From assembly GCA_002347965.1 (NCBI GenBank), contig DDYN01000013.1:18674-82673 (forward strand): a stretch of 64,000 nucleotides of DNA. The letters are read 5' to 3'. The position numbers were made by a program, and so were the translations under genes. The notes below the pieces were generated by a model. That model was not told where the DNA came from, did not search any database, and saw nothing but the letters and a program-made list of their open reading frames with translations. The DNA comes from Nitrospirae bacterium UBA2233 (GTDB lineage: Bacteria > UBA2233). Shown one piece after another: positions 1 to 64,000 of this stretch (position 1 is the stretch's first letter; each line of letters starts with the position of its first letter).

Positions 1-683
1 CCTTTCCGATCCAAACGCTCAAAGCAGGCTCGCTTGGAACGTTCAACATGCTCGGCCTAGCAAAAGCCAAAAACGCAGACTTCGTCCTCGCCTCAACGTC
101 TGAAGTATACGGCGACCCGGCAGAGCACCCCCAGAAAGAAACCTACTGGGGCAACGTCAACCCAGTGGGCCCGAGGGCTGTGTACGACGAGTCAAAACGG
201 TTTGCCGAGGCGCTTTCGATGGCCTACATGCAAAAACACGGGATGCCCTCGCGAATTGCCAGAATCTTCAATACTTACGGCCCACGCATGCGGAGCGATG
301 ACGGCCGCGCAGTCCCGACGTTCGTCATGCAGGCGTTAAAAAACGAGCCCATCACGATCCACGGGGACGGAACCCAGACCAGAAGCTTTTGCTATATCGA
401 CGATTTGATCGACGGGCTTATCGCCCTCATTCATTCAAATGTCACCGGCCCCATTAACCTGGGCAATCCGCTGGAAACTTCTATCCTGGAAGTCGTACAA
501 TGGATCATAAAGCTCGCAGATAGCGCATCCCCCATCGTCCACATCGAGCCCTTGCCAGATAACCCCAGAAGGAGGAACCCCGACATTGCGCTTGCAAAGC
601 TCCATCTGGGGTTTGCTCCCAAAGTGGGAATTCAAGAGGGGCTCGCCAAAACGATTGCCTATTACAGAGCTAGCATTGCCTAA
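1..683 (+). CDS. NAD-dependent epimerase/dehydratase (UDP-glucuronate decarboxylase / dTDP-glucose 4,6-dehydratase-like), C-terminal part; 5' end lies upstream of the window
   Basis: The reading frame is open from nt 3. Motifs include [15 protein letters not shown] and NTYGPRM, typical of extended-SDR sugar-nucleotide enzymes. Confidence 0.8.
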
Positions 684-723
684 TCCTGCCCTAGAGCCTA
701 AGGAAGCCTAAAAAACCGCCAGA

Positions 724-2523
724 ATGACGAATACCCCTACGATTCGCAACTTTTCTATCATTGCCCATGTAGACCACGGCAAATCGACGCTTGCCGATAG
801 GCTACTAGAGCGCACGGGCCTGGTAAACGTGCGAACGATGCGCCCGCAGTTCTTAGACCGGCTCGAGATCGAGAGGGAGCGGGGGATCACCATCAAGGCT
901 CAGACGGTAAGAATGCCCTACGCCCACCCAGAGCTCGGGTTGTTTTTGCTCAACATGATCGATACGCCGGGCCATGTCGATTTCGGCTACGAGGTTTCAA
1001 GAAGCCTGGCCGCATGCGAAGGGGCACTGCTTTTGGTCGATGCCTCCCAAGGGGTAGAGGCCCAAACGCTCGCCAACGCCTATCTCGCCGTGGACCAAGG
1101 GCTTGAAGTCGTTTTGGTCATCAACAAGATTGACCTTCCCTCCGCTAGGCCCGAAGATGTCCGAGCGGAAGTGGAAAACCTGCTCGGGCTTGACGCATCC
1201 AACGCCATCCTAGCCTCGGCCAAAGAGGGGGTTGGCATCGAGGCGATCCTCGATGCGCTCGTGCGCAGGATTCCCCCACCAAAAGGGACCCTGGAAAACC
1301 CGTTGCAGGCGCTTATTTTTGACAGCTGGTTCGATTCCTACAGGGGGGTTATCCTTCTTGTCCGCGTGTTCGAGGGAACGCTCACCCCGAACACCGCCGT
1401 GGAGATCGCCTCCAGCGGGGAACACTTCCAGATCGAGGAGCTTGGCGTTTTCCAGCCGGACGCTACCCCATCCAGCCAGCTTGGCTCCGGCGAGGTAGGC
1501 TACGTGATTTTGGGAATCAAAGAAATCCTAAAAGCCCGGGTGGGAGATACGCTGATCGACCCGAAGCGGCGTGCCGCGGCGCTTCCAGGATTCCGAACGA
1601 TACAACCAAACGTTTACGCCGGCGTCTTTCCCGTTCGTTCGGACGACCTCGGTAAACTAAGACACTCCCTCGAGAAGTTAAGCCTCAACGACGCTTCGAT
1701 TCAGATCGAACCCGAGACCTCCAGAGCGCTAGGCTTCGGGTTTCGGCTAGGCTTTCTTGGGATGCTGCACATGGAGATCGTCCAGGAAAGGCTTGAGCGC
1801 GAGTATGGGCTGGACTTAGTCATCACCTCGCCAACTGTCAAGTACCGAGCCTTTTTAGTAGACGGGAATATCTTGGAAATTTCCAACCCCTCCGATTTGC
1901 CCCCGCCCAACAAGGTCGAACGAATCGAGGAGCCCTTCCTCAACTTAACGGTATACACGCCCGAAGTTTACCTAGGCCAGGTCCTTAAGCTTCTCGAAGA
2001 GAAACGGGGCGTGCAAAAGGGCATCACGTACCCATCCGCCTTAAGGGTTGTACTGACGTACGAGATTCCGCTGGCCGAGATCATCATGGATTTTCACGAC
2101 AGGCTCAAATCTCTTTCCAGGGGTTATGCCTCGATGGATTACGCGTTCCTAGGCTATAAGCCTTCTGATTTGGTGAAGCTAGACATTCTCGTCAATCAAG
2201 AAAGCGTAGACGCCCTGTCTTTGCTTGTTCCTCAGAGCAAAGCATATACCAAGGCCCGCGCGCTCGTAGACACGTTGAAATCCACCATTCCCCGACAACT
2301 GTTCGAGGTTGCCATCCAAGCGTCGATCGGCTCCAGGGTAATCGCAAGGAGCTCCGTCTCGGCGCTGCGCAAGAACGTAACGGCCAAATGTTACGGTGGG
2401 GATATCACAAGGAAACGAAAACTTCTTGAAAAACAGAAAGAAGGCAAGAAAAGGCTTAAAATGGTGGGCAACGTCGAGATCCCACAAGAGGCCTTTCTGG
2501 CCGTTTTAAAAATGGAGAAATAG
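724..2523 (+). CDS. lepA: Elongation factor 4 (LepA)
   Basis: 599 aa with an N-terminal GTPase ([21 protein letters not shown]) and the LepA-specific C-terminal region. ATG start. Confidence 0.95.
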
Positions 2524-2526
2524 CAG

Positions 2527-3174
2527 GTGTACCCTTCAAGAGAAGAAGTGGCGACAAACGAGAAGACGTCGAAAAAGAGCATCGTCCTGGAGTATGCCAA
2601 GTCTTTGCTCATCGCGCTCGTACTCGCGTTGTTCGTGCGCACGTTCTTCGTGCAAGCCTACAAGATCCCCTCGGGGTCGATGCTCGAAACGCTAAAGATC
2701 GGCGACCACATCCTGGTCGAGAAGTTCCTGTTCGGGACGCACATTCCTTTTACCGACATCGTCGTCCTTCCTTTCAGGCAACCCAAACGGGGTGACGTCG
2801 TCGTTTTTCGCTATCCATCAGACCCAAGCCTCGATTTTATCAAGCGTATCATCGCTGTGCCCGGCGATACCGTTCAAGGTGTCAACAAAGACATTTACGT
2901 GAACGGAAAGAAGCTAAAAGAGCCCTACATTCAACATATCGACAATTTTGTCCTGCCTGCCTACATTTCCCCGAGGGACAATTTCGGACCTCTTCGCGTC
3001 CCTAAAGACAGCTATTTCGCCATGGGGGACAACCGGGACAACTCCAAGGACAGCCGCTTTTGGGGGTTCGTCCCCAGGCGCAATATTAAAGGAAAGGCCA
3101 TGGTGATCTACTTTTCCTGGGATAGCACAGCCCACAGTGTGCGCTTAAGCCGCATAGGGGACATCGTTCATTAA
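2527..3174 (+). CDS. lepB: Signal peptidase I
   Basis: GTG start 4 nt after the lepA stop, preceded by a GGAG RBS. Contains the catalytic SGSM(LE) serine box, the lysine region and GDNRDNSKDSR. Confidence 0.9.
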   Translation: MYPSREEVATNEKTSKKSIVLEYAKSLLIALVLALFVRTFFVQAYKIPSGSMLETLKIGDHILVEKFLFGTHIPFTDIVVLPFRQPKRGDVVVFRYPSDPSLDFIKRIIAVPGDTVQGVNKDIYVNGKKLKEPYIQHIDNFVLPAYISPRDNFGPLRVPKDSYFAMGDNRDNSKDSRFWGFVPRRNIKGKAMVIYFSWDSTAHSVRLSRIGDIVH

Positions 3175-3199
3175 TCAACCAACAGAAGGAGGGCCACCT

Positions 3200-3565
3200 A
3201 TGGACAATCGAGAATCATCCGAAACTCAAGAGACGCAAGCGCAGGCTGAGGCGCTCACGATCGAGGCGCTTCTTGCACCGGCCTACCAGACGGTCGAGAA
3301 TCAGCTCCGGCTGGTCGAGCTCGACGTCAAACGCTTCATTAACCAGTTGGCAGGGCTCCGGGAGCAGATCGATGCCAACCCCCAGTACACAATAGGTAAG
3401 GCAGGCCAGATCTCCACTCAGATCCTTAACGCCATTCAAAAGATGGGGGCTATTCAGCAGACATCGGCCGAACTCATCGCAAACATGGAGGCCGAAGGCC
3501 GGAGACTCATCGAATCCCACCAGGCGGTTTGCAAGGCGCCAGCCAACCAGGAAGAGGCCGTTTAG
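3200..3565 (+). CDS. Hypothetical coiled-coil protein (121 aa)
   Basis: Strong RBS GAAGGAGGG 7 nt upstream of the ATG. Gln/Ala-rich helical sequence with no recognised domain. Confidence 0.5.
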   Translation: MDNRESSETQETQAQAEALTIEALLAPAYQTVENQLRLVELDVKRFINQLAGLREQIDANPQYTIGKAGQISTQILNAIQKMGAIQQTSAELIANMEAEGRRLIESHQAVCKAPANQEEAV

Positions 3566-3571
3566 TACGGC

Positions 3572-4303
3572 CTAAGAAGAGAGCCGCCCCTCCTTACCGA
3601 AACCGGTTAAGGAGTGGGCGGAAATCCTCGGAAGAAGGCGTACTCTCGTTCCTTGTTCTTTGATTGACCTGCAGATCGTCGTCAGGTAGATGCGCCTTTG
3701 AAGAAATGTGCTGTACTTGCTCACCGTTGTCCGGTCGAATACCTTCCAGCCAAGTCGCCGGAAAAGTTCGGCGCGCCGCCTTGTTTCGAACGTAAGCATC
3801 TGCCCGTAAACAACATCCTCCCCCCGCTTGGCTACCTCCTTCAAGAATTGTTCGAGTAGCACCTTTGCAACTCCCGCGTTCCGGTAGGCTTCTTGAACGT
3901 TAAAATGGAAATGGGCTCCATGAAGAGGGACCTTGGGTATCTCCCTCCACCCTTTTAGGCAAAGCCACAGACAGAACCGTAAGGAGTCCTTATCGTACCG
4001 GCCTAGCATAATCTTTCCGAGTACCGCCACGACAAACCCAGGCAAGCGGGTCGCCCTATAAAGGCGATAACGCCACCTCCTCACGCTCCCTACGATGTAG
4101 CCTATCACCACTCCGTTAGGATCGAGGGCGACGAAGGCCAGGTCTGGCTCAACGCTCAAATAGTATCCTGTGAGATACTTTGAGAACAGCCGGGTATCCT
4201 TGAAGACGCGATCGATAGGCCTTCCAAGAAAGCCGGTTTCGCAGCAGAGCGCCTCGAGGCCGCTTTGGAATGATTGCCGGTAAGGAACGACTTGAAAATG
4301 CAC
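3572..4303 (-). CDS. GNAT family N-acetyltransferase
   Basis: GTG start with a GGGAAGGGG RBS. The C-terminal half carries acetyl-CoA binding motif A-like sequence (RNAGVAKVLLEQF...GWKVF). Confidence 0.65.
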   Translation of the reverse strand: MHFQVVPYRQSFQSGLEALCCETGFLGRPIDRVFKDTRLFSKYLTGYYLSVEPDLAFVALDPNGVVIGYIVGSVRRWRYRLYRATRLPGFVVAVLGKIMLGRYDKDSLRFCLWLCLKGWREIPKVPLHGAHFHFNVQEAYRNAGVAKVLLEQFLKEVAKRGEDVVYGQMLTFETRRRAELFRRLGWKVFDRTTVSKYSTFLQRRIYLTTICRSIKEQGTRVRLLPRISAHSLTGFGKEGRLSS

Positions 4304-4400
4304 CTAAAGCCCCTTCCCTTGGGAAGTACAAGCGAATTAAAATTCTTGCAACCGGATTATACTACCACAGCTTAAACAGGAACCCCTCGTGCCCTCCCGG

Positions 4401-4429
4401 TTGACATCAGTTGATTATTGTACTATATT
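4401..4429 (+). promoter_or_regulatory. Near-consensus sigma70 promoter for the peroxiredoxin gene
   Basis: -35 TTGACA (4401-4406), a 17-nt spacer, then -10 TATATT (4424-4429). An AGGAG RBS lies 7 nt before the ATG at 4521. Confidence 0.45.
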
Positions 4430-4520
4430 GCTCATATTAGGCTCTTGTCCGCCCGGGCTCTAAAAAGCTGGGTGTCCATGAGTTTTGTGAAAAAACAACC
4501 ACAAGCAACAGGAGAAACAC

Positions 4521-5039
4521 ATGATTCAGGTTCGCTCCCAAGCCCCGGATTTCTCGTGTAACGCGTACCTAAAAGGAAACAACCAGCCTGTGAAAGTGAG
4601 CCTCGCGGATTATCGCGGAAAGTGGGCGGTCTTATTCTTCTACCCGATGGACTTTACGTTCGTATGCCCCACGGAGCTCAGAGCCTTCGCCGAAGCAAAG
4701 CACGAGATCGAGTCGCTTGGGGGAGCCGTTGTCGCCGCCTCGTGTGACAGCTTTTACTCGCACCTTGCCTGGTTTTCCAGAGATCTTCCGGAGGTAGATT
4801 ACCCCGTACTTGCCGATAAGACAGGAGAAATTGCCCGCAAGTACGGAATTTACCTCGAAAGCGAAGGAATTTCTTTGAGGGGGTTGTTCATTGTAGACCC
4901 TAACGGCGTGCTCCGCTACCAGGTTGTAACAGACTTAGGCGTAGGCCGCGCGACCGAAGAAACCATCCGCGTTCTCCAGGCTCTGCAAACCGGCGCCAAC
5001 TGTCCAGCAAACTGGAAGCCGGGCCAAAAAACGCTCTAA
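4521..5039 (+). CDS. 2-Cys peroxiredoxin (AhpC/TSA family)
   Basis: Peroxidatic Cys in the FTFVCPTE motif. The family fold is conserved across 172 aa. Confidence 0.9.
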   Translation: MIQVRSQAPDFSCNAYLKGNNQPVKVSLADYRGKWAVLFFYPMDFTFVCPTELRAFAEAKHEIESLGGAVVAASCDSFYSHLAWFSRDLPEVDYPVLADKTGEIARKYGIYLESEGISLRGLFIVDPNGVLRYQVVTDLGVGRATEETIRVLQALQTGANCPANWKPGQKTL

Positions 5040-5057
5040 AGGGGCGAGGTCAAACAC

Positions 5058-5088
5058 AAAAAAGGCGGGGGGAAGCCCCGCCTTTTTT
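5058..5088. terminator. Bidirectional rho-independent terminator between the convergent peroxiredoxin and trxB genes
   Basis: An A-run, then a GGCGGGG stem, a ggaa loop and a CCCCGCC stem, then a T-run. Confidence 0.7.
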
Positions 5089-5089
5089 G

Positions 5090-6052
5090 TTAGGCTTTGC
5101 CTTGAAAAGAGGCCTCATGTTCCTCGAGGAATCGTTCGGCCAGGATCGCGGCCATACATCCCGAACCCGCTGCCGTGACCGCCTGCCGAAACGCGGAGTC
5201 TTGGACGTCCCCGCAGGCAAACACGCCTTCGATCGATGTCCTGACGTTTTCATGCGTCAGGATATACCCCCTCTCGTCCGTCGCCAACTTCCCCATGAAG
5301 AGTTTTGTGTTAGGCTCGTGGCCGATAGCGATGAACAGCCCGTCGAGAGACACCTCTTCTTTTTTGTTTGTCTTCACGTCGAGAAGAACCGCTCCCTGAA
5401 GCCCATTCTTAGCATCTCCAATCAAGTCGGCGACCACGCGATTCCACAGGAATTCGATCTTTGGGTTGGACAACGCGCGCTCTTGCATGATCTTCGAGGC
5501 CCTAAGGGCGTCCCTACGGTGAATGACCTTCACTTTCGTCGCAAAGCGCGTCAAAAACAGCGCTTCTTCCAAGGCCGTATCGCCACCCCCGACGATGGCC
5601 ACCTCTTTGCCCCTGAAAAAGAACCCGTCGCAGGTGGCGCAGGCGCTCAGCCCCTTCCCCATAAACTGCTTTTCTTTTTCCAGTCCAAGGAGCTTCGCCG
5701 AGGCCCCGGTTGCGATAATCACCGTATCTGCCTCAAGCTCGCCGCCATCGAACGTGACACAAAACGGCCGAAGGGTGAAATCAACGGAAGTAGCGGGCTT
5801 GGCGATGATTTGCGCGCCAAACCTAGCCGCTTGCTGACGCATCTTTTCCATAAACTCCGGCCCTTGAACGCCCTCCGGAAAACCCGGAAAGTTTTCGACC
5901 TCGGTTGTGGTCGTCAATTGACCGCCCGGAATGGGGCCTTCAAGCACGCAAGTCTTCAGACAGGCCCTGGAAGCGTAAATCGCGGCCGTAAGCCCGGCAG
6001 GACCGCTTCCCAAGATTACAACGTCAAAGCCTGCCGTTTGAGTCTGCGCCAT
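5090..6052 (-). CDS. trxB: Thioredoxin-disulfide reductase
   Basis: GSGPAG FAD site and the CATC redox-active motif. The likely start is ATG at 6052, with a GGAGG RBS lying inside the 3' end of the upstream gene. Confidence 0.9.
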   Translation of the reverse strand: MAQTQTAGFDVVILGSGPAGLTAAIYASRACLKTCVLEGPIPGGQLTTTTEVENFPGFPEGVQGPEFMEKMRQQAARFGAQIIAKPATSVDFTLRPFCVTFDGGELEADTVIIATGASAKLLGLEKEKQFMGKGLSACATCDGFFFRGKEVAIVGGGDTALEEALFLTRFATKVKVIHRRDALRASKIMQERALSNPKIEFLWNRVVADLIGDAKNGLQGAVLLDVKTNKKEEVSLDGLFIAIGHEPNTKLFMGKLATDERGYILTHENVRTSIEGVFACGDVQDSAFRQAVTAAGSGCMAAILAERFLEEHEASFQGKA

Positions 6053-6059
6053 CTCTAAA

Positions 6060-6539
6060 CTAACCTCCATAGTGCCAAGGCGTGTCCGCAAGCGTCATGA
6101 GCGGCTCGTCCTGCTTGAGTACCGAATCGATCACTTCGACGATAAACACGCTATGGTCACCCCTCTTGACGATCTCAAAGACACGCGTTTCTACCCAGCC
6201 AAACGCCTCTTCAATGACCGGAGAGGCCGTGTGGTTGGTCAACGTGAAACGATGGCCGTTGATCTTTTCGCCCTCTTGCACCGAGGGACGGAAAAAAGCG
6301 GAAGCGATCTCTTGCTGGCCCTGCTTCAAAAAACTCACGGCCAACGCCTTCGAGGCTTCCGCAAGGCTATGCAGCTTTGAACCCCCTTGAAGCGCCACCA
6401 TCAACATCGGGGGCCGGAACGACGCTTGAGCAAGCCAGTTGACCGTTCCTGCCGAAACCTCTTCTCCGGCCTTGGCGCCGACGATGAACAGCCCGTAAGG
6501 AATTTTTCGTAAGAGCGTTTTTTTTGCTTCCTCGTCCAT
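6060..6539 (-). CDS. Flavin reductase-like (FMN-binding split-barrel) protein
   Basis: ATG at 6539 with an AGGAGG RBS. About 160 aa with Flavin_Reduct-like sequence. The stop lies 7 nt before the trxB start, indicating an operon. Confidence 0.7.
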   Translation of the reverse strand: MDEEAKKTLLRKIPYGLFIVGAKAGEEVSAGTVNWLAQASFRPPMLMVALQGGSKLHSLAEASKALAVSFLKQGQQEIASAFFRPSVQEGEKINGHRFTLTNHTASPVIEEAFGWVETRVFEIVKRGDHSVFIVEVIDSVLKQDEPLMTLADTPWHYGG

Positions 6540-6774
6540 ATATACCTCCTTTGGTTGGTTTGCGCGGAGGCAGGCCCTATCAGCCCGCACTGGCTAGTAT
6601 GTTTAGTTTAGCAAAAACTAGCGCGGGTTTGCACGTGCTATATATTCGGGCTTATTCTGGATTTGACTAGAATCTATTTATATGCCTAAATGAACCTTTT
6701 AAGGAGTAGTTTTGCACCGCGGCAAGCCTAGGTTAACCGGGTCTGTATCTAAACTCAAAAAAAGGAGGAAAACC

Positions 6775-7710
6775 ATGGCCATTCTAGAAGGCAGAGTCGC
6801 AATTGTCACGGGAGCAGGGAGGGGGATTGGAAAAGAAGAAGCCATAGAGCTCGCCCGCAACGGCGCCAAGGTAGTAATCAACGACGTAGGGGCTCATTTT
6901 GACGGGACCGGTGCCGACCACACACCGTCCCAGCAAGTCGCGGATGAAATCAAGGCATTCGGCGGAGAAGCCGTCGTCAACTACGAGTCCGTATCCGACT
7001 TTGCCGGCGCCAAGCGGATTATCGAGTGCGCGTTGGACACATTCGGCGAGCTCCACATCGTCGTGAACAACGCGGGGATATTAAGAGACAGAATGATCTT
7101 CAACATGGCCGAAGAAGATTTCGACGCGGTCATAAACGTGCATTTGAAGGGGACGTTCAACGTCAGCCGCCATGCCTGCGCCTACTTCAGGGAGGCAAAC
7201 AAGGCGGGCAAAGACCTGCAGCCCAGGATCATCAACACCGCCTCGGACGCCGGGCTTTTGGGCAACCCTGGTCAGGCCAATTACGGCGCGGCCAAGGCAG
7301 GAATCGCCACCATGTCCATCGTTATCGATATGGAGATGTCCCGGTACGGCGTGGCCTGCAACTGCATCGCACCCCTAGCAAGAACACGCCTAACGGTAGA
7401 CGCCACGCCTTCAACGGCGGCGATCATGGGCCAAACATTCGAGGGCGACTTCGACCCCTTCCACCCCAAACATATCGCTCCGCTGGTTGCCTACTTAGGC
7501 TCCGTCGAGGCGGGCTCCATCCATGGCCAAGTATTTCGGGTAGGCGCGGGTACCGTTTGGGGGATGCAAGGATGGCATAGCGTAGCCAAGATATCGAAGA
7601 AAGGGTTCCTCACGGTAGAAGAACTTTCTAAACGCATGCAAGAGGAGCTGTTGCCAAAGCTCCCACCCAAAGAAGAAATTACGGCCGTTTTTACCGAAAT
7701 TCAATTTTAA
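6775..7710 (+). CDS. SDR family oxidoreductase (3-hydroxyacyl-CoA dehydrogenase-like)
   Basis: ATG at 6775 with an AAGGAGG RBS. TGAGRGIG Rossmann motif and a Y-x3-K (YGAAK) catalytic motif. Confidence 0.8.
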   Translation: MAILEGRVAIVTGAGRGIGKEEAIELARNGAKVVINDVGAHFDGTGADHTPSQQVADEIKAFGGEAVVNYESVSDFAGAKRIIECALDTFGELHIVVNNAGILRDRMIFNMAEEDFDAVINVHLKGTFNVSRHACAYFREANKAGKDLQPRIINTASDAGLLGNPGQANYGAAKAGIATMSIVIDMEMSRYGVACNCIAPLARTRLTVDATPSTAAIMGQTFEGDFDPFHPKHIAPLVAYLGSVEAGSIHGQVFRVGAGTVWGMQGWHSVAKISKKGFLTVEELSKRMQEELLPKLPPKEEITAVFTEIQF

Positions 7711-7712
7711 GC

Positions 7713-8201
7713 GTGCGAATACTCGTCGTCTGTCACGCGAACACGTTCCGCTCGCCCATGGCTTGGGCCCTCCTTCAGAGGGCCCTTGTACCATGGAGAG
7801 GGCTTTTCGAGCTCGATTCGGGAGGAATCGGAACGCACGCCCGCGAGGGAGGGCTGATGTCGCTAGATGCCAGGCTTTCCCTGAAAGAGGCGGGCATCGA
7901 GCTTGACGAAAACGCCTTCCGCTCGAAGGACTTAAAGCGGCACCCCGAGGCGGTATTCGGCGCAGACTTGGTTATCGCGATGACACAAGAGCAATGCTCG
8001 TTGCTCTTGGACGCATTCCCGGAGATCAACCCTGGCATTGTCCACACCTGGCTCGCCCTTGCCGATGAGTCCGGCGACATCGAAGACCCTTGCGGGAAAG
8101 GCCCCGAAGGGGCTGGAGCATGTCTTCGTGAACTCGAACGAACGCTCCCTTCGGTCGTGAACAATCTTCTTGGGTTAGCCCTAAAATCTTTTACGCCTTA
8201 A
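7713..8201 (+). CDS. Low-molecular-weight protein-tyrosine phosphatase / ArsC-like
   Basis: GTG start 2 nt after the SDR stop. Contains the CX5R P-loop (CHANTFRS). Confidence 0.8.
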   Translation: MRILVVCHANTFRSPMAWALLQRALVPWRGLFELDSGGIGTHAREGGLMSLDARLSLKEAGIELDENAFRSKDLKRHPEAVFGADLVIAMTQEQCSLLLDAFPEINPGIVHTWLALADESGDIEDPCGKGPEGAGACLRELERTLPSVVNNLLGLALKSFTP

Positions 8202-9688
8202 GCAACCCCCTCTAAGAAGGAAAGGAGCAGGCGTACAGGCGTACCCGTCGGGCCTACAGGCAAAAACCCGCCTTCTTTGTCGTTCCAGGCCGTACCCGCG
8301 ACGTCAAGATGAACCCACGGCACATTCTTTACGTATGGCTTCAAGAAGGCAGCGGCCGTAATCGTACCCGCCGCTCCATCGCCGACGTTCTTGAAGTCTG
8401 CGTAGGGGGTCTTGAGGGCCTCTGCGTACTCATCCCATAGCGGCAATTGCCAAACCCTCTCGCCCGTCCTTTCGCCCGAGCGGAAGAACGCTTCGATGGT
8501 TCCTTGATCCGCTGTCCCCAAAAGCCCGGAGGCCAGATGCCCGAGGGCAACGACGCAGGCACCAGTGAGCGTGGCGATGTCGACGATCAGGTCGGGACTT
8601 TTCGAAAGCGCATAATCTAGGCCGTCGGCAAGGATCAGCCTACCCTCGGCATCTGTATTGACTACTTCGACTGTCCTTCCTGCACGCAGCGTGATGACAT
8701 CGCCAGGCCTGGCAGCCCTGCCGGAAGGCATATTTTCAACAGCGGGGATAATCCCGATCACCCTCACGGGGAGCTTAATCTCGCAAAGCGCCCGGATCAA
8801 CCCCAAAACAGCCACACCCCCCGACTTGTCGTACTTCATCTTGTCCATGTCTTTGCCGGGCTTCAAGGAAATCCCGCCGGAATCGAACGTCACGGCTTTC
8901 CCGACGAGGGCGACGGTGCGTGAGGCATTTTGAGGGACATACTCGAGTACGATGAACCTAGGAGGGTTTTCGCTGCCGGCCGATACGGCAAGCACCCCCC
9001 CCATCCGCTCCTTCTCGATCTCTTCTTGACCGAGTACCTCCACGCGGAGCAAGTTGGGATACGCCTTGGCCAGCCCCCTTGCCTCTTCGGCAAGGGCGTT
9101 AGGCGTGGCTAGATTCCCCGGGCGGGTGTTGAACGCTCTGGTCCAGTTGACGGCCTCGATGACACGCCCGGCCTTCAAAAGGACCCTCTTGCCTTCTTCG
9201 GGGTCAAGCACAAGGCTCTTGAACCACGCCGCTTGAAGCATTGGGGGCTTGTGCGCTCCCTCTTCGGATTCGCACAGGCTGGTTTTAAAAATGCCTAGGT
9301 CGAAAGTTCCTACCCCCAACCCAATTACAGCCTCTTCGAGTACCGTTTCGGGCGAAAGCCCTTCAAACCCGGGCAGGACGAAAGCCGCCTTTTCAACGTA
9401 ACGGCCAACAAGCTCCCTGCCCACGCGGGAGAACGCCTTCCTTATGCGGTCCAACGTAGCAGGCTTGCATCCCAACCCGTACAAAATCAAGGGGGCTTGA
9501 TCGGCGAAAAGAAACGTGGTCTTGCCATCACAACATGGGCGTCCGATACAGAGGGCCCTTTCGACGGCCTCCATGACGCCTTTTGGAAGGCTAGAGAGGT
9601 ACGCCTCCTTTTCTTTTCCCTCTTTTGTCAAGAATAACACGCACGGCACGCCCTCTCCTGGGAAGTCTTCCATCCAGGCCAAATCCAC
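8198..9688 (-). CDS. pepA: Leucyl aminopeptidase (M17)
   Basis: NTDAEGRL signature. The start is most likely GTG at 9688, where a GGAGGG RBS lies 6 nt upstream, rather than the longer annotated ORF. Confidence 0.85.
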
Positions 9689-9833
9689 CGCTATCCCTCC
9701 TCCGTTGTATTCGTCTTTCTTCGAGAATACTAATTTAGCAAAACATCGGCATCCACGGCCAGGGTTCGGCCATTCGCTCGAAAGAGGGCGATTTGCTAAA
9801 ATGAAAAAACGCAAACATCTATTGGAAAGGCCC

Positions 9834-12599
9834 ATGAGAAACCCACCCTCCCTACCGGCGTTTGACCCAGTTCACGACATCTACAGCCTTTCGCCGCACC
9901 CATTATCGGCCATCTTTTCCCCTAAAAGCGTCGCCGTAATCGGAGCGAGCGAAAAAGATCACAGCGTGGGACGGGCGCTTCTTTCTAACTTAATCCAAAA
10001 CCCATTCGGCGGGACGGTCTATCCGGTAAACCCAAACAGGAAGAGCGTGCTCGGGATCCGAGCATACCCGGACATCCAGAGCCTTCCGGAAACGATCGAT
10101 TTGGCAGTCATCGCCACCCCGGCCCAGGGCGTCCCGGAGGTCGTTCAGGCATGCGCCAACGCGGACATTCCCGGTGCGATCATCATTTCGGCAGGGTTCA
10201 AGGAAGTCGGCAAAGGGGGTCAAGCGCTAGAGGAAAAAATTCTTGAAGTCGCGAAGGCGTCTGAAATGCGCCTGATTGGCCCGAACTGCCTTGGAGTGAT
10301 GAATACCCGCAGCAATTTGAACGCCACGTTTGCTCATGCTATGGCCAAGCAGGGTAACGTGGCGTTCCTTAGCCAAAGCGGGGCGCTTTGCACCGCCGTC
10401 CTAGACTGGAGCCTGAAAGCAAACGTCGGGTTCAGCGTGTTCGTTTCCGTGGGTTCGATGCTGGACGTAGGCTGGGGGGACCTGATTGAATACCTTGGCG
10501 ACGACCCGTACACCGAAAGCATTGTCATTTACATGGAAACGGTAGGCAACGCACGCACGTTCTTGTCCGCAGCCAGGGAGGTAGCGCTCACCAAACCTAT
10601 CTTGGTCATAAAGCCCGGCAGAACGCAGGCGGCAAGCAAGGCCGCCGTCTCGCACACGGGTTCGCTTACCGGATCGGACGAGGTTATCGACGCGGCCTTT
10701 CACCGCTCTGGCGTACTCCGGTTGGATTCCATCGCGGAGATGTTCTCCATGGCCGAAATGCTCGCCAAACAGCCTAGGCCAGAAGGCCCAAGGCTCGCGA
10801 TTTTAACGAACGCGGGAGGCCCTGGGGTTTTAGCAAGCGATGCGCTCCTTCTAAGCGGTGGAAGACTTGCCGAAGTGTCGGAAGAAACCCTTCAAAAGCT
10901 CGGACAATTCCTCCCCCCCCAGTGGAGCCACAACAACCCCGTCGACATTCTAGGAGACGCCGGCCCCGAGCGTTACGTCAAGGCCATCGAAGTCCTTGCG
11001 AACGACGAGGAGAACGACGGGCTGCTCGCAATCCTTACACCGCAAGCGATGACGCAGCCCTTCGAAACGGCAGACGCCCTAAGGCGCACTGTACGACCTG
11101 GCAACAAACCTCTTTTGACAAGCTGGATGGGGGGAGAAGGAGTTTCGCCCGGCATTGTCATCCTTAAAGATGCGGGGCTTCCTACCTTTTCTTATCCGGA
11201 CGATGCGGCACGCGCATTCAGCGCGATGTGGCGCTTCAGCGAAAACCTTCATTCTCTGTACGAAACCCCTAGGCTTACCGTAGACGCTTCGAAGGAGTTC
11301 GACCGTAACGCCGCATCGAAGGTTATCGAAGAAGCAAAAAAGGCCAACCGAACCGTCCTGAACGAAGTTGAATCGAAACGGCTCCTTGAGGCCTACGGAA
11401 TCCCCACGGTTCCAACACTTTTGGCGGCCTCGCCAAAAGAGGCAAAAAAGCTTGCGGAAATGCTCGGCTTTCCCGTGGTCCTTAAGCTCCATTCAAACAC
11501 AATCACGCACAAAACCGACGTGGGCGGGGTTTGTCTCAACCTAAAAACCCCCGAAGAGGTCTTGAAGGCCTTCGTAAGAATCCAGCAAAGCATCGAGGAA
11601 AAGGTTGGGCCTGGCCATTTCCTCGGCGTGAGCGTTCAGCCGATGGTAGACCTCAAAGGCTACGAGCTGATCTTAGGCTCTAGTACCGACTCCCAGTTTG
11701 GCCCCGTCATTTTGTTCGGCGCAGGCGGAGTCCTGGTCGAGGTATTTAAGGATCAAGCCATCGGTATACCTCCCCTCACAGACGTGCTAGCGCGTCGGAT
11801 CATCGAGAAGACCAAAATTGCGGCAGCGCTCAAAGGGATCCGCGGCCGGGCACCGATGGATATGGCCATGCTTGAAGCCCTGCTGGTACGGTTCAGCTGG
11901 CTGATTGCCGAACAACGAAGGATCGTGGAGTTCGACATCAACCCTCTATTGGCCTCTTTTTCCGGCACGCCCTCCTTCATGGCGCTAGATGCCCGCGTAC
12001 TCCTGGCGGACCCGGGGCTGCCCGAGGGTTTGCTGCCTACGCTGGCCATCCGCCCTTACCCGGAGCGTTATTTCTGGAGGCATGCGACAAAGACCGGCAT
12101 GCCCTACACCCTACGCCCGATCAGGCCTGAGGACGTTCCCAAAGTGCAACACTTCCACGAAACGCTCTCGGAAAGGAGCGTCAGCTTGCGCTACCTTTCC
12201 CCCGTCCTCTTTCAAGAGCGGACCCGGCAAGAAAGGCTTGTTCGGGCGTGCTTTATTGATTACGACAAAGAAATTGCGCTTGTTGCGGAGACGACGGACG
12301 GGCAGGTGATTGCCATCGGCAGGTTAAAAAAACTGCCCCAAAGGTCTGGCGCGAGCTTTTCCTTACTCGTGGCCGACCCGTATCAGCGTCAAGGCATCGG
12401 GACCGAAATGCTAACGCGCCTGGTTGAAATTGCCAGACAAGAAGGCCTTACGCATTTGTTCGCCCTTATGACCCCAGAAAACGAGCTAATGCGGCGAATG
12501 CTAGAAAAGTTTGGTTTCCGCCTCCATTTTCACAGAAAGAAGACGGGGCTCGTCGAAGGGGAGCTTGCGATCAACTCCCGTGAAAAAGAAGTAGAATAG
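9834..12599 (+). CDS. Pat/PatZ-type protein lysine acetyltransferase (ADP-forming acyl-CoA synthetase alpha/beta domains + C-terminal GNAT)
   Basis: CoA-binding VAVIGAS motif, succinyl-CoA-ligase-like and ATP-grasp domains, and a C-terminal GNAT ([10 protein letters not shown]). The start is either ATG 9834 (GGAAAGG RBS) or ATG 9801. The first 285 nt of the longer ORF overlap pepA and are not coding. Confidence 0.85.
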
Positions 12600-12745
12600 A
12601 AGCGTTTTGCGCCTTCTGCTACGTTATCGGCTTTTTTGGCGCCTTGCTCCGGTCTAAAGGCTTTCTAGAGCCTTGCTTCCCGTTCGCTCCACTGCAGCGA
12701 CAATTGGAAGGTCCGACTATTAGGACAACAAAAAGACAAGCAAAA

Positions 12746-12763
12746 GGGGCGGAATTCCGCCCC
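12746..12763. terminator. Bidirectional terminator hairpin
   Basis: GGGGCGG-AATT-CCGCCCC with an upstream A-run and a downstream T-run. It lies between the 3' ends of two convergent genes. Confidence 0.6.
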
Positions 12764-12812
12764 TTTTGCAGCAAATCACCGGAGTTTACCCTAAAAGGGT
12801 GAACTCCCCTGT

Positions 12813-13106
12813 TTACTCGCCTTTGTCCAACTTCTCATCGATCTTTTCGCCGAGCTTCTCTCCCTTACCCTTCTTGCCGGTAAGCTCTTTTTTAGCCTCT
12901 TCGGCCGCATTTTTCGTCTTCTTGCCGGCCTTATCGACCGATTCGCCCGCCTTTTCCGCCGTGCCCTTTTCTCCGGTCACCTCTTCTTTTGCCTCCGAAG
13001 CAGCCCCCTTGATCTTACCGAGCACACCTTCTTCTTTCGCCACCCCAAAGCTAGACCATGAGGCAACAAACATGAGCGCTACGATTCCAAACGCAAGACG
13101 TTTCAT
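12813..13106 (-). CDS. Secreted CsbD-like Lys/Glu-rich repeat protein (97 aa)
   Basis: ATG at 13106 with a GGAGGAGG RBS. Signal peptide MKRLAFGIVALMFVASWSSFGVA. Two repeats of the K-x-K-[ED]-x-TG-[EK]-KG type resemble CsbD. Confidence 0.6.
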   Translation of the reverse strand: MKRLAFGIVALMFVASWSSFGVAKEEGVLGKIKGAASEAKEEVTGEKGTAEKAGESVDKAGKKTKNAAEEAKKELTGKKGKGEKLGEKIDEKLDKGE

Positions 13107-13553
13107 AGGCCTCCTCCTTTTGTCATAAAATTGCACGAAAAAGTAACCACCTACTCTTGTTAGGGTAGCATACGGCTCACGAGGACTCAAAGAGCCCCGC
13201 TTCGCCATGAAGCAAACGACGGGAAGCGCGGCCAGAGACAGACAAGCAAGACACGCCATCCCACACAAGAACGCGATGGCGTGTCTTTACAGCTTGGCTC
13301 GAACTAATAAGGAAGCCGCCCCTCTGTCGCTTCGCGTACTTCCACTAAAATCATGTCCCCAAGCCTTCAACAGCCCAAGGGTAAAAAATTTCCTCCTTGA
13401 AAAAGAATGACTTTAGTACCTTTTCCCTTAAGCCTTTTGGACTTGACCCCTTGATCCCCGTACATTCCTGTGTTAAAGTTTTGGACATAATAGACGAAAA
13501 TAGTATTGATACAGAATTGATTGGAATCGCCGCGCCAAAGGAGGCCCAAGTCA

Positions 13554-14126
13554 ATGAAAAAACAATTCCTGCACTCCTCTTTGGGTCTGATCGCGTTTTT
13601 GATCGGCCTTTTCCTGCCTTTCGAAGGGGCCAAAGCCCAAGATGTCATTCATGTATCCGGGACGTTTACCGATGAGGGGGTTGAGTGTCCGGCTGTCATG
13701 GGGGATAACGGGGGACTTTACACCCTTATCGGGGATGTCTCCGGTTTTGAGCCAGGGGATAGGGTTGAGCTTGTCGGCACCCCGGTAGAGGTCTCCGTGT
13801 GTATGCAAGGAATGACGCTCGATGTCCAAGCCATACAGCCCGAAAGCGTTAAGGGCCAACAGACGCTCATAATCCTTGAAGGAGAAATCCTTGCCGATAC
13901 GGCGGGTGTTCGAAACTGCCTGATCTTGAACTCTAAAGGCGGCAAGGTCTACGGGCTGGTCCAGGGTGGCTTACCCCAGGACATCCCAGCCGGCCCTGCC
14001 ATAGTCATCGCAAAACAAAGGCTAACCAGAAGAAGAGACTTAAGAAGAGACCTCCCTTGCGGTAAGGAGGTCGATCAAACCCTGGATCTCGTCAGGGTTC
14101 TTTGGGGTATCACGTTGAAACCTTAA
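13554..14126 (+). CDS. Hypothetical secreted protein with an internal ~80-aa duplication, each copy carrying a Cys pair
   Basis: ATG with an AAAGGAGG RBS and a signal peptide. The two halves align. Confidence 0.5.
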   Translation: MKKQFLHSSLGLIAFLIGLFLPFEGAKAQDVIHVSGTFTDEGVECPAVMGDNGGLYTLIGDVSGFEPGDRVELVGTPVEVSVCMQGMTLDVQAIQPESVKGQQTLIILEGEILADTAGVRNCLILNSKGGKVYGLVQGGLPQDIPAGPAIVIAKQRLTRRRDLRRDLPCGKEVDQTLDLVRVLWGITLKP

Positions 14127-14156
14127 AAAAATCACGCAATCTTTGGAGGAGCAGCC

Positions 14157-14681
14157 GTGCGTTACCGGCAAAAAGGGTTTTTTGTGGCAGCCGTGTTGCT
14201 AATGAACCTGATGAGCGCTTCACTTGGAATTGGCTTGACCATCCCAACATCAGAAAGCCTAGCAACCTTTCTGCCCCCAGCCCCCAGCGGATGGAAGGCC
14301 GACCCGCTCTCCAGTTCGGCTTTCGACCACCCTACGGGATCCATCCTCTCTCAAGCCTATACAGGGCCATCGGGGCGGACCGTAGTCGTAACTATCGTGA
14401 CCTCTATCAAAAGTCCGACCCAAGCAGAAGACCAAGAGGACGAGGAGTTCCAGTGCCGCTCGGATTCCAAGGAGTACGATATTCAAGGGTTTCACGTTTA
14501 TGACATGACCATGCAATGTCCGGATTACTCGGAGCATTACCTATACACGGCCTTGCTAGATAACGAGGGTTTCAGCTTCAGCGTGTTGGTAACCGAGTAT
14601 GGAACCTTAGAAGACGATGGGACACTAAGGGCAATCTTAGAATCTATGGATCTTAGGGGCCTAAGAAGCTTGGCGGAATAG
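14157..14681 (+). CDS. Hypothetical secreted protein (174 aa)
   Basis: Signal peptide present. The acidic C-terminal half contains a CX(n)C pair. Confidence 0.5.
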   Translation: MRYRQKGFFVAAVLLMNLMSASLGIGLTIPTSESLATFLPPAPSGWKADPLSSSAFDHPTGSILSQAYTGPSGRTVVVTIVTSIKSPTQAEDQEDEEFQCRSDSKEYDIQGFHVYDMTMQCPDYSEHYLYTALLDNEGFSFSVLVTEYGTLEDDGTLRAILESMDLRGLRSLAE

Positions 14682-14871
14682 ACCCAAAGCCTAAAAAGGA
14701 GGCTTATGGCTGCCCGGTAAGGGATCAATGACCAGGCCGCTCAACAGGTAACAGGTAAGGATAGACCTTACGCTTTTGTCCGGGGTGGTGATTCGGGGTT
14801 GGCGATAGATGGCACGGATTGAACAAAAGCGGGCTGGCTGGCTCGAACCGATGACGGAGTGGATAGAAAAG

Positions 14872-14898
14872 GTAAAAAATCCGTCCGAAATCGTACGG
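14872..14898 (-). terminator. Putative rho-independent terminator downstream of tRNA-Phe
   Basis: On the minus strand, a CCGUACGA-UU-UCGGACGG hairpin is followed by UUUUUUACC. Confidence 0.4.
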
Positions 14899-14987
14899 AA
14901 GGGCAATGCCTTCGGCTAACCGCGCGGTGCGCACGCACGCCGAGCGGAAAGGGTTTGCCGTCGGTCAATTTTCCGAAAGTCAGACTT

Positions 14988-15063
14988 TGGTGCCGAGGGA
15001 CGGAATCGAACCGCCGACGCAAGGCTTTTCAGGCCTTCGCTCTACCGACTGAGCTACCTCGGC
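14988..15063 (-). tRNA. tRNA-Phe(GAA): tRNA-Phe (anticodon GAA)
   Basis: 76-nt cloverleaf: acceptor GCCGAGG/CCUCGGC, D-arm GCUC-AGUCGGUA-GAGC, anticodon loop CUGAAAA, T-loop UUCGAUU, 3' CCA encoded. Confidence 0.9.
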
Positions 15064-15129
15064 CCCTTGAAACCGGAACGGTAGAGGCAGTTATTGTAAC
15101 AGAACGAGCCGCGGTAGCCAAGCCCGAGC

Positions 15130-16041
15130 CTATAGTCTTCCTTGAAGGCATGCAACCTTCTCGAGGCCGTGGCGGTCGAGGTAGGCAAGCATCCCTTGTT
15201 TGATCTCTTCCACGCCGAAGGGGTTAACAAGAAGGAGCGTCCCCACGCCCACAAGGCTTGCACCTGCCAGCATCATACCAATGGCGTCCTCTGGGGAGCT
15301 TACTCCACCCATGCCGACGATAGGGATCCTGACCGCTCTGGACACCTCGGAAACCATCCGTAGCGCGATTGGGTAGATAGACGGGCCAGAAAGCCCCCCA
15401 AACCGCGTCCCTAGCCTTGAGCTTTTGGCGTCCACATCTATTGCCATCCCGAGCAGCGTGTTGATCAAAGACAGCGCGTCGGCTCCGGAATCTTCGCACG
15501 CCTTGGCCACCTCGCTGATGCTGGCGACGTTGGGAGACAGCTTCACGATCAACGGGTAGCGGCAAAGGGGCTTGATCAATCGAACTAGCCTGGACGCCAC
15601 CTTTGGGTCGGAGGCAAGAATCCTCCCCCATTGGGGTTTGTTTGGGCAAGAAAGATTGAGCTCCATCGCGAAAAGCCCTTCGAGGTCCGAGAGCATTTGG
15701 GCGGCCTTTTGGAACTCGGTCTCGTCATCTCCAAAAAAATTCGCGATTATCGGAACCCCGAGCCCTCTAAGATGCGGCCAAGTATTCTTTGCGAACGCCT
15801 CGATCCCCACATTTTCGAGCCCGATCGAGTTGAGCATCCCGCAGGGAGTTTCGGCAATACGAGGGGGAGGGTTGCCACGCTTGGGGGTTGCGGACAGCCC
15901 TTTTAGCGTGATGGCACCGAACGCCTCGGGTGGTAAGAGCTCCGGCTGCTCGAGCCCGTACCCGTAGCATCCGGAGGCGGCAACGATCGGGTTTTTGATC
16001 GTTTTCCCTAGAAATGTGACTTCAAGCCGGTTTGAAGTCAC
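15130..16041 (-). CDS. pyrD: Dihydroorotate dehydrogenase (class 1B) catalytic subunit
   Basis: 303 aa with a conserved TIM-barrel FMN site (GCYG, NTLLGMAID, GGLSGP). Confidence 0.9.
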   Translation of the reverse strand: MTSNRLEVTFLGKTIKNPIVAASGCYGYGLEQPELLPPEAFGAITLKGLSATPKRGNPPPRIAETPCGMLNSIGLENVGIEAFAKNTWPHLRGLGVPIIANFFGDDETEFQKAAQMLSDLEGLFAMELNLSCPNKPQWGRILASDPKVASRLVRLIKPLCRYPLIVKLSPNVASISEVAKACEDSGADALSLINTLLGMAIDVDAKSSRLGTRFGGLSGPSIYPIALRMVSEVSRAVRIPIVGMGGVSSPEDAIGMMLAGASLVGVGTLLLVNPFGVEEIKQGMLAYLDRHGLEKVACLQGRL

Positions 16042-16948
16042 ACCCGGCGCCCCGCAGTTCGTCGCTTCGAGTCAATCGCTCCCAATCTACCTCCTTGGCG
16101 TCCATCACGGGGCCTTTTTGGCAGAGCTTGACGTACATCCCTTCCCGATTCTCCATAGCGCACCCCAAACAAAACCCCATACCGCACCCCATTGGACCTT
16201 CAAAGCTTACGACAAGGTCAAACCGATGCCGCTCGGCCAGCTTGTTCAGCGCGTAAAGCATGGGCAAGGGGCCGCATGCAAACACTTTTGCCGAACCGCC
16301 GGCCTGAAGGAGTAAGGCTCGTTCAGCCTCTACGAGCTCGGTTACCCTCCCTTTAAACCCTTCCGACCCGTCTTCGGTGGCAACGTAAAGCCCGTCCGTA
16401 AGGCCAAGATGACGCTTCGCCAGCTCGGCCTTCGTCTTCGCGCCGTAAAGCAATAAAAAATCGGCCTCCGGAGAAACTTGTTTTATTTGCCGGCCCAAAA
16501 GCACCATCGGGGCCACGCCAACCCCACCCGCCACGGCGATTATACGCCTTTGATCCGGGCCAACGTGCCTTAAAAACGACTGCCCCATTGGTATGATGAC
16601 CCGAAGCTTATGGCCTTGCCTGGCTTCTGCAAGCCGTCTTGTTCCTTTCCCCCGTATTGCGACCAAAAAACCTACGCGACAGCCTGTGGACCCGGCTTCA
16701 AAGCTTGCGATCGACAAGGGCCTGTTGAGAAGAGGGTCTTGAGTGTCCTTGAAGCCCACCATAGCAAACTGCCCCGCCATGGGCGACATCGGAAGCAAAG
16801 AAAGCGCAAGCTCAAGCCAAAAAATACCTGCCCCGGCCTGGGCAATCGCAACAACCTCCCCTTCGGTTTGACAAGGGGAAGAAGCAGGCCGAACGGACAG
16901 ATCAGGGCTCAAAGCGGTTGAAGTCCGGGAGGAGCATGATGTAGGCAT
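16022..16948 (-). CDS. pyrK: Dihydroorotate dehydrogenase electron-transfer subunit
   Basis: FAD/NAD-binding ferredoxin-reductase fold plus a C-terminal 2Fe-2S CGMGFCLGC motif. The 5' end overlaps the upstream gene by 47 nt, so the true start may be internal. Confidence 0.8.
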   Translation of the reverse strand: MPTSCSSRTSTALSPDLSVRPASSPCQTEGEVVAIAQAGAGIFWLELALSLLPMSPMAGQFAMVGFKDTQDPLLNRPLSIASFEAGSTGCRVGFLVAIRGKGTRRLAEARQGHKLRVIIPMGQSFLRHVGPDQRRIIAVAGGVGVAPMVLLGRQIKQVSPEADFLLLYGAKTKAELAKRHLGLTDGLYVATEDGSEGFKGRVTELVEAERALLLQAGGSAKVFACGPLPMLYALNKLAERHRFDLVVSFEGPMGCGMGFCLGCAMENREGMYVKLCQKGPVMDAKEVDWERLTRSDELRGAGCDFKPA

Positions 16949-17345
16949 TCTCGTTCGTCCTTGCGTAGTAGCGCGGCCTTTCTCCTGCGATGCGGAACCC
17001 TAACTTTTCGTAAAGCCGAATTGCTTCCACGTTGGAAATCCTCACCTCGAGAGTGGCCTTTTCCGCTCCAAGCTCTTTGCCGATGGCGATCGATTTTTTC
17101 AAAAGCAGCTCTCCTATCCCTAACCTTCGAAACGTGGGGTCAATCGCAAAGTTGAGAATGTGGACCTCTTCGAACATCACCCAGAAGAGGTTGTAGCCCA
17201 AGATTCTCGTTTCGTCCGCAAAATGCGCAACAAGGCCTTTCGAAAAAGGGTTTTCAAGCTCAGTCCGAAACAGGGTATAACCCCAAGGGTCCGGGAAGGA
17301 CTTGGCCTCGATGACTACCGCATCTTCAACCTCTTCGAGGCGCAT
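16902..17345 (-). CDS. RimI-like GNAT (ribosomal-protein-alanine N-acetyltransferase family)
   Basis: The ~150-aa core (ILNFAIDPTFRRLGIGELLL...RLYEKLGF) begins at ATG 17345. The longer ORF would overlap trpF. Confidence 0.6.
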   Translation of the reverse strand: MRLEEVEDAVVIEAKSFPDPWGYTLFRTELENPFSKGLVAHFADETRILGYNLFWVMFEEVHILNFAIDPTFRRLGIGELLLKKSIAIGKELGAEKATLEVRISNVEAIRLYEKLGFRIAGERPRYYARTNENAYIMLLPDFNRFEP

Positions 17346-17394
17346 CTCCCTAAGAACAACCCTTCCCACCCTCTCCGGCTTAGCAGCAGGGAGC

Positions 17395-18051
17395 TCAGGA
17401 GTGGCCGACGAACAAGACTTTTTGGGCTGAAAGCGCAACAAGAACCTCATCGATCGCCTGCATGTCTTTGATTCCGGGGGCTTCCTCCACCCCGCTCGCC
17501 ATGTCCACACCGTAAGGCCGAAGACATCGAACCACCTCGAACACGTTTTTAGGGCCAAGGCACCCTGCCACCAGCACAGGCCTGCTTGCCCGCTTCATCA
17601 GGGCCAACGTCAGGGCAAACGGAAACGGGCCTGCTCGCGAAACCGTTTTTGGGCGCTCGAGGACGAACCTGTCTGCAACCTCCGCGTAACGCTCGGGCAC
17701 AGCTTCCGGCACGACCGGCAGCGCCTTCCAGATTTCCGTCCTTTTAGGCAGCAACGCCCTCAGCTCAACGAGGAATTCCGGCTCTTCGCGGCCGTGAAAC
17801 TGTAGGGCTACGGGAGCCGATTCAAGGAGCACACGAACCAGCGCGGCATCCGGGTTCGATAAAACAAACACGGTCCTTCTCGGGGCGCACGCAGCGATCG
17901 CCAACGCCTTGGAGCGCTCCACGCTCCTTGGGGTTCCTTCCACCTCGACAATAACGCCAATGTAAGGAACATTCCTTGCAACAAGCGCCGTCGCGTCTTC
18001 AAGGCGCGTCACGCCGCAAACCTTCAGTTTCGGGGAGAACTTTTCGTCCAT
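17395..18051 (-). CDS. trpF: Phosphoribosylanthranilate isomerase
   Basis: KVCGVT, GVDMASGVE and PGIKD motifs. ATG at 18051. Confidence 0.85.
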   Translation of the reverse strand: MDEKFSPKLKVCGVTRLEDATALVARNVPYIGVIVEVEGTPRSVERSKALAIAACAPRRTVFVLSNPDAALVRVLLESAPVALQFHGREEPEFLVELRALLPKRTEIWKALPVVPEAVPERYAEVADRFVLERPKTVSRAGPFPFALTLALMKRASRPVLVAGCLGPKNVFEVVRCLRPYGVDMASGVEEAPGIKDMQAIDEVLVALSAQKVLFVGHS

Positions 18052-18647
18052 ACGATCTTCCAAAGGTCTACGGGGTGGAGCTTGTAGACGTCCTCTACAT
18101 GAAGGCCCGATCTGGCTATCAGCGGGTCAAGCGCAAAATCGGGGTGCCAGCCCAACTTCCTGCACAACGGACCGAACGCCTTGAGTAGCACCAGAGACGC
18201 GGGATTCTCGCTCCGAAAATGGTTGATAATGACGATCGAACCCCCAGGCCGGGTGACCCTTTGCATCTCCTTGAGGATCTCATGCGGGTTGTCCGCCACC
18301 GAGACGACGTGGGCCACGATGCTGTGGTCGAACACGTTGTCCTTGAAAGCAAGCCGCCTTCCATCCATCTTCGCCAGCAGGACCGACCGGGCGTTGATCC
18401 CGGGCAGCTTGGCCTTTGCCCTGGCAAGCATGGTATCTAGCACGTCCACCCCGGCCACGCGCACACCTGCCGGGTACAAAGGGAGAGAAATGCCAGTTCC
18501 TACGCCTACCTCGAGCACGATCTGCCCCGGAGAAAGCGCAAGCTTTTCGATGACATGCCTCAGCCTTGGCAAAAACATCCTGCCAAACACGGCGTCGTAG
18601 ATTTTTACGTACCGGCTGTAAGCCTTCTCTATGGCCTGGATGTCCAC
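18024..18647 (-). CDS. Class I SAM-dependent methyltransferase
   Basis: LEVGVGTG motif I and Methyltransf_11-like motifs. GTG start. Confidence 0.75.
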   Translation of the reverse strand: MDIQAIEKAYSRYVKIYDAVFGRMFLPRLRHVIEKLALSPGQIVLEVGVGTGISLPLYPAGVRVAGVDVLDTMLARAKAKLPGINARSVLLAKMDGRRLAFKDNVFDHSIVAHVVSVADNPHEILKEMQRVTRPGGSIVIINHFRSENPASLVLLKAFGPLCRKLGWHPDFALDPLIARSGLHVEDVYKLHPVDLWKIVWTKSSPRN

Positions 18648-20077
18648 AGCGCCCCCATCAGTTCGCGGGCATGGGCTTCAAGCGCCCTGAGGCGTTCTTC
18701 CGACCGGGCCTCAATGTACATACGCACCACGGGCTCTGTTCCTGAAGGCCGAAGGAGGACCCAACTGCCATCTTCGAGGGTCCATTTCGTTCCGTCGAGC
18801 CTGCTTACGGAAGCCATCCGGACACCTGCAAGCTCCTTAGGCTCTTCTTCAATGATCCGCCGAAGGGCATCGGCCTTGGCCGGCTCAAAAGGCAGGTTGA
18901 CCCTGCTTGTGTAGAACGGGCCTGTTCGTAGCCAAAGGCTCTCTTGGAGAGATTTCAACGGAACTGAGTTCCTACAGGCGGCCTCCAGGGCAAGCAGGCA
19001 GGCTAAGATTCCGTCTTTCTCCGGAACATGACCCTTAAGCGAAAGACCCGCACTCTCCTCGCCTGCCAAAAGAGCCTTTCCCTCCCAAAGCGCCTGGCCC
19101 AAGTATTTGAAGCCCACCTTGGTTTCGATAGCCCTTTGCCCGTGGAGCCTTGCGACTGCATCGATAAAATGCGAGGTGGCCACGCTTCTTGCCGCGTCTC
19201 CCTTCATGCCCTTTTGGGCGATGAGCTCGTGATACAAAATACCCAGGAATACGTTGGGCAAAACAAACGTCCCGCCCCTATCGACAATCCCGTAACGGTC
19301 GGCATCGCCGTCGGTGGCGAGCGCGATGTCAAACCCTTGCTCTTGGACGATCCGGACGGTTTCGGCAAGTTCTTCAGGAGCCGGTTCTGGTGCCATCCCG
19401 TCGAACGTTGGGTCAGGGTTTACCCTTCTCACCTGGACCTTGACCCCTCTTGTCGTCAGATAACGATCGAGGTGGCCAGCTCCCGTTCCGTGGAGGACGT
19501 CCACGAGGACTTTGGGATTTGCGCGTTGAATGACCCCAACCTCCAGGAAGGTATCGAGTGTGGCGAAATACGCCTCGGAAGGGTCAACGGGAACGACAAG
19601 GCCTTTTGTTGCCGCCTCTTCGAGGTCGAGCGTGGGAATCGAAGGGTCCCGGGCATAGATCTCTTGAGCAAGCACCTCTAGCCTCTGGGTGGTCTCGGGC
19701 AGCGCTGGCCCGCCCCACTCGGGCGAGAACTTCAGGCCGTTATAAATTGGGGGGTTGTGGCTTGCGGTGATGTTCACGCCCCCCGCGGCGGAACGTCTCA
19801 GGATTTCGTGCGCGATGACCGGGGTAGGGGTAGGTCTTTGGCACACGAAGCACGCAACGCCCTCGTGAGCAAGAACCCCGACAACCTCGTCGGCAAATTT
19901 TTCGGACAAGAACCGCGTATCGTGGCCAACGACCACCCCTCGTCCTTGCGTACCTTTTTCCTTTAGAAAAAAAGCAAGTGCAAGCGCGGCGATACGGACG
20001 TTGGCAAACGTAAAGTCGTCCGCAATGATTCCACGCCAACCCGACGTTCCGAACGTGATTGGACACGGCCTTGGCAT
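18629..20077 (-). CDS. Phosphoglucomutase/phosphomannomutase (alpha-D-phosphohexomutase)
   Basis: GTSGWRG and the active-site TASHNP motif. ATG with an AAGGAGGG RBS. Confidence 0.9.
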   Translation of the reverse strand: MPRPCPITFGTSGWRGIIADDFTFANVRIAALALAFFLKEKGTQGRGVVVGHDTRFLSEKFADEVVGVLAHEGVACFVCQRPTPTPVIAHEILRRSAAGGVNITASHNPPIYNGLKFSPEWGGPALPETTQRLEVLAQEIYARDPSIPTLDLEEAATKGLVVPVDPSEAYFATLDTFLEVGVIQRANPKVLVDVLHGTGAGHLDRYLTTRGVKVQVRRVNPDPTFDGMAPEPAPEELAETVRIVQEQGFDIALATDGDADRYGIVDRGGTFVLPNVFLGILYHELIAQKGMKGDAARSVATSHFIDAVARLHGQRAIETKVGFKYLGQALWEGKALLAGEESAGLSLKGHVPEKDGILACLLALEAACRNSVPLKSLQESLWLRTGPFYTSRVNLPFEPAKADALRRIIEEEPKELAGVRMASVSRLDGTKWTLEDGSWVLLRPSGTEPVVRMYIEARSEERLRALEAHARELMGALWTSRP

Positions 20078-20093
20078 AAATGTAAACCCTCCT

Positions 20094-21077
20094 TTAGAGT
20101 GGGGGTGCCATAAAGGCCGGAGAGATGGGCTTTGATATACTCAAACGAAGCGCTTCCTCGATACGCCCAAGCATGTCCCCTGGAATTTTAAAGCTTGCAG
20201 CCTTGGACGATGCCTCGATTTGCTTGGGGTTTCTGGCCCCGCAAAGCGCAGAAGTCACCCCGCACTGCTCGATCGCCCACCGGACGGCGAAGGACCCGAT
20301 ATCCACGCCGATCTCCTTGGCTAACCCCTTCAGCCCTTCCACGGCCTTTAGATGTTCAAGAAAGGCATTCCCTTGGAATTTAGGGTCCGCGCTCCTTAGG
20401 TCATCGCTTGGAAAAGTCGTTTCTTGCGAAAATTTGCCCGTTAAAAGACCTCTGCAGAGAGGCCCGTAGGCAAGGATTCCGATTTTATGCTCCCTGGCAT
20501 AAGGAAGGGTTTCCGCCTCTATCTCGCGCTCGAACAGGCTGTAGGGGACTTGGTTGCTCGCAAGCGTTCCGTCCCTGTCGAACGCCTCCATCTGCCCGGC
20601 ATCAAAATTACTCACGCCAATTTCTCTGATTTTGCCGGCTTTTTTTAGCTTAAGCAAGGCATCGAGAGATTCTTCAAAAGGAGTGCTGAGATCCGGCCAA
20701 TGGATCTGGTAAAGGTCTATACAATCGGATCGAAGCCGCCTTAAGCTCTGATCAATCTCCTCAAAAATCCGCTTAGACGAGGAATTCCTCCGGATGCGCT
20801 CGTTTTCGTCCCACTCAAGGCCGCATTTGCTCGCCACAACAACCCGGTTTCGAGCCTTAGCCTCTGCAAGAGCCTGGCCGACGAGGGTTTCGGCATGGCC
20901 GAAACCGTACACGGGGGCCGTGTCAATCAGCGTGATTCCGAGGTCTATCGCCTTAAAGATGGCCTTCTTGGAGCTTTCATCTTCTGCGCCCCCCCACATC
21001 CAGCCGCCCATAACCCAGGTTCCGAGCCCGACCACGCTGACCGAAATATCGCTCTTGCCCAGATGCCTTTGCTCCAT
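20094..21077 (-). CDS. Aldo/keto reductase
   Basis: AKR signatures (GLGTW, IDTAPVYG, the IREIGVSNF-type motif). ATG at 21077. Confidence 0.8.
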   Translation of the reverse strand: MEQRHLGKSDISVSVVGLGTWVMGGWMWGGAEDESSKKAIFKAIDLGITLIDTAPVYGFGHAETLVGQALAEAKARNRVVVASKCGLEWDENERIRRNSSSKRIFEEIDQSLRRLRSDCIDLYQIHWPDLSTPFEESLDALLKLKKAGKIREIGVSNFDAGQMEAFDRDGTLASNQVPYSLFEREIEAETLPYAREHKIGILAYGPLCRGLLTGKFSQETTFPSDDLRSADPKFQGNAFLEHLKAVEGLKGLAKEIGVDIGSFAVRWAIEQCGVTSALCGARNPKQIEASSKAASFKIPGDMLGRIEEALRLSISKPISPAFMAPPL

Positions 21078-21308
21078 AGTCTCCAACCTTTTCCGGCGTG
21101 CTTCGTCGTTTAAGAACAAACTGTTTCTATGGTATTTTAGCGTATATCCAAAAACGCCCCAACCCTTATCCCGCTTGACCGTGCCCTCTCCATCTGGCAG
21201 CTCGACGACAAGCGATCCCCCAAGCTCCAGCTCGAGCCATACACAGCGCCCCCGCCACGACCGATGAAGAAACACCAGCCTGACATACGCTTTCTTTAAC
21301 GGTCAGCC

Positions 21309-21337
21309 TTGACAAGGCGGATTGATTCGCCCATTAT
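21309..21337 (+). promoter_or_regulatory. Putative sigma70 promoter for tRNA-Glu
   Basis: TTGACA, a 17-nt spacer, then CATTAT, ending about 25 nt upstream of the tRNA 5' end. Confidence 0.35.
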
Positions 21338-21366
21338 TATAGCTCAAACTTCTACGTGTTTGAGCG

Positions 21367-21442
21367 GGTCCCATCGTCTAGCGGCCTAGGACACTGGCCT
21401 CTCAAGCCAGAAACACGGGTTCGAAGCCCGTTGGGACCACCA
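21367..21442 (+). tRNA. tRNA-Glu(CUC): tRNA-Glu (anticodon CUC)
   Basis: 76 nt: acceptor GGUCCCA/UGGGACC, D-arm GUCU-AGCGGCCUA-GGAC, anticodon loop CUCUCAA, T-loop UUCGAAG, CCA encoded. The position was cross-checked against the overlapping ORF frame. Confidence 0.85.
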
Positions 21443-21865
21443 TTATTTTCGGGAAGCCTGCGGATGCTGCGCGACGACGGCGATGTCCGAAAACCCCGAA
21501 AGCCTCAAGGCGTCCATCACCTTGATGGCAAGCCCAAAATAGACCCCTTGATCCACAAACAGCGCGGCCTGCCCCTTCTCGACCTTTGGGGCCTCGTCAG
21601 CCAAGGCTTTTTGAAGCGTGCTAAGGGTGTGCTCCTTTCCGTTGACAAGAATACGCCCGTCCTTGGGAAGCTCGACCCTTAAAACGTTCTTAACTCCCGC
21701 TTCCTTTGCCGAGGTCGCCTCTGGCAGGTCTAGCTTAAGGGTCGGTGCCGTAGAGAAGTTCATGGTGAGCAAGAAATAAATCATAAGGTTAAACACGACA
21801 TCGATCAGCGGTGTCATCAGCATTCCTTGGAAACCCCGCCGTCTTCGGCTGGTCCTAAGGTACAT
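21443..21865 (-). CDS. ExbD/TolR family biopolymer transport protein
   Basis: Arg-rich N-terminus, a single TM helix (TPLIDVVFNLMIYFL) and a periplasmic domain. Confidence 0.8.
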   Translation of the reverse strand: MYLRTSRRRRGFQGMLMTPLIDVVFNLMIYFLLTMNFSTAPTLKLDLPEATSAKEAGVKNVLRVELPKDGRILVNGKEHTLSTLQKALADEAPKVEKGQAALFVDQGVYFGLAIKVMDALRLSGFSDIAVVAQHPQASRK

Positions 21866-21869
21866 AGGC

Positions 21870-22289
21870 TTAGCGGCTGGCCCGAATAAAGGCCTCGATA
21901 CGGGCCTTTAGCTTGTCTGGCTCGATTACCCCTTCGATGAAGTCGGCCTTTTTTTGGTCGTGGTCTTTCAAGACAATCGTCGGATACGCGAGGACGAAAA
22001 GCGCGTCTTCCCTAGGGATAGGCCTTACGGGAAACTTCAGGCCGGCTTCTTTAGCGTAGGCTTTGGCGGCGTCCTCCGAAGCACCCACGGCGTAACCCGC
22101 AATTTCCACGCCCTCCATCTTGAAATCCTTGAGATAATCGGCCATCTTTGCGCATGCAGGGCAACCCACCGAGAAGTAGTACTCTACGACGGCAACCCTG
22201 GTGCCGGATACCCCCGATTTCGGAAAGAAACAAAAAAAACATGCCAACGTGAGAATGGCAAACAATTGCACGTGTGCCGTTCGAAGCAC
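21870..22289 (-). CDS. Thioredoxin-fold protein (CPAC motif) with an N-terminal signal/TM region
   Basis: YYFSVGCPACAK motif. 139 aa. Confidence 0.65.
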   Translation of the reverse strand: MLRTAHVQLFAILTLACFFCFFPKSGVSGTRVAVVEYYFSVGCPACAKMADYLKDFKMEGVEIAGYAVGASEDAAKAYAKEAGLKFPVRPIPREDALFVLAYPTIVLKDHDQKKADFIEGVIEPDKLKARIEAFIRASR

Positions 22290-22352
22290 CGATTACCCCC
22301 CTATGAATTGGTTATGCTTTGGTTTGCACCTTTTTACGTTGCACAAAGAAAT

Positions 22353-23612
22353 TCAAGAAACGCGCGCAACCTTTGGAATCACGCGTACCCTGATGATTCT
22401 CTGCAATCCTACCTGCTCCACTACAAACACGGCGCTGTCCGTATCCAGACGTTGTTTTTCTTGGGGCATATCCTGGAACGCCTCGAGCAAGTAGCCGGCG
22501 AGCGTGCTGGCGCGCTCCTCTGGCAACCCTAGCTCAAGCATGCGGTTTAAATCTTTGATCGACAAATCGGCGTCTACCAGGAAAGAGCCATCTGGCAAGC
22601 GCCTGACCCTCTCTAAATCTCTGTCGAACTCGTCGAAAATCTCCCCCACGATCTCTTCCAGTAGGTCTTCTAACGTGACCAGCCCGACGACCGTCCCGTA
22701 CTCGTCCACAACGATCGCCATCTGGAGCTTCTTTACCCGCATCTCGCGCAAGAGCTCGTCGGTGCGCTTGACCTCGGGAACAAAGAACGCCTCTTTCAGA
22801 AGCGGAGCAATGCTGGGGTGCTGCCCTAGGGCCATGGCAAGCATTAGGTCCTTAATGTGCAGGATCCCGACGACGTTGCTGATGTCCTCTTGATAAACGG
22901 GAAACCTCGAAAAGCCTGTCTCCTTCGTCCTGCTAAGGGCATTCTCGACCGGAGCGTCCAGCTCTACGCCCACCATTTTAGCCCTTGGAACCATGACATC
23001 CACAACCCGCGTTTCCGAGAGCTCGAGAACGTTCAAGAGCATCAAGCGCCTTTCCTTTGCAAACGCGCCTACCTTGCCGCCGTAGAGCAGCAAATAACGG
23101 ATTTCGTCCTCGGAGATCGTCGGCCTAAGCTCCAACGATACCCCGCCAATCGTCGTGAGCAACATCCTTGAGATTGCCGTGGTACACCAGGCAGCGGGCA
23201 TAAGAAGCAGGCGGGCAACCTTAAGGAATGGGACTAGGGCAAGGCCAATGCGTTCGGCATGGAACAACGCGTAGCTTTTGGGGGTCACCTCGGAAAAAAC
23301 AAGGATTAGGAAGGTCATCAACACTGTCGCGTAAACCACGCCTCGCTCCCCGAACGTCTTGATCAACAACGAGGCGGTGAGCGAGGAAGCGAGGATGTTG
23401 ACGATATTGTTGCCTACCAGAATGAGACCGATGACTTCGTCCGGGTGCTTTAGCATGCCAAGAAGCGCTTTAGCGCGAAGGTTGCCGTCTTTGGCGAGCT
23501 TATTCAACCGGACACGGTTCATACCCACGAGCGCCGTCTCGAGGGCGCTGAAAAGCCCCGAAAAAACAAGGCAAGCCAAGATAGCGATTCCATAAAAGGC
23601 CTCATGGGACAA
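22353..23612 (-). CDS. HlyC/CorC family transporter (DUF21 + CBS pair + CorC_HlyC)
   Basis: TTG start with an AAGGAGG RBS. DUF21 TM region, two CBS domains and a C-terminal transporter-associated domain. Confidence 0.85.
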   Translation of the reverse strand: MSHEAFYGIAILACLVFSGLFSALETALVGMNRVRLNKLAKDGNLRAKALLGMLKHPDEVIGLILVGNNIVNILASSLTASLLIKTFGERGVVYATVLMTFLILVFSEVTPKSYALFHAERIGLALVPFLKVARLLLMPAAWCTTAISRMLLTTIGGVSLELRPTISEDEIRYLLLYGGKVGAFAKERRLMLLNVLELSETRVVDVMVPRAKMVGVELDAPVENALSRTKETGFSRFPVYQEDISNVVGILHIKDLMLAMALGQHPSIAPLLKEAFFVPEVKRTDELLREMRVKKLQMAIVVDEYGTVVGLVTLEDLLEEIVGEIFDEFDRDLERVRRLPDGSFLVDADLSIKDLNRMLELGLPEERASTLAGYLLEAFQDMPQEKQRLDTDSAVFVVEQVGLQRIIRVRVIPKVARVS

Positions 23613-24348
23613 GGCTCAACCTCCTTCTTTCGACCGGCCCGTGCGAAACCTTGACAATAAAGCTTGCATTTTCCAGCCCGCTTAAGCCATCCCGGCGGAA
23701 CGAGGCGAAGGGAACGTGAAGGCGCCCTGTACAAAGCCTTAGGGTATCTATCTGAACGCTCGGAACACCCGCGCGCTCGAGCAGCAGGCGGCTTGCCATG
23801 CCAAGGTCTAGGTATATTTTGGCGTTTCGTTTTTCAAGGCAGCCAGAAAGCCCCTTTTCGTGGAATACCGAGGCCACGTCTTGTTTGATTTCATAACAAC
23901 ATGGCCCGATGTGCGGACCAATCGCAACAACGAGCCGCCTCGGCGGAATCCCTAGGTCTCTTTCGAAACGCTCTACGAGCCGGCCTTGAATATCGAGGGC
24001 CGTTCCTTTCCATCCGGCATGAACGCAAGCTACCGCGTGCGAGACCGGGTCAAAGGCAAGCAGCGGGACACAATCCGCGGTACGGACAACAAGCACTACT
24101 CCTGGAAGGTTCGTAATCAGCCCATCCGTCCGGGGAACCCGAACTTGACTCTCTTTGCCCGCCAGCATCGCTCGCGTCACAACCTGGATGGTATCGCCGT
24201 GGACCTGCTCCATCCATACAAGCTTTCTGGCCCTATGCCATAAAACGCCTGGGTTTGGCAAAAAGGCTTGCTTACCGAGAAACCCGTGGATATTACCCCT
24301 GAATGCCGCCAAACGCCCGGAGAGATACCAAAGGGGGGGTCGGTTCAC
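23602..24348 (-). CDS. pgeF: YfiH/PgeF family (peptidoglycan editing factor / purine nucleoside phosphorylase LACC1-like)
   Basis: QVHG...ADCVPLL...HAGWKG motifs. Its GTG start overlaps the rluD stop (GTGA). Confidence 0.8.
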   Translation of the reverse strand: MNRPPLWYLSGRLAAFRGNIHGFLGKQAFLPNPGVLWHRARKLVWMEQVHGDTIQVVTRAMLAGKESQVRVPRTDGLITNLPGVVLVVRTADCVPLLAFDPVSHAVACVHAGWKGTALDIQGRLVERFERDLGIPPRRLVVAIGPHIGPCCYEIKQDVASVFHEKGLSGCLEKRNAKIYLDLGMASRLLLERAGVPSVQIDTLRLCTGRLHVPFASFRRDGLSGLENASFIVKVSHGPVERRRLSLVP

Positions 24349-25346
24349 CTTACCCCTCCTCGATCCTCCGCAAGAAGCCCTAAAAGCAAAGAAAACCCGA
24401 ACGGTAACGGGGCTTCCACCTCAATCTCGGCCTCCGTGACCGGATGCCGAAAGGCAAGCTGCCGAGCATGGAGAAGCTGCCCCTCAATCGCCTGGAAGGC
24501 CTCCTTGAGGGCGTTTGGCAACCTCTTCGGCAAAGCGGCCGTCTTTGGACCGTAGAGCCTGTCGCCCACAATCGGATGGCCGATTGCGGCCGTTTGCACC
24601 CTAAGCTGATGGGTACGCCCTGTACGAGGCCGTAGCAAAACGAGGCTCACGAAATCAAAGCTTTCAATCAGGCTGTAGGCAGTGAAGGCCAGCCGGCCCT
24701 TCCCCCTCCCAGGCCTAGTCGTGAAACGCGTGCCCACTTTTTGCGACCTTGAAAGCATGTTGGCCATCTCGCCCGTCTGGCTGCTCGGCTCTCCCCAGAT
24801 GAGCGCAACATACTCCTTTTTCACGGTTCGTGACGCAAACTGCCTCGATAGGCAAACATGTGCTTCAAGCGTCTTGGCGACCACGAGCGCCCCGGAGGTA
24901 TCCTTGTCTAAGCGGTGGACAATGCCAGGCCTCGTAGGTTCGCCCACGCGAGCGAGAGAGGGGTACATGTCGCTTAAAAAATCCACAAGAGTGCGTACGG
25001 GTCTTCCGGCTCCAGGGTGGACGACGAGCCCCTTAGGCTTGTTGAGGACAAGCACGTGCTCATCCTCGTACAGGACGGCAAAATGGGGCACCATAGGGGC
25101 GGCCGAAGGCTTGGGCTCTTCCGGCCAAGGAAGGATATGGAGCTGCTGCCCGGGCTCCACCCTTTGCGCGGGTTTGGACGCAAGCTTCCCCGCCACCTTC
25201 ACCAGCCCCTTGGCGATGGCGCGCTGAACACTCGCCCTGGAAACAAAAGCCCCTGTTTCGGCGAGCACGGCATCTAGCCGACCTGGCCTGGCGGCCACGA
25301 GAACAACCCCAAGCACCGTCGGGTTCGTATCGGGGATTGCTCCCAT
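24345..25346 (-). CDS. rluD: RluA-family 23S rRNA pseudouridine synthase (RluD-like) with an S4 domain
   Basis: Catalytic HRLDKDTSG motif. ATG start. Confidence 0.85.
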   Translation of the reverse strand: MGAIPDTNPTVLGVVLVAARPGRLDAVLAETGAFVSRASVQRAIAKGLVKVAGKLASKPAQRVEPGQQLHILPWPEEPKPSAAPMVPHFAVLYEDEHVLVLNKPKGLVVHPGAGRPVRTLVDFLSDMYPSLARVGEPTRPGIVHRLDKDTSGALVVAKTLEAHVCLSRQFASRTVKKEYVALIWGEPSSQTGEMANMLSRSQKVGTRFTTRPGRGKGRLAFTAYSLIESFDFVSLVLLRPRTGRTHQLRVQTAAIGHPIVGDRLYGPKTAALPKRLPNALKEAFQAIEGQLLHARQLAFRHPVTEAEIEVEAPLPFGFSLLLGLLAEDRGGVR

Positions 25347-25356
25347 CGGCCCATCC

Positions 25357-26304
25357 TTACGAAGAAACTCCGAAATCCGCCCCTAGGACGGCCGAAGCCT
25401 CTTTGATGTCTCGCTGAATCTGCTCGGCAAGAGCCGTGGGGGAATGAAACAGCTTTTGACCCCTTAAGAATTTAAGGAACTCGAAAGGCATCTGCCGCCC
25501 GTATAAATCGCCTTCGAACCCGATAAGGTGGACTTCCAAGCTCAGACGCTCGTCGCCAAAGGTAGGTTTTTGCCCAATGTTCGCCACAGCCCTGTATACC
25601 TTGCCTTCCACGCGGGCAAACCCAGCATAAACCCCAAGCATAGGGGTATATTTCTTTGGGTCGAGGACAAGGTTTGCCGTAGGACATCCAAGGAGCCTCC
25701 CCCTGCCCTCCCCACGCTCGACGACTCCATGTATACCGTAAGGCCTGCCCAAAATCTTCGCCGCCTTCTCGGCTTCACCCTTCGATAAGAGCTCCTTGAC
25801 CCAAGAAGAGCTGATCGGCCGCCCAAAATTACAGACCATTTCCGGGGTATACACGCGAAACCCATGCAAAGCGCCCATTCTCTCGAGCATGTGGATGTTT
25901 CCGCGCCGCCCACGGCCAAAGCAGAAGTCTTTCCCGACAACAAGCCACTTGGTCTTGAGGGCACCGACGAGGACACGCTCGACGAACGCCTCGGCTGAGA
26001 CTTGGGCAAATTCCATTCCAAATGTCTGGAGCCAAACCTTTGGAATGCCGAGAGAGGCCAACAGCTCTAGCTTTTCAGGAAGGGGCGTAAGATAACGGTG
26101 GCCTGCTTTTGGGTTGAACACCTCCCTTGGGTGAGGATAAAGCGTATAGACTCCAAACGGGCACGAGGCGGCCAATTCTTTGACCTTCGCGATCACCGCG
26201 AGGTGGCCGAGATGGACGCCGTCAAAGTTTCCGATGGCCACCACGTGCCCGTCTGATTCGGGAGAAAGCCCTTCAATGTCGGCAGGAAGGGTAAGCACCT
26301 CCAT
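25357..26304 (-). CDS. ribF: Bifunctional riboflavin kinase / FMN adenylyltransferase
   Basis: GNFDGVHLGH nucleotidyltransferase motif and a C-terminal riboflavin kinase domain. ATG at 26304 preferred over TTG at 26355. Confidence 0.85.
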   Translation of the reverse strand: MEVLTLPADIEGLSPESDGHVVAIGNFDGVHLGHLAVIAKVKELAASCPFGVYTLYPHPREVFNPKAGHRYLTPLPEKLELLASLGIPKVWLQTFGMEFAQVSAEAFVERVLVGALKTKWLVVGKDFCFGRGRRGNIHMLERMGALHGFRVYTPEMVCNFGRPISSSWVKELLSKGEAEKAAKILGRPYGIHGVVERGEGRGRLLGCPTANLVLDPKKYTPMLGVYAGFARVEGKVYRAVANIGQKPTFGDERLSLEVHLIGFEGDLYGRQMPFEFLKFLRGQKLFHSPTALAEQIQRDIKEASAVLGADFGVSS

Positions 26305-26936
26305 TCCTTCAGGCGCCCTTAACCCGCCTGGTATCCTCGTCCCTCCCCACGACAAAAATGTAGGCCAAACCCTTGATCGCGAACGAACCGTCGGGGGCGG
26401 GATGGACGTGTTGTTCGGGTGCTGCCTCCCGGACCATCATACCCTGAACGTCGGTTTGGTTGCCAAAAAACAGCCAAAGCTGCCGAGCCCGATCGCGCAA
26501 TGCCGCCCCATTACTCCACCGTTACATCTTCTTCGAGCAAAGCGTATATCGTGGCCTTTCCTTCTCTACCTACAGGCATGACAGGCGTTAGCAGCCCCAC
26601 CCTTCCTACGAACACGGATACGATTATTATACCCCTTGCTGAAGGATGGAGCCACCGCGAGATCCAGAGCGAAAACCGGGCACTACCAAACGCCGAACCC
26701 TTCCGGAAGGAGGCCAGGTTATCGGAAAACATGCTCAACCCAAACGAAAAAACAACGAGCCTTGATGGGTGGGACGGAAAATGGGTAAGCTTGAAGTAAG
26801 CAGAAATACCTGCATTCCTTATCCAGACGAGCGTTCAAGGAGGTCCAAGGTTTAACGCGGAAATATGTTTCTCGTTTCTTAGAAACTCTGTTTCTGTACG
26901 AGAATCCGCATGCTTTCCTCATGTTTAAACGTTAGG

Positions 26937-28118
26937 ATGTCAACATTGAAGACGCTCTACGGCTACATAGCACGAAAAATTGTCCTTACGTTCATCGTTT
27001 TTTTCGCTATACTGACGCTGTGTATCCTGTCGGGTTACGCCATCCGCATTACCGAGCTCGTCGTCGAAAACGGGTTTTCTCTCGCTTCCGTGCTGAAGAT
27101 GCTCGCCTTTCTTGTCCCTACATTCCTTGCCCTAAGCATGCCAATCGCGCTTTTGATGAGCACGGCCTACGCGTTCATGGATTTCAAGATGACCAAAGAA
27201 GCCTACGCCATGGCATCGCACGGCGTTTCACCAAAAAGGCTCTACATCCCGGTCGGCATCCTCGGAATTCTCGGAATTCTCGCATGCACGTGGACCAACG
27301 GCTGGCTGATGCCCTTAAGCCAGCTTCGCATGGAGCATTATGCGTTTTCGTTGGCGTCTCAAAAGGTTACGGTCGGCATCAAAGAGGCGACTTTCATTAA
27401 ACTCTTCCCCAATTTTACCGCCTACATCACTCGGCTCTCCCCCGCAAGGGAGCGCTTTGAGGGCGTGTACATTCATTCTGTCCAGCAGGGCAAGCCCTTC
27501 CACATTTTCGCCAAACAAGGGGTCATTCTTTCTAACCCCAGAAAGGCAACGCTTACGCTTAGGCTGCTCGATGGAACAATCCAGTACGCCTACGGGGGAA
27601 GCATCAGGCAGGAAGGGTCGCGCTTCGGCATACAAGACATCGACCTCAAGGCACTCGCCTCGCTCAAGTCGCCTTTGGCCAGCAAGACCGACAAGCGTAC
27701 GGCTACGATAACCGAGCTCCTTTGGCCGGCATCTATGGATTCCAAGGACGGGGAGCTGGCTGTTAGGGTCGAGCTGAACAAACGCTTGGCTATGTCGCTT
27801 TCTCCTTTACTCGTAGCACTGTTTGGGGCCTATTTGGGGCTCCTCCAACCCCCTAGGCCGAGATGGGTTAGCCTGATTTTCGCAAGCCTCGTTGTCTTGT
27901 TCAACTATATGGGGCTTATGCTCGGAGAGTCCCTAGCCTTGCGACAGGTTTTGCCCGCATGGGTAGCGCTCGAAATGGTAAATGGTCTTTTGTTTTTAGG
28001 ATGGCTCACGGGCCTTCTTCGTAATGAAGGCCATTTTCTTCGAATCGAACCCTTCTGGAACGAGCCGGGCTCTAGGTTTCGCAGGCCATCGTTGAAAGCT
28101 CGGGAGAACAGCGCATGA
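26937..28118 (+). CDS. lptF: LPS export permease LptF (YjgP/YjgQ family)
   Basis: 6-TM YjgP/YjgQ architecture. ATG at 26937, with 26910 as an alternative. Confidence 0.75.
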   Translation: MSTLKTLYGYIARKIVLTFIVFFAILTLCILSGYAIRITELVVENGFSLASVLKMLAFLVPTFLALSMPIALLMSTAYAFMDFKMTKEAYAMASHGVSPKRLYIPVGILGILGILACTWTNGWLMPLSQLRMEHYAFSLASQKVTVGIKEATFIKLFPNFTAYITRLSPARERFEGVYIHSVQQGKPFHIFAKQGVILSNPRKATLTLRLLDGTIQYAYGGSIRQEGSRFGIQDIDLKALASLKSPLASKTDKRTATITELLWPASMDSKDGELAVRVELNKRLAMSLSPLLVALFGAYLGLLQPPRPRWVSLIFASLVVLFNYMGLMLGESLALRQVLPAWVALEMVNGLLFLGWLTGLLRNEGHFLRIEPFWNEPGSRFRRPSLKARENSA

Positions 28119-29188
28119 GGGTCGTTGATCGCTACTTCTTCAAGGAGTACCTGAAGCTTCTTGTCGTCACCGAGCTCGCAAGCATAAGCATCTACCTGCT
28201 TGTCGATGCGCTCTCCAGGGTCGGGAATTTCCAGGGCATTCAGGGTGGGGGCATGCTGGCGTTGGAGTACTTTCTGTACAAACTTCCTCTAATGGCCTCG
28301 CAAACCCTCCCCTTGAGCTCTCTTTTGGCCGCCCTTGGCGTTTCAGGCCAGTTGGTTCGTCATAATGAGATTCTGGCCCTCGAGACGGCTGGCGTATCCC
28401 CGAGGCGGCTCCTGATTCCTTTCTTAATGGGAGGCCTGCTTATGACGCTCGCGTTGTTTGTCCTCTCGGAAGCGTTCATCCCCATTAGCTACGGCAAAGC
28501 AGGCCTCCTAAAGCAAGAGCTCAAGGTCAAGAAAGGAAAGACCATGCTGAAGGAAGGTTTTGTGTTCAAGCCCTCCAAGGACTCCTTCTGCTTTGCCAAC
28601 TTGTTTGACGTAAGGCAGGCAATTCTTTATGGTGTTACACTGGTTAAGCTCGATAAAGACTTTAACCTAAAACAACGCATCGACGTCGAACGCGTACTGT
28701 ACACTAAACAAGGCTGGATTGCCAAGAATGCCGTGCGGACTGCTTTCGAGGCTGCAGCGCTCTTCGGCAAAAAAGAAATATTGCCAAAGATGGCGCTTCC
28801 GATCCCTTTCGAGCCTAGAGAGCTAACCGACCAAAGCTTAGAACCCGAAGAGATGAACGTGCTTCGGTTAAAACGGTACATTCAAGACCAGCGGCAGCTT
28901 GGGAGAGACCCTACAAGCTTGGAGATGGATTTTCATCTAAGGTTGGCATTGCCCCTGGCCTGCCCTATCCTCATCCTTGTCGCCTTTCCAGTAGCGACGC
29001 GGTCCGCTAGGCCCTCCTTTGCGGGAACGCTCGCCTTTAGCCTTCCTTTGGGGTTCGGGTACTGGTTGCTAACATCGTTCGCCAGCTCTATGGGCCAAGC
29101 ACGCCTCCTACCCATGGGCCTTGCTGCTTGGATTAGCAACCTCTTGTTCTTGGGGGCCGGGCTGGCGCTGCTCTTAAGGCGCACATAG
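28115..29188 (+). CDS. lptG: LPS export permease LptG (YjgP/YjgQ family)
   Basis: ATGA overlap with lptF. Paralogous permease. Confidence 0.75.
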   Translation: MRVVDRYFFKEYLKLLVVTELASISIYLLVDALSRVGNFQGIQGGGMLALEYFLYKLPLMASQTLPLSSLLAALGVSGQLVRHNEILALETAGVSPRRLLIPFLMGGLLMTLALFVLSEAFIPISYGKAGLLKQELKVKKGKTMLKEGFVFKPSKDSFCFANLFDVRQAILYGVTLVKLDKDFNLKQRIDVERVLYTKQGWIAKNAVRTAFEAAALFGKKEILPKMALPIPFEPRELTDQSLEPEEMNVLRLKRYIQDQRQLGRDPTSLEMDFHLRLALPLACPILILVAFPVATRSARPSFAGTLAFSLPLGFGYWLLTSFASSMGQARLLPMGLAAWISNLLFLGAGLALLLRRT

Positions 29189-29217
29189 TCGCCCCAAAAC
29201 ACTGTAGGAGGGAAGAG

Positions 29218-30252
29218 ATGAATTTTCGTGTGTTCGTTTCCAGACCAATCCCAAAGGCATGGCTCGAGCCGCTTGTTACATCGCCAAAAATCGACTTAAG
29301 TATCCATGAAAGCACCGAAGTCCTTTCTCAAGAGGCGTGGGGGCTGGCTCTCGAGGAAGTAGACGGGGTGCTCTGCTTCGTGAACGATCGTTTGAGCCGT
29401 GCGCTACTTCAGAAAGCAGCAAAGCGCCTTAGAGTGGTTTCAAACTTTGGCGTAGGGTTTGACAACATTGACCTCGAAGCGGCAAACGAGCTTGGAATCG
29501 CCGTTACCACAACACCCAATGTACTTTCGGAGGCCACGGCGGAAATGGCCTGGGCGCTGTTGTTTGCCGTCGCCAGGCGTACCCTGGAAGGGGACAGCCT
29601 CGTTCGTTCGGGAAAGTTCCAGGGGTTCGACCCTACGCTTCTTTTAGGAATGGAAATTGCCCACAAAACCCTTGGGCTTGTCGGGGCAGGAAAAATCGCA
29701 ACCCGAATGGCTACGATCGCAAATGGGTTTTCGCTGAAGCTCTTATACTGCGCAACCAGACGTAGCGCCGTCTTAGAAGAAGGACTCGATGCAACGCGCC
29801 TAAGCCTAGAAGAGACGCTTAAAAGCGCAGACTTTCTTTCTTTGCACGTTCCGCTCACGGGTGCAACCCGGCATCTGATCGATGCCAAGGCACTGGCCCT
29901 GATGCAGCCGCACGCCATCCTCATCAACACCTCCAGGGGCGAGGTAGTCGACGAACAGGCCCTAATCGAGGCGCTCAAAGCAAAAAAAATCGCCGGGGCA
30001 GGCCTAGACGTCTACGAGCACGAGCCTTTCGTCCCCGAGGCGCTAAAAAACCTAAAAAACGTCGTCCTTACGCCCCACATAGGCTCCGCCACTTTCGAGG
30101 CGCGCAGGCGTATGGGACTTCTGGCAAGCCAAAACATTCTAGACGTCCTTCACGGAGAGATTCCGGCATCCTGCGTGAACCATGCCGCGCTCTCGCTTAG
30201 GCTTACGTCCCTTGCTGCCAGTCGGCCAAGTAGCGCTGCTGGGCCTGGGTAA
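29218..30252 (+). CDS. D-isomer-specific 2-hydroxyacid dehydrogenase (glyoxylate/hydroxypyruvate reductase-like)
   Basis: GGAGGGAAG RBS. NAD-binding GxGxxA(x17)D fold and catalytic R/E/H residues. Confidence 0.8.
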   Translation: MNFRVFVSRPIPKAWLEPLVTSPKIDLSIHESTEVLSQEAWGLALEEVDGVLCFVNDRLSRALLQKAAKRLRVVSNFGVGFDNIDLEAANELGIAVTTTPNVLSEATAEMAWALLFAVARRTLEGDSLVRSGKFQGFDPTLLLGMEIAHKTLGLVGAGKIATRMATIANGFSLKLLYCATRRSAVLEEGLDATRLSLEETLKSADFLSLHVPLTGATRHLIDAKALALMQPHAILINTSRGEVVDEQALIEALKAKKIAGAGLDVYEHEPFVPEALKNLKNVVLTPHIGSATFEARRRMGLLASQNILDVLHGEIPASCVNHAALSLRLTSLAASRPSSAAGPG

Positions 30253-31534
30253 GGGAATCAATCCGAACGCCCATCGAACCAAGCTTTAACGTCGCGATGG
30301 CCGCGTCTAACGCCTCCGGTAAGGAATGCACTTCTTGGCTAAGGCGGCCTCTGTCTTTTTTGAGCGTTTCCACGGCCAGGGCCTGGCCTGCAAAGCTCAT
30401 GTCCATTACTTCCGCAGGATGGCCCTCGGCGCATGCAAGGTTAGCCAGCCTTCCGTCTGCAAGCACGAAGACAGTCCTTGCGTTTTCAAGCGTGTAGCTC
30501 TTGATGAGCGGTTTGACTTGCTTGACTTCTTTTGCTAGTTCCTCGAGGGCCTTTATGTCGATCTCGACGTCAAAATGTCCGGCGTTGGCAAGCATGGCCC
30601 CTTCCTTCATCCTAAGGAAGTGCTCCTCGCGGATTACGTCGCGATCGCCCGTAACTGTCACGAAAATATCGCCGATGCTTGCTGCCTCTTCCATGGGACA
30701 TACGACAAACCCGTCCATTGCGGCCTCAATCGCACGGACAGGGTCAACCTCCGTGACGACTACCTGGGAGCCCATGCCTTTGGCCCGCATCGCCACGCCT
30801 TTTCCGCAATACCCGTACCCGCATACAACGAAGCATTTTCCGGCAAGCAACTCGTTCGACGCCCGCATAATTCCGTCGATCGTACTTTGGCCCGTTCCGT
30901 AGCGGTTGTCGAACAAATGCTTCGTTTTGGCCTCGTTCACGGCGATTACCGGAAACGGGAGCACCTTAGCGGCAGCCATCGCCTTTAACCGGACAACGCC
31001 CGTCGTCGTCTCCTCCGTTCCGCCCAAAAACCCCGCCTTCAGCCTAGCTATCCCATCTTTGCCAAAGTGCCCCTTCAAGGACTGCAACGCGGGGGGCAAG
31101 CGATCCCAAAGGCCTTGGAACAGCATCACGAGCGCGCTCGTCAAGTCCGCTCCGTCGTCCACAGTAACGTGCGGCTCAAAGGCGATGGCCCTTCGAATGT
31201 GCTCGTAATACAGGTCAGAACTCTCTCCTTTGACGGCGAACACGCCAATGCCGGAATCGGCCACGAGGCTTGCCGCCACGTCGTCTTGCGTGCTCAAGGG
31301 GTTCGACGCGCAAGCGATAACTTCGGCCCCCCCCGCCTTCAACGCCTTAAGCAGGTTTGCCGTCTCGCTCGTAATATGCAAGCAACAAGCTACCCTTAAC
31401 CCATCGAGCGTCCTTTCTTTGGCGTAGCGCTCGGCAATCGTCCGAACGACTGGCATCTTGCGGCCAGCCCACGAAATCCGCTCGCCTCCCCTAGTATTAA
31501 GCGACAGGTCTGCCACGTCATGGGCAACGCCCAT
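30203..31534 (-). CDS. ahcY: Adenosylhomocysteinase
   Basis: 443 aa with SAHH signatures (CLHITSETANL, NPLSTQDDV, NAD-binding GYGxxGKG). Confidence 0.9.
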   Translation of the reverse strand: MGVAHDVADLSLNTRGGERISWAGRKMPVVRTIAERYAKERTLDGLRVACCLHITSETANLLKALKAGGAEVIACASNPLSTQDDVAASLVADSGIGVFAVKGESSDLYYEHIRRAIAFEPHVTVDDGADLTSALVMLFQGLWDRLPPALQSLKGHFGKDGIARLKAGFLGGTEETTTGVVRLKAMAAAKVLPFPVIAVNEAKTKHLFDNRYGTGQSTIDGIMRASNELLAGKCFVVCGYGYCGKGVAMRAKGMGSQVVVTEVDPVRAIEAAMDGFVVCPMEEAASIGDIFVTVTGDRDVIREEHFLRMKEGAMLANAGHFDVEIDIKALEELAKEVKQVKPLIKSYTLENARTVFVLADGRLANLACAEGHPAEVMDMSFAGQALAVETLKKDRGRLSQEVHSLPEALDAAIATLKLGSMGVRIDSLTQAQQRYLADWQQGT

Positions 31535-31583
31535 AAAGACTCCTTTCGGTGTATGAATGATCTCTGGGTTTACGGTTTATTGC

Positions 31584-32417
31584 CTACTTATCAGAAGGAA
31601 TTTGGATCATTGGGACCAGGTCCTTACTGAAAGGCATGATGAGCACGGTGTTGTTCGGCGAGTCGATCAGCGCATGGAGCGCGTCTATATACTTCCACTG
31701 TAGGTAGCGGGGGTTGAGGGATCCTCCGATAATTTCCTGTGCAGAAGCAATTCCTTTGGCTTCGAGCTGTTTTCTTTCGGCCTCCTGGGATTCTTTTTGG
31801 ATAACGTAGCGCATTCGCTCGGCTTCCTGCATTGACTGGATTTTGGCCTCGATCGACTTGACTACGTTCTCAGGAAGCGCGATGTCCCGAATCAGAATCT
31901 CTCTGACCTCCACGCCCTCCTGGGCAACCTTGTCGCGCACTCGCTCGTCCAAGGCCCGCTGAAACTCGCCACGCTTTTGGTAGATGGCCGAGGCATCGAA
32001 GAGCGTGCCCACGTCCCTCGCGATCGAACGAACCAACGGGACCACGAGCCTCTCGTCCCACACCTTCCCGTATTTAACGTACACTTCCGCCGCCTGGGTA
32101 TCCTTGAGCTGATACAGGACGGTTAGCTCCATCGTGACTTTCAGCCCGTCGTTGGTCAGCGCAGATATGATGTTCGCGCCGGTAAAGTCGGCACGCCTCA
32201 CGCGGACCTCTAGCCTGTCAATACTCGTCACGCCAGGAAGGAAGAAGTGCAACCCGGGATTGAGCTCTTTCGTGTCCACCTTGCCGAGCGTTTTTTTGAT
32301 TCCGACCTCCCCGCTCGGAACAGTCGTGCAGCCAAAGGACGCAAGCATACCGAAAGCAATGGCTCCGGCCGCAAGCTTACCAAGCCCGCTACCAACGAAT
32401 CTCACAGGCAAATCCAT
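31584..32417 (-). CDS. SPFH/band-7 (prohibitin-like) membrane protein
   Basis: An N-terminal signal/anchor with a possible lipobox, followed by an SPFH domain and a coiled-coil tail. Confidence 0.8.
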   Translation of the reverse strand: MDLPVRFVGSGLGKLAAGAIAFGMLASFGCTTVPSGEVGIKKTLGKVDTKELNPGLHFFLPGVTSIDRLEVRVRRADFTGANIISALTNDGLKVTMELTVLYQLKDTQAAEVYVKYGKVWDERLVVPLVRSIARDVGTLFDASAIYQKRGEFQRALDERVRDKVAQEGVEVREILIRDIALPENVVKSIEAKIQSMQEAERMRYVIQKESQEAERKQLEAKGIASAQEIIGGSLNPRYLQWKYIDALHALIDSPNNTVLIMPFSKDLVPMIQIPSDK

Positions 32418-33097
32418 TACTTCGCCCCTTCTTTCGGGACGATCACGATCTCGACCCGTCGGTTCATCGCACGACCCTCCGGCGTGGCGTTGCTCGCAAT
32501 CGGCTGGCTTGAACCAAACCCCTGGATCACCATCCTGGAGCGGCCCACGCCGTTTGTCGCGAGCATGCTCGCGACAGACTCGGCCCGACTTTCGGAAAGC
32601 GTTTGGTTGAAGGCCTCGGAGCCCGTCGAATCGGTATGTCCATGGATTCTTACGACCGTCTCAGGATACTTGTTCAGGATTTGCGCGATGTCGGCAATCG
32701 TGGTGTAGGCCCCAGGTTTTAACTCGGCCGAGCCTGTATCGAACATAAGCTGGTCTTTGACGCGCACCACGAGGTTCTGGCCCTGCTCTTCGACCTTGAT
32801 CTGGTCGGTCTTTGCCTCTATACGCTTCAGTTCTTCTTTTTGCTTGCCCATGTAATGGCCGAGCACCCCCCCGATTACGGCACCCGTACCGGCTCCAACG
32901 GCCGCACCCGTACCGGCATGCCCCCCTAAGCTGCCGAGCGCCGCACCAGTACCGGCACCTAGGAGTCCCCCAAGGCCTGCACCCTTGCCCTCCGAAGAAG
33001 TCGCGGTTTTCTTGATCGTTTCGCACCCTGAAAGCGCAACGCACAGGCAGAATACGCACGCCACCGCCCGCTTACCCTGAAAAGCGCGTCCAATCAT
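32417..33097 (-). CDS. OmpA-family lipoprotein with an N-terminal glycine-zipper region
   Basis: Lipobox LSGC. Gly-zipper GAGLGGLLGAGTGAALG. A C-terminal OmpA_C-like domain (HTDSTGS...NQTLSESRA). Its TAA stop overlaps the downstream ATG. Confidence 0.8.
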   Translation of the reverse strand: MIGRAFQGKRAVACVFCLCVALSGCETIKKTATSSEGKGAGLGGLLGAGTGAALGSLGGHAGTGAAVGAGTGAVIGGVLGHYMGKQKEELKRIEAKTDQIKVEEQGQNLVVRVKDQLMFDTGSAELKPGAYTTIADIAQILNKYPETVVRIHGHTDSTGSEAFNQTLSESRAESVASMLATNGVGRSRMVIQGFGSSQPIASNATPEGRAMNRRVEIVIVPKEGAK

Positions 33098-33238
33098 TTT
33101 GTTACCCCCCTTCTATCCCATCCAACATCCGCTGTCCGACAAAATGTATACCTTAACATCTAGCCGTGGTATGCTAGCATTCTTAGATCCATGCTAGCAC
33201 GAGCCAAGGTTGGGGTCAACGAAAGGAGGAGAAAGCCT

Positions 33239-34594
33239 GTGCTGATCGAGAAAGGGGCGGACAAAATCATCAAGGTGTTGCGCGTACTCATACCCGATAG
33301 GCCCGGCTCACTCGGGCGCATTTTGTACGCGATCGGCGAGCAGGGCGCCCATATTGGGGACATCTTACGGGTGCGTTTCGGAATCACGCACAACGTCAGA
33401 GACATAGAGGTATACCTAGAGTCTGAAGATCACCTCGAACGAGTACTCGCCGGAATCGGCACGCTAGAGGGCGTGATCATAGAGGAGGTGTACGACCCCG
33501 TGCTTTCCATGCATAAGGGCGGCAAGATCAAGACGATGAGCAAGATCGTCGTGGACGGCATCGCCAACCTGCGCAAGGTGTATACCCCTGGCGTGGCCAA
33601 GGTATGCAGAGAAATTGTCAGGGAACCGGACAATTTCGAGATCTACACGTGGACTCAGAACACCGTCGCAATCGTAACGAATGGTACGGCCGTCCTTGGG
33701 CTTGGCGACATCGGAGTTCGGGCCTCGTTGCCGGTAATGGAGGGAAAAGCCGTCCTCTTGGATCAGCTAGTGGGATTAAGCGGTATCCCCATCCTTATTC
33801 CTCACAAGGATCCGGATACGTTCGTAAACGCCGTCCTTGCCATCCACGAAAGCTTCGGGGCCATCAACCTTGAAGACATCGCGGCCCCTGCTTGTTTCGA
33901 GATCGAGGACAGGCTGATCGCTTCCGGCATCGAAAAGCCCGTAATGCACGACGACCAGCACGGGACGGGGGTCGTCGTTTTGGCGAGCCTTTTGAACGCG
34001 AGCAAGTACGCGGGCGTCTCGCTAAAGAACGAAACGATCGGGCTGATCGGGCTCGGTGCGGCCGGGATGGGTATCGCCAAGCTCTTGCATGCCTACGGCG
34101 TCAAGCGGATCATCGGATGCGACCTCTCTTCGCAGGCAATGGAGCTGTTCGAAAGGACCATTCAAGGTTCGACGGCCAACCTCGAGGAGCTCATGCGCTC
34201 GGCCAAGATTATTATCTCAACGACAGGACAAAAGGGGTTGATCAAGCCGGAAATGGTCCAGCCCGGTCAGGTCATCCTGGCGCTGTCGAACCCCGACCCT
34301 GAAATCCGCCCTGAAGATGCGACGTCTGCTGGCGCGAGGTTTGCCGCAGACGGCAGGAGCGTAAACAACGCGGTAGCCTATCCGGCAATCTACAAAGGGG
34401 CGCTCGCCGCGAGGGCCAGACGAATCGGAAACAGGATGAAGATCGAGGCCGCCAAGACGATCGCGTCGTTCGCCGAGGAGGGCGAAATCCTCCCATCCGT
34501 CCTCAACAAGGCCATGCACGAGGCGACCGCCAGAACGATCGAGCGAACGGCCTACGAATCCGGGCTTGCGAGGGTCATAAAAGAAGAGAGCTAG
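33239..34594 (+). CDS. NAD(P)-dependent malic enzyme with an N-terminal ACT domain
   Basis: GTG at 33239 with an AAGGAGGAG RBS. ACT domain, then malic-enzyme N-terminal and NAD-binding domains. Confidence 0.85.
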   Translation: MLIEKGADKIIKVLRVLIPDRPGSLGRILYAIGEQGAHIGDILRVRFGITHNVRDIEVYLESEDHLERVLAGIGTLEGVIIEEVYDPVLSMHKGGKIKTMSKIVVDGIANLRKVYTPGVAKVCREIVREPDNFEIYTWTQNTVAIVTNGTAVLGLGDIGVRASLPVMEGKAVLLDQLVGLSGIPILIPHKDPDTFVNAVLAIHESFGAINLEDIAAPACFEIEDRLIASGIEKPVMHDDQHGTGVVVLASLLNASKYAGVSLKNETIGLIGLGAAGMGIAKLLHAYGVKRIIGCDLSSQAMELFERTIQGSTANLEELMRSAKIIISTTGQKGLIKPEMVQPGQVILALSNPDPEIRPEDATSAGARFAADGRSVNNAVAYPAIYKGALAARARRIGNRMKIEAAKTIASFAEEGEILPSVLNKAMHEATARTIERTAYESGLARVIKEES

Positions 34595-35454
34595 AGGTTC
34601 TTTAGCCGTTCCCTCAAGAACTCAATCAAGGGTTCGCCGACATCGGGCCGTTTGATCGCGTAGGCAAAAACAGCCTTCACGAACTCAAGCCTGTTGCCCG
34701 CGTCAAACCGCTCGCCCTCGATCAGACAGCCTACTAGCCCGTTGGTGCGCGCTTCGATCTCAAGGGCGTCGGTAAGCTGAATTTCGCCGGTTGAACCGTG
34801 GGGCTCGAGATCTTTCAGGGCATGCATGACGCTTTGGTTTAGGACATACCGGCCGACGATGGCCAGGTTCGAGGGTGCCTTCTCTGCAGACGGCTTTTCG
34901 ACTACGCCTTCGATCTCTACGGTCGTTCCTTCATGGCTCCCTACGGAAACAATGCCAAATTTGTGAATATCCTCTCTAGGAACTTCCTTGAGCGCGACCA
35001 CGCTCTTACCGGTACGATTGTGAACCTCGATCAACTGCCCGATGGCGGACTTTTTTGCATCGACAAGGTCGTCTCCGAGGATCACGGCAAACGGCCCTTC
35101 TCCGACGACATGCCGGGCGCAGTACACGGCATGGCCGAGCCCTAGGGGCTTTTTCTGCCGGACAGCGATCGTCTCAACAAGGCCCGCGATGCGTTGCACT
35201 TGCTCCAAGAGGTCTTTTTTGCCCTTGGATCCTAGCTCGAACTCGAGCTCCGGGGCGTAGTCGAAGTAGTCCTCAAGAGCGCTTTTGCCCCTGGCCGTGA
35301 TGAACACAACCGACTGAATCCCGGCCTGGAGAGCCTCTTCGACAATCAAATGAATAACCGGCGTATCCACGACCGGCAAGAGTTCTTTTGGAACGGCCTT
35401 GGTAAACGGTAAGAAGCGTGTTCCCAACCCTGCGCACGGGATGATGGCCTTCAT
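34591..35454 (-). CDS. galU: UTP--glucose-1-phosphate uridylyltransferase
   Basis: KAIIPCAGLGTRFLP and VEKP motifs. ATG at 35454 with an AGGGGA RBS. Confidence 0.9.
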   Translation of the reverse strand: MKAIIPCAGLGTRFLPFTKAVPKELLPVVDTPVIHLIVEEALQAGIQSVVFITARGKSALEDYFDYAPELEFELGSKGKKDLLEQVQRIAGLVETIAVRQKKPLGLGHAVYCARHVVGEGPFAVILGDDLVDAKKSAIGQLIEVHNRTGKSVVALKEVPREDIHKFGIVSVGSHEGTTVEIEGVVEKPSAEKAPSNLAIVGRYVLNQSVMHALKDLEPHGSTGEIQLTDALEIEARTNGLVGCLIEGERFDAGNRLEFVKAVFAYAIKRPDVGEPLIEFLRERLKNL

Positions 35455-35605
35455 GGTTCCCCTCGCCATAACTCAGTATGTTGCGTAGTACCTCTCCATA
35501 AAGTACGCGTTCTTCATGGCGTAGCGCAACCCTTGCCCTTTTCAAGCCTGCAAGGATTGCGTATCGTAAGATGAAGAAAGAATCGAAACGGACTTGAAAA
35601 GAACC

Positions 35606-36556
35606 ATGAAACCTCTTTCGACATGGCTCGCCAAAAAGCTAGTCAGCAACAAACGGGGCGACCCAGAGGCGCTGAGCCGTATCGCTGCCATCATGACCAT
35701 TGTCGTAAATCTCGCTTTGTTCATGGCAAAGCTCTTTACGGGAATCACCATCGCCAGCATGGCGCTCGTTGCGGACAGCCTGGATTCGCTGTTCGACGTG
35801 CTTATCGCGGGTGTTATGTGGTTCGGCTTCCGGGTTGCCTTCAAGCCTGCGGATTCAGAACACCCTTTCGGCCATGGCCGGTTCGAGCACGTGGCCACGC
35901 TTATCCTGGCAATGCTCCTGACCTTGACTGGCATCTCGATCGCTTATGCGAGCATTCAAAGGTTGAGCGGGGAACCAAAAATTCAGCTTACAGACTGGGC
36001 CTTGTTCGTTATCGTCATAAACGTTCTGCTAAAGCTCTTTCTCGTTCGGTTCTCCATGAGGCTTAACCTTGAGATCGAAAGTGGCACCATCGAGGCAAAC
36101 GTGTGGAACCTGTTCGGAGACGTACTGTCCTCTTTGGTCGTGCTTGTTTCCCTCCTGGTTTACCGCTTTACTGGTTTTCCTCACTTGGACGCCTGCGCAA
36201 GCCTCCTTATCTCCGCCATGATCTTGAGCGTTGCCGTGAAGTTCTTCAAAGAAGCCTCTTCTACCCTCATGGGAAAGGCTGTCCACACAGAAGACGTCGA
36301 ACGTATCCGAAGAATCGCGGAAGGTACCAAAGGGGTGAAGGGCGTACATGAGATTGTATGGCACAGCTACGGCAGGAAGCACGTCGTGTCGATGCACTTG
36401 GAGATCGATAAGAACCTTACAGTTGGGAAGGCTCACCGGATCACCCAGGAGGTTGAACGCAGCATCCTGGGCACGCAACGGCACATTCAAAGCCTCGTTA
36501 TCCACGTAGACCCTGCCACGGAAGGAGGTTGCTCCAAGGGTACCGCCTCTTCCTGA
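35606..36556 (+). CDS. Cation diffusion facilitator (CDF) family transporter
   Basis: 6 TM helices with HxxxD-type sites and a C-terminal cytoplasmic domain. Confidence 0.85.
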   Translation: MKPLSTWLAKKLVSNKRGDPEALSRIAAIMTIVVNLALFMAKLFTGITIASMALVADSLDSLFDVLIAGVMWFGFRVAFKPADSEHPFGHGRFEHVATLILAMLLTLTGISIAYASIQRLSGEPKIQLTDWALFVIVINVLLKLFLVRFSMRLNLEIESGTIEANVWNLFGDVLSSLVVLVSLLVYRFTGFPHLDACASLLISAMILSVAVKFFKEASSTLMGKAVHTEDVERIRRIAEGTKGVKGVHEIVWHSYGRKHVVSMHLEIDKNLTVGKAHRITQEVERSILGTQRHIQSLVIHVDPATEGGCSKGTASS

Positions 36557-37485
36557 GGAAAAGGAGAAAGGCCGAGCGCTTCGAGCGCCAAGAAGGCCGC
36601 ACCCATCTCGGGCGGGAACAGCGGTTGCACCGGTTTTGCGTCCGGAAACCTGCTCTTTACGGTTCTCAGGAACATCTCAAGAAACGCCTCGTTCCTAAAG
36701 AGGCCGCCTGCCGTCGCGAAAGAAAACGCCTCTTGCAGTTGTAGCTTTCGAACGAGCGCTTCGAGCGCTCGCAAAAGATCTTGAGCCCCTTCCAGCACAA
36801 TCCTTTCTGCGACCATATCGCCCTCGAACCCTAACGAAAGGACCTCCGGGGCAAACCGCGCAATCACGTCAACCCTCGAACGGCTCCGGTATACCAAGGG
36901 AAGAACGCCCGAGGGGTCCTCGATGCAGTAGAACGTCATGAGGGCTTGGGGCAGACGCGTTTCAGGCCCTGTCCCGTCTACACTTCGCAGCGCCGCCCGT
37001 ATTCCCTTCCTGCCCAAGTCAAACCCGCTGCCTTCGTCGCCAAGAAGAAACCCGAAACCTCCCGTCCGCCCGGCCTGCCCCTTGGCATTCCTCCCTAACA
37101 CCACCGAACCAGTACCTGCTATGACGAGCACGCCAGGGTTTCCGGCGAACGCCCCCAGAAGGGCAACGCTCGCATCCGTGTGGGTGAGTACGACAGGGGA
37201 TCCCTCAAGGCCCCTACGGACGAGCGCCTCAAGCCTATGCTTCCTTCGGTTCGCCTCTAGGCCTGCTATCCCAAGACAGACAGCGCGGATTACGGGACTA
37301 AAAGACGCCAGAGGAGTAAGGGCTTCCGAGAGTGCCCGGTTGAATGCCAAAAAAAACCCCCCCAAGCCCACGATGTTCGGGTTGGCAGGGCCCGCCAACG
37401 ACACGCTCAAGGGCCTTGCGTACAGGTCGGCGACAACGCAGGCGGTTTTCGAGGCCCCCATATCCAGCCCGACTACGACGTCCAT
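36487..37485 (-). CDS. BadF/BadG/BcrA/BcrD-type ATPase (N-acetylglucosamine kinase-like)
   Basis: GLDMGASKT phosphate-1 motif and an AGTGS motif. ATG at 37485. Confidence 0.7.
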   Translation of the reverse strand: MDVVVGLDMGASKTACVVADLYARPLSVSLAGPANPNIVGLGGFFLAFNRALSEALTPLASFSPVIRAVCLGIAGLEANRRKHRLEALVRRGLEGSPVVLTHTDASVALLGAFAGNPGVLVIAGTGSVVLGRNAKGQAGRTGGFGFLLGDEGSGFDLGRKGIRAALRSVDGTGPETRLPQALMTFYCIEDPSGVLPLVYRSRSRVDVIARFAPEVLSLGFEGDMVAERIVLEGAQDLLRALEALVRKLQLQEAFSFATAGGLFRNEAFLEMFLRTVKSRFPDAKPVQPLFPPEMGAAFLALEALGLSPFPQEEAVPLEQPPSVAGSTWITRL

Positions 37486-37492
37486 CGCCCGC

Positions 37493-38317
37493 TCAAACCC
37501 GGACGGAGCGCACCATCCCGAGCGCGCTACGGATCTCGAAGGCAAGCTCCTCGATGGATTTATGGGTTACATCGAGCATCCGCCATCTTCGATGGCGTCG
37601 GCAGATTTCTTCAAACTCGTGGACCTCCGACGTCACGCGCTCTGGGTCTACGTACTCGCGCGGCAACGTGTAGGCCCTGGCCATCACCCTGGCCTTCCTG
37701 CGCTCGATCAAGATTTCGACGGCTATCGTTAAGGCAAAAACTTTCTTTGGGTCTAGCGTAAGAAGCTTTTCAGAAAGCGGCACCTCCGGCACGTACGGAA
37801 CGTTCGCCGTCTTCATTCCCAGGCATGCGAGGTACATCGAAAGCGGGGTTTTCGAGGTTCGTGAAGGGCCCACGAGTACCGCATCTGTTTCGTCGAGCGA
37901 TTCAACGCCGGCTCCGTCATCATGCGCGATGGTAAACTCGATCGCGTTGATCCTGTCGAAGTAGTGGTTGTCCATACGGTACAAAAGCCCTGCCTTCTGC
38001 TCTGGCTCTTCATGGAGGTAGTCCCGAAGCGTAGACAGCATAGAGCCCATCAAGTCGGCATAAAGAATAGGCTTTCCCTTGGCCAACGTAACAAACGCCT
38101 CGCGAAGGTTCTTTTGTACGAACGTAAACACCACGAGTCCCCGGACTTTGCTGGCCTCCTCAATAAGTCGCTGAACCTGCTCGAGCGTCCGCGTCCTTGG
38201 GACTCGTATCATATCGACCGCATGATCACCCAAATCAAACTGGACCAAGCAAGCCCTTAGGACTTTCTCGGCCGTGTCTCCGGTGGCATCGGACACGAGG
38301 AACACGGGCTTTTTCAT
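37493..38317 (-). CDS. PEP synthase / PPDK regulatory protein (kinase/pyrophosphorylase, DUF299)
   Basis: P-loop GPSRTSKTPLS motif. ATGA overlap with the mpl stop. Confidence 0.85.
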   Translation of the reverse strand: MKKPVFLVSDATGDTAEKVLRACLVQFDLGDHAVDMIRVPRTRTLEQVQRLIEEASKVRGLVVFTFVQKNLREAFVTLAKGKPILYADLMGSMLSTLRDYLHEEPEQKAGLLYRMDNHYFDRINAIEFTIAHDDGAGVESLDETDAVLVGPSRTSKTPLSMYLACLGMKTANVPYVPEVPLSEKLLTLDPKKVFALTIAVEILIERRKARVMARAYTLPREYVDPERVTSEVHEFEEICRRHRRWRMLDVTHKSIEELAFEIRSALGMVRSVRV

Positions 38318-39747
38318 GCCTTCTCCCTCGCTAACGCGTCCAAAATTCGTTCTTTGAACGCTTGGGTATCCGCATTCGACAAAAGGACGAGAACAAATGG
38401 GCTTCCTAAAGAAGGCGTAAGCGTTTTTTCAACAAGCCGGCCTGTATCCGGTTCGATGCAAGCCTTGACCCCGCGGGTTTGGAGCGTTTGGACAACTCCT
38501 TGTGGGTCTATTCGCTCGTCTTCCGGAACAGCGTCCAGACGGTCTGGAGGACGAAGAAAGACCGCGTCGGCCAAGCATAAGGCATCTATCAGCGCTCCTT
38601 GAAGAATGCGCCTTCGCATCGTGTTGGACCTCGGCTCGAAAATAACCCGAACCTCCCTGTTAGGGTAAGAATCCCTGATTGCCGTCAATACGGCCCGAAC
38701 TGCCGTAGGATGGTGGGCGAAATCCTCGATCACGGTCGCATGGCCTGTTTCCGCCAAAATTTCAACCCTTCGCCGAACGCCATGAAAAGCCTGAAGGCTC
38801 TGGGCTGCGGACCGAACCTCAGCACCGAGGAGCAAGGAGACCCCAAAGGCGGCCGTCAAGTTGCGGGCGTTGAACATCCCCCTAAGCGGCGTCTCGATGG
38901 ACACCTCTTGGCCGAGGGTCCCGCCAACAACGCGAAAGCATGCACCGTCGCCGGTATGGCGAAAGTCGCGGATGGAAAACGCGTCGTTCTGGCAATCCCC
39001 AAAGGTATACATCCTGCCTCGAAAGCCCTCCAAGAGGCCGTGTAACCCTTGAATTTCCGAGGAGGCAAGGAGAAACCCTTCGGGGGGAACCAGGCTTGCG
39101 AGGAATCGGAATGCGTCGCGAACGTGCCCCAAGTCTCTGTAGATGTCCGCATGGTCGAACTCGACATGCGTAAACACGAGCCCAAAGGGCGCGTAATGGA
39201 ATGCCTTGGGATGCTTGTCAAAGCAAGCCGTATCGTACTCGTCGCCTTCAAGCACGCAAAACGGCCCCTGCCCTATGCGATACCCCTGCTTTGTGTCGCG
39301 CGGAATCCCGCCGATAAAGTACGAAGGGTCAAGGCCGGCCTCAAAAAGGTTCCAGGCAATCGCCGAAGAAGTGGTCGTCTTTCCGTGGGTCCCCGCCACA
39401 ACCACGGCTCGCTTGTCTTGAATGAGGAACATCCTGAGCACTTCTGGGAGCGAAAACACGGGGGCATTGGCCAGGAGCAGCGCGTCAAGCTCCTGGTTTC
39501 CGTAAGAAACGGCATTCCCTACGACAAAGAAGTCTGTCTTGCCTGTTTGCGATGCGACCTTCCCCGCGTCGTATCCGACTCTGTAAGGAATACCCTTCTC
39601 CTCCAGAAGGTCCCTTGCCGGAGGATACACGCCCTTGTCCGAGCCAGCCACCTCAAAGCCTAGATCTTTGAGTATACAGGCCAAGTTAGCCATGGCGATC
39701 CCCCCGATGCCCAAGATGTAACAGCGGCCGGGAGGTTTTAATCTCAC
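38314..39747 (-). CDS. mpl: UDP-N-acetylmuramate:L-alanyl-gamma-D-glutamyl-meso-DAP ligase (murein peptide ligase)
   Basis: MurC/Mpl N-terminus ILGIGGIAMANLA and a Mur ligase central GTHGKTTT motif. GTG start overlaps the upstream stop (GTGA). Confidence 0.8.
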   Translation of the reverse strand: MRLKPPGRCYILGIGGIAMANLACILKDLGFEVAGSDKGVYPPARDLLEEKGIPYRVGYDAGKVASQTGKTDFFVVGNAVSYGNQELDALLLANAPVFSLPEVLRMFLIQDKRAVVVAGTHGKTTTSSAIAWNLFEAGLDPSYFIGGIPRDTKQGYRIGQGPFCVLEGDEYDTACFDKHPKAFHYAPFGLVFTHVEFDHADIYRDLGHVRDAFRFLASLVPPEGFLLASSEIQGLHGLLEGFRGRMYTFGDCQNDAFSIRDFRHTGDGACFRVVGGTLGQEVSIETPLRGMFNARNLTAAFGVSLLLGAEVRSAAQSLQAFHGVRRRVEILAETGHATVIEDFAHHPTAVRAVLTAIRDSYPNREVRVIFEPRSNTMRRRILQGALIDALCLADAVFLRPPDRLDAVPEDERIDPQGVVQTLQTRGVKACIEPDTGRLVEKTLTPSLGSPFVLVLLSNADTQAFKERILDALAREKA

Positions 39748-40241
39748 GGCGCTAGCACCCCGAACCGCTCGACGCGAAGCGTATCCCCGACCACGCTTCC
39801 TGTAACCCATAGCGTAGCCCCGGGCTTTGGAAGGGCCTCTTCCCTGAGTCCTCCAACATCCAGCTCAAGCGCTCGGCCTTCGCCGCTCTCAAGGCGAAAC
39901 CTGCCGTCTTCTTTGCGGAGAACCCCCACGAAAGGCCGCTTCCCCGAAATCGACAGGATCGTGTAGTTGCGGACATCGACTTCCGGGTAGGGAACAGACG
40001 GACGAAGCTCCCCCTCTAGCAAGACATGCGCGCCCGGAAGGCCAACGAGCCCCTTCTCCATCTTTCCGGAGAGCCTGACGTGAGTTCCGTCTTCGGTTCG
40101 AAGGAGGCAGACCGCCCTCCCTTTTTCCTCGATGGCGACAAGGGTTCCCGACGAACGGAACACACGTGAAGACTCGCAGCCCAGTGTCAGCAAAGCCATG
40201 CACGACAACAGTCCACACACCCGAGCGAACCTATTTAACAC
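39744..40241 (-). CDS. Hypothetical lipoprotein (~165 aa)
   Basis: A GTG start gives a signal peptide MLNRFARVCGLLSCMALLTLGC with lipobox LTLGC. It lies 8 nt after the stop of the upstream HEXXH gene. Confidence 0.5.
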   Translation of the reverse strand: MLNRFARVCGLLSCMALLTLGCESSRVFRSSGTLVAIEEKGRAVCLLRTEDGTHVRLSGKMEKGLVGLPGAHVLLEGELRPSVPYPEVDVRNYTILSISGKRPFVGVLRKEDGRFRLESGEGRALELDVGGLREEALPKPGATLWVTGSVVGDTLRVERFGVLAP

Positions 40242-42330
40242 GAACGACCGTAACGCCCAAAGGATAGGGCGTTTCCGTGGAAAAGACCACGTTTCGTTCC
40301 TTTGGGCCGTTCGTCGAGACAAGCTCGAAAAACGAAGCGCCTGCCGTTGGGATCACGTTGGCTACGGCTGGAAGCCTCAAGGGCAAGACCGACCCGAAAG
40401 GAACCCACGCTATCGGGTTGTCCCAGTCGAGGGCTGGAGTGCTCGCCGGGATGGACTCAAGCCTTTTAATGTAAGGCCCCGTAAAATATACCCGCCCAAA
40501 CCCGCCAAAGTCTTCATTTCCCGTATCGTTCGGCCCGTAGATTCTGATGCCTACCTCCTGGCCGCTCAAGGGGTCTCTTACGGGCTCTTTGTAATGGTAG
40601 GCTTCCCCCTTGAACCTTTGAACACCCTCCAGCACAAGCGTGGCGTACCAATCCTTCATAAGGTCCGCAAAAGGCCTGTTCGAAGCCTGTTCGATCGCCC
40701 GCATTTCCTTGTTTAGGCCGGAGTAAGAGAACACCCGGTAGAGCCAGGCTATTCCCCCGTTATCGTTGAGAGCTCCGCTCCTTGAAATGCTGGCTCCGCC
40801 AGCCCGGTCGAACAAGTAGCGTAAAAATAAATACCCCAGCCCACGCCTGTAAGGCGAGTCCCCTCCGCCTTCATCGCCAAGATCGTAGCTCACGAACACG
40901 TCCTTGCCAGTCAAGGAAAGGTTTGGAAAGGCCGTCAGGGCGAACAGCGCAAGCTGCTTGGGGCCGGAGGGCTCGGAGCCGTACCCGGAGAGATCCTCGG
41001 CCAGGTACGCCAATGCTTCCGTAAACCAGGTTACGGGTGTGCTCGCAAGCTCCCTGCGCGCGCTCGGTTCTACGATACGGTTGCCGAAGTAGATGAGATG
41101 GGCAAGCTCGTGCGCCATCGTCGCCAGAAGAATCCCGTTTTGACCAGCATCCTCCGGGACGAACGCATAAAACACCTCCCCCTCGTTGCTGAAAGGGTTG
41201 AGGCTTTCTTCCGGCGCGTCAGAATCGGCCATGTTGGGGAACAAATCGGTCATGATTGTAAACCCCGAGGCCTGCGTGCCGTTCAACACGGGCGTCAGGA
41301 ACACAATGACCTTACCGTTTCCGTCTACGTCCGTAGGCGCCCCGATAACCTGCATATCCCGCGGAACAATCGTCTCGTTGGCGACACGAACGAGCGCATT
41401 GAGCGCATCGTCCGAAAATCCTTGGGCTTCGGCATCAAGATATAGGTCTACATAGCTTCCTTGGGAAATACGCCTTGCCGGCCGCTCAAGCGCGCTACGG
41501 CCTCCCGACTGGATCACGCCGTTTTGCCATTTTGGGTCCAGGTCAAGCCCCGTCACATCCACGTAGAACGTCCGCATGTCGCCATCTCGTGCCGAAGGCA
41601 ATGAGGGCTCCTGAGAGGGGGATGTCTGCATGGCCCCTTCCGACTGCTCCTGGTTCTTAATAGGGGCAACCTGCAGTGACAACCCATCAGGGGTGGGTGC
41701 TTGTCGCCCAGGCTCGGTTAGAGCAGGGGCAGTCTCCTGCGCAGACTGAGCAGGCGGCTTGACGGCAGCCTGCGGGGCGACTGGAACCGCCACGGGAATC
41801 AAGATGGGGGGAACGGCTAAGCTCACGTGGGCCTGTGCAAGCGGTCCAATGTCCGCGTTAAACAACCGGGCGAGGGCCTTCTGCCTTGACCGGTCGAAAA
41901 GAATCCTCGCCGAGCCGGAGGCAATCGTTTCCTGCTGCGTTTCCATGGCAAACGGGTTTACCGACATGGGGTTCTGCCAGTCGTGCACGCCCGAGGGCCT
42001 CGACAAAAGAAAGCGGAAGCTGTGCCCTTGAAGCTTCAGCTGGTAGGTTGGATCGCCCAAATTGGCGTTGGCCGGGTTTGGGACGGGCGTCACGTAGCTT
42101 GCAAGCCCTTGGGATTTGTCGACATCCGGAAAATACGGGTCGGCGTGTACGATGACCACGTACGCCTCTTCCCCTTTTGGCTCCGGAAAAACCAACGAGG
42201 CTGACCCGGAGGGCGTAGGGACGTTGTAGGACTCTCCCGCGCTTTGATTGATTCGGTAGGTCAACCCAAACACGTGCATCGGGAAAAGCAGCAGAAGCCC
42301 AAGGAAACCCATTGATCTAAACAAGGTCAT
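40231..42330 (-). CDS. Secreted putative zinc metallopeptidase (HEXXH + downstream Glu, gluzincin-like), 699 aa with a Pro/Ala-rich linker
   Basis: Signal peptide. HELAH, then about 20 aa further on TEALAYLAED. Strong AGGAGGAGG RBS. Paralogous to the adjacent 515-aa ORF. Confidence 0.6.
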   Translation of the reverse strand: MTLFRSMGFLGLLLLFPMHVFGLTYRINQSAGESYNVPTPSGSASLVFPEPKGEEAYVVIVHADPYFPDVDKSQGLASYVTPVPNPANANLGDPTYQLKLQGHSFRFLLSRPSGVHDWQNPMSVNPFAMETQQETIASGSARILFDRSRQKALARLFNADIGPLAQAHVSLAVPPILIPVAVPVAPQAAVKPPAQSAQETAPALTEPGRQAPTPDGLSLQVAPIKNQEQSEGAMQTSPSQEPSLPSARDGDMRTFYVDVTGLDLDPKWQNGVIQSGGRSALERPARRISQGSYVDLYLDAEAQGFSDDALNALVRVANETIVPRDMQVIGAPTDVDGNGKVIVFLTPVLNGTQASGFTIMTDLFPNMADSDAPEESLNPFSNEGEVFYAFVPEDAGQNGILLATMAHELAHLIYFGNRIVEPSARRELASTPVTWFTEALAYLAEDLSGYGSEPSGPKQLALFALTAFPNLSLTGKDVFVSYDLGDEGGGDSPYRRGLGYLFLRYLFDRAGGASISRSGALNDNGGIAWLYRVFSYSGLNKEMRAIEQASNRPFADLMKDWYATLVLEGVQRFKGEAYHYKEPVRDPLSGQEVGIRIYGPNDTGNEDFGGFGRVYFTGPYIKRLESIPASTPALDWDNPIAWVPFGSVLPLRLPAVANVIPTAGASFFELVSTNGPKERNVVFSTETPYPLGVTVVRVK

Positions 42331-42347
42331 ACGCCTCCTCCTAAGGG

Positions 42348-43895
42348 CTACGGGACAAGGTAAACCGCAAGCAAGCCAGAGTCGCCTCGAAACGTGACGT
42401 CTACGTAGACCGAGGAAGAAGCAGTCGGGTTAAAAAACCGTGCGCTGCCCCCTTGAACCGTCCAGCTTCCAGACGGGTCCGGCTCGAACGCTGGCCCATT
42501 GAACGGAATCGTAACCATGTTCCCCTTGCAGTTATCGCAGTTAACCGATCTATTCCCTCTAAGCGCAATACCCACGGTCTGGCCAGTAACGGCGTCTTTT
42601 TTGGGCGGGTCGTAACGGAACCCTTGCTCTTCAAGGCCAAGCATCCCGTCGGCTATGAGCGTGGCAACCCAGTTCACGAACAACTCCTTAAACGGCCTAC
42701 CTGTTGCCTTCTCGAGGTTAGCCCTTCCTGAGAGCCCGCTCGATAAAAGTTTACGGGTAAACGTTGCACCTCCTTTATCCACAAGATTTCCCGTAGTGTC
42801 AAACCCGGCAGCCCCTCCTGCCTGCTCGAACAGGTAGCGAAGGAACAAGTAGGCTGCCCCGCGCTGGGCAGCCGTGTCGGTATTTCCGCCAGCATCCGGC
42901 CCTGTCAAGGAGGCATCGGGGGCGGATTGGAGGTATTCGAACGACATGGCGGGCGGTCCGTTACTATCATCGCCAAGCCCGCAGTTGTCCTCGGCCATGT
43001 ATGAAAGCCCCTCGTTAAGCCAGACTTCCTCCGGTACGGCGTTCGGGATTTCATAAATACGTCTGGAGAAATTAATCAGATGCTGGTATTCGTGCGCAAT
43101 CGTGGCGTACAGCAAATTCCTAGAAACCCGGCCGGCAACAGGAGTCGCGTAGATGATCTCCTGCTGGTTGCTGGATGGGTTTGAAAAGATTCGCCTAGGA
43201 AAGAGGTCGGCCGCACTGAAGAACCCCACGGCACCGCTGTTTTTGAACCGATCGCTCAAAAGTACGCTGAAGCGAGCATCCCCGTTGATGTCCGATTCCT
43301 GGCCGAATAGAAGCCTGTCCCTGGGTACGATGAGATCGTCTATCCTACGAACAAGCTCGGGGACAAGCCCGGGCTCTACAGAGATACCTTCTTCTTGGTA
43401 TACGTTGGCGTACTTGGTTTGCTCGATCAGCTTCGCTTGAATAACCATTACACCCTTGCCCGGTACAAGGCCCGTCAGGTCAAGATAGAAAGGGGTCGTG
43501 CCCGGGCTTGAGCCGGAAGCCATGGGCATGGCCTGGGTCTTGCGCTGCCTTTGAAATCGCTCGAGCCCTAGGACTTGCCATTCCCGCTGCCTTAAAACGG
43601 ATTCGAACTCACCCATCCTTGGGTCGCGAGGCAAATCAACCGGAAAAGAAAGCCCCAGCATCTTGACCAAGGGGCGCATGGCGGGAATTTCCGCGTTAAA
43701 CACGGTCGTCCCGATACCATCGGGCGAGGCCACTGCGAAGGCCTTAAAATCCGCCCCGGAAAGCGGCACCTTGACCGTACCCTTGGCCTGGAGCGTCCTG
43801 AGCTCTAGCGCCCGCCCTGTCAGCGGGGTTACAAGCGAAAGCAGGCAGCAAGCCAAGAAAAAACGCTTGAGAAACCCTATTTTTTGGGATTCCAC
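42348..43895 (-). CDS. Secreted putative zinc metallopeptidase (HEXXH + Glu, gluzincin-like), 515 aa; paralog of 40231..42330
   Basis: Signal peptide. HEYQH...NEGLSYMAED, plus blocks shared with the paralog (IVPRD, DLFP, YLFLRYLF-x-AGG). Confidence 0.6.
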   Translation of the reverse strand: MESQKIGFLKRFFLACCLLSLVTPLTGRALELRTLQAKGTVKVPLSGADFKAFAVASPDGIGTTVFNAEIPAMRPLVKMLGLSFPVDLPRDPRMGEFESVLRQREWQVLGLERFQRQRKTQAMPMASGSSPGTTPFYLDLTGLVPGKGVMVIQAKLIEQTKYANVYQEEGISVEPGLVPELVRRIDDLIVPRDRLLFGQESDINGDARFSVLLSDRFKNSGAVGFFSAADLFPRRIFSNPSSNQQEIIYATPVAGRVSRNLLYATIAHEYQHLINFSRRIYEIPNAVPEEVWLNEGLSYMAEDNCGLGDDSNGPPAMSFEYLQSAPDASLTGPDAGGNTDTAAQRGAAYLFLRYLFEQAGGAAGFDTTGNLVDKGGATFTRKLLSSGLSGRANLEKATGRPFKELFVNWVATLIADGMLGLEEQGFRYDPPKKDAVTGQTVGIALRGNRSVNCDNCKGNMVTIPFNGPAFEPDPSGSWTVQGGSARFFNPTASSSVYVDVTFRGDSGLLAVYLVP

Positions 43896-44275
43896 GATCC
43901 TTTCCTTTCGACCGTAACCCGAATTATCGTCTCGTTTTCGCCGGCGGCGAGCGAAATGCTTCCCCGCGCCTTGAGCGGCAGGTTTGCTATAAGGTAGGTA
44001 ATCGTCGCGTCATCGATGTCCCTCCTTCCGATTTCCCAACCGGCCCTGGAAAGCTCTTTTTGATAAAAAGCATCGACTTTGGCGAGGTCGTCCCCCGTTT
44101 TAAGGTCAGCAGAGAAAACCTCGAGCGTTTTCGCCTCTTGCGTCCGTACAACCTTTGCTTGAGGATACACGGGGATGGTGCTTGGATAGGCCTTCGGAAA
44201 CGTAAGTCCCAAGCACATTGCAAGCAGCATCAACCCCGTACCGAGCGTTGCACATTGAACTGGTCGAAATTTCAT
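43877..44275 (-). CDS. Hypothetical small lipoprotein (132 aa)
   Basis: ATG at 44275 with a GGAGGAAAGG RBS. Lipobox LAMC. The 3' end overlaps the GTG start of the downstream HEXXH gene. Confidence 0.55.
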   Translation of the reverse strand: MKFRPVQCATLGTGLMLLAMCLGLTFPKAYPSTIPVYPQAKVVRTQEAKTLEVFSADLKTGDDLAKVDAFYQKELSRAGWEIGRRDIDDATITYLIANLPLKARGSISLAAGENETIIRVTVERKGSWNPKK

Positions 44276-44385
44276 TGCCTTTCCTCCGTTTGGATAGGAC
44301 ATAAAGATTGCTGCCAACAAGACGTTCCCCTATAATGAAAAACAAACATCGCATGAACCCTAGATAAGCCTTCAGAATTTAAAGC

Positions 44386-45918
44386 ATGCTTACCCAACGT
44401 TCGCTCGCAAGGCAAGCTCTTACCGTCTCGCTCATGACGTTCCTGAGCCGTGTTTCAGGGGCCGCGAGGGACATGCTCACGGCCTACGCCTTCAGCCCAT
44501 GGGTTACAGACGCGTTTTTCCTGGCCTTTCGCATTCCCAACGTCTTTCGACAGCTACTGGCGGAAGGGGCCATGAACGCCGGGTTTGTCCCCGTCCTGGC
44601 CCAGGAAAAGTCCAGGGGAACACCCGATCATTATGGAGCATTTCTACGGGCAAGTCTAGGCGCCCTTCTGGCGGTGCTTATCGCGACCTGCCTGATGGGC
44701 ATTGTTTCTGCGCCATGGATTATCCGCCTGTTTGCACCCGGGTTTTCTAGCGACCCCTCGCAACTCCGGCTGGCTAGCAGGCTGCTTGCGCTTTGCTTCC
44801 CGTACCTTTTCCTTATTGGCCTGTGCGCGTTCTTTGCCGGCATCCTCAACGTCGAGGGTTCGTTTTGGGGCCCGAGCTTTTCGCCCGTCGCCTTCAACGC
44901 CACGCTATGCTCTGTGATCTTTTTTTCGATGCACATTCGGCCTAACTGGGGCTACAGCCTAGGACTGGGCGTCCTTTTAGGCGGACTGGCCCAGCTTGTT
45001 TTTCACCTGATCCCGCTTAAGGAACGATCGAGGCGCTTAAGGCCCTCCTGGAACCCTGCACACCCTGCCTTGAAACAGATGGCCTTTCTTATCCTTCCGA
45101 CCCTCCCCTCTTTCGGCATGACACAGATAAACATTCTTGTCGACAGCCTATTCGCGACTCTTTTAGGCAAAGGGGCCGTGTCGGCCTTGTACTACGCCGC
45201 AAGATTGCTCGAATTTGCTATAGGGATCGTACCGATCGCGCTTGCCACCGTTACCCTCCCAAGGTTCGCGACACTGATCGCCAAGAACGAAAAAAAGGCC
45301 CTCGAAGCAGGCTTTCAAAAGACGCTCTTCTTGACGCTCTTCTTGACGTTCCCGGCGGCAGTTGGCCTTTTCATCCTTGCTACGCCGATCGTTCGCCTCG
45401 TTTACGAACGCGGGAATTTCCTGCCCGAACTGACGCATTCGACGTCCGCGGCGCTCGTTGGGTTCTCGATCGGGCTGGTTCCTTACGCGTTCATCCGGAT
45501 CTTGGTTAGCACCTTTTACGCCTTTCAGGACACAAAAACGCCGTTGGTTTGGTCCTTTGTGGGGATGTTAGCGAACGTCCTCGGAGATTATTTTTTTCTT
45601 GGGTTCGGAGCCTTCGGCCTGGCGCTGGCCACTTCGCTCTCTGGCTGGATTCAGCTGATCGGGCTTAGCCGCTCACTGAAGGCCTCCCGTCAGCTTGATC
45701 TAGGGCTGCTTCTTTCCGCCCGGGCGCTTAAAGTCTACCTTGCGGGGGTTTCGATGCTAGCCGCCTGGTATTTCCTGGTAAAAGGTTGGCTTCTTGGCCT
45801 TTCGAGTGTTGCTGCGTTTTCCTTCGCCGTTATCGGCGTCATCGCGTTCCTGGCGTTGACGTACTTCAGCGCCTACTTCGGGTTTGGCCTAATAGGCAAA
45901 CTACGCGAGCGTCTTTAG
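44386..45918 (+). CDS. murJ: Lipid II flippase MurJ (MviN)
   Basis: 510 aa, 14-TM MOP family. Conserved N-terminal RDxLxAYAFS and FFLAFRIPN motifs. Confidence 0.9.
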   Translation: MLTQRSLARQALTVSLMTFLSRVSGAARDMLTAYAFSPWVTDAFFLAFRIPNVFRQLLAEGAMNAGFVPVLAQEKSRGTPDHYGAFLRASLGALLAVLIATCLMGIVSAPWIIRLFAPGFSSDPSQLRLASRLLALCFPYLFLIGLCAFFAGILNVEGSFWGPSFSPVAFNATLCSVIFFSMHIRPNWGYSLGLGVLLGGLAQLVFHLIPLKERSRRLRPSWNPAHPALKQMAFLILPTLPSFGMTQINILVDSLFATLLGKGAVSALYYAARLLEFAIGIVPIALATVTLPRFATLIAKNEKKALEAGFQKTLFLTLFLTFPAAVGLFILATPIVRLVYERGNFLPELTHSTSAALVGFSIGLVPYAFIRILVSTFYAFQDTKTPLVWSFVGMLANVLGDYFFLGFGAFGLALATSLSGWIQLIGLSRSLKASRQLDLGLLLSARALKVYLAGVSMLAAWYFLVKGWLLGLSSVAAFSFAVIGVIAFLALTYFSAYFGFGLIGKLRERL

Positions 45919-47256
45919 CCTTCGTGAAAGGTACTCTCTCGAAATCCCTAAAGACCTGGCCGTTTTTGTGATGTTCCCGTCGAACAACTCTAGGCGATCC
46001 AAGATCAGCCGGCTCTCGAAGCGCTTTCTGGCTTGCTCGAGGTTTTCGGCTATCCGCTCCTCGTCCGAGCGGCCCCCTGGAGAGGGTAGAGGCTTTGGGC
46101 GCTCGAATAAATCCAAACAAACCTGCCTCATTAACTCCGTACCGATACGACCGTCCTGGGAAAAGATCAAGAGTCTTTTCGTGACATTCTTGAGTTCCCT
46201 GACATTGCCAGGCCAGGAATATTCCCGAAGAACAGCGAAGATATCCGGGTCGACCTGCCTGACTGGCTTGCCCACTTCCCTTTCCGCCATTTCTAGGAAA
46301 TACCAGAAAAGAATTTCGATATCTCCTTTACGCTCCCTGAGCGGGGGAATCCACAACGGAACAACGTTTAGCCGAAAATAAAGATCCTCCCGGAACTTTC
46401 CCCGATCGACCTGCCCCCCGAGTTCCCGGTTCGTCGCCGTCACCACACGTACGTCAACCGTAAGCAGATCGTTGCCCCCTAAGCGGCTCAAGGTCTTCTC
46501 TTCGATTACCTTTAGCACCTTGGCTTGGGCCGCAAGGCTCAAGTCTGCAACTTCGTCCAAAAATAATATCCCATCGTGGGCCATCTCAAACTTGCCCCTC
46601 TTTTGCTGGTAGGCACCCGAAAAGGCCCCCCGCTCATACCCAAAGAGTTCGGCTTCCAAAAGTTCGTCCGGGATCGCGGCACAGTTCAACTCTACAAAGG
46701 GCCCTTCAACCCTGTCGGAAAGCCTGTGAATCTCCTTGGCAAGCAACCCTTTGCCCGTCCCGCTTTCACCACAAATAAGGACCGTTACGTCTGCCTTGGC
46801 AACGAGAAGTACCTTACTTTTTAGGTTTTTAACCGCCTCCGTCTCTCCTACGAACCCTTCGAGAATGTCCGGGACTTCGCTTTTGAGAGGTTGTCGACTT
46901 CGCACCCTGAGGGCTTTCTTGACGGTACCAAGAAGTTTTTCCAGCGCAACGGGTTTTTCTAGGAAATCGTAAGCACCAAGCTTGATCGCCCGAACCGCGT
47001 CTTCGATCTGGCCATGGCCCGAAATGACTATGACAGGCGGGCGCAACCCATCCTTTAGCGATTCCAGAAAATCCAAGCCATCGCCATCGGGCATTTTGAT
47101 GTCCAATAGAAGAAGGTCCGGGGTTTCTTCATCCAGCAGGGAGCGAGCCTTGTAGAGGCGATCGGCCGTTTGTACAGAATACCCCTCATCCTCCAGGATG
47201 GTCTTGAGAATTTGGCAGATCCCCTCTTCATCGTCAACTACAAATACGCGCGCCAT
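45901..47256 (-). CDS. ntrX: Sigma-54-interacting response regulator (NtrX/NtrC-like: REC + AAA+ + Fis HTH)
   Basis: Receiver domain (VVDDE..D), Walker A GESGTGKG, a GAFSGA variant of GAFTGA, and a C-terminal HTH_8. ATG at 47256. Confidence 0.85.
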   Translation of the reverse strand: MARVFVVDDEEGICQILKTILEDEGYSVQTADRLYKARSLLDEETPDLLLLDIKMPDGDGLDFLESLKDGLRPPVIVISGHGQIEDAVRAIKLGAYDFLEKPVALEKLLGTVKKALRVRSRQPLKSEVPDILEGFVGETEAVKNLKSKVLLVAKADVTVLICGESGTGKGLLAKEIHRLSDRVEGPFVELNCAAIPDELLEAELFGYERGAFSGAYQQKRGKFEMAHDGILFLDEVADLSLAAQAKVLKVIEEKTLSRLGGNDLLTVDVRVVTATNRELGGQVDRGKFREDLYFRLNVVPLWIPPLRERKGDIEILFWYFLEMAEREVGKPVRQVDPDIFAVLREYSWPGNVRELKNVTKRLLIFSQDGRIGTELMRQVCLDLFERPKPLPSPGGRSDEERIAENLEQARKRFESRLILDRLELFDGNITKTARSLGISREYLSRRLKTLA

Positions 47257-47269
47257 ACCCCTGAGTACC

Positions 47270-49378
47270 TCATGAAGGCTTTCTTGTCGGTAAGTAGACC
47301 TCGATGGTTGCCCCTCCCCAATCATTCGCGTGCAATCGAATCTCCCCGCCGTGGGCCTCGACGATACCCCTGACCAGCCCGAGGCCAATTCCTGAGCCTT
47401 GAGCCTTCGTCGAGAACGATAGATCCCCCAAGACGGGCAACGCCTTCTTCGGGATCCCCTTGCCAGAATCCTCGACAAACAGGCTTATCCCGCCTGAAGG
47501 CTCGTAGCGGCTCCGAAGGCGCAAGATTTTGGAGGAGGCAGCGGCCTCTTCCATCGCCTCAAGGCCGTTCTTGATCAGGTTCACGAGTGCCCGGCGGACA
47601 TAATCGGGGTCAAGCGATGAGCTCGGAACACGGGGATCAAGCTCGAGCTTCCATCGAACATCCGGAAACACCGTGCGGTAGCTCTGGACAAGCCCCGTGA
47701 GCAACTCGTTCACGTCGGTCATCGCAAGCCTTAAGCTTGGAAGCCTTGCATAAGCGCTAAAGTTGTCGACGAGTAGCGTGAGCTCTCCTACCTCCCTCAC
47801 GATAATCCCCGTACATTCCTTAAGGACTTCGCGCTCCTTTGCCGTGCGAGGCTTCAAGGCTTTCGAAAGCCTCTCTGCACTCAGCCTTATGGGCGTCAAA
47901 GGGTTTTTGATCTCGTGGGCGACGTGTCTTGCCGCCTGTTGCCACACCTGCGTCTTTTGAGCCAGCACGAGCTCTGTCTGGTCTTCTACGACAACCAGAA
48001 AAAGCCCCCCTTCGGAGCGGTCTTTTGGCCGGATGGCCGAAATAAACCATACGAGATACCTGTTATTACCCCGGACATCCTTTACCTCTAACGGCAAGGT
48101 AAGGCTGGAACCTTTGGCATGGTTCATTCGTCTGAGCAGCTCATGTCCCTTGAGAACGAACCAGGCCTCGAGCACCCTCCAGTAGGCCATGCCCGCGTAC
48201 ACGGAATTACCGTTTTTCAGGAAAGCCTTTGCGGGTTCATTGATCGAAATAAGCCTACCCCTGAGGTCGATTCCGATGACTGCGGCCGTTATATGATTGA
48301 GCAATCCCTCGAGGTACCGATTCTTTCCCCAGAGTTCATCCTGAACCTTTTTTAACTCTCCCATCATCTGGTTGAACGCCTCGACCAAGGCAGAAAACTC
48401 CCCGTTGTCCTCTACATCGAGCGCATTCTCGTATTTACCGATCCGCACGGACGCAATGGCTTCGGACAGCCGCCTTAGAGGCACCAGAAGTGCGTTGGCA
48501 AACTTGAAGGCGCCCCATGTCGCCACAAATAGCACGCAAAAAAAGATATTCGTGAACAAAAGAATATAGAGCGCCTTAATAGGGCTTTTGAGAACATCGG
48601 CCTTTTGGTAGGCGGCCTGAAGTTGCTCAAGCTGCCCTTTCCCTGCTTTCCACGCATCCGGAACCCGAAAGCGGACGACCCAAGGAGGCTCTACCCATAC
48701 CCAGTCTGGCACATCCCTAGAAACTCTCTCTTGTGGAACGGGGAATGCGCCATCTGCCACGGACCCCGTTAGTCGCTCTACACTGACGCCTCCCCCAAGA
48801 ACCCCCTCCAGCTGTTTTTCGAGCGCTTGGGGTGTCAAAGCCCGCCGTTCCGAAAGGAGGACCTCGAGTACGCCGCCTATTTCTTTGTAGCGGGCATCCA
48901 TTAACTCATCTTGTAACGCTTTAACACCCTGAAACGTGGATTGCACCTGGGAACCAAACCAGCCGTTAATCACCTGGATCACGATAAAGATGCTGGGGAT
49001 GAACAAGCAAAGGGCGGGCAACAGCGAGGTAACCAGCGACACGAAGAGCATTTTCTTGACAAGCGAACTCCCCAACAGTCCGCGTCTTTGCTCGATTCCC
49101 AGCTTCGTAATGTTTCGAACAAAAAGGAAGACGACGAGCGCGAGTAAGAAAATGTTGAAATTAAGGAACAAGAAAAAAGGGAGGTTCGTAACCAAGGGAA
49201 GCTTTTCGGCGTAGCGCGTCGCCGTAAGCTGTACTGCAAGGGCGACAAGGAAGGCTACAAGAGATACTCCTCCTACGATAAGCTCAATCTTGCGCTTTTT
49301 GTGCTCATTCATCCTGGCAGGCCGCATGCGTTTCGAATATTTAGGCTTTGCGCCTACCCCCATTATGCCATAGAGCAT
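47270..49378 (-). CDS. ntrY: Sensor histidine kinase, NtrY-like (TM + HAMP + PAS + HisKA + HATPase)
   Basis: H-box HEIKNPLTPIRLSAERL. GGGAGGAG RBS 8 nt before the ATG. Confidence 0.85.
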   Translation of the reverse strand: MLYGIMGVGAKPKYSKRMRPARMNEHKKRKIELIVGGVSLVAFLVALAVQLTATRYAEKLPLVTNLPFFLFLNFNIFLLALVVFLFVRNITKLGIEQRRGLLGSSLVKKMLFVSLVTSLLPALCLFIPSIFIVIQVINGWFGSQVQSTFQGVKALQDELMDARYKEIGGVLEVLLSERRALTPQALEKQLEGVLGGGVSVERLTGSVADGAFPVPQERVSRDVPDWVWVEPPWVVRFRVPDAWKAGKGQLEQLQAAYQKADVLKSPIKALYILLFTNIFFCVLFVATWGAFKFANALLVPLRRLSEAIASVRIGKYENALDVEDNGEFSALVEAFNQMMGELKKVQDELWGKNRYLEGLLNHITAAVIGIDLRGRLISINEPAKAFLKNGNSVYAGMAYWRVLEAWFVLKGHELLRRMNHAKGSSLTLPLEVKDVRGNNRYLVWFISAIRPKDRSEGGLFLVVVEDQTELVLAQKTQVWQQAARHVAHEIKNPLTPIRLSAERLSKALKPRTAKEREVLKECTGIIVREVGELTLLVDNFSAYARLPSLRLAMTDVNELLTGLVQSYRTVFPDVRWKLELDPRVPSSSLDPDYVRRALVNLIKNGLEAMEEAAASSKILRLRSRYEPSGGISLFVEDSGKGIPKKALPVLGDLSFSTKAQGSGIGLGLVRGIVEAHGGEIRLHANDWGGATIEVYLPTRKPS

Positions 49379-49383
49379 AAAAA

Positions 49384-49420
49384 AAGGCTCCTCCCGAGTG
49401 GAAAGAGCCTTTTTATGCTC
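49384..49420 (-). terminator. Putative terminator hairpin after lpxC, overlapping the ntrY RBS region
   Basis: GGCUCUUUCC...GGGAGGAGCC imperfect inverted repeat, followed by UUUUUU on the minus strand. Confidence 0.4.
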
Positions 49421-49432
49421 GGACGTTTGACG

Positions 49433-50350
49433 CTAGCTCATTGCGGCGACCAGAAGCGGGCTATCGGCCGAGGCGCGGGGATGATCCAGGTCTTGGATGA
49501 CGAAGGCGCCTTGGATGTCGCGAAGACGCTCGATCGCCATGACGTTCAGGGCATGGCCAGGTTTAAACGCCACGTATCGGCCAACGAGCGGATAACCGAC
49601 GAGCGATAGGTCTCCTACGATATCGAGCGCCTTGTGACGAACGAACTCGTCCGGGAAGCGTAGTCCTTCAGGGTTCAGAACGCCAGCGTCCGCATCCAAC
49701 ACGACGGCATTTTCAAGGCTTGCGCCCTTAATGAGCCCCTTGGAGCGCATCGCTTCGACGTCCTCAAGGAAACCAAACGTTCTTGCAGGAGCAAGCACCT
49801 GCCTGTAAGTCCCCGGGGTTACGTCAACCTCGAGCGATTGCCTCCCGATTGTTGAACGGGCAAAGTCAACCTCCACCTCAATTCGAAGCGTCCTTGGGTC
49901 GCCATCCCCCCTTGGCCATAAACTCACACGGCGATCTCCTAGCGTGACAACGACCGGCTTCAACACCACGGCCACCTGCTTTCTGGCAGGCTGCCGAACC
50001 AGTCCGGCACGCTCGAGTACCTCAAAAAAAGGAAGGGCGCTTCCGTCGAGAATGGGGATTTCCGGCCCTTGAACGCGAACAACGACGTTCGTCAGGCCGA
50101 TTCCAAAGATGGCCGACAGGAGATGTTCTACTGTCTTTATTTCTTTCTTGCCCTTGGCAATTCCCACGCACAGCTCCGTGCTTCGTACCGTGGCCTCCCT
50201 CAGCGCAAAGCGCTCGGAACCCAGGGCAAAGGTGATCCCGCTTCTAGGTGGAGCAGGCTCCAGGCTGACGGCCACGCATGCTCCCGTATGCAGACCTATC
50301 CCCTTGATCGTTACCGGCCTTTTGAGTGTCGTTTCGCTCGCGTATGCCAC
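49433..50350 (-). CDS. lpxC: UDP-3-O-acyl-N-acetylglucosamine deacetylase
   Basis: KGIGLHTG N-terminus and LpxC fold motifs. GTG at 50350 with a GGAGGAA RBS. Confidence 0.85.
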   Translation of the reverse strand: MAYASETTLKRPVTIKGIGLHTGACVAVSLEPAPPRSGITFALGSERFALREATVRSTELCVGIAKGKKEIKTVEHLLSAIFGIGLTNVVVRVQGPEIPILDGSALPFFEVLERAGLVRQPARKQVAVVLKPVVVTLGDRRVSLWPRGDGDPRTLRIEVEVDFARSTIGRQSLEVDVTPGTYRQVLAPARTFGFLEDVEAMRSKGLIKGASLENAVVLDADAGVLNPEGLRFPDEFVRHKALDIVGDLSLVGYPLVGRYVAFKPGHALNVMAIERLRDIQGAFVIQDLDHPRASADSPLLVAAMS

Positions 50351-50533
50351 ATCTTCCTCCGTGTAGTGTTTCTCCGCGCATTCAAGCGGCCAGTAAGGCT
50401 CAACAAACGAGTTGATTAGCAATTGTCATGCCATTAAGAATGGGCCGCACGAACAAGGTCTTACAGAAAGCCGCGGGTCGAAGCATGACATTTAGTTCAC
50501 GCAAAAGCGTGACCAATACATCACGCGGGGCGT

Positions 50534-50746
50534 CTACCTCAGGAAGATGTTTATTATGATCGTGAGGACAAGGCTAAGAATCAGGCAAGAGGCAAGCGGA
50601 AGGAATACGTGAACGTTTTTAAATTGGAAGTGAATGTCCCCTGGAAGCTTCCCAAAAAGCGGGATATGGGCGAACGCGAGCAACAGAAAGCCTACCAGAA
50701 CAACACAAACCCCTAGCGCGATCAGCAGCCTTGCAAAAAACTGCAA
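50534..50746 (-). CDS. DUF2905-like small membrane protein (70 aa)
   Basis: Two TM helices and a GKLPGDIHF motif characteristic of the family. Confidence 0.6.
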   Translation of the reverse strand: MQFFARLLIALGVCVVLVGFLLLAFAHIPLFGKLPGDIHFQFKNVHVFLPLASCLILSLVLTIIINIFLR

Positions 50747-50759
50747 CGCCGTTCACCCT

Positions 50760-51785
50760 CTACGAGTTATCGAACAGTCCCTTGCCCGTACGGGCTAAGG
50801 GCGGAGGGGTACAAGCCATGACGGCGTACCCTTTTTCGGTCACCACGCGGCCTCGCTGCGTCTTATGGATGATCCCCTCGCGCAGCAGATAGGGCTCGTA
50901 GACATCCTCGATCGTGTCCTTTTCTTCCATGATGGCCGAAGCGAGCGTTTCAATCCCGACCGGACCTCCGTGGAACTTCTCGATCATCACGGAAAGAATC
51001 TTGCGGTCCATGCTTTCTAGGCCGTTACTATCGACGCCGTTCAGGGCAAGCGCCGCTCCGACAAGCTCTTCGTCTATCAGGCCCGCCTGGAATACCTGGG
51101 CATAGTCCCGTACCCTCTTAAGGAGCGACAACCCTACCCTGGGCGTACCCTTTGAGCATCCCGAAAGCTCTTGGAGTGCACCATGGGACATTGCGACCCC
51201 CCACTGCTTGGCATAAGCGGCAAGGATTCGCCCAAGATCTTCCGGTTCGTAGAAGTCCAAGTGAAAGCCCAACGCAAACCTGCTTCGAAGGGGAGCGCTT
51301 AGAAGCCCCTGCCTTGTAGTGGCCCCTATCAGCGTAAACCGACTCAAAGGAAGCCTGACGGCCTTGGCCTTAGGGCCTTCTCCGATTATCACGTCTAACG
51401 CAAATTGCTCCATGGCGGTGTACAAGAGCTCTTCGAGGGGCTTTTTGAGCCGATGGATTTCGTCGATAAACAAAACATCGCGCTCGTTTAAGTGCGTCAG
51501 AATAGCGGCAAGCTCGCCTTGCCTTTCGATCGCCGGGCCTGAAGTCACCTTCAACGAACAAGAAAGCTCTTTGGCGATCAGCCTCGCAAGCGTCGTTTTC
51601 CCGAGTCCAGGAGGGCCGCTCAAAAGAACGTGATCAAGGCACTCCGCGCGCTCCTTGCAGGCTTGAATCGCGAGCCGAAGCGAGGCGACGGGCTGCCTTT
51701 GGCCGATGAAGCCCTCTAGGCTTTCAGGGCCAGGAACGCCGAAGGGGTCGTAGAGGCGTTGGCCAGAAGGGGCTTTATGGTCCAT
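50760..51785 (-). CDS. ruvB: Holliday junction branch migration helicase RuvB
   Basis: AAA+ GPPGLGKTTLA Walker A, sensor motifs and a C-terminal winged helix. Confidence 0.95.
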   Translation of the reverse strand: MDHKAPSGQRLYDPFGVPGPESLEGFIGQRQPVASLRLAIQACKERAECLDHVLLSGPPGLGKTTLARLIAKELSCSLKVTSGPAIERQGELAAILTHLNERDVLFIDEIHRLKKPLEELLYTAMEQFALDVIIGEGPKAKAVRLPLSRFTLIGATTRQGLLSAPLRSRFALGFHLDFYEPEDLGRILAAYAKQWGVAMSHGALQELSGCSKGTPRVGLSLLKRVRDYAQVFQAGLIDEELVGAALALNGVDSNGLESMDRKILSVMIEKFHGGPVGIETLASAIMEEKDTIEDVYEPYLLREGIIHKTQRGRVVTEKGYAVMACTPPPLARTGKGLFDNS

Positions 51786-51791
51786 CGTGGA

Positions 51792-52382
51792 TCAATGCCT
51801 TAAGTGGCGCAAGGCTCTTAGAATCCCCTCTTCAAGGGGGATGCCAGATTGATCCCCCAATGCCTCTCGGCACGCCTTCTGGGCCTCAGCGTGGGAAAAC
51901 CCGAGCCCTTTGAGCGCCACGACGACTTCATGGAGAGTTCCATCCGGCAAACCGCCGGACATGGCAAGCTCGAGCTGCCCAACCAACCCCTTTAACTCAA
52001 GGAGAATGCGTTCCGCCATCTTCCTGCCAATACCTTGCACCTCCATAAAGGCGTTAGGATCCATTGCAAGAATGGCATGAGCAGCCTGGGCGGGGGTTTT
52101 ATGCGAAAGGATGGCCAACGCAAGCTTAGGGCCTAGCCCGCTTACCTTCAGAAACAGCCGAAACATGCGTCTTTCTGGCTGCTCGAGGAAGCCGAAAAGT
52201 TGGAAGGAGTCCTCCTTCAGCACCTCGTGAACAAAGAGCCGCACCTCGCTTCCCTCCGGGGGCAAGGCGGCCAGCGTCTGCCTGCTTACCCAAAGCTCCA
52301 TCCCAACCTGCCCTTCAAAGAGAGCAAGGGTCAAGCAGTTCTCCGAGACAGCCTCTAGGCGGCCTGACAGAAAATCAATCAT
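51792..52382 (-). CDS. ruvA: Holliday junction DNA helicase RuvA
   Basis: OB-fold N-terminus, HhH pair and a C-terminal RuvB-binding domain. Confidence 0.9.
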   Translation of the reverse strand: MIDFLSGRLEAVSENCLTLALFEGQVGMELWVSRQTLAALPPEGSEVRLFVHEVLKEDSFQLFGFLEQPERRMFRLFLKVSGLGPKLALAILSHKTPAQAAHAILAMDPNAFMEVQGIGRKMAERILLELKGLVGQLELAMSGGLPDGTLHEVVVALKGLGFSHAEAQKACREALGDQSGIPLEEGILRALRHLRH

Positions 52383-52555
52383 CTAGGCTTGGCATTAGAA
52401 TAAAAAACGGCAATTAGTCCTGTTTTGGTACCAGATCACACAGGTAGCCAGGCTACCAGCTCGAAGATACCAGAGCTACGGTTATTATACCCGAACTCCA
52501 GCTTTCTCGAGTAGAGAGCGCCATAGGCCCCGTCGTTTAGCCAAAGTCCTGCGTA

Positions 52556-53473
52556 TTAATGTATGCCAAACGATTCGTAGGCGTTATAGGCTAAGGTTAG
52601 GCAAAGCGCAAGCAGGATAGATGCAACGCCTACGATGGCGTTGAGCGTGTCTGGGGCCGTCATGGCAAGGCGCATGAACACCGTAGCCAGGACGAACCCG
52701 GAGTTTCTAAAGACCACCCTGTACGTTTGGCTGTAACGTAAAGACAGCAAGACGATGAGGATGTCGCTAAAGATCAACACGGTATAAAAAGCCTCGAAAA
52801 ACGGGTAGGTATGCACCCCGGCTACGAGCCTTACCGTTTCATCTACGCAGATAAACACGAAGACCCCGAGCAGAGCCAGGCCGATTAGCTTTTTAGAGTT
52901 TATAAAGTTCTCTAGGTCCCTTGTGTTCGGTATGGTTGTCGTATGTCGTTGGAACCTGTAGAAAAACCCCAGTGCGGTAAACACGAAGAAGGCCCCTAAC
53001 GCATCCATGAACATGGGCATGATGGCGTCTGAAGCCTCCTGCCATCCTATAAAACCGTCGAATACGGTAAGTTCCTCAAACGACCGACGGAGCAGGAACA
53101 AGGAGAACACCTCGAACTGCTTACCTAGCGAGCTGGCGACAGACTTGGACAGGGAGAACACCAAGGCGATGATCTCGAAAAATAAAAGCAGCGTAAAAGC
53201 CGCGTTAACGGCGAAGAATGGGTTTGAGGGCAAATGGAGACCCAACCCTTCGGGGATGAAGCCCTGCCTGTTTAACTCGGCCATGATGAGAATGGCCATG
53301 AAGCCGAGCAAGACCAGAGTGCCGGTTACTCTTTGAGTGCCCCTTTCTTCCCAAAAGGCATTAATCTTGTCGAACAGGTTACGGCTTACATTAAGAATTG
53401 TACCCAAGCCCTCCGCTAACGCCGCTCGTTTCTTCGTTGACCCCTGGCTTAAACCTCTCCGCCCGAGTAGCAA
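52556..53473 (-). CDS. Hypothetical polytopic membrane protein (305 aa)
   Basis: Multiple hydrophobic helices and no recognised motif. It is the last gene downstream of the cytochrome cluster. Confidence 0.45.
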   Translation of the reverse strand: MLLGRRGLSQGSTKKRAALAEGLGTILNVSRNLFDKINAFWEERGTQRVTGTLVLLGFMAILIMAELNRQGFIPEGLGLHLPSNPFFAVNAAFTLLLFFEIIALVFSLSKSVASSLGKQFEVFSLFLLRRSFEELTVFDGFIGWQEASDAIMPMFMDALGAFFVFTALGFFYRFQRHTTTIPNTRDLENFINSKKLIGLALLGVFVFICVDETVRLVAGVHTYPFFEAFYTVLIFSDILIVLLSLRYSQTYRVVFRNSGFVLATVFMRLAMTAPDTLNAIVGVASILLALCLTLAYNAYESFGIH

Positions 53474-53654
53474 TCCCTTAAAATACTCTTGGAAAACTTA
53501 GCTAAATAAGAATACAACAGTTTATTTTACACGTTCTTAGTCGCGGCGGCTAAAAGCCCGATAGAAGCCCTTGGACAAAGGGACAAGAAGAAGCCTAAGG
53601 GGCATTCTTGGGGTACAGCTCCAGGGGCTTTAAGCGTGGCCGCCCTTTTTCTGC

Positions 53655-55040
53655 TCACCTAAAGCTCCTGGAGGCGTCATGGCAAAGGTAGCAATCCTGG
53701 CTGTGCTGTTTTTCTGGGGTTTGGGTGCAACCGCTTTGGAAAACGAGCGGGACCTCCCAGCTCTTTTCGTAAACCTTCGAATGAAGGACTATCCGTCCGT
53801 TTTCCTCCCTTACGTGCGGGAGCGGGTCGTTCCCGTCCGCCACGACGACCCTATCCCCTAGCCTGAGCGCAGGAAACCCCTTTCTGTAGCTCCTTATCAT
53901 CCAGAACGCCTCGTTGGCCCCCGTTTCGAGCGTTCGGAGGTCTGGCGGAGAGGACCTCGTCCCGTGGCAAGTCTTGCAACGTACGCGCTGGAGGCTTGCC
54001 TTGTTCCCCGTAAGATGGCCATCCCCCATCACTTCGGTACGCGTATGGCAATCGATGCACTCAAGCTCCACTTCGCAGCGGGCGAACTGGGCCTGGGGTA
54101 TGTAGTAGGCCTTGAAGCGGTCCGCCTTGGGGTCCGTGATGGAAGCCCTTGGGATGTCGGTCCTGTAGAAAAACTTAAGCCTTAGGGAATGTACCCCTTG
54201 GTTGTGGCAGGCGTTGCAGGCCGTGTAGGGGATGGCCGTCGTCATGCGGTGGTAAGGGGCATGGCCTGTTTCGCCCTTATTGATGGTCCTGTCTTTTCCT
54301 AAATAGCGCCCATCCGGCCTGAAGGGAACATGGCAGGCCGAACAGCCTGAAAGGTGGCGAGCCTTTGGGTTGTTTTGGTCGTAGCCCGAGTGGAGATGGC
54401 AAAACTCAAGGCAGTTTTTGACGAAGCGCGCTTTGAGAGGATGTTCCCAAGCCTTAAAAGGGGCTAGGCCGTTTCCCAATAGAGCCCGTTTTTTAAGCGG
54501 TTCGGGGGCTAGGCCAAAGGGGTCCCTTGTCTCCACGACGCCGAACCTGGCGAGCTCATCGCTTTGCCAACCCAGGGCAAAAGCCGTTTTTGATACTTCC
54601 GAGGCCTTGGTGGCCATGAGCGTCAAGGGAACGCTTATAGATGGGCTCCTTTTTGGGTTGTCCTGCCTTGTATGACAACCCTCAACCCCGCAGGTCTTTT
54701 CCTGGACCCTTAAAGAAGCCGGGTTCCTCTTCCCCAAAAGCCCCCTGTGGGCCCTTGTCTTGGAGAGCGCCAGGGCACTGCCCCCATGGCAGATGACGCA
54801 GCCGAAGGCGCTGATTGGGTGTGCCGGGCTGATCTCTTCGATCCCAGAATGGCATGTTAAACAGCGCTCTGGCTTACCCGTAAGCGTGGGCACGATCGCT
54901 TTTGGCTCGGGGCTAAAGCGCTTCCAAGGCCGCCTTGAATCCCGGATGAAAACAAGAGCGATCGCCGCCCCAAGAAAAACGATGCCAAAGAGGGCCGTAA
55001 GACTCCAGGCATCTTTTGCCCCCCTTCCCAAACCCCTCAA
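53655..55040 (-). CDS. Membrane-anchored multiheme cytochrome c (~9 heme sites)
   Basis: Seven CXXCH motifs plus one CX3CH (CLEFCH) and one CX4CH (CGVEGCH). N-terminal TM anchor. The candidate TTG start overlaps the upstream stop (TTGA). Confidence 0.75.
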   Translation of the reverse strand: MRGLGRGAKDAWSLTALFGIVFLGAAIALVFIRDSRRPWKRFSPEPKAIVPTLTGKPERCLTCHSGIEEISPAHPISAFGCVICHGGSALALSKTRAHRGLLGKRNPASLRVQEKTCGVEGCHTRQDNPKRSPSISVPLTLMATKASEVSKTAFALGWQSDELARFGVVETRDPFGLAPEPLKKRALLGNGLAPFKAWEHPLKARFVKNCLEFCHLHSGYDQNNPKARHLSGCSACHVPFRPDGRYLGKDRTINKGETGHAPYHRMTTAIPYTACNACHNQGVHSLRLKFFYRTDIPRASITDPKADRFKAYYIPQAQFARCEVELECIDCHTRTEVMGDGHLTGNKASLQRVRCKTCHGTRSSPPDLRTLETGANEAFWMIRSYRKGFPALRLGDRVVVADGNDPLPHVREENGRIVLHSKVYEKSWEVPLVFQSGCTQTPEKQHSQDCYLCHDASRSFR

Positions 55041-55399
55041 CTCCAATAAAACCAAACCCTAAAAGCGAGTGTGGCAAGAACCCAAAACGCAACTATTCCT
55101 ATTCCCAGACTTTTTGCGAGCCTATGCTTCTTTGAGGGCAAAAAGGGCAGCACCGAAAGAAGACAAACGGCGAACAACGGCAAAAAAACTCCGGCCAAAA
55201 GCGGGGTGAAGATAAGCAGAAGCCCCTGGATGGCAACGAAGATCCACGGTGCCGGGGCGATTTTTCCCCGTGATGGCTCGACGGTCAAGCCGGAAGCAAT
55301 AAGGGCCGCGGCGAGGGCCAAAAGCCCCAAGGCCAACAACAGCACGGCCCCTTCGCGCCTTAAAAGCTCCTTTCTATCGATAAGCCCCTTCACAGGCAT
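55037..55399 (-). CDS. Cytochrome b C-terminal / subunit-IV-like protein of a Rieske-cytochrome b complex
   Basis: Three TM helices and a P-x-W-[YI]-F motif (PAPWIFVAIQGLL, compare PEWYF). ATG at 55399. Confidence 0.6.
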   Translation of the reverse strand: MPVKGLIDRKELLRREGAVLLLALGLLALAAALIASGLTVEPSRGKIAPAPWIFVAIQGLLLIFTPLLAGVFLPLFAVCLLSVLPFLPSKKHRLAKSLGIGIVAFWVLATLAFRVWFYWS

Positions 55400-56043
55400 C
55401 GGCTCACTCCGCCATCCCGACGCACACGGTAAAAATGCCACGCGCACAACCCAAGCGCAAAAAAGGGCAACACCCCACAATGCAGCGTGTAGAGCCTAAG
55501 CCCAGCACTATAGCCAACAGGATCGGCACCAAAAAGGAGGGTTTGCAAGGTTTTACCCAACAGGGGCACCTCCCCCAAAAGCCCAAACGCCACCCTTGAG
55601 GCATCCATCGCCCTTTCATCGCCGATCAAAAGATAGCCGCTGAAATCAAGGAAGAACGCAAGCAAAAGAAGCCCCATGCCTATGAGCCAGTTGCCCTGCC
55701 TTGGCGGGGCAAAAGCACCCGAGGCCAGCACCCTAATAGTATGGCCAACGATCGCAACGACCATCAGCTGGCCCGATAGAAAATGCAGGCTTCTTATGAA
55801 GGACCCGTAGGCAGCGGCCTCTTCGATCGTAACGACAGAACCCATGGCCTCCTTGGGGGTTCCAGGCCGGTAAAATGGCATCAAAAGAAGCCCCGTAAGG
55901 ACCAACACCAGGAAAAACCCAAAAGACAGCCCCCCTAGACAAAGCGTAGGCCAAAGCCCTGCTACGCCCTTAGGGATCCTGGGCGGGTGAACGTGCGCAA
56001 GGAACCCTAGCGCCCCGTTTCGGCTCGACCCCAAAGCCTTCAC
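55390..56043 (-). CDS. Cytochrome b6-type (N-terminal, 4-TM) subunit
   Basis: His pairs spaced 14 and 15 residues in helices B and D, as in b6. Conserved Cys in LCLGG (the heme ci site in b6f-type complexes). GTGA overlap with the Rieske stop. Confidence 0.8.
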   Translation of the reverse strand: MKALGSSRNGALGFLAHVHPPRIPKGVAGLWPTLCLGGLSFGFFLVLVLTGLLLMPFYRPGTPKEAMGSVVTIEEAAAYGSFIRSLHFLSGQLMVVAIVGHTIRVLASGAFAPPRQGNWLIGMGLLLLAFFLDFSGYLLIGDERAMDASRVAFGLLGEVPLLGKTLQTLLFGADPVGYSAGLRLYTLHCGVLPFFALGLCAWHFYRVRRDGGVSRCL

Positions 56044-56474
56044 AGACGAAACCCAGGGTCCACCTCTGAAGCGAGTAGGGCCCGCAAGCGAGATTCGCTC
56101 ACCTTAATCAGCTTAAGGCGCTTAAGCGGCCTGGGGGCCGGCCCCTTTAGGACCTCTCCTTTTGTGCTGTAGACGCTCCCGTGACACGGGCAAGAAAACG
56201 TGGCGCTGGATGTGTCGAAACGAACAGGACAGCCCAAATGGGTGCAGCGGTTTAAAAGCGCGTAGGAACCCTTTTGGTCGCTCACAACCCAAGCAAACTC
56301 TCGCTGACCAAGGAGCGGCTCCCCGCTGGTTCGAGGGTCTTTAACGAGATCAAAGTCATCAAACTCGGGGCGCTTTCCTTCAGGAAGCGAGCCAAGGTAG
56401 CCCAAAAAGACCCTTAAAAACCCCAATCCGGGCAACACCAAAAGGGTTTTTACGATATTCCGTCTTGCAAACAT
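56040..56474 (-). CDS. Rieske [2Fe-2S] protein
   Basis: CTHLGC...CPCHGS boxes. An RR-containing N-terminal TM/Tat-like segment (FARRNIVKT). ATG at 56474 with a GAAGG RBS. Confidence 0.8.
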   Translation of the reverse strand: MFARRNIVKTLLVLPGLGFLRVFLGYLGSLPEGKRPEFDDFDLVKDPRTSGEPLLGQREFAWVVSDQKGSYALLNRCTHLGCPVRFDTSSATFSCPCHGSVYSTKGEVLKGPAPRPLKRLKLIKVSESRLRALLASEVDPGFRL

Positions 56475-56496
56475 CCGAACCTTCGGGCGTTCAAAC

Positions 56497-56535
56497 AGTT
56501 CCAGCCGGGGTAAAAAACGCCCCCGACTGGAACTG
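56497..56535 (-). other. Intercistronic stem-loop between the triheme cytochrome c and Rieske genes
   Basis: CAGTTCCAG-C-CGGGG-taaaaaacg-CCCCG-A-CTGGAACTG: a 14-bp interrupted stem with no following U-run. Confidence 0.4.
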
Positions 56536-56581
56536 TCGCACAAATAATTCAAGCCCAGAGGACTAACGCCAAGCAAAAACC

Positions 56582-56929
56582 CTACTTTGCCCCGTAGCTG
56601 GCCGCCAGCTGCTGCCAGTCGGTAGGATGGCACGAGCCGCAGTTGAACTGCAAATCGGAGTAAGGGTCTACCATGCCCTGGTGGGCCCTAGCCTCGTCGG
56701 TGGCAAACGGCTGGCCGCCGTGGCAGTAATCGCAGGCATCCAGCTGGGCATGGTCGGTGTGGTACTGGCCCACGTTGGAGATGGGCATTTGCTTTTTGAT
56801 CTCATGACAGCTCTTGCAAGAGCTCACGCTGGACCCACACTGGGCGTTGACATCGCTGTCGGGTAAGCAGCTGAATGTAACGGCGGCCGTCAGCAAGAAA
56901 GCAGGGAAAACATAGGTCGATCGTTTCAT
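56582..56929 (-). CDS. Small periplasmic triheme cytochrome c (115 aa)
   Basis: Signal peptide and three CXXCH motifs (CKSCH, CDYCH, CGSCH). AAGGAGG RBS. ATGA overlap with the upstream stop. Confidence 0.75.
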   Translation of the reverse strand: MKRSTYVFPAFLLTAAVTFSCLPDSDVNAQCGSSVSSCKSCHEIKKQMPISNVGQYHTDHAQLDACDYCHGGQPFATDEARAHQGMVDPYSDLQFNCGSCHPTDWQQLAASYGAK

Positions 56930-57636
56930 GTCGTTTGACCTCCTTTTTTGATGAGTTTTTCATACCAAAGCGGGTGGTGGTGCCTGATGAACTCCAGGTC
57001 CATTTCCCCGTTCCCGAACATCGCCCGGAGCGACTCCCTGTTTATGGGATGAGTGCCCAGGTATACGTGTACGATGAGTGCCAGGGCAGTCAGAAGGAAC
57101 ACTGTGTCGTGAACAAACCTAGAAAACGACCAAATCGCGGGGGAGAAGGAGTCTCTAAACCAAAGGACAAAGCCTGAAAGGGAAAGGAGGAGCATGGCCA
57201 AAATCATAAACCAAGCCAGCGCCTTTTGTCCTATGTTGTACTTTCCGAACCTTGGAGGCTGAAAGAATACATAGCAGCGGATAAGCTCCCTAACCCCATC
57301 CCATGCGCCAGAAAGCGAGTACCTTTCGGGCCAGATGTGCCACTCGCGCACGTGCATGAGCTGCCCCAAGCTAAAGGGGATCGCGGTGAGGAAGAACAAA
57401 AGGGCCGCTACCCTGTGCAGGACCCTTGCTGTCTGAACACCTCCGGCGACGATCGCCTCGTAGGGCTGCTGCTGACCGAAGAAGCTCACTGGAACACCGA
57501 ACACGTAGGCGATCCAATCAAAGGCATGGCTTAAGATAGGCAAGCCAGATAGTATAAAAAGCACCATGAAATGGATAATGTGCTTATGAAACCAGATTTG
57601 TAGCGTGTTAAACGCCTGAACCCTGCTAGTCTCCAT
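56926..57636 (-). CDS. Membrane di-heme cytochrome b subunit (FdnI / PhsC / Ni-Fe hydrogenase cytochrome b family)
   Basis: 4-5 TM helices with His in TM1 and TM2 and an H-x13-H pair in TM4. Confidence 0.75.
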   Translation of the reverse strand: METSRVQAFNTLQIWFHKHIIHFMVLFILSGLPILSHAFDWIAYVFGVPVSFFGQQQPYEAIVAGGVQTARVLHRVAALLFFLTAIPFSLGQLMHVREWHIWPERYSLSGAWDGVRELIRCYVFFQPPRFGKYNIGQKALAWFMILAMLLLSLSGFVLWFRDSFSPAIWSFSRFVHDTVFLLTALALIVHVYLGTHPINRESLRAMFGNGEMDLEFIRHHHPLWYEKLIKKGGQTT

Positions 57637-58534
57637 CGGTTTCTTCCTGCCTGTTTTCTTCCTTGGCTTGTCCTGAAGTCGTTCCTTGATCCGTCCCTTC
57701 GCCAGCTTCGGCCCCTTGTTCCAAGACGTTACGCCCTTCTTGGTCCCGCGCTACTTCCAGCTTGCGGTTGTAAAGCCAGTAAAGAAAGTGGCCTGTGCAC
57801 GCAAGGGCCGTTAAGCCGGCAAGGCCAGCGCCCCCAACCTTAAGCGGGCCTCTCATGATTGCGGCCGATTTTACCGGGTCTTGTGGCAGCCCGTAGGCCT
57901 CCAAGTCGGCTTCCGGGACAATCGTGAGCCAGCCCGTACGGCCCACATAACCGTTTAACCTTTGAGCCCCGTACACAACGTAGGGCTCACCGTAGCGCTC
58001 AGTGTAAAAACTGGCGCGCTCGTTTGCCTCCTTGAGCACCTCATCCTCCGGCCCCGAGAACATGGCGCCCGTAGGACAAGCCTCGACGCAGGCCGGGACC
58101 AAACCGTTCTCAATTCTGTCAAAGCACAGGATGCACTTATAGGTCTTGTTGGTTTCGGGGTTGTATACGGGCACGTCGTAGGGGCAGGCATCTATGCAAG
58201 ACCTGCAGCCTACGCAGCGCTCCTCTAATATCACTACGGCCCCAGACGGCCTTTTGACTATGGCGAAGGCGGGGCAGATGTCAAGGCACGGGTGGTTTTC
58301 GCAGTGCATGCAATGATGGAACTCGATGATCTGCCTGGCCTTTGGAAAGACGCCAAACTCCTTCAATCGAGGCATCAGGTAATTAAGGTGATGCATAGGG
58401 TGGTTTGCCGTTTGCTCGGACGGAATATGCTGATCCCTCTGAAGGCGAACTCTGTTCTCTACGGAGCAGTTCGTCATGCAAGAAAAACACCTTACGCAGC
58501 TGTGTGTGTCGTAACAGTTTAGGTATCTTTTCAT
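57626..58534 (-). CDS. 4x[4Fe-4S] ferredoxin-type electron-transfer subunit with a C-terminal TM anchor (FdnH-like)
   Basis: Four CxxCxxCxxxCP clusters plus a C-terminal hydrophobic helix. Confidence 0.85.
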   Translation of the reverse strand: MKRYLNCYDTHSCVRCFSCMTNCSVENRVRLQRDQHIPSEQTANHPMHHLNYLMPRLKEFGVFPKARQIIEFHHCMHCENHPCLDICPAFAIVKRPSGAVVILEERCVGCRSCIDACPYDVPVYNPETNKTYKCILCFDRIENGLVPACVEACPTGAMFSGPEDEVLKEANERASFYTERYGEPYVVYGAQRLNGYVGRTGWLTIVPEADLEAYGLPQDPVKSAAIMRGPLKVGGAGLAGLTALACTGHFLYWLYNRKLEVARDQEGRNVLEQGAEAGEGTDQGTTSGQAKEENRQEETDGD

Positions 58535-61068
58535 GACAGTTTCTCGATTTTAACGATGAAGTCTTGTGAAGGATGCCCGGCCGTTATGGGAATAAAATCC
58601 AAACTGTTAACGTGGTTTGGGTTGCAGCCCTCTTTGGAAACGATGGTGAGATATTGCCTGCATGCCATACAAGCCCCGGTCGTCATACTGTAGTAGGTAA
58701 GGAGGGCATCGGGGTGTATTAACTCGCTCACTCTAACGACAGAGCTGTAGCACTTCTTGTTTGGGTCGAGAGCGTTTGTTATCCTAACCTTATCACCGTC
58801 GCTAAGGCCCAGCTCTTTCGCCTTTAGCGGGTTTATCATCACTGAAGAGCCTCCCATGATGTCGGCGAATTCCTTAATTATGGCGTTATTCCGAGTTTGT
58901 GCCCCCGTAAACGTGGCCAGGGGAAAGAACGCGCTTATGGGAACAAACTCCCCCTTTTCTAGCTTCGGCTTGAGCCCCATGTATCTAGGCGGGGTCCAGG
59001 TTGGCAGCGGAGAGGCGTGGAATGCGTAAGGATAACCCTTGTTTTTCAGCTTTTCGTGGGTTTCGGCAAGAAGAAGGCTGTATACCTCCAGCTTTCCTGT
59101 AGGCGTTCCCATCGCTTGGGGAAGGTAGAACTTTTTAGACCCCGCCCATGCCCCCTGCTCCAACAGAATGTCCAAGGGGGGTATTGTTTTTCTTTCACTT
59201 TCGGTAACACCGCGTATTCCTGCATACTGTTTTTCCCACACGGCCTTGATGCCCCGCTCTTCGAACTCCGAGTAGTGCTGAGCGTACTCTTCTTCGGTCA
59301 GGACCCTCTTGGCCAGTTGATTGAAGATCCAGTATCCGTCCTTTGATTCGAAAAGGGGTTCGACAGCCTTCCTGTTGACACCTATCGTCGGTATGGGAGC
59401 CTTAAACTTGGTGCTTAGAGCCTCGTCTCGCTCTAGGTACGTCGCATCCGGCAGGACGATGTCGGCGTTCATCACCGTTTCGTCAAAATAAGGGGAAATA
59501 ACGACGATCAGCTCGAGCTTATTTAAAGCTTTGGCGATATCCCAGCTGCCGGCAGACCCCCCTACGACGTTTTGTCCGTGGATAACGGCCACCTTGGAGC
59601 GGTATGGCTTATCCTCCAGAAGAGAGCGGGCGTAAGTCCTTCGCCCCTCGACGGGGTTCGATAGAATCCAGCCGGGCTCGTTCTCGATGTAGTAGTCTAG
59701 AATAGACTGTCCGCTTGGCTTGGGTGCGTGGATAAAATGCCCCAAGCCGCAAGGGTGCTGCCAGAATAACCCCCCCTCCCTGCCGAAGGCGCCTAGGAGC
59801 AGGTTTATCGTAGCCATGGTGAGTTTCTCACGCAGCGAGCTGAAGTAACGCTCCGAGCGGTACCCCCTATCTAAGACTACCCTTGGTTTATAGCGGTTAA
59901 GGTTTTCTGCTAGCTCGATGACCTTAGCGGCCGGCACCGTGCTGATACTTTCCGCCCATTCGGGTGTAAACTGCTTAGCGTTGTCGGCTAGCATCTGAAG
60001 ACCGGTCTTGCAAGCCGTTTCTTTACCGTCAATAAGCTCCTTAAAGCTTCCGAACAACGCCGGGTCTTTGGCCTTAGATTTGAACGTTACGCTCCTTGTG
60101 GCCTTGTCAAAAACTAGGTAATCGAGGGCCTTACCGTTTTGCCTAGTCCCTACGGGCAAGAGGGTGTTTGCATCAATCAGGATGTCGGCGTTCGTGTAAT
60201 CGCGCAGGTATTCTTCATCGTAAAACTTTCTATCCATGATAACGTTTAGGATGCCAAGGAGGAGGGCGGCATCGCTTCCGGGCCTGATCGGGACCCACTC
60301 GGCATCGCCGCCGGCTTCAGCCGGCCTTCTAGGGTCGATCACGACAACCCTCATCCCGTTTCGTTTGGCCCTTCCAAAAGACACCCCCCAAGAGTAGGTT
60401 ACTATCGCACCCCCGGGGTTCCTGCCCATCAAAATAGCGTATTCGGAGTTCTCGTAATCCGGCTGGATGGCCCCAGGACCAAGGATTGGAATGCCCGATG
60501 CCTTAGGCCCTCCCATATGGGCGGCAAAACCAAGGCTCGTTGCCCCGGCCCAGCAGGTGTCTCCGTAGCTGATAAAATAATTGGGGGTGCCGTAGATCTC
60601 GAAGAACTCCTCATCCAGCTCAGGGCCCGAGTGGAACCTCGGCAAATAGGCTACGCTATGCGCCTCGCCCTCATCCCTTAACTCTTTTAGCTTAAGGGCG
60701 ATCTTGTCCAAGGCCTCTTCCCAAGAGACTCTTCGAAACCGCCCCTCTCCCCTTTTCCCTTCCCTGACAAGCGGATACTTGACCCTGTCCGGGCTGTAGA
60801 GCGCCCCTACGGCCGCCCGCGAGCGGCCGCAGACGCCCGGGTAGGGCGTGTGCTTGTTGGATTCAACCCTTACCAGCCTTCCATCCCTCACGACGCCGAC
60901 CGCGGGGCAGAACTGATCGCACATTCTGCACATCAAAGGAATGCGCCTTTCGAGCCCAAAGTCTGTTGCGGATACATCGGCCCTTGCCGGCTCGAAGCTT
61001 ACTGCTTGGCCGCCCAACAGCCCTAAGGCGGATACCTTGAAAAAGGAGCGTCTGTCTATACGAACCAT
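58531..61068 (-). CDS. Tat-exported molybdopterin (Mo/W-bisPGD, DMSO reductase family) oxidoreductase catalytic subunit
   Basis: Twin-arginine signal RRSFFKVSALGLLGG. N-terminal CxxCxxxC...C FeS motif. 845 aa with no in-frame stop. ATG at 61068. Confidence 0.85.
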   Translation of the reverse strand: MVRIDRRSFFKVSALGLLGGQAVSFEPARADVSATDFGLERRIPLMCRMCDQFCPAVGVVRDGRLVRVESNKHTPYPGVCGRSRAAVGALYSPDRVKYPLVREGKRGEGRFRRVSWEEALDKIALKLKELRDEGEAHSVAYLPRFHSGPELDEEFFEIYGTPNYFISYGDTCWAGATSLGFAAHMGGPKASGIPILGPGAIQPDYENSEYAILMGRNPGGAIVTYSWGVSFGRAKRNGMRVVVIDPRRPAEAGGDAEWVPIRPGSDAALLLGILNVIMDRKFYDEEYLRDYTNADILIDANTLLPVGTRQNGKALDYLVFDKATRSVTFKSKAKDPALFGSFKELIDGKETACKTGLQMLADNAKQFTPEWAESISTVPAAKVIELAENLNRYKPRVVLDRGYRSERYFSSLREKLTMATINLLLGAFGREGGLFWQHPCGLGHFIHAPKPSGQSILDYYIENEPGWILSNPVEGRRTYARSLLEDKPYRSKVAVIHGQNVVGGSAGSWDIAKALNKLELIVVISPYFDETVMNADIVLPDATYLERDEALSTKFKAPIPTIGVNRKAVEPLFESKDGYWIFNQLAKRVLTEEEYAQHYSEFEERGIKAVWEKQYAGIRGVTESERKTIPPLDILLEQGAWAGSKKFYLPQAMGTPTGKLEVYSLLLAETHEKLKNKGYPYAFHASPLPTWTPPRYMGLKPKLEKGEFVPISAFFPLATFTGAQTRNNAIIKEFADIMGGSSVMINPLKAKELGLSDGDKVRITNALDPNKKCYSSVVRVSELIHPDALLTYYSMTTGACMACRQYLTIVSKEGCNPNHVNSLDFIPITAGHPSQDFIVKIEKLS

Positions 61069-61109
61069 CGAATAAAGCCTACCTGTTTGTTTTTGTTGTT
61101 GGTTAACTA

Positions 61110-62405
61110 TCAATAAACCACGGGGAACCCGGCGGCCGTCCAGTTGGTCGTCCCGCCGATTAAGTCGTACACCTGCGTAAATCCCTTCTCGATGGCCATC
61201 ATCGCGGCCTGCGCCCCCCTTGGCCCGTTGGCACACACAAAGCAGATCGGGGCGTTCTTGTCGAGCTCGCCGGAATCCAAAAACTGCTCAACGTCCTCAC
61301 CGAGCTCGTGGAACTGGATCTTGGCAATATGCATCCCGTTATACTCGAGCGCACTGCGTACGTCCACCACGGTTAGGTTCGGACCCTCTCGCCACTTCTC
61401 GTACAGCTGGCTTGCGATCCAGGAGTGCATGTACTTGCCCTGCATCCATCCGTAATTGGCGTAGTCGAGCATGGCGTTGACCGTGCCTATTAACGTGGGC
61501 CCGAAGTTTGGCGCCTCGACCCAGTTTTCAGACCCGGGCTGCTCCATACCTATAGCCCGGTTGATGCCGGCGGCCCTTCCTTGGACGCCAAGGAACGTGT
61601 TCAGCGTTTGCTCGGCAAGAGCTTGGTCTTTGGTGTTGACGATTTTTGCGGATTTTTTGAAGACAAGGTCCGGATAGGCATCGGCTAGGCTAGGAGCGCT
61701 TTGGTAGCCGAAGGCGTCCTCTGACTGGGCCACAACCTGGCCTTTTTGGTAGACAACCGGCGCTTGACCCTTTGTCACATCAACGCCCTGCAAAGACAAG
61801 GGCATGCCGGCCCCGATCCATTCTCCGAGTCCGCTATTCAGGTAGTAAACGTTGTCGTAACCATACGTAACCGTATGGTAGCCCGCTGTAAGGGCTCGGA
61901 TCCCTCAAGCACAGATGAGAATCTCTGGCTCGTTAGGGTCGAGCCTGCCCGATTTCACGAACTCATCGTACTCATCGAGCGGGACGTTGATCGAGCCCGG
62001 GATGTGCACGCCGTCGAACTCGGCCTTCGAGCGGATGTCCACGATCTGGACCTCTTGGCTTGACATCATCCTGCGCATCTGGGCCGCCGTTATCGGGTTT
62101 GCCGTTACCCCTTCAAGCTTTAACTCCAACGGCGCTATGGACGCCTCCATAAAATAGCGCATCTGGCCCAGCAAGAGCATGAAGAACGCGCCCACGTCGG
62201 TCGTGGCGATCTGGTTGGGCGTGAAGGAGAACATGTTGCCAGCTAGCGGTATGAACATATCGACCATCGGCTGGGTCAAGCCCCGGATTATCAGGTCGTT
62301 CCTCGTTACCTCGTGGGCGCTTGCTTTGGTCGCACCCATAAGCGGGGCTGCGCTAAAGATAAGCGGCAGGCCTAGGGCCAGCGCCTTGAACCATCGCTTT
62401 CGCAT
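61110..62405 (-). CDS. Periplasmic tandem-rhodanese-domain sulfurtransferase, read as a single frame through an in-frame TGA (candidate selenoprotein, or a pseudogene)
   Basis: Signal peptide and AAGGAGGAG RBS. Domain 1 active-site loop reads I-C-A-[TGA]-G-I-R. The conserved rhodanese sequence continues in frame for 33 codons to the next ORF, whose domain 2 loop is C-A-N-G-P-R. Confidence 0.55.
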
Positions 62406-62434
62406 GGCTCCTCCTTATTTTGGTTGATTCTTTC

Positions 62435-62566
62435 CTACACCAGGCTTGTCAGCGAGGTGCTGGTAGCCGGAAAAGAGTTCGACAAAAGATGCACAAAGGC
62501 ATTCAGAAAGGCATTTAAGAGCTCGCTTAAGAGCCCAGGATCGATCGGGGCAGGCTGGAATCCCAT
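62435..62566 (-). CDS. Putative sORF (43 aa)
   Basis: TAAGGAGG RBS 7 nt before the ATG. Too short for the ORF track. Paralogous to the adjacent sORF. Confidence 0.3.
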   Translation of the reverse strand: MGFQPAPIDPGLLSELLNAFLNAFVHLLSNSFPATSTSLTSLV

Positions 62567-62582
62567 AGAAAACCTCCTTATT

Positions 62583-62720
62583 TCAGCCCATTAAACTAGT
62601 AATCGGGCTCGTCAAAAACCCAGAGAGCTGATCGCTCACACCAAGAAGCCCGGGCAAGCTCGGGGCCAGGTTGTTGACGAAGAACTCGTAGACCGTGTTC
62701 AGGAACTCTTCCGGTGTCAC
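62583..62720 (-). CDS. Putative sORF (45 aa, GTG start)
   Basis: A GGATGGAGGAG stretch precedes the GTG. Shares an A-P-x-x-P-G-L-L ... T-S-x-x-T-S-L motif with the downstream sORF. Confidence 0.25.
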   Translation of the reverse strand: MTPEEFLNTVYEFFVNNLAPSLPGLLGVSDQLSGFLTSPITSLMG

Positions 62721-62801
62721 TGCTCCTCCATCCTTTCTTTAGTGACATACATTATGTATTATGTGCTATATGTCAAGATTATTATATACTACATACTGTA
62801 T

Positions 62802-62818
62802 GTCAATAGTCTATTGAC
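62802..62818. promoter_or_regulatory. 17-bp perfect palindrome GTCAATAG-T-CTATTGAC in an AT-rich divergent control region
   Basis: Direct sequence reading. Additional TATGTCAA direct repeats occur at about 62769 and 62799. Confidence 0.35.
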
Positions 62819-62964
62819 ACTCTAAGCATTATGATGTTAGAAATTCTTAAATATCGCCGCTTAGCAAGGGGGTTGCGAGTTGGGAGCCGATGCTGTTTAG
62901 TACTATATCTCTAATCTACTAAAAGATGACTACGCAAATTAGCACAAAGGAGGAGTTGGTGGGG

Positions 62965-64000
62965 ATGAGGCGCGGTCTTTTAAGGTTGATATCTTGTTTC
63001 ATTGCTGCCGTATTGGCGTTGGTTGGCCTTGCTATCTACTCTAAAAGCTTCAGCTATGGCGACCCCGAGTTCTTGGCCCTGGAAAAACAGCTCCAAAGCC
63101 CCCTTGTAGACGCGTTAACCCTTAGATCATGGGTCGAGAATGAGAATAAACACCCCTTCGGCTATCCCGTTGTCGTGGTAGACACCTCTTCGGCTGGCTA
63201 CAACGAAGGGCATATACCCGGCGCTGTCGGCATTTCCTGGGTAGAGTTCTCGGAGTTCAGGAGCGATGGCCCGGCGTTTTTAGACCCCATGGTGGCGAGC
63301 GGGAGTCATGTAGATGATCTGCTTAAGCGCATGGGGGTACGCAGTAAAGAGACCATCGTCGTCTTCACGTCAAACGACCCTTCCGTGGGTTACGACATGG
63401 CCCGGGCCTTCTGGACGTTTTACTACTGGGGCTTTGCCCCCAGGTACATCAAGGTTCTAGACGGGGGGAACGAGGCCTGGGCTAAGGCAGGCTTTGAGCT
63501 GGCTAAAGAGCCTTTCAGCCCATCGCCAGGGGTTCTTTCCGTACGAAACGTCAACGAGCCCGGCCAGATGGAAGGGGCCAGGAAGTCCATCGGGGATATG
63601 CTAAGGCTCGTAGACGACGGCAAGACCCTGGACGGCTCCGTTCAGGTCCTTGCCGTACTACCCCCGAATACGCCCTTACCAGGCTCTAGAGAGCGGATCA
63701 CGTTAAACGAATTCGGCGCCCTTTACGCCTACTTCAGCGGAAAGATCGAGGGTGCAAGGCAACTCATGTTCGGTTGGGATGCGCTCTTTAAGCCAGACGG
63801 TACGTTCAAGACAAAAGAGGAGCTCCTGGGTCTTTTCTTGGGGCTTGGGCTCGACCCAAACAAGCCTACGATCACCTACTGCAACAGGGGGAATGTGGCA
63901 AGCCTGTATTGGTTCGCGCTTAAGTTCATCGCTGGATTCAAGGATGTGGCCGTTTACGACGGCTCGTGGAGTGAGTGGGGAAAGCTGCTTGCCTACGAGC
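62965..64000 (+). CDS. Two-domain rhodanese (thiosulfate/3-mercaptopyruvate sulfurtransferase-like) with an N-terminal signal/anchor; 3' end lies beyond the window
   Basis: AAGGAGGAG RBS. The ATG at 62965 (or the GTG 6 nt upstream) is followed by a hydrophobic segment. The catalytic loop YCNRGNVAS sits in the second domain. No stop codon before the window end. Confidence 0.8.
   Translation, partial: MRRGLLRLISCFIAAVLALVGLAIYSKSFSYGDPEFLALEKQLQSPLVDALTLRSWVENENKHPFGYPVVVVDTSSAGYNEGHIPGAVGISWVEFSEFRSDGPAFLDPMVASGSHVDDLLKRMGVRSKETIVVFTSNDPSVGYDMARAFWTFYYWGFAPRYIKVLDGGNEAWAKAGFELAKEPFSPSPGVLSVRNVNEPGQMEGARKSIGDMLRLVDDGKTLDGSVQVLAVLPPNTPLPGSRERITLNEFGALYAYFSGKIEGARQLMFGWDALFKPDGTFKTKEELLGLFLGLGLDPNKPTITYCNRGNVASLYWFALKFIAGFKDVAVYDGSWSEWGKLLAYE

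Follow-up and report, generated by a model that had tools for sequence, protein, structure and literature searches.

Tandem M30-like peptidase genes and a small downstream partner gene that recurs in several bacterial phyla

Genes and junctions at the locus

The window (the whole stretch of DNA analysed, 64,000 nucleotides from Nitrospirae bacterium UBA2233) contains four co-directional genes on its minus strand: lipoA (132 aa), M30a (515 aa), M30b (699 aa) and lipoB (about 158–165 aa). These genes, their neighbours and the peptidase motifs discussed below are as follows.

44386..45918, plus strand: murJ (TIGR01695, 379 bits)
43877..44275, minus strand: lipoA, small exported protein of 132 aa
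42348..43895, minus strand: M30a, predicted exported M30-like zinc endopeptidase of 515 aa
43080..43094, minus strand: HEYQH of M30a (H268, E269, H272), two zinc ligands and the catalytic base
42987..43016, minus strand: NEGLSYMAED of M30a, with E295 as third zinc ligand of the gluzincin type
42828..42866, minus strand: QRGAAYLFLRYLF block of M30a, with R345-G346 at the position of lugdulysin Tyr315
40231..42330, minus strand: M30b, exported paralogue of M30a, 699 aa, open reading frame with a GGAGGAGG Shine-Dalgarno sequence
41581..41838, minus strand: Pro/Ala-rich low-complexity spacer of M30b, about residues 165–250
41098..41112, minus strand: HELAH of M30b (H407, E408, H411)
40993..41022, minus strand: TEALAYLAED of M30b, with E438 as presumed third zinc ligand
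39744..40241, minus strand: lipoB, lipoprotein with the lipobox LTLG↓C
38314..39747, minus strand: mpl-like Mur ligase gene, best match TIGR01081
37493..38317, minus strand: ppsR-like regulator gene, in the block 36487..38317
36487..37545, minus strand: gene of a BadF/BadG-type NagK-like kinase, in the same block

The start of lipoA is the ATG at 44275, which is preceded by GGAGGA. lipoA overlaps M30a by 19 nt, and M30a is separated from M30b by 17 nt carrying the strong Shine-Dalgarno sequence. M30b and lipoB overlap by 11 nt or are separated by 10–31 nt, according to the start codon of lipoB (GTG at 40241, about 165 aa, or GTG at 40220, 158 aa). The GTG start of the mpl-like gene shares the sequence GTGA with the lipoB stop codon, and the ppsR-like and nagK-like genes follow on the same strand with overlapping junctions, the gene string being unbroken from lipoB through mpl. 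The operon in the source genome probably runs on into mpl, ppsR and nagK. The mpl-like product reaches 297.6 bits with TIGR01081 (cutoff 388.7), which is still its best match; the match of the nagK-like product is also below its curated cutoff. Synteny with mpl is kept at three related loci, one of which (L009) shows about 46–50% identity. Divergent murJ begins 110 nt upstream of lipoA. No match to a sigma-54 promoter pattern was found upstream of lipoA; matches to this pattern over the whole window, and sigma-70-like and terminator-like sites in the locus region, did not exceed the level of shuffled sequences.

The open reading frames of 515 aa (42348–43895) and 699 aa (40231–42330) reported in the first-pass annotation are borne out, as are its tight or overlapping junctions. 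The span it assigned to the system (40231–44275) covers lipoA, M30a and M30b but omits lipoB (39744–40241). A closed four-gene module, as proposed there, is not supported, since the genes continue into mpl and the ppsR-like and nagK-like genes.

The twin peptidases and their placement in family M30

M30a and M30b share 32% identity over 391 aa (E=2e-52), in agreement with their earlier description as tandem paralogous secreted gluzincins. The HEXXH+E arrangement claimed for both is present: in M30a HEYQH (residues 268–272) is followed by E295, 23 residues past the second His, and in M30b HELAH (residues 407–411) is followed by E438, 27 residues past the second His. In a 62-sequence family alignment H268, E269, H272 and E295 are invariant, and E302 of M30a is nearly so (57/62). 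Loss of catalytic residues in orthologues, raised as a possibility in the first-pass annotation, was checked, and none of the orthologues examined has lost them: all retain HEXXH in both copies, and the M30b orthologues (46–100% identity) have HEL[AH]H.

The blocks IVPRD, DLFP and NEGLSYMAED/TEALAYLAED are common to both proteins, as had been noted; the last shared block reads YLFLRYLF-xx-AGG, with a spacer of two residues and not one. Both peptidases begin with the expected signal-peptide-like segment (all signal peptides here were judged by eye). In M30a a small N-terminal region comes next, the catalytic domain starts at about residue 133, and residues 446–514 form a beta domain at the C-terminus. 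In M30b the signal peptide leads into a conserved domain at the N-terminus (about 22–165); beyond the spacer lie the M30-like catalytic region and then the C-terminal domain. The Pro/Ala-rich linker already recognised in this longer copy (about residues 165–250) is present across orthologues, its sequence being variable. The N-terminal domains and the spacer differ between M30a and M30b, and therefore the two proteins probably differ in their targets or reach. They probably arose by an old duplication that preceded the split from the lineage of L009; the neighbour-joining tree of the peptidases is a rough one, which neither dates this duplication nor shows whether the link with lipoB is ancestral.

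M30a and M30b are distant relatives of staphylococcal lugdulysin. A sequence search for the identity of the peptidase gave lugdulysin at E=1.4e-14, and the AF2 model (pLDDT 82.4, pTM 0.84) matched the solved M30 structure by Foldseek at E=2.8e-15 and has its fold, in agreement with the M30/hyicolysin-like placement that had been offered as possible. The direct match of M30b to lugdulysin is weak (E=0.017). HEYQH of M30a aligns with HEYQH of lugdulysin, in which the Glu is E242, mutated in PDB entry 7bb9, and E295 (NEGLS) aligns with the Glu of lugdulysin NEALS at an identical spacing of 23 residues. An ungapped HMMER alignment over the Tyr315 region (DTAAQRGAAYLF / DTLSNYSLSYLF) places R345 of M30a, and correspondingly R496 of M30b, opposite lugdulysin Tyr315. 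Among 62 family members this position is occupied by Arg in 58 and by Tyr in 3, and G346 is invariant. The clade thus appears to have Arg in place of an active-site Tyr, a role for the Tyr that is suggested by the title of entry 7bb9.

Scans of all four proteins against Pfam and NCBIfam gave sub-threshold matches only. With PF10460, M30a scored 17.3 bits against a cutoff of 25.8 and M30b gave no match; E<0.01 was reached by only 9 of the 62 family members. The NCBIfam model NF045524 (MXAN_6640 family putative metalloprotease) gave 18.9 bits against a cutoff of 140, and 21.1 bits for a Myxococcota relative. Matches to SprT and DUF4916 were dismissed as noise.

Compared with lugdulysin of S. lugdunensis (PDB 7bb8/7bb9) and hyicolysin ShpII (MEROPS M30, clan MA(E)), to which they are about 18–19% identical, M30a and M30b carry additional domains at the N-terminus, a spacer and a beta domain at the C-terminus. 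They also differ in the diderm host, the tandem duplication and the dedicated downstream partner gene. Similarity to M1 aminopeptidases, LTA4 hydrolase and M9 collagenases is far weaker than to M30, and unlike M1-type gluzincins the two proteins have neither the GXMEN exopeptidase motif nor the M1 domain architecture.

The small proteins and the recurrence of the peptidase–lipoB pair

The peptidase genes had been described as bracketed by two lipoprotein genes, which holds downstream (lipoB) but not upstream, where the Cys of lipoA is not conserved. In lipoA the supposed lipobox 'LAMC' has Met at position -1 and its Cys is replaced in a 62%-identical orthologue, while a signal-peptidase-I-like site, (C/L)LG↓L(T/S), is conserved in the orthologues (130–132 aa). 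The protein consists of an N-terminal hydrophobic segment followed by an 'FP..YP.AKV...FY..EL...GW' domain of about 100 aa. Its HMM matched solely in Nitrospirota loci among the loci examined, and phmmer against 1.84 billion representatives found 90 weak relatives at E<=1e-3 and only lipoA itself at E<=1e-10. By these searches lipoA appears to occur only in the source Nitrospirota clade, where it could be a lineage-specific small periplasmic accessory protein. Pfam and NCBIfam scans (also of its relatives) and a PDB profile search named no family for it; a sub-threshold match of lipoA to TcpF in the family scans was regarded as noise, as was a PDB match to TcpF (E=0.018), which spans the signal peptide.

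The lipoprotein nature of lipoB, as first proposed, is upheld: the Cys of its lipobox is conserved in orthologues, with LILGC in Nitrospirota, LLSGC in L009 and LVFSC in Latescibacterota. The mature protein of 144 aa is a tandem of two homologous beta modules, each about 65 aa long (N-half against C-half, hhalign probability 85.7%, E=5.5e-6). The AF2 model, built on a shallow alignment, has a pLDDT of 56 and is confident only for the C-terminal module, which matches OB folds with weak E-values (0.04–0.3); the description of the modules as OB-like comes from this one module. Conserved positions are Gly and hydrophobic residues, and polar or catalytic residues are not conserved. A comparison of lipoB with PDB sequences gave no match. 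DUF5818 (PF19135) matches lipoB in two stretches at 22.7 bits (cutoff 27), and precomputed matches are present on some lipoB orthologues; the lipoB-like proteins of other phyla gave no match to this family, and no mention of it was found in the literature.

A lipoB-like gene lies directly downstream of an M30-like gene in Nitrospirota, Myxococcota and Latescibacterota, including eight Myxococcota-type loci, which may be non-independent of one another, and three Latescibacterota-type loci. The lipoB HMM matched only ORFs immediately downstream of an M30-like gene, all of them on its strand and either overlapping it or lying within about 100 nt, and nothing else in about 1.2 Mb of loci examined. 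In the reverse search, from the side of lipoB, a peptidase gene was found upstream at 4/4 loci. The paired peptidases are only 25–35% identical across the three phyla. At least one partner of every pair has a lipobox, carried by the peptidase only in Myxococcota, by both proteins in Latescibacterota and by lipoB only in Nitrospirota. The C-terminal domain of the peptidase was tested as a marker of lipoB-linked members and does not mark them.

The conserved unit is thus peptidase plus lipoB, which recurs in at least three phyla. The distribution of the proposed four-gene cassette does not support it as a unit: lipoA is limited to one Nitrospirota clade, and lipoB accompanies the peptidase at 10 of 69 evaluable genome loci of peptidase relatives. 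Most of the relatives (at least 561 at species level) are single genes with neither small protein. Since lipoB is absent at the other 59 loci, the fold can function without this partner.

Possible roles of the partner protein and significance

Overall, we give an even chance to the explanation that the M30-like peptidase pair is controlled by lipoB as a partner. According to this explanation M30a and M30b would be zinc endopeptidases of the M30 branch of the gluzincins, exported by Sec and competent in catalysis. Zinc would be held by the two His of HEXXH and by the Glu 23–27 residues downstream, while the HEXXH Glu would activate water; the Arg-Gly that replaces lugdulysin Tyr315 probably polarises the carbonyl of the scissile bond or stabilises it. 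lipoB would be a non-catalytic dedicated partner of such peptidases, which in the most likely reading would bind to its peptidase within the periplasm and exert control as a guard, keeping the enzyme latent or aiding its maturation. It could be likened to the inhibitors and foldases whose genes come after those of other secreted hydrolases, and in Nitrospirota it would provide the sole lipid anchor among the four proteins. The sequence and model data show the family and fold of the peptidases, the conservation of their catalytic residues, the export signals and the pairing of the genes across phyla; we infer the binding of lipoB to the peptidases, the direction of regulation, the substrates and the final location, and likewise the role of lipoB as guard or inhibitor, chaperone or adaptor. 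A cell-envelope system is plausible from the export signals and the neighbouring genes (murJ, mpl and nagK-like here; asmA-like and lgt in Myxococcota).

The arrangement found, in which the next gene downstream on the same strand encodes a small, exported protein without catalytic function, is that of known protease/inhibitor pairs. In the serralysin systems AprA/AprI and PrtA/Inh and in staphopain/staphostatin the gene of a secreted protease is followed by that of a small beta-barrel inhibitor. Like these inhibitors, lipoB is small, exported, all-beta, co-oriented and devoid of catalytic residues. Unlike the AprI-type inhibitors, to which it has no sequence relation or demonstrated fold relation, it is built of a tandem pair of OB-like modules and carries a lipid in some lineages. 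TIMPs are OB-fold inhibitors of metzincin metalloproteases, in which zinc is chelated by the free N-terminal Cys. lipoB may resemble them as an OB-type beta barrel that partners a zinc endopeptidase; the Cys of lipoB, by contrast, would be lipidated and is absent in Myxococcota, and the likeness is one of analogy only.

Alternatively, lipoB could be an adaptor or tether that docks one or both peptidases at the membrane and/or brings envelope substrates to them (cf. NlpI/Prc and LbcA/CtpA), so that proteins or lipoproteins would be cleaved within the envelope. The position of lipoB in Nitrospirota as the only lipid anchor beside two peptidases with ordinary signal peptides would suit this role, as would the OB-like modules, which are typical binding modules, and the adjoining envelope genes. 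In Myxococcota, however, the peptidase itself is lipidated and the lipoB-like protein is soluble, therefore anchoring is not the conserved function; moreover, the neighbouring envelope genes differ between phyla, and to our knowledge protease adaptors are usually not encoded beside their protease, which counts against an adaptor. We consider this role rather unlikely. It is improbable that the peptidases act with mpl, the nagK-like gene and divergent murJ in the turnover of peptidoglycan or of the envelope, for example by trimming murein-linked proteins or peptides that feed the Mpl recycling ligase. The shared GTGA of lipoB and mpl, and the order M30a-M30b-lipoB-mpl-ppsR-nagK kept at L009, where the peptidases are only 46–50% identical, speak for such a link, but it is found only in the Nitrospirota lineage, and the pairs of other phyla have different neighbours. 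The ppsR-like gene in the middle of the string is unrelated to murein, and the mpl and nagK matches are those below curated cutoffs. Hyicolysin and lugdulysin are described as protein-cleaving metalloproteases, and we know of no M30 enzyme that is a murein hydrolase.

It also seems highly doubtful that there is no functional module at all, the peptidases being ordinary secreted scavenging proteases from a large family in which tandem duplication is frequent, and the flanking small genes being unrelated to them. The size of the family, the prevalence of single genes and of loci without lipoB, the recurrence of tandem peptidase duplicates in other lineages (seven loci) and the lineage-specific nature of lipoA would all agree with this. 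Against it, the lipoB-like gene keeps its position and strand beside the highly divergent peptidases of three phyla, was found nowhere else in the loci examined, was accompanied by a peptidase gene in every case of the reverse search, and is joined to it by overlapping or very short junctions.

Returning to control by a dedicated partner, it is tentatively proposed that the lipoB family may be an undescribed class of dedicated regulators of M30-type gluzincins in diderms, associated with an Arg-variant M30 clade in at least three phyla, and that the twin Nitrospirota peptidases may share one lipid-anchored copy. Such regulators would be counterparts in principle, by analogy, to TIMP/AprI-type inhibitors or Lif-type foldases.

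M30 is among the least studied gluzincin families. The only members found named in the literature, hyicolysin and lugdulysin, are both staphylococcal, and the only solved structures found are those of lugdulysin (7bb8) and its E242Q/Y315F mutant (7bb9). The present results add a much larger environmental M30-like clade in diderm phyla, which is missed by curated Pfam and NCBIfam models and whose members could be annotated as 'M30-like metallopeptidase' in place of 'hypothetical protein'. In several phyla the gene of the M30-like peptidase is accompanied by that of a small protein dedicated to it as a partner. Should this protein be an inhibitor, chaperone or adaptor, it would represent a new protein-level control of zinc proteases and would give a function to a DUF-like family.

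Gene string and the flanking protein lipoA

The two neighbouring paralogous HEXXH+E proteins, M30a and M30b, are encoded between the genes of two small proteins, lipoA and lipoB, as follows:

43877–44275, minus strand: lipoA, 132 aa; GGAGGA before the ATG
42348–43895, minus strand: M30a, 515 aa; AGGAAAGGA precedes the GTG start
40231–42330, minus strand: M30b, 699 aa; GGAGGAGG precedes the ATG
39744–40241, minus strand: lipoB, 165 aa from GTG 40241, or 158 aa from GTG 40220
36487–39747, minus strand: mpl-like, ppsR-like regulator and BadF/BadG-type NagK-like kinase genes, downstream of lipoB, with overlapping junctions

The lipoA and M30a genes overlap by 19 nt, and 17 nt separate M30a from M30b. 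The M30b/lipoB junction is an 11-nt overlap or a gap of 10–31 nt, according to the lipoB start chosen (orthologue P0133 starts at the position of GTG 40220). The mpl-like Mur ligase begins at a GTG that overlaps the stop codon of lipoB as GTGA. Because these genes share a strand and have overlapping junctions, the string from lipoA to the nagK-like gene may be one seven-gene transcription unit. murJ is divergent from lipoA, 110 nt upstream, and the G+C content of the locus is not unusual.

Directly past murJ, a sigma-54-type NtrC/NtrX-like response regulator and a histidine kinase are encoded (45901–49378, minus strand), syntenic in Nitrospirota; the region upstream of lipoA yielded no sigma-54 promoter. 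The only RNA genes of the window (Rfam/ARAGORN) are tRNA-Phe(GAA) (14988–15063, minus strand) and tRNA-Glu(CTC) (21367–21442, plus strand).

Two flanking lipoproteins had been proposed in the first-pass annotation, and this holds for lipoB, which has a proper lipobox (LTLG↓C) with a conserved Cys. lipoA is ruled out as a lipoprotein: position −1 of its 'LAMC' is Met, and an orthologue of 62% identity has another residue for the Cys; the conserved site is instead '(C/L)LG↓L(T/S)'. Judged by these residues, lipoA is a predicted exported non-lipoprotein. Its domain of ~100 aa ('FP..P.YP.AKV...FY..EL...GW') has no match in Pfam, NCBIfam or the PDB, and its relatives are all weak (90 at E<=1e-3 among 1.84 billion representatives). 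Many small exported proteins (P0139–P0227) carry a domain of this type ('LP..FP.D.P.YPGAKV ... FY..EL...GW'), either alone or as a tandem; the Pfam and NCBIfam versions used contain no model for it, and precomputed tables give a weak match to PF27226 (AF_1845).

M30 assignment and active site of M30a and M30b

The first-pass annotation tentatively placed both large proteins near M30/hyicolysin and proposed profile searches and fold comparison. In Pfam, Peptidase_M30 matches M30a alone, below threshold (17.3 vs 25.8 bits), with no match for M30b, and an NCBIfam scan gives a sub-threshold match to MXAN_6640. A PDB sequence search finds lugdulysin with M30a (E=1.4e-14) and with M30b (E=0.017). 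M30a was also modelled with AlphaFold from an alignment of 62 sequences (pLDDT 82.4, pTM 0.84), and the top Foldseek match of the model is again lugdulysin (E=2.8e-15), followed by M1 aminopeptidases and M9 collagenases. Lugdulysin (PDB 7bb8, 7bb9) is an M30 zinc metallopeptidase of Staphylococcus lugdunensis, secreted and with a possible role in osteoarticular infection (PMC6429511); M30 is the hyicolysin family, belonging to the gluzincins of MEROPS clan MA(E) (PMC3890501). The initial placement is thus correct, by both sequence and fold, and M30a and M30b add new, divergent proteins to a known family.

Their paralogy, recognized earlier from shared blocks, is confirmed by 32% identity over 391 aligned residues (E=2e-52); IVPRD, DLFP, NEGLSYMAED/TEALAYLAED and YLFLRYLF-xx-AGG are all found in both. 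The signal peptides noted on both proteins are likewise present by inspection: a charged n-region leads into a hydrophobic core, and small residues mark the cleavage site (predicted at TGRA↓LE in M30a and VFG↓LT in M30b). Since the Cys residues of the M30a signal peptide vary among orthologues, both proteins appear, by inspection, to be signal-peptidase-I substrates. M30b additionally has a conserved domain at its N-terminus (about residues 22–165), after which comes the low-complexity spacer already described as Pro/Ala-rich; in an orthologue at 46% identity the spacer is Glu/Gln/Ser-rich. A CxxC (NCDNC, residues 452–456, 42528–42542) lies in the C-terminal beta domain of M30a. M30a orthologues keep it, even the one at 50% identity (KCTSC), and M30b and distant relatives lack it. 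The two Cys may form a disulfide or bind a metal.

Across the 62 aligned sequences, H268, E269, H272, E295 and G346 (M30a numbering) are invariant, and R345, E302, W292, Y249 and R353 nearly so. E295 lies 23 residues past the second His, a spacing identical to that of lugdulysin; the third-ligand Glu of M30b lies 27 residues past it. Loss of catalytic residues in orthologues, named earlier as evidence against a peptidase, was not found: HEXXH is kept in every orthologue of M30a and M30b, down to 46–50% identity. M30a and M30b are gluzincins of the M30 type that are exported and have their catalytic residues intact.

PDB 7bb9 is the E242Q/Y315F double mutant of lugdulysin. Residue counting on the alignment as printed puts E242 at the HEXXH Glu and Y315 at the Tyr of SNYSLSYLF, which aligns ungapped with M30a R345 (DTAAQRGAAYLF) and M30b R496. 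This position is Arg in 58 of the 62 sequences and Tyr in three, which defines an Arg-variant clade of M30: where lugdulysin has Tyr315, a position mutated in 7bb9, the clade of M30a and M30b has Arg. Arg is able to polarize the scissile carbonyl in zinc peptidases, e.g., Arg127 of carboxypeptidase A. The residue pattern suggests that Tyr and Arg split by sub-clade. The Tyr-bearing members are P0025, P0087 and P0132; the two members with an InhA-like MAM domain are among them.

Distribution, duplication and the lipoB partner

Close orthologues (64–100% identity) are found in Nitrospirota MAGs only, and the next relatives reach <=37%. With each species represented by a single genome, a scan gives at least 561 relatives in Nitrospinota, Myxococcota, Gemmatimonadota (often with Big_1/Big_2 domains attached), Latescibacterota, Chloroflexota and other phyla. 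The tandem with the same neighbours is retained in Nitrospirota loci L001, L004 and L012–L015. It is also present in L009 at 50% identity to M30a and 46% to M30b, so the duplication is old. Independent tandem duplicates, with two or three M30-like copies, occur in other phyla (L028, L037, L054, L065, L089, L039, L047); tandem paralogy is therefore a recurring habit of the family. In a rough tree, the nearest M30a relative outside the Nitrospirota orthologue group is that of Nitrospinota locus L016 (4367–6001), itself a lipoprotein (LAAG↓C, then a poly-Gly stretch), with no lipoB-like gene within the available 666 nt downstream.

When a lipoB HMM was run on all ORFs of 94 retrieved loci and the window, it matched only same-strand ORFs immediately downstream of an M30-like gene. 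Such pairs, with junctions that overlap or leave a gap of at most about 100 nt, occur in eight Myxococcota-type loci (L008, L017, L020, L022, L025, L026, L029, L032), in three Latescibacterota-type loci (L045, L049, L067) and in Nitrospirota. The partner is present at 10 of the 69 genome loci (from 80) with enough downstream sequence to be evaluated. In the reverse search, with a Myxococcota-type lipoB alignment against metagenome contigs, an M30-like gene lies directly upstream at 4/4 loci. The paired peptidases are 25–35% identical to M30a and fall into at least three groups (rough tree). Peptidase and lipoB are a conserved pair across phyla. Of the four-gene module proposed in the first-pass annotation, this pair stands, recurring in three phyla; lipoA, with HMM matches confined to Nitrospirota loci, does not, and the string extends into mpl.

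Latescibacterota-type pairs are also flanked by sigma-54 regulators. Myxococcota-type pairs are preceded by a divergent ~1365-aa AsmA-like gene and lgt. In L008 (8896–10379; also L020, L022, L026, L029, L032) the pair is followed by one gene, or by two paralogous ones, for exported proteins of ~240 aa that match no family.

Anchoring and possible role of lipoB

The halves of lipoB are homologous (hhalign probability 85.7%, E=5.5e-6), and DUF5818 matches two stretches below threshold. The model is weak overall (pLDDT 56); its C-terminal module (pLDDT about 80) appears to resemble OB folds. Conservation among lipoB-like proteins is limited to Gly and hydrophobic positions, and conservation analysis revealed no candidate catalytic residues. 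The partner gene, conserved, co-oriented and tightly spaced, thus encodes a non-catalytic tandem beta-module protein. Anchoring differs by lineage:

Myxococcota-type pairs: peptidase with lipobox; lipoB-like protein with plain signal peptide
Latescibacterota-type pairs: lipobox in both
Nitrospirota: plain signal peptides in both peptidase copies; lipobox in lipoB

The favoured role of lipoB is that of a periplasmic guard: the lipoB-like partner would bind the peptidase and could provide latency or maturation. Inhibitor or foldase genes follow secreted hydrolase genes in aprA-aprI, staphopain-staphostatin and lipA-lif, as lipoB follows the M30-like gene. The main rival explanation makes lipoB an adaptor or tether for the peptidase. 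Every pair has a lipid anchor on at least one of its proteins, as predicted from the lipobox, and this pattern would agree with a membrane-proximal complex; since the anchored member differs by lineage, the conserved function of lipoB is something other than anchoring. The peptidases could also be tied to murein recycling via mpl, nagK and murJ. Gene order through mpl/ppsR/NagK-like is retained in L009, where the peptidases are just ~46–50% identical, but the link is confined to the Nitrospirota lineage and has a low probability. What sets these M30 members apart is the Arg at the R345 position, together with a partner that recurs across phyla.

What the first reader, a model, noticed from the sequence alone, without database searches (positions are those of the whole stretch)
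53655..62405. Single ~9 kb operon joining rhodanese, an FdnGHI-like molybdoenzyme, a Rieske/b6/subunit-IV complex and multiheme cytochromes
All ten genes are on the minus strand with little or no intergenic space; several junctions overlap by 4 nt (ATGA at the cytochrome b / triheme c junction, GTGA at Rieske / b6, TTGA at subunit IV / multiheme), which suggests transcription as one unit. In order the genes are: periplasmic tandem rhodanese; Tat-exported Mo-bisPGD catalytic subunit; 4-cluster FeS subunit with a TM anchor; di-heme cytochrome b membrane subunit; triheme cytochrome c; Rieske protein; cytochrome b6-type subunit carrying the conserved heme-ci Cys (LCLGG); subunit-IV-like protein with a PxW[YI]F motif; and a ~9-heme membrane-anchored cytochrome. 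Putting a complete quinone-reactive molybdoenzyme in the same operon as a complete b6f-like quinol:cytochrome c module is unusual. With rhodaneses on both flanks it suggests a dedicated sulfur-compound (thiosulfate, polysulfide or tetrathionate-type) respiratory or oxidation pathway. The substrate cannot be assigned from sequence alone.
Basis: partly seen in the sequence, partly recalled or inferred. Interest (0 to 1): 0.85.

Follow-up and report, generated by a model that had tools for sequence, protein, structure and literature searches.

The report
Sulfur-type molybdoenzyme wired to b6-like complex
A Nitrospirota bacterium carries one compact operon joining a selenocysteine-containing sulfur-carrier protein, a molybdenum enzyme related to polysulfide and thiosulfate reductases, and its own cytochrome b6-type quinol oxidase with multi-haem cytochromes; similar pairings are common in uncultured bacteria, but I found no description of them in the literature I searched.

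Summary
It holds nine minus-strand genes (53655-62405). Two conserved small ORFs lie upstream, so the unit extends to about 62720.

- The "tandem rhodanese" is a single gene interrupted by an in-frame TGA inside a C-A-U active-site loop. Sister strains carry TGC (Cys) at that codon, so this is a Sec/Cys protein.
- The second rhodanese is a divergent ExtH homologue. It heads an ExtHIJ-MNOPQS-like cluster that lacks the polysulfide reductase MccSep (ExtKL).

The catalytic subunit is not a formate dehydrogenase. It belongs to a monophyletic clade, ligated through Cys, that is a deep sister to the Psr/Phs reductases. Its beta and gamma subunits are FdnH/FdnI-like.

The Rieske/b6/subunit IV/9-haem module is of the Geobacter ExtOPQ/ExtM type and is not the organism's only bc complex.

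Pairing a Psr/Phs-family enzyme with this module is not rare. Of 22 metagenome loci with enough flank, 20 carry such an enzyme, although from a different clade. In one close relative the Mo enzyme is replaced by a split-Soret-like protein.

The most likely function is a dedicated periplasmic sulfane-sulfur (or selenium) respiratory module. Neither the direction of electron flow nor the substrate is resolved. I rate it a new variant of a known kind, of moderate to high interest.

The parts
62778..62806 (-). Sigma-70-like promoter candidate (TTGACA-17-AATAAT) in the AT-rich 520-nt divergent intergenic region
   Evidence: One search gave an 11 of 12 match. It is a consensus match only and is not conserved in sequence among strains.
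62583..62720 (-). Small ORF 1 (45 aa, GTG start, GGAGG ribosome-binding site)
   Evidence: It is conserved at protein level in L083, L089, L090 and L093, with many nucleotide differences in L083. Function unknown.
62435..62566 (-). Small ORF 2 (43 aa, ATG start, GGAGG ribosome-binding site)
   Evidence: It is conserved in L083, L089, L090 and L093 (90% identity in L093). Function unknown.
61110..62405 (-). Periplasmic tandem rhodanese (431 aa, signal peptide). Domain 1 has the active-site loop I-C-A-U-G-I-R, with Sec encoded by TGA at 61905-61907. Domain 2 has the loop V-C-A-N-G-P-R.
   Evidence: TGA is found in the window, L083, L089 and L093, and TGC in L088 and L090. The CxU rhodanese is a catalogued predicted selenoprotein type (PMC9312934).
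61860..61879 (-). SECIS-like hairpin ACCAUACG-GUUA-CGUAUGGU, starting 28 nt after the first base of the UGA
   Evidence: The fold is -22.7 kcal/mol with z = -2.87. The 60 nt from the TGA onward are the most conserved stretch of the gene: 0.97-0.98 identity against 0.83-0.85 gene-wide.
58531..61068 (-). Catalytic Mo/W-bisPGD subunit (845 aa). It has a Tat signal, FS0 cysteines C47/C50/C54/C80, and the predicted metal ligand Cys172.
57626..58534 (-). FdnH-like subunit with four [4Fe-4S] clusters and a C-terminal TM helix
   Evidence: The best NCBIfam match is FDH-beta at 138.6 bits, below the cut-off.
56926..57636 (-). FdnI-like di-haem cytochrome b (four His ligands, GKYNIGQK quinone loop)
56582..56929 (-). 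Triheme c7-like cytochrome c (115 aa, signal peptide)
   Evidence: Homologous domains occur in the Anaerolineae-type clusters.
56495..56536 (-). Conserved intercistronic RNA hairpin between the triheme c and Rieske genes
   Evidence: Five pairs show compensatory changes among 5 sequences. A 2-nt indel in the loop argues against this stretch being coding.
56040..56474 (-). Rieske [2Fe-2S] protein (144 aa, MFARRN Tat-type anchor, CTHLGC and CPCHGSVY boxes)
55390..56043 (-). Cytochrome b6-type subunit (217 aa, four His, Cys35 for haem ci)
   Evidence: It scores 193 bits on the ExtP model.
55037..55399 (-). Subunit IV-like membrane protein (120 aa, P-A-P-W-I-F in place of PEWY)
53655..55040 (-). 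Nine-haem cytochrome c with an N-terminal TM anchor, ExtM-like
   Evidence: One family member is fused to cytochrome b (P0261).
62926..64000 (+). 5' part of a divergent ExtH-like tandem rhodanese. It is the first gene of an ExtH-I-J-M-N-Rieske-P-Q-S-like cluster that runs off the window.

Best explanation
This is a dedicated periplasmic respiratory operon for a chalcogen substrate in a Nitrospirota bacterium. The substrate is most likely sulfane sulfur (polysulfide derived from S0, or thiosulfate). The operon is built from three modules.

1. A secreted tandem rhodanese. Its first catalytic loop carries Cys and selenocysteine two residues apart (C-A-U). I infer that it binds the sulfur species as a persulfide or selenosulfide and hands it on.

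2. A Tat-exported, Cys-ligated Mo/W-bisPGD enzyme from a deep sister lineage of the polysulfide/thiosulfate reductases. It is the redox catalyst. It is tied to the menaquinone pool through an FdnH-type four-cluster subunit and an FdnI-type di-haem cytochrome b, whose quinone site faces the cytoplasm.

3. An ExtOPQ/ExtM-type Rieske/b6/subunit IV complex with a 9-haem membrane cytochrome and a triheme c7-like cytochrome. This is a private menaquinol:cytochrome c oxidoreductase for the same pathway.

I favour the reductive direction, with the substrate acting as electron acceptor. In that case the FdnI-type anchor would let the membrane potential push electrons outward onto a low-potential acceptor, as in Salmonella Phs. 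The b6 branch would feed the c-type cytochromes and the rhodanese-bound intermediate.

What is shown: the gene content, cofactor-binding residues, Sec/Cys alternation, clade membership, conserved synteny, and the recurrent pairing of Psr/Phs-type enzymes with this b6 module.

What is inferred: the substrate, the direction of electron flow, any physical coupling between modules, and transcription as one unit.
For: - The catalytic subunit's best solved relative is Thermus PsrA (205 bits; the next best is 136). Its invariant Cys172 aligns with the PsrA residue I count as Cys173, the Mo ligand as I recall it.
- In an NJ tree the clade is monophyletic (100% bootstrap). Together with four orphan sequences it is sister to a 48-member Psr/Phs-like group. 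FdnG, NapA and DmsA lie further out.
- The Deferribacter autotrophicus orthologue was independently placed as a deep lineage of the Psr branch (PMC6896113).
- Rhodaneses lie next to clade members in three different cluster architectures.
- The divergent neighbour is an ExtH/ExtI/ExtJ/ExtM/ExtN/ExtS cluster (ExtI 479, ExtM 840, ExtN 462 and ExtS 171 bits, all above their cut-offs). It lacks ExtKL. ExtKL (MccSep) is the experimentally shown polysulfide reductase of Geobacter S0 respiration (PMC13510729). The Mo enzyme plus Sec-rhodanese could fill that role here.
- The b6 subunit and the multihaem cytochrome match the ExtP and ExtM models best.
- The coupling is recurrent. 20 of 22 metagenome loci pair a non-orthologous PhsA-like enzyme (630 bits on the PhsA model) and YeeE/YedE-type sulfur transporters with the same b6/subunit IV/multihaem/Rieske genes.
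- The FdnI quinone-site residues are conserved.
- The Sec/Cys alternation and the conserved hairpin support selenocysteine.
Against: - No member of this Mo-enzyme clade has been characterised.
- The subunit scores only 278 bits on the PhsA model, whose cut-off is 694. Genuine DmsA/YnfE proteins score 246-263 on the same model, so the Psr/Phs affinity is weak. It rests on the PDB ranking and an NJ topology with no bootstrap support at the deep node.
- Clade members also occur in organisms not known to reduce S0 (Deferribacter thermophilus, Mucispirillum) and in sulfur oxidisers (Sulfurimonas).
- The Rieske protein has the Ser and Tyr of high-potential Rieske proteins. Its closest solved relatives have Em above +300 mV. 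This makes delivery of electrons through that branch to polysulfide (about -260 mV) or thiosulfate (about -400 mV) hard to explain.
- An enzyme with its own quinone-reactive anchor does not obviously need a second quinol oxidase.
- In L093 and L095 the same operon lacks the Mo enzyme altogether.
Confidence: 0.42

Rival explanations
1. Oxidative chain. The Mo enzyme is a periplasmic dehydrogenase that oxidises a low-potential sulfur donor (sulfide, polysulfide or sulfite-type) and reduces menaquinone at the cytoplasmic face, forming an Fdn-N-type redox loop. The Rieske/b6 complex then re-oxidises the menaquinol by a Q-cycle and passes electrons through the 9-haem and triheme cytochromes to a higher-potential acceptor. 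On this reading the operon encodes a complete donor-to-acceptor chain with two coupling sites. It could be one arm of sulfur disproportionation.
For: - The FdnH/FdnI-type beta and gamma subunits, with the conserved N-side quinone site, are in nearly all known cases part of quinone-reducing dehydrogenases (established knowledge of Fdn-N).
- The Rieske boxes are of the high-potential type, and the closest solved relatives have Em above +300 mV.
- Every step is thermodynamically downhill.
- It explains why a quinone-reducing and a quinol-oxidising complex would be kept in one operon in 20 of 22 loci.
- Clade members occur in Sulfurimonas/Campylobacterota and in the disproportionator Thermosulfurimonas.
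- Molybdopterin enzymes and rhodaneses have been proposed for disproportionation (PMC9676032).
Against: - All characterised enzymes of the sister Psr/Phs group are reductases.
- D. autotrophicus carries an orthologue and is reported unable to oxidise sulfide.
- The only experimentally anchored relative of the context, Geobacter ext/MccSep, is reductive.
- No high-potential terminal acceptor enzyme is encoded in the operon.
Confidence: 0.3
2. Selenium or another higher-potential chalcogen or oxyanion is the substrate. The operon would be a selenite/tellurite (or tetrathionate) respiratory reductase system. The Rieske/b6 complex would deliver electrons electrogenically to a periplasmic reductase, and the Sec-rhodanese would handle selenium.
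For: - The NCBIfam Ext models are named for selenite/tellurite reduction. ExtI is implicated in selenite and tellurite reduction in Geobacter (PMC5877670), and MccSep oxidises viologen with selenite.
- By textbook values, selenite/Se0 (about +0.2 V) and tetrathionate/thiosulfate (about +0.17-0.2 V) are compatible with a Rieske-dependent route.
- Campylobacter Qcr has been shown to drive the periplasmic Mo reductases Nap and Tor (PMC6195509).
- YedE-type proteins in the sister clusters also match a selenium-metabolism family.
Against: - The TtrA and ArrA models score far below their cut-offs (92 and 122 bits).
- There is no direct link between this Mo clade and selenium.
- Selenium is scarce as a respiratory substrate, yet these clusters are very widespread.
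- An enzyme with an N-side quinone anchor is not needed for a high-potential acceptor.
Confidence: 0.15
3. Ordinary adjacency. A formate dehydrogenase-N-type enzyme happens to lie next to the organism's housekeeping bc complex, with no functional connection.
For: - The beta and gamma subunits match FDH-beta and FDH-gamma best.
- JGI annotates the alpha subunit as an "anaerobic selenocysteine-containing dehydrogenase".
Against: - The alpha subunit is 25% identical to E. coli FdnG, with Cys-Trp at the ligand position. My recollection is that FdnG has Sec-His there; I did not inspect that pair in an alignment. The FDH models score 85-157 bits against cut-offs of 666-814.
- A second Rieske/b complex lies within 10 kb.
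- Five junctions overlap and the synteny is conserved.
- Non-orthologous Psr/Phs enzymes pair independently with the same b6 module in 20 of 22 loci.
Confidence: 0.03

Closest known systems
Geobacter sulfurreducens extHIJKLMNOPQS cluster with MccSep (ExtKL) polysulfide reductase (PMC5877670; PMC13510729)
   Same: - Same logic: a rhodanese, a catalytic chalcogen reductase, multihaem cytochromes and a Rieske/b6/membrane-subunit complex in one cluster.
- The window's b6 and 9-haem proteins hit ExtP and ExtM as their best NCBIfam models.
- A true ExtH-I-J-M-N-P-Q-S set is the divergent neighbour.
- Selenocysteine paired with a nearby Cys is used in the sulfur-handling protein.
   Different: - There is no MccSep. 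The catalytic slot is taken by a three-subunit molybdoenzyme with its own quinone anchor.
- The Sec sits in a rhodanese, not in a haem protein.
- The ExtP, ExtM and ExtQ equivalog cut-offs are not reached (193 against 290, 163 against 800, no hit).
- The gene order differs, and there is a 9-haem protein in place of the 12- and 10-haem cytochromes.
Thermus thermophilus PsrABC and Salmonella PhsABC (polysulfide and thiosulfate reductases)
   Same: - The alpha subunit is Tat-exported and has an FS0 cluster.
- Its invariant Cys aligns with the PsrA Cys that I take to be the Mo ligand.
- PsrA is the best PDB hit and PhsA the best NCBIfam hit.
- There is a four-cluster beta subunit.
- A haem-b anchor as in Phs (from established knowledge) would allow pmf-assisted reduction.
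   Different: - Identity is only about 26-34%.
- The PhsA model score of 278 is far below the 694 cut-off and no better than what DmsA-type proteins score.
- The beta subunit has a TM helix, and the gamma subunit is FdnI-like rather than the NrfD-type PsrC.
E. coli formate dehydrogenase-N (FdnGHI, PDB 1KQF)
   Same: - The overall A-B(TM)-C architecture is the same.
- The gamma subunit keeps all four haem His ligands and the GKYNxGQK loop, which I recall to be the menaquinone site.
   Different: - The alpha subunit is not an FDH: 25% identity, with Cys-Trp at the ligand position rather than the Sec-His pair recalled for FdnG.
- All three FDH models score below their cut-offs.
Rieske/cytochrome b genes inside periplasmic Mo-reductase clusters: Caldithrix abyssi Nap/epsilon-Hao locus (PMC5317091), and Campylobacter Qcr feeding Nap/Tor (PMC6195509)
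   Same: A dedicated or shared Rieske/cytochrome b complex is proposed (Caldithrix) or shown (Campylobacter) to connect menaquinol to periplasmic bis-PGD reductases through multihaem cytochromes.
   Different: - Those reductases (NapA, TorA) lack their own di-haem b anchor and act on high-potential N- and S-oxides.
- Here the enzyme is Psr/Phs-like and has an independent quinone module.
Deferribacter autotrophicus FHQ18_08590-08600 "PsrABC" (PMC6896113)
   Same: [quoted passage not shown]
   Different: In Deferribacter it stands alone: no rhodanese, triheme cytochrome, Rieske/b6 or multihaem genes.
Anammox Rieske/cytochrome b complexes (Kuenenia Kuste4569, Kustd1480; PMC12954380)
   Same: - They are the closest solved Rieske domains (59 and 57 bits).
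- They are Rieske/b complexes with multihaem partners and extra catalytic modules, and electron bifurcation from menaquinol has been proposed for them.
   Different: The partner modules differ (NAD(P)-linked or HAO-like). There is no molybdoenzyme or rhodanese.

Membership tests
Psr/Phs polysulfide/thiosulfate reductase catalytic subunit | Tat signal, N-terminal [4Fe-4S] FS0 motif, and Cys as the Mo/W ligand | tested here: met
   RRSFFK signal. C47, C50, C54, C80 and C172 are invariant in 30 clade members. C172 aligns with the PsrA residue I count as Cys173, the Mo ligand as I recall it.
Psr/Phs polysulfide/thiosulfate reductase catalytic subunit | Sequence membership (NCBIfam PhsA equivalog NF012032, cut-off 694 bits) | tested here: not met
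   278 bits. True DmsA/YnfE proteins score 246-263, and Phs/Psr-like proteins score 427-630.
Psr/Phs polysulfide/thiosulfate reductase catalytic subunit | Phylogenetic placement inside the clade | tested here: inconclusive
   In the NJ tree the clade has 100% bootstrap support. It lies outside, but sister to, the 48-member Psr/Phs-like group. The deep node was not bootstrapped and no Ttr, Arr or Srr references were available. The literature places an orthologue as a deep Psr lineage.
Psr/Phs polysulfide/thiosulfate reductase catalytic subunit | Polysulfide or thiosulfate reductase activity | not testable with these tools
   Needs enzyme assays.
Formate dehydrogenase-N (FdnGHI) | Alpha subunit with a Sec/Cys-His active-site pair and an FDH-alpha model score above cut-off | tested here: not met
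   The ligand context is D-T-C-W/F with no His. TIGR01553 scores 85 against 814, and TIGR01591 scores 157 against 666. FdnG lies distant in the tree. The FdnG Sec-His pair is recalled, not inspected in an alignment here.
Formate dehydrogenase-N (FdnGHI) | Gamma subunit: four His haem ligands and the N-side menaquinone loop | tested here: met
   H17, H74 and two TM4 His align with FdnI H18, H57, H155 and H169. GKYNIGQK aligns with GKYNAGQK. The model score of 79.9 is below the 115.85 cut-off.
Cytochrome b6f-type Rieske/cytochrome b complex | Split cytochrome b (b6 plus subunit IV), four His ligands, and Cys35 for haem ci | tested here: met
   alignment to 6rqf and 7r0w b6; subunit IV.
Cytochrome b6f-type Rieske/cytochrome b complex | PEWY Qo motif in subunit IV | tested here: not met
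   A-P-W-I aligns with P-E-W-Y. The family consensus is APW[IVF], and only the Trp is invariant.
Cytochrome b6f-type Rieske/cytochrome b complex | Cytochrome f and small Pet subunits | tested here: not met
   None is encoded. A 9-haem and a triheme cytochrome c are present instead.
Geobacter Ext (ExtM/ExtO/ExtP/ExtQ) quinol oxidase module | Equivalog-level match to the ExtP, ExtM and ExtQ models | tested here: not met
   ExtP 193 against 290, ExtM 163 against 800, no ExtQ hit. These are nevertheless the best-scoring named families.
Geobacter Ext (ExtM/ExtO/ExtP/ExtQ) quinol oxidase module | Cluster contains the Sec multihaem polysulfide reductase ExtKL (MccSep) | tested here: not met
   The operon, the rest of the window and the adjacent Ext-like cluster contain no ExtKL-like gene. 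The rest of the genome was not examined.
CxU rhodanese selenoprotein (COG0607 form 2; NCBIfam NF041203 'LYCAU') | In-frame UGA in a C-x-U active-site loop, with Cys-containing orthologues at the same position | tested here: met
   L-I-C-A-U-G-I-R. TGA occurs in four lineages or strains and TGC in two.
CxU rhodanese selenoprotein (COG0607 form 2; NCBIfam NF041203 'LYCAU') | SECIS hairpin downstream of the UGA | tested here: met
   A predicted 8-bp hairpin with a GUUA loop, in the most conserved nucleotide stretch of the gene. It is a prediction only.
CxU rhodanese selenoprotein (COG0607 form 2; NCBIfam NF041203 'LYCAU') | Model score above the cut-off (115 bits) | tested here: not met
   66.7 bits with U replaced by C. 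The two-domain protein has no close relatives outside this lineage.
CxU rhodanese selenoprotein (COG0607 form 2; NCBIfam NF041203 'LYCAU') | Actual selenocysteine insertion | not testable with these tools
   Needs 75Se labelling or mass spectrometry. No sel genes or tRNA-Sec lie in the window.

The most novel reading that the evidence does not exclude
The invariant core of this system is the Sec/Cys rhodanese together with the triheme cytochrome and the Rieske/b6/9-haem complex. These persist, with the two small ORFs, in relatives that lack the molybdoenzyme (L093). On this reading:
- The C-A-U rhodanese is itself a redox catalyst. It cleaves sulfane S-S bonds through a Cys-S-(S)-Se-Sec intermediate that is reduced by c-type haems, a non-haem analogue of MccSep chemistry.
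- The Rieske/b6 complex, whose Rieske centre is of the high-potential type, bifurcates menaquinol electrons. The low-potential electron reaches polysulfide or thiosulfate through an interchangeable catalytic cartridge: the Mo enzyme, a split-Soret-like protein, or a PhsA-like enzyme.

The broader class, a Psr/Phs-type enzyme hard-wired to a b6-type complex, would then be an unrecognised and widespread energy-coupling device for low-potential sulfur respiration or disproportionation.
Probability: 0.15. Interest if true: 0.88.

Novelty: new variant of a known kind. Interest (0 to 1): 0.62.

Why it matters
How anaerobes move electrons from menaquinol (about -75 mV) to elemental sulfur, polysulfide or thiosulfate is poorly understood, as is how sulfur disproportionators split electrons between oxidation and reduction. 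The first essential S0-respiration enzyme of Geobacter, MccSep, was described only in 2026, and the role of the Rieske/b complex encoded beside it is unknown.

This locus is a natural variant of that system. In it, a Psr/Phs-related molybdoenzyme and a selenocysteine rhodanese could fill the MccSep role.

The same type of b6 complex is paired with Psr/Phs-type enzymes in most environmental loci that could be checked. That points to an obligate and so far undescribed partnership between two quinone-reactive complexes.

It also supplies concrete material for experiments:
- natural Sec and Cys variants of the rhodanese;
- natural versions of the operon with and without the Mo enzyme;
- cultivated organisms that carry the orthologous Mo enzyme (Deferribacter, Mucispirillum, Thermosulfurimonas).

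Tried and rejected
- **Rfam scan of 53000-64000** at E up to 1 found nothing. There is no Moco or other riboswitch in the 520-nt leader.
- **Sigma-54 promoter search.** Matches were no more frequent than chance and none was convincing upstream of the operon, even though NtrC-type regulators flank several related clusters.
- **Terminator scan.** No excess over shuffled sequence. The conserved c3/Rieske hairpin lacks a proper U-tract.
- **Equating the Mo enzyme with the MOLY cluster** proposed for sulfur disproportionation in Thermosulfurimonas F29 (PMC9676032). It could not be established. The F29 member of this clade sits in an A-B-cytochrome b cluster without a TorD-type chaperone, and by rough gene-count arithmetic it lies elsewhere in the genome.
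- **Type-2 multihaem cytochrome.** I tested whether the 650-aa cytochrome next to the soluble A-B members of the clade is ExtM-like. It is not.
It returned mostly distant Psr/Dms-like loci and only four clade members.
- **Homologue search with the full rhodanese** found no relatives beyond this narrow lineage, so it gave no functional lead.
- **Remainder of the window.** I looked for MccSep or other multihaem genes and for sulfur-metabolism genes, and found only housekeeping genes.
- **Direction of electron flow.** I tried to infer it from the Rieske box residues, the anchor type and the taxon distribution. The indications conflict, so I left the question open.
- **Formate dehydrogenase, arsenate reductase and tetrathionate reductase membership.** Rejected on model scores.

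Full report
**1. What is in the sequence**

The interval 53655-62405 holds nine minus-strand genes. In order of transcription they are:

- a signal-peptide tandem rhodanese (61110-62405);
- an 845-aa Tat-exported Mo/W-bisPGD catalytic subunit (58531-61068);
- a four-cluster ferredoxin subunit with a C-terminal TM helix (57626-58534);
- a di-haem cytochrome b of the Ni_hydr_CYTB/FdnI family (56926-57636);
- a triheme c7-like cytochrome (56582-56929);
- a Rieske protein (56040-56474);
- a cytochrome b6 (55390-56043);
- a subunit IV-like protein (55037-55399);
- a TM-anchored cytochrome with nine haem motifs (53655-55040).

There is a further ATGA overlap at alpha/beta and two overlaps of 10-11 nt. 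The only sizeable gaps are 41 nt (rhodanese to alpha) and 107 nt (triheme c to Rieske). Terminator-like sites are no more frequent than in shuffled sequence. Base composition matches the rest of the window, which otherwise encodes housekeeping functions.

Clusters of the window's RuvB and phosphoglucomutase at 90% identity carry the name Nitrospirota bacterium.

**2.

*(a) The rhodanese carries a selenocysteine codon.* The rhodanese is one reading frame interrupted by TGA at 61905-61907, inside the first active-site loop, L-I-C-A-U-G-I-R.

- The same TGA is present in a relative whose proteins are 63-84% identical (L083), in L089 and in L093. Two strains 98% identical in the Mo enzyme have TGC (Cys) at exactly that codon.
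- A hairpin, ACCAUACG-GUUA-CGUAUGGU, starts 28 nt after the first base of the UGA.
- The 60 nt from the TGA onward are the best-conserved nucleotides of the gene: 0.97-0.98 identity against 0.83-0.85 overall.
- C-x-U rhodaneses are a catalogued predicted selenoprotein type.

This is therefore very probably a Sec/Cys protein. Outside this narrow lineage the two-domain protein has no close relatives.

*(b) Two small ORFs precede the rhodanese.* They are 45 and 43 aa, each with a GGAGG ribosome-binding site, and are conserved at protein level in all relatives.

*(c) The triheme c/Rieske gap contains a conserved RNA hairpin.* The stem is 17-19 bp, and five pairs show compensatory changes among five sequences. 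A 2-nt loop indel excludes coding. It could be an mRNA-stability or processing element separating the two halves of the operon.

*(d) The second rhodanese heads a neighbouring Ext-like cluster.* It lies at 62926 onward on the + strand and is an ExtH homologue. In contigs with the identical or 98%-identical Mo enzyme, it heads a cluster of ExtH, ExtI, ExtJ, ExtM, ExtN, Rieske, ExtP, ExtQ and ExtS. ExtI, ExtJ, ExtM, ExtN and ExtS score above their curated cut-offs. There is no ExtKL. The organism therefore has at least two Rieske/b complexes within 20 kb.

**3. The molybdoenzyme**

- The alpha subunit defines its own clade. About 67 clusters in the 5.8-billion-protein collection are 40-99% identical to it, and identity then drops sharply to 30% or less.
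- Named members come from Deferribacter autotrophicus and D. thermophilus, Mucispirillum, Thermosulfurimonas sp. F29, Thermodesulfatator and Sulfurimonas/Campylobacterota.
- The four FS0 cysteines and Cys172 are invariant.
- The best solved relative is Thermus PsrA (205 bits; the next, perchlorate reductase, scores 136). Cys172 aligns with the PsrA residue I count as Cys173, which I recall to be the Mo ligand.
- The residue after the ligand is Trp or Phe, not the His recalled for formate dehydrogenases.

The best NCBIfam hit is PhsA, but at 278 bits against a cut-off of 694. Calibration shows that genuine DmsA/YnfE proteins score 246-263 on that model and real Psr/Phs-like proteins score 427-630. 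The HMM evidence for Psr/Phs affinity is therefore weak.

I built a neighbour-joining tree from 130 sequences and 661 columns, with E. coli FdnG, NapA and NarG as references. The clade has 100% bootstrap support. Together with four orphan sequences it is sister to a 48-member group that contains all the Phs/Psr-like proteins. FdnG, NapA and DmsA/YnfE branch further out. [quoted passage not shown]

The beta and gamma subunits are closest to FdnH and FdnI. The gamma subunit keeps all four haem His ligands and the GKYNxGQK loop, which I recall forms the cytoplasmic-side menaquinone site in Fdn-N.

**4. The b6-type module**

- The b6 subunit keeps His86, His100, His187, His202 and Cys35, the covalent haem-ci ligand.
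- The Rieske protein has the CTHLGC and CPCHGSVY boxes. Its closest solved relatives are the Kuenenia Rieske proteins, which have Em above +300 mV.
- Subunit IV has A-P-W-I where PEWY would be.
- The b6 and 9-haem proteins match the Geobacter ExtP and ExtM models best, but below their equivalog cut-offs.
- The 9-haem family is large, with more than 795 hits in Anaerolineae, Clostridia and other groups. One member is fused to cytochrome b.

**5. Comparative context, the most informative result**

The Mo-enzyme clade occurs in three architectures:

| Type | Gene content | Where seen |
|---|---|---|
| i | A-B(TM)-cytochrome b alone | Deferribacter, Thermosulfurimonas, Mucispirillum, Thermodesulfatator |
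| ii | 650-aa multihaem cytochrome, PPIase, rhodanese(s), chaperone, A, soluble B | L087 and the P0017 contig (L091 is partial) |
| iii | The window type | The window lineage and L083 only |

Starting from the 9-haem cytochrome gave two further patterns.

- In L093 and L095 (72% identity) the order is small ORF, small ORF, Sec-rhodanese, a 268-aa C_GCAxxG_C_C/split-Soret-cytochrome-like protein, triheme c, Rieske, b6, subunit IV, 9-haem. This is the same operon without the molybdoenzyme.
- In L094 (49% identity) the order is two YeeE/YedE-type Sulf_transp proteins, a PhsA-like A subunit (630 bits on the PhsA model), B, NrfD, Rieske, b6, subunit IV, 9-haem.

I then scanned the metagenome collection with the 9-haem family. 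Of 22 loci with at least 6.5 kb upstream of that gene, 20 carry a PhsA-like gene (18 co-oriented, 2 divergent). The typical order is c3-like, Sulf_transp twice, A, B, NrfD or cytochrome b, b6 (plus subunit IV), multihaem, Rieske. One example is headed by an ArsR-family regulator.

Pairing a Psr/Phs-family enzyme with this b6 module is therefore the rule for the family, and it involves non-orthologous Mo enzymes and two kinds of membrane anchor. This argues strongly for a functional partnership. It also removes the claim that the combination is unusual in itself.

I found no description of this cluster class in the searchable literature. The nearest published cases are:

- the Geobacter ext cluster;
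- Rieske/b genes inside the Caldithrix nap locus;
- Campylobacter Qcr feeding Nap and Tor.

**6. Mechanism**

Established from sequence:

- All redox-cofactor ligands are present.
- The catalytic subunit and the rhodanese are periplasmic.
- There are two independent quinone-reactive modules: an N-side site in the FdnI-like subunit, and Qo/Qi sites in the b6 complex.

Inferred: the substrate is a chalcogen, most probably sulfane sulfur. The grounds are the Sec-rhodanese, the Ext neighbourhood, the recurrence of rhodaneses or YeeE-type transporters beside related enzymes, and the Psr/Phs sister relationship.

In Geobacter the equivalent cluster contains MccSep, shown experimentally to be the polysulfide reductase essential for S0 respiration. 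Here MccSep is missing from the adjacent Ext-like cluster, and the Mo enzyme with its Sec-rhodanese could take its place.

I therefore favour a reductive system (confidence about 0.4). The FdnI-type anchor would allow pmf-assisted reduction of a low-potential acceptor, as proposed for Salmonella Phs (established knowledge).

The main rival (about 0.3) is an oxidative chain: a sulfur donor reduces menaquinone through an Fdn-type redox loop, and the Rieske/b6 complex then passes the electrons to multihaem cytochromes. This rival explains three things better: the high-potential-type Rieske protein, the dehydrogenase-type anchor, and the constant co-occurrence of a quinone reducer with a quinol oxidiser. 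It could also represent one arm of sulfur disproportionation.

A selenite, tellurite or tetrathionate system (about 0.15) is compatible with the Rieske energetics and with the Ext literature. Mere adjacency of an FDH and a housekeeping bc complex is effectively excluded.

**7. Novelty and verdict**

Each module belongs to a known kind, and dedicated Rieske/b complexes attached to periplasmic reductases are known. What is new:

- the joining of this particular uncharacterised Mo-enzyme clade, with an FdnHI-type anchor, to an Ext-type b6 complex;
- a Sec/Cys C-A-U tandem rhodanese as a constant partner;
- natural variants that swap or delete the catalytic cartridge;
- the recognition that Psr/Phs-type enzymes are paired with this b6 module in most environmental loci that could be checked.

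I class it as a new variant of a known kind. The reasons for the lower figure are that the combination is not rare, the sulfur assignment remains contextual, and the direction of electron flow is unresolved.

Noticed in passing
window 62583-62720 and 62435-62566 (minus strand): Two small ORFs (45 and 43 aa), each with a GGAGG ribosome-binding site, lie directly upstream of the Sec-rhodanese. They are conserved at protein level in L083, L089, L090 and L093, including relatives that lack the Ext cluster or the Mo enzyme. The two resemble each other weakly (LLxxxxxFxNxxxxxL). Function unknown.
   Followed up: partly
window 56495-56536 (minus strand): A conserved 17-19 bp GC-rich hairpin lies in the 107-nt gap between the triheme cytochrome and Rieske genes. 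Five of its pairs show compensatory changes across window, L083, L089, L093 and L095. A small hairpin overlapping the Rieske Shine-Dalgarno sequence follows it. It may be an mRNA-stability or processing element, or an attenuator.
   Followed up: partly
L094, L096, L100, L103, L104, L119, L125, L128-L130, L135-L137, L142, L145, L148, L150, L158-L162, L164: A widespread metagenomic gene cluster of Anaerolineae and other groups. Its order is (ArsR), c3-like protein, two YeeE/YedE-type Sulf_transp proteins, PhsA-like A, B, NrfD or cytochrome b anchor, b6 (sometimes fused to subunit IV), 9-haem cytochrome, Rieske, FmdE-like protein. I found no description of it in the searchable literature.
   Followed up: partly
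L093 5996-6802 and L095 172-975: In the closest relatives of the 9-haem cytochrome outside the window lineage, the three Mo-enzyme genes are replaced by a single 268-aa C_GCAxxG_C_C protein. It resembles split-Soret cytochrome c (138 bits, below the cut-off).
   Followed up: partly
L088/L090/L178, upstream of the operon; window 62926 to beyond 64000: The divergent Ext-like cluster (ExtH-I-J-M-N-Rieske-P-Q-S) lacks ExtKL/MccSep. In one strain, 98% identical in the Mo enzyme (L089, a 171-kb contig), the whole Ext-like cluster is absent from this position, and aldo-keto reductase and PP2C genes lie there instead. L093 shows the same arrangement.
   Followed up: partly
window 62730-62830 (minus strand): The AT-rich leader contains repeated TTGACATA / TATGTCA elements, including the palindrome ACATAC-A-GTATGT. 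These look like operator sites, but they are not conserved in sequence in L083 or L090.
   Followed up: no
window 52556-53473 (minus strand): A 305-aa multi-pass membrane protein with no Pfam or NCBIfam match lies 180 nt downstream of the 9-haem gene. It is present in L088, L089, L090 and L178 but absent after the operon in L093. It may or may not belong to the unit.
   Followed up: no
window 45901-49378 (minus strand): A HAMP histidine kinase and an NtrC-type sigma-54 response regulator lie 4-8 kb downstream. Similar two-component pairs directly flank Mo-enzyme clade members in L002, L087 and the P0017 contig, but no convincing sigma-54 promoter was found upstream of the operon.
   Followed up: partly
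window 40231-43895 (minus strand): Two large adjacent ORFs (699 and 515 aa) have no Pfam match and are conserved only in this lineage's contigs.
   Followed up: no

Follow-up and report, generated by a model that had tools for sequence, protein, structure and literature searches.

Two adjacent open reading frames in the 64 kb stretch of DNA analysed here (the window, taken at its full length) lie in the same frame and are separated by a single TGA, which raises the question of whether this codon ends one protein or is translated within a longer one. The UGA is conserved and translated, a form of the gene with Cys at this position exists, and a SECIS-like element downstream is under selection. 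Very probably, both annotated ORFs belong to one gene, whose product is an exported rhodanese with two domains, and the UGA, codon 167, specifies selenocysteine (Sec).

Reading frame, domains and active-site loop

The tandem-rhodanese gene occupies 61110..62405 of the minus strand and encodes 431 residues, with Sec proposed at residue 167 (translation and Pfam). All six statements made about the sequence in an earlier note (frame, junction, domain, second loop, hairpins and downstream gene) were borne out. The frame runs from 62405 to 61110 on the minus strand and, as described there, is broken by one TGA at 61907..61905; the translation given across the junction, EILICA*GIRALTAGYHTVTYGYDNVYYLNSGLGEWIGAG, was reproduced exactly. 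The first ORF (62405..61905, minus strand) encodes 166 aa and ends at this TGA, after which the frame stays open for 264 further codons, up to a TGA-TAG at 61112..61107 in which the TGA (61112..61110) is the final stop of the gene and the TAG follows immediately. The tandem architecture that had been claimed was recovered with the Pfam Rhodanese model PF00581, which matched in two stretches (E 8.6e-33; 113.3 bits against a cutoff of 22.2; two domains). The first stretch covers residues 106-197 and is uninterrupted over the TGA at residue 167, and a single gene is supported because one rhodanese domain spans the TGA.

The domain order is a likely signal peptide (residues 1-30), a helical region, rhodanese 1, a linker that includes a second helical region, and rhodanese 2. 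A signal peptide with an A-S-A cleavage site was recognised by eye rather than with a prediction tool, and on this call the protein is likely exported. The host is taken to be diderm because LptF/G, LpxC and OmpA are present. Full-length homologs with Cys in place of the UGA (P0001, P0334 and P0336) are each a single ORF of 432-433 aa. An AlphaFold2 model of P0001, built on an alignment of 33 sequences, was of low quality (mean pLDDT 53.3).

The in-frame UGA (61905..61907, minus strand), the proposed codon for Sec167, was read in DNA at 19 loci, the window among them. It follows two codons after the TGT (61911..61913, minus strand) of Cys165, the canonical catalytic Cys of rhodanese domain 1, so that the loop of this domain reads C165-A166-U167-G168-I169-R170 with the UGA at position +2. 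The corresponding loop of domain 2 is C-A-N-G-P-R, and the placing of the TGA at the position of Asn was therefore correct. In a 33-sequence rhodanese alignment, C164 of P0001 was nearly invariant (at least 90%). The catalytic Cys was kept in all distant relatives compared. Cys or Sec at +2 is a clade-specific addition rather than a family-wide catalytic residue, since the more distant relatives have Ser, Asp or Gly at this position. Of the in-frame stops in the window that are flanked on each side by 60 or more open codons, this TGA was the only one internal to a domain.

Conservation of the UGA and of the downstream hairpins

The ortholog comparison proposed in the earlier note came out clearly for Sec, in that the TGA is kept, a Cys form is present and purifying selection acts downstream. 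The TGA stands at the same codon in eight of nine distinct gene variants, which share 55-97% amino acid identity and come from about 15 metagenome assemblies; it was confirmed in DNA at 19 loci including the window, and further split gene calls were found from about 15 assemblies. It was retained even in orthologs of 55-58% amino acid identity, among them that of the low-GC locus L007. In one clade the codon is TGC (Cys), as read in the DNA of locus L001, and the loop ICACGIR, with its Cys aligned to the UGA, was read in proteins P0001, P0334, P0336 and P0332. On the gene tree TGA is ancestral and TGC is limited to this one near-identical clade. L001 is a recombinant: from nt 516 on it has the same sequence as L023, which bears the TGA, and this points to a recent switch. 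Two scans of 185,579 species-representative genomes found no relative.

Between the window and locus L002, dN/dS was approximately 0.16 after the TGA and 0.23 before it, at a dS of approximately 0.5. The 264 codons after the TGA contain no extra stops or indels, barring length differences in L001, L023 and L007: complete variants end 264 codons after the TGA, except L001 and L023, which carry a two-codon insertion, and L007, which has 258 codons.

The two hairpins that had been claimed after the UGA were both present where they had been placed. The upstream one, AGCCC-UUACAGC-GGGCU (61880..61896, minus strand; MFE fold), starts 9 nt past the UGA and directly abuts the second, SECIS-like hairpin, ACCAUACG-GUUA-CGUAUGGU (61860..61879, minus strand; MFE and centroid folds). 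The GUUA hairpin has 8 bp, a 4-nt loop beginning with GU and a free energy of -11.0 kcal/mol, and its loop lies 34-37 nt past the UGA (spacing 33 nt). The published bacterial SECIS (bSECIS) model calls for a loop of 3-9 nt with a G in the first two loop bases, a stem of 4-16 bp, a spacing of 16-37 nt from the UGA and an MFE of -7.5 kcal/mol or below, and the GUUA hairpin passes all four published criteria. The view that both hairpins are compatible in position with a SECIS thus held for the second and not for the first, since the AGCCC hairpin alone fails the model: its spacing is 13 nt and its loop has no G at either of the first two positions. Possibly it forms a lower or auxiliary helix. 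When the bSECIS test was applied to the 1490 TGA triplets of the window, 4.1% passed and 1.1% were equally stable.

The SECIS test was positive on these structural criteria and also on synonymous-site conservation. The GUUA hairpin was invariant in all nine variants; the AGCCC hairpin had an invariant stem and loops of UUACAGC, UAACAGC, UUGUAGC or UCGUAGC. Six columns varied from the UGA to the point where the hairpin ends, every one of them at an unpaired position (P = 0.003). In a test for covariation, none of the 13 base pairs in the two hairpins varied, which amounts to conservation and no covariation. Synonymous difference was lowest just after the TGA, where the eight lowest of 427 sliding 12-codon windows start (codons +3 to +10), with values of 0.04-0.11 against a median of 0.31, and the GUUA hairpin lies inside them. 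The comparison with L007 covers 58% amino acid identity and a GC3 of 0.43 in L007 against 0.745 in the window. The longest identical run between the two, 38 nt, starts 18 nt from the TGA and contains the GUUA hairpin, and the second longest, 17 nt, covers the TGA itself. At conserved residues, codons were identical in 11 of 12 cases in the hairpin stretch and in 74 of 214 elsewhere (P = 1e-4). An Rfam E-value scan of 61780..61960 returned no SECIS family, and an Rfam scan of the whole window at gathering thresholds returned two tRNAs only. Part of the hairpin conservation could come from something other than SECIS function, because the GUUA hairpin is also intact in the Cys-form locus L001.

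Decoding of the UGA

TGA is a normal stop in this DNA: 29 of the 91 long ORFs of the window end with it, several of these overlapping the next start as ATGA, and no TGA interrupts conserved genes such as lepA. Genome-wide reassignment of TGA was ruled out on the same grounds (TGA ending about one third of the long ORFs, ATGA overlaps, GC of 55%). No selA, selB, selC or selD was found with Pfam and NCBIfam among the approximately 50 ORFs of the 64 kb window or in the fetched loci, and a search for tRNA-Sec across the window and 12 fetched loci was likewise negative. In Nitrospirae, selC may be located within selB. The window was also scanned for other selenoprotein candidates, as in-frame TGA codons followed by SECIS-like hairpins, and only the rhodanese TGA had long coding sequence on both sides; an in-frame TGA between ruvA and ruvB (51792..51794) is an ordinary gene boundary.

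A sequencing or assembly error in the window is refuted by the same TGA in independent JGI, ENA, NCBI WGS and Logan assemblies, and its probability is negligible. The TGA sequences are likewise not one clonal artefact, as they come from about 15 assemblies made with different pipelines, and this bears on the reading of the locus as a pseudogene, in which the TGA comes from a mutated TGC or TGT codon for Cys and the gene has lost, or is losing, its function. Only a single base change separates TGC from TGA, and the TGC form exists; yet the tree places TGA as the ancestral state and TGC in one near-identical clade, eight of nine variants keep the TGA over 55-97% identity, the low-GC ortholog included, and the downstream dN/dS of approximately 0.16 over 264 codons without indels or extra stops is that of a gene under constraint. 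A pseudogene is accordingly extremely improbable. Hardly more credit can be given to two separate proteins, a 166-aa N-terminal fragment and a C-terminal rhodanese started from an internal ATG (61805), although every public gene call found splits the gene in this way, into products of 165-168 aa and 229-243 aa. The N-terminal product would end within the catalytic loop and lose G-x-R together with the last helix and strand of the domain, and the Cys form is one ORF of 432-433 aa. The stretch of 33 codons from the TGA to the ATG shows mostly synonymous changes in frame, for example among AGC, TCC, TCT, TCA and TCG for Ser, CTG, TTG and CTT for Leu, and GGA, GGT and GGC for Gly, and the internal start itself varies or is absent (P0002 starts with MNSG and P0168 with MGAG).

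The comparative data prove translation and a conserved RNA element, and not the inserted residue, and on this point readthrough without Sec has to be weighed, whether through a near-cognate tRNA that inserts Trp, Cys or Arg (stimulated by the hairpin) or through a lineage-wide reassignment of TGA. Against it stand the TGA stops throughout the window and the GC of 55%, unlike known TGA-reassigned lineages, the natural replacement by Cys, which is the signature of Sec sites, and the fit of the hairpin to the SelB-type SECIS model in both loop sequence and spacing. Readthrough without Sec that a hairpin stimulates at one conserved, sense-critical site is not known as an established mechanism in bacteria, and this reading as a whole is considered improbable. 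Decoding as Sec, the preferred reading, is supported because the aligned Cys (TGC) form satisfies the Cys/Sec pair criterion used in the field, and because CxU rhodaneses are already established as a predicted class of selenoprotein. In the proposed mechanism, SelB with Sec-tRNA(Sec) would bind the 8-bp GUUA hairpin, 26-45 nt past the UGA, and would deliver Sec once the UGA reaches the ribosomal A site. Domain 1 would then hold a thiol (Cys) and a selenol (Sec) in one anion-binding loop, C-A-U-G-I-R.

Gene neighbourhood and related systems

All features of the neighbourhood described here lie on the minus strand. Two small conserved ORFs precede the rhodanese gene. The first gene of this cassette (62583..62720) encodes 45 aa from a GTG start preceded by a ribosome-binding site and is also found upstream of the rhodanese gene in L001, L002, L019, L021, L022 and the divergent L007; it had no Pfam match (an overlapping frame was tested). 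The second (62435..62566) encodes 43 aa, has an AAGGAGG ribosome-binding site and is kept in every locus that reaches this far. A promoter-like TTGACA-17-AATAAT (62778..62806; 11 of 12 matches) lies upstream of both small ORFs; this is a consensus match only and weak evidence, with one such site found and 1.9 expected in shuffled sequence.

The molybdopterin oxidoreductase that had been claimed downstream is indeed there, as a Tat-signal protein of 845 aa (58531..61068; signal DRRSFFK) assigned by Pfam to the polysulfide/thiosulfate reductase type (PsrA/PhsA-like). Its score against the NCBIfam PhsA model was 279 bits, below the cutoff of 694, and its closest solved structure was the Thermus chain 2vpw_A (E 1.7e-59), deposited as 'thiosulfate reductase', which we take to be PsrA of the Thermus polysulfide reductase. 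The 4Fe-4S subunit (57626..58534) and the membrane cytochrome b subunit (56926..57636) of the molybdoenzyme follow, both identified with Pfam/NCBIfam, and after them an Ext-like electron-transfer module (53655..56929; Pfam/NCBIfam). This module comprises a small CxxCH cytochrome c (56582..56929), a Rieske protein (approximately 56040..56633), an ExtP-like cytochrome b (55390..56043; NCBIfam ExtP, 193 bits, cutoff 290), a small membrane protein (55037..55480) and an ExtM-like multihaem cytochrome c (53655..55055; NCBIfam ExtM, 163 bits, cutoff 800). Its gene order is common to the window, L001, L009-L011 and L023. The rhodanese and molybdoenzyme genes are adjacent in the window, L001, L009-L012, L023 and probably L007; L002 is without molybdoenzyme genes, and in L014 and L021 the cassette stands in other contexts.

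Sud of Wolinella succinogenes (PDB 1qxn) is a periplasmic polysulfide-sulfur transferase that serves as sulfur carrier for the polysulfide reductase PsrABC. Like Sud, the present protein appears to be an exported rhodanese, and its domain 2 matches 1qxn (E 2.4e-7); Sud differs in being a single domain with Cys only and no selenoprotein, and the partnership suggested here is read from gene order. A role as sulfur carrier is proposed because of the gene context and because of the known role of Sud for polysulfide reductase in Wolinella. The rhodanese would take up sulfane sulfur in the periplasm from polysulfide or thiosulfate, or possibly selenium. The sulfur would be held as a Cys persulfide that Sec could attack, or with which it could form an S-Se or S-S(n)-Se bridge, and would be handed to the adjacent PsrA-like molybdoenzyme and/or to the Rieske/cytochrome b/multihaem module. 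The basis of this functional proposal is the gene neighbourhood, and molybdoenzyme genes are absent from some loci.

The novelty implied in the earlier note was overstated, since rhodanese selenoproteins with a Cys-x-Sec loop are an already listed, predicted subfamily. The prediction of CxU members dates from 2005 (Zhang & Gladyshev; NCBIfam NF041203, rhodanese_LYCAU), and the class is also named rhodanese-like selenoprotein 'form 3' or COG0607 form 2. Members resemble the present protein in having Sec two residues past the catalytic Cys (L-Y-C-A-U in the family, L-I-C-A-U here) and an in-frame UGA followed by a SECIS in the coding region. They differ in being single-domain proteins of about 126 aa, whereas the present protein has 431 residues, two rhodanese domains and extra regions, namely a helical region before each domain and a likely signal peptide, and is set in a respiratory operon. 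The NF041203 cutoff is 115 bits; the whole protein scored 66.7 bits, domain 1 36.5 and domain 2 37.2, values that do not exceed those from the generic GlpE or MoeB rhodanese models. The tandem rhodanese is thus an unannotated addition to the predicted CxU rhodanese selenoproteins, outside the NF041203 cutoff. Its CxU motif may have arisen independently, because nearer relatives without Sec have Ser, Asp or Gly at +2. The other rhodanese selenoproteins (UxxS, UxxG, UxU in Olavius symbionts, and TsoB with UxxxxU) likewise have Sec in or at the active-site loop, but there it replaces the catalytic Cys, whereas here this Cys is retained and Sec is added at +2.

The extHIJKLMNOPQS cluster of Geobacter sulfurreducens encodes ExtH (a rhodanese lipoprotein), ExtO (Rieske), ExtP (cytochrome b) and ExtM (multihaem), and its ExtKL is MccSep, the pentahaem selenoprotein polysulfide reductase of this species. 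Both clusters place a rhodanese beside a Rieske protein, a cytochrome b and a multihaem cytochrome c, have one selenoprotein each and are linked to sulfur or selenite reduction. In the present locus, however, the selenoprotein is the rhodanese and not a cytochrome. The operon was not assigned to the ext cluster: ExtP and ExtM scored under their cutoffs, and neither an ExtI porin nor an ExtKL-like gene was found in it with Pfam and NCBIfam, and it has a Psr-type molybdoenzyme instead. Among molybdoenzyme systems, the selenite reductase operon of Bacillus selenitireducens, with a Psr/Phs-family molybdoenzyme, includes the rhodanese-domain proteins SrrE and SrrF, and a tandem rhodanese of Desulfitobacterium hafniense has two active-site domains and is encoded with a Psr-type reductase. 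Sec is not reported in any of these proteins, and the likeness is one of description.

A wider interpretation is put forward tentatively, its chances as a whole being well below even. It would see here an independently evolved and uncurated family of exported tandem-rhodanese selenoproteins that forms, with the two proteins of about 43 aa, a portable cassette. The cassette would plug into varied periplasmic respiratory modules for sulfur or selenium, with either a Psr-type molybdoenzyme or an Ext-like complex, and Sec at +2 would turn a passive persulfide carrier into a catalytic relay or reductase for sulfane sulfur (or selenium). If true, this would be the first sulfur-respiration system whose selenoprotein is the rhodanese itself. 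The locus places a Cys-x-Sec rhodanese beside a molybdoenzyme of the polysulfide/thiosulfate reductase type and an Ext-like module in an uncultured, deep-branching lineage labelled Nitrospirota. MccSep has provided recent evidence for the direct use of selenium in periplasmic sulfur respiration (PMC13510729), to which the tandem Cys-x-Sec rhodanese adds.

In public annotation (JGI, ENA, NCBI and Logan) the split products are labelled 'hypothetical protein' or 'rhodanese-related sulfurtransferase'. The tandem rhodanese is missed by all curated selenoprotein models, so pipelines will keep mis-annotating it, and a dedicated model would be the remedy. We know of no CxU rhodanese that has been characterised biochemically so far. 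The natural Sec and Cys forms, which differ through recombination in otherwise identical sequence, are a ready pair for probing the Sec at +2.

Reading frame and translation past the TGA

The minus-strand ORF that starts at 62405 stops at a TGA (61907..61905), beyond which 264 further codons are open in the same frame, up to 61112..61107. This gene closes with a tandem stop, a TGA followed immediately by a TAG (window 61107..61112, minus strand). Translated through the junction, the frame gives ...PEILICA, the TGA, and then GIRALTAGYHTVTYGYDNVYYLNSGLGEWIGAG.... The earlier note had described one frame split by a single TGA and a rhodanese loop continuous across it, and both descriptions were borne out: Pfam identified two rhodanese domains in the joined frame (E 8.6e-33), and domain 1, spanning residues 106-197, runs uninterrupted through the TGA at residue 167. 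The domain 1 loop is C165-A-[TGA]-G-I-R, and the equivalent loop of domain 2 is C-A-N-G-P-R, as had been reported. Judged by eye, the N-terminus is plausibly a Sec-type signal peptide (MRKRWFKALALGLPLIFSAAPLMGATKASA|HE). LptF/G, LpxC, and OmpA are encoded by the host, which is therefore diderm.

A pseudogene produced by a nonsense TGA is excluded by the pattern of change downstream. Between the window and the homologous metagenome locus L002, dN/dS (Nei-Gojobori) was 0.23 upstream of the TGA and 0.16 downstream, with dS of about 0.5, and similar values were obtained for other variant pairs; no extra stops past the TGA were found in the variants compared, and the post-TGA length of complete variants was nearly constant at 264 codons, the exceptions being loci L001 and L023 (two-codon insertion) and L007 (258 codons). 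Expression of the gene as two separate proteins is very unlikely, since an N-terminal product that stopped after ...ICA would be missing the loop's G-x-R along with the final helix and strand of the rhodanese fold, and since most changes across the 33 codons that separate the TGA from the first in-frame ATG were synonymous (for example Ser AGC/TCC/TCT/TCA/TCG, Leu CTG/TTG/CTT, and Gly GGA/GGT/GGC). Sequencing error was ruled out as the source of the TGA because contigs with the gene came from approximately 15 independent assemblies (JGI, ENA, NCBI WGS, Logan). Use of TGA as a sense codon throughout the genome was likewise rejected: in the window, which has a GC content of 55%, the 91 stop-to-stop ORFs of at least 150 codons were terminated by TGA in 29 cases, TAA in 30, and TAG in 32, several TGA stops lie in ATGA start/stop overlaps (e.g., 58531-58534), and conserved window genes such as lepA had no internal TGA.

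The UGA of the rhodanese gene is almost certainly translated, and the inserted residue is very probably selenocysteine (Sec). The selenoprotein interpretation of the earlier note is supported by conservation of the TGA, the existence of a TGC form, in-frame selection, and a SECIS-like hairpin. Neither selA, selB, selC, or selD nor a tRNA-Sec was found in the 64-kb window or the fetched loci, a scope that is uninformative on the whole genome; as background, Sec decoding exists in Nitrospirae (2026 review). A scan of in-frame stops with long open flanks, combined with the hairpin test, gave no second recoding candidate in the window. The ruvA TGA at 51792..51794 (minus strand), which is in frame with ruvB beginning six bases on (196 and 343 open codons), was rejected as an ordinary gene boundary.

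State of the codon in relatives

Relatives were gathered from many metagenome contigs by protein searches and exact-sequence look-ups. Around the TGA site, nine distinct variants with pairwise amino-acid identities of 55-97% were aligned, as the earlier note had proposed, and eight carried TGA at exactly this codon. The TGA was verified at the DNA level in 19 loci including the window, plus L023. It is kept even in the most distant ortholog (L007/L008; 58% identity, GC3 0.43 vs 0.745), whereas one clade has TGC (Cys), as read from the DNA of L001; the homologous proteins P0001, P0334, P0336, and P0332 of this clade all read ICACGIR. On this distribution, TGA is ancestral, and Cys replaced it later in a single sublineage. 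The L001 gene (557..1855, TGC) and the L023 gene (10001..11299, TGA) differ at 58 positions, every one within nt 96-515, with no difference between nt 516 and the gene end, which places the TGC/TGA switch in a recombinant background. P0336 is also a mosaic, L001-like in its N-terminal part and L002-like in its C-terminal part, and these mosaic copies point to recombination among cassette copies (the rhodanese gene with two small ORFs 5' of it) or strains. The organism is uncultured. No rhodanese relatives were found in two scans of 185,579 species-representative genomes; LepA of the window organism was 97% identical to that of the 'Nitrospirota bacterium' MAG GCA_034190365.1 and approximately 63% identical to those of the next named relatives.

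SECIS-like hairpin

Both hairpins named in the earlier note were predicted by ViennaRNA. The 63 nt holding them had an MFE of -19.7 kcal/mol (z = -1.96), and the L002 version gave z = -2.85. The bSECIS consensus comprises an apical loop (3-9 nt) closed by a stem of 4-16 bp, a G at loop position 1 or 2 with, in most cases, G or U after it, a UGA-to-loop distance of 16-37 nt, and an MFE of -7.5 kcal/mol or lower (PMC13188914). Hairpin 2 (61879..61860, minus strand; ACCAUACG-GUUA-CGUAUGGU, 8-bp stem, GUUA loop), with a spacing of 33 nt and an energy of -11.0 kcal/mol, agrees with all four published criteria; of the 1490 TGA triplets in the window, 4.1% passed the same test in its strict ungapped form and 1.1% were equally stable. 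Hairpin 1 (61896..61880, minus strand) does not fit alone, as it has a spacing of 13 nt and a loop that begins UU, so the proposed bacterial SECIS stands for the second hairpin and not for the first by itself. Hairpin 1 directly abuts hairpin 2 and may serve as its lower helix. No matching Rfam family was found.

Conservation is a stronger argument for the element than structural fit. Across 427 sliding 12-codon windows of the nine-variant codon alignment, the eight lowest for synonymous difference begin at codons +3 to +10 after the TGA (0.04-0.11 vs a median of 0.31). Between the window and L007, the 1.3-kb gene has a longest identical run of 38 nt, starting 18 nt in from the TGA; the second longest is 17 nt, over CTCATCTGTGCTTGAGG, and the remaining runs are at most 11 nt. 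At residues common to these two sequences, codons were identical in 11 of 12 cases in the hairpin stretch vs 74 of 214 elsewhere (Fisher P = 1e-4). All six variable columns from the UGA to the hairpin end fall in the spacer or the hairpin 1 loop (P = 0.003), and third codon positions varied at 3/5 unpaired vs 0/10 paired sites (P = 0.02). Covariation was absent because all 13 pairs of the two hairpins are invariant across the nine variants.

Gene neighborhood and known systems

The molybdopterin oxidoreductase of the earlier note was recovered downstream as a Tat-signal molybdoenzyme (Pfam and structure match), closest to Thermus chain 2vpw_A (E 1.7e-59), which we take to be the polysulfide reductase PsrA; it scored 279 bits against the PhsA model, below cutoff. 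Downstream of it lie, in order, genes for its 4Fe-4S and membrane cytochrome b subunits, a small cytochrome c with a CxxCH motif, a Rieske protein, a cytochrome b resembling ExtP (193 bits against a cutoff of 290), a small membrane protein, and a multihaem cytochrome resembling ExtM (163 bits against a cutoff of 800). Domain 2 of the rhodanese is detectably related to the Sud structure 1qxn (E 2.4e-7); Sud is the periplasmic polysulfide-sulfur transferase of Wolinella. From this gene order and the Sud relationship, the rhodanese is most likely a periplasmic sulfane-sulfur (or selenium) carrier or activator for the respiratory module, in which Sec would be positioned beside the persulfide-forming Cys of domain 1; the sulfur-carrier role itself we rate as about an even chance. 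The molybdoenzyme is an optional neighbor, since its three genes are absent from some loci: in L002 (4899..8169) a small cytochrome c 69% identical to that of the window (compare window 53655..56929) directly follows the rhodanese, ahead of Rieske/cytochrome b and multihaem genes, and L013 also lacks the three genes. A 176-aa molybdopterin fragment lies upstream in L002 on the opposite strand. Elsewhere in the window, adjacent large ORFs of 699 and 515 aa (40231..42330 and 42348..43895, both minus strand) begin with hydrophobic segments and gave no Pfam match at E <1e-6.

In agreement with the earlier note, lists of predicted bacterial selenoproteins have included rhodanese-related sulfurtransferases since 2005. 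Five forms are recognized (2026 review), of which form 3 has a CxU motif (NCBIfam NF041203, rhodanese_LYCAU); a UxU variant occurs in Olavius symbionts. The L-I-C-A-U motif found here has the same CxU arrangement, but the model describes a single domain of approximately 126 aa and the present protein has two. The whole protein scored 66.7 bits and domain 1 36.5 bits against a cutoff of 115, no better than with generic GlpE or MoeB rhodanese models, and domain 2, without Sec, scored the same. By domain and Sec motif, on which the field's classification is based, the protein is of the known CxU rhodanese kind, and by the curated model it is outside NF041203; it is an unannotated CxU rhodanese of distinct architecture and context, and its novelty is modest because the kind is already known. 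Distant relatives with the common post-loop signature have Ser, Asp, or Gly two residues past the catalytic Cys (loops CCSGMR, CQDGFR, CKSGFR, CVSGVN, and CQSGAR), so Cys/Sec at this position looks like a clade-specific gain. The closest system-level analogue is the Geobacter ext cluster, linked to selenite and sulfur reduction, which encodes ExtH (a rhodanese lipoprotein), ExtKL/MccSep (a selenoprotein cytochrome), and proteins of the Rieske, cytochrome b, and multihaem types; unlike here, the selenoprotein is a cytochrome, and the window operon falls outside the ext cluster. The gene is mis-annotated in all public gene calls examined. Because it occurs naturally in Sec and Cys forms and is linked with a Psr-type and Ext-like respiratory module, it lends itself well to experiments.

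Two small minus-strand ORFs with strong ribosome-binding sites, of 45 aa (62583..62720) and 43 aa (62435..62566), precede the rhodanese gene in every locus extending that far, including the 58%-identical L007, and their products may be partners or precursor-like peptides. The two products resemble each other and have Ser/Thr-rich C-termini; no Pfam match was found for the 45-aa ORF (overlapping frame scanned). A weak promoter-like site lies 5' of them (62806..62778, minus strand; 1 found vs 1.9 expected), and no ORF >66 aa occurs within window 62720..64000. Similarity to the otherwise syntenic L023, which carries a 499-aa aldo-keto reductase gene 5' of the cassette, ends approximately 300 nt 5' of where the rhodanese gene begins; ahead of the cassette, the window has different sequence. 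Contigs L009-L018 end 238-292 nt 5' of the gene, the same break point in many independent assemblies, and sample ERZ27315072 holds three cassette types together, which suggests that the cassette is repeated in multiple copies and confuses assemblers. The cassette adjoins unrelated genes in L014-L017 and L025, and in L021 (1764..2438) is followed by a gene of the C_GCAxxG_C_C family, for which selenoprotein forms are listed (2026 review). An IS605 OrfB/TnpB gene and a resolvase gene are located near the cassette in L025 (5584..7614).
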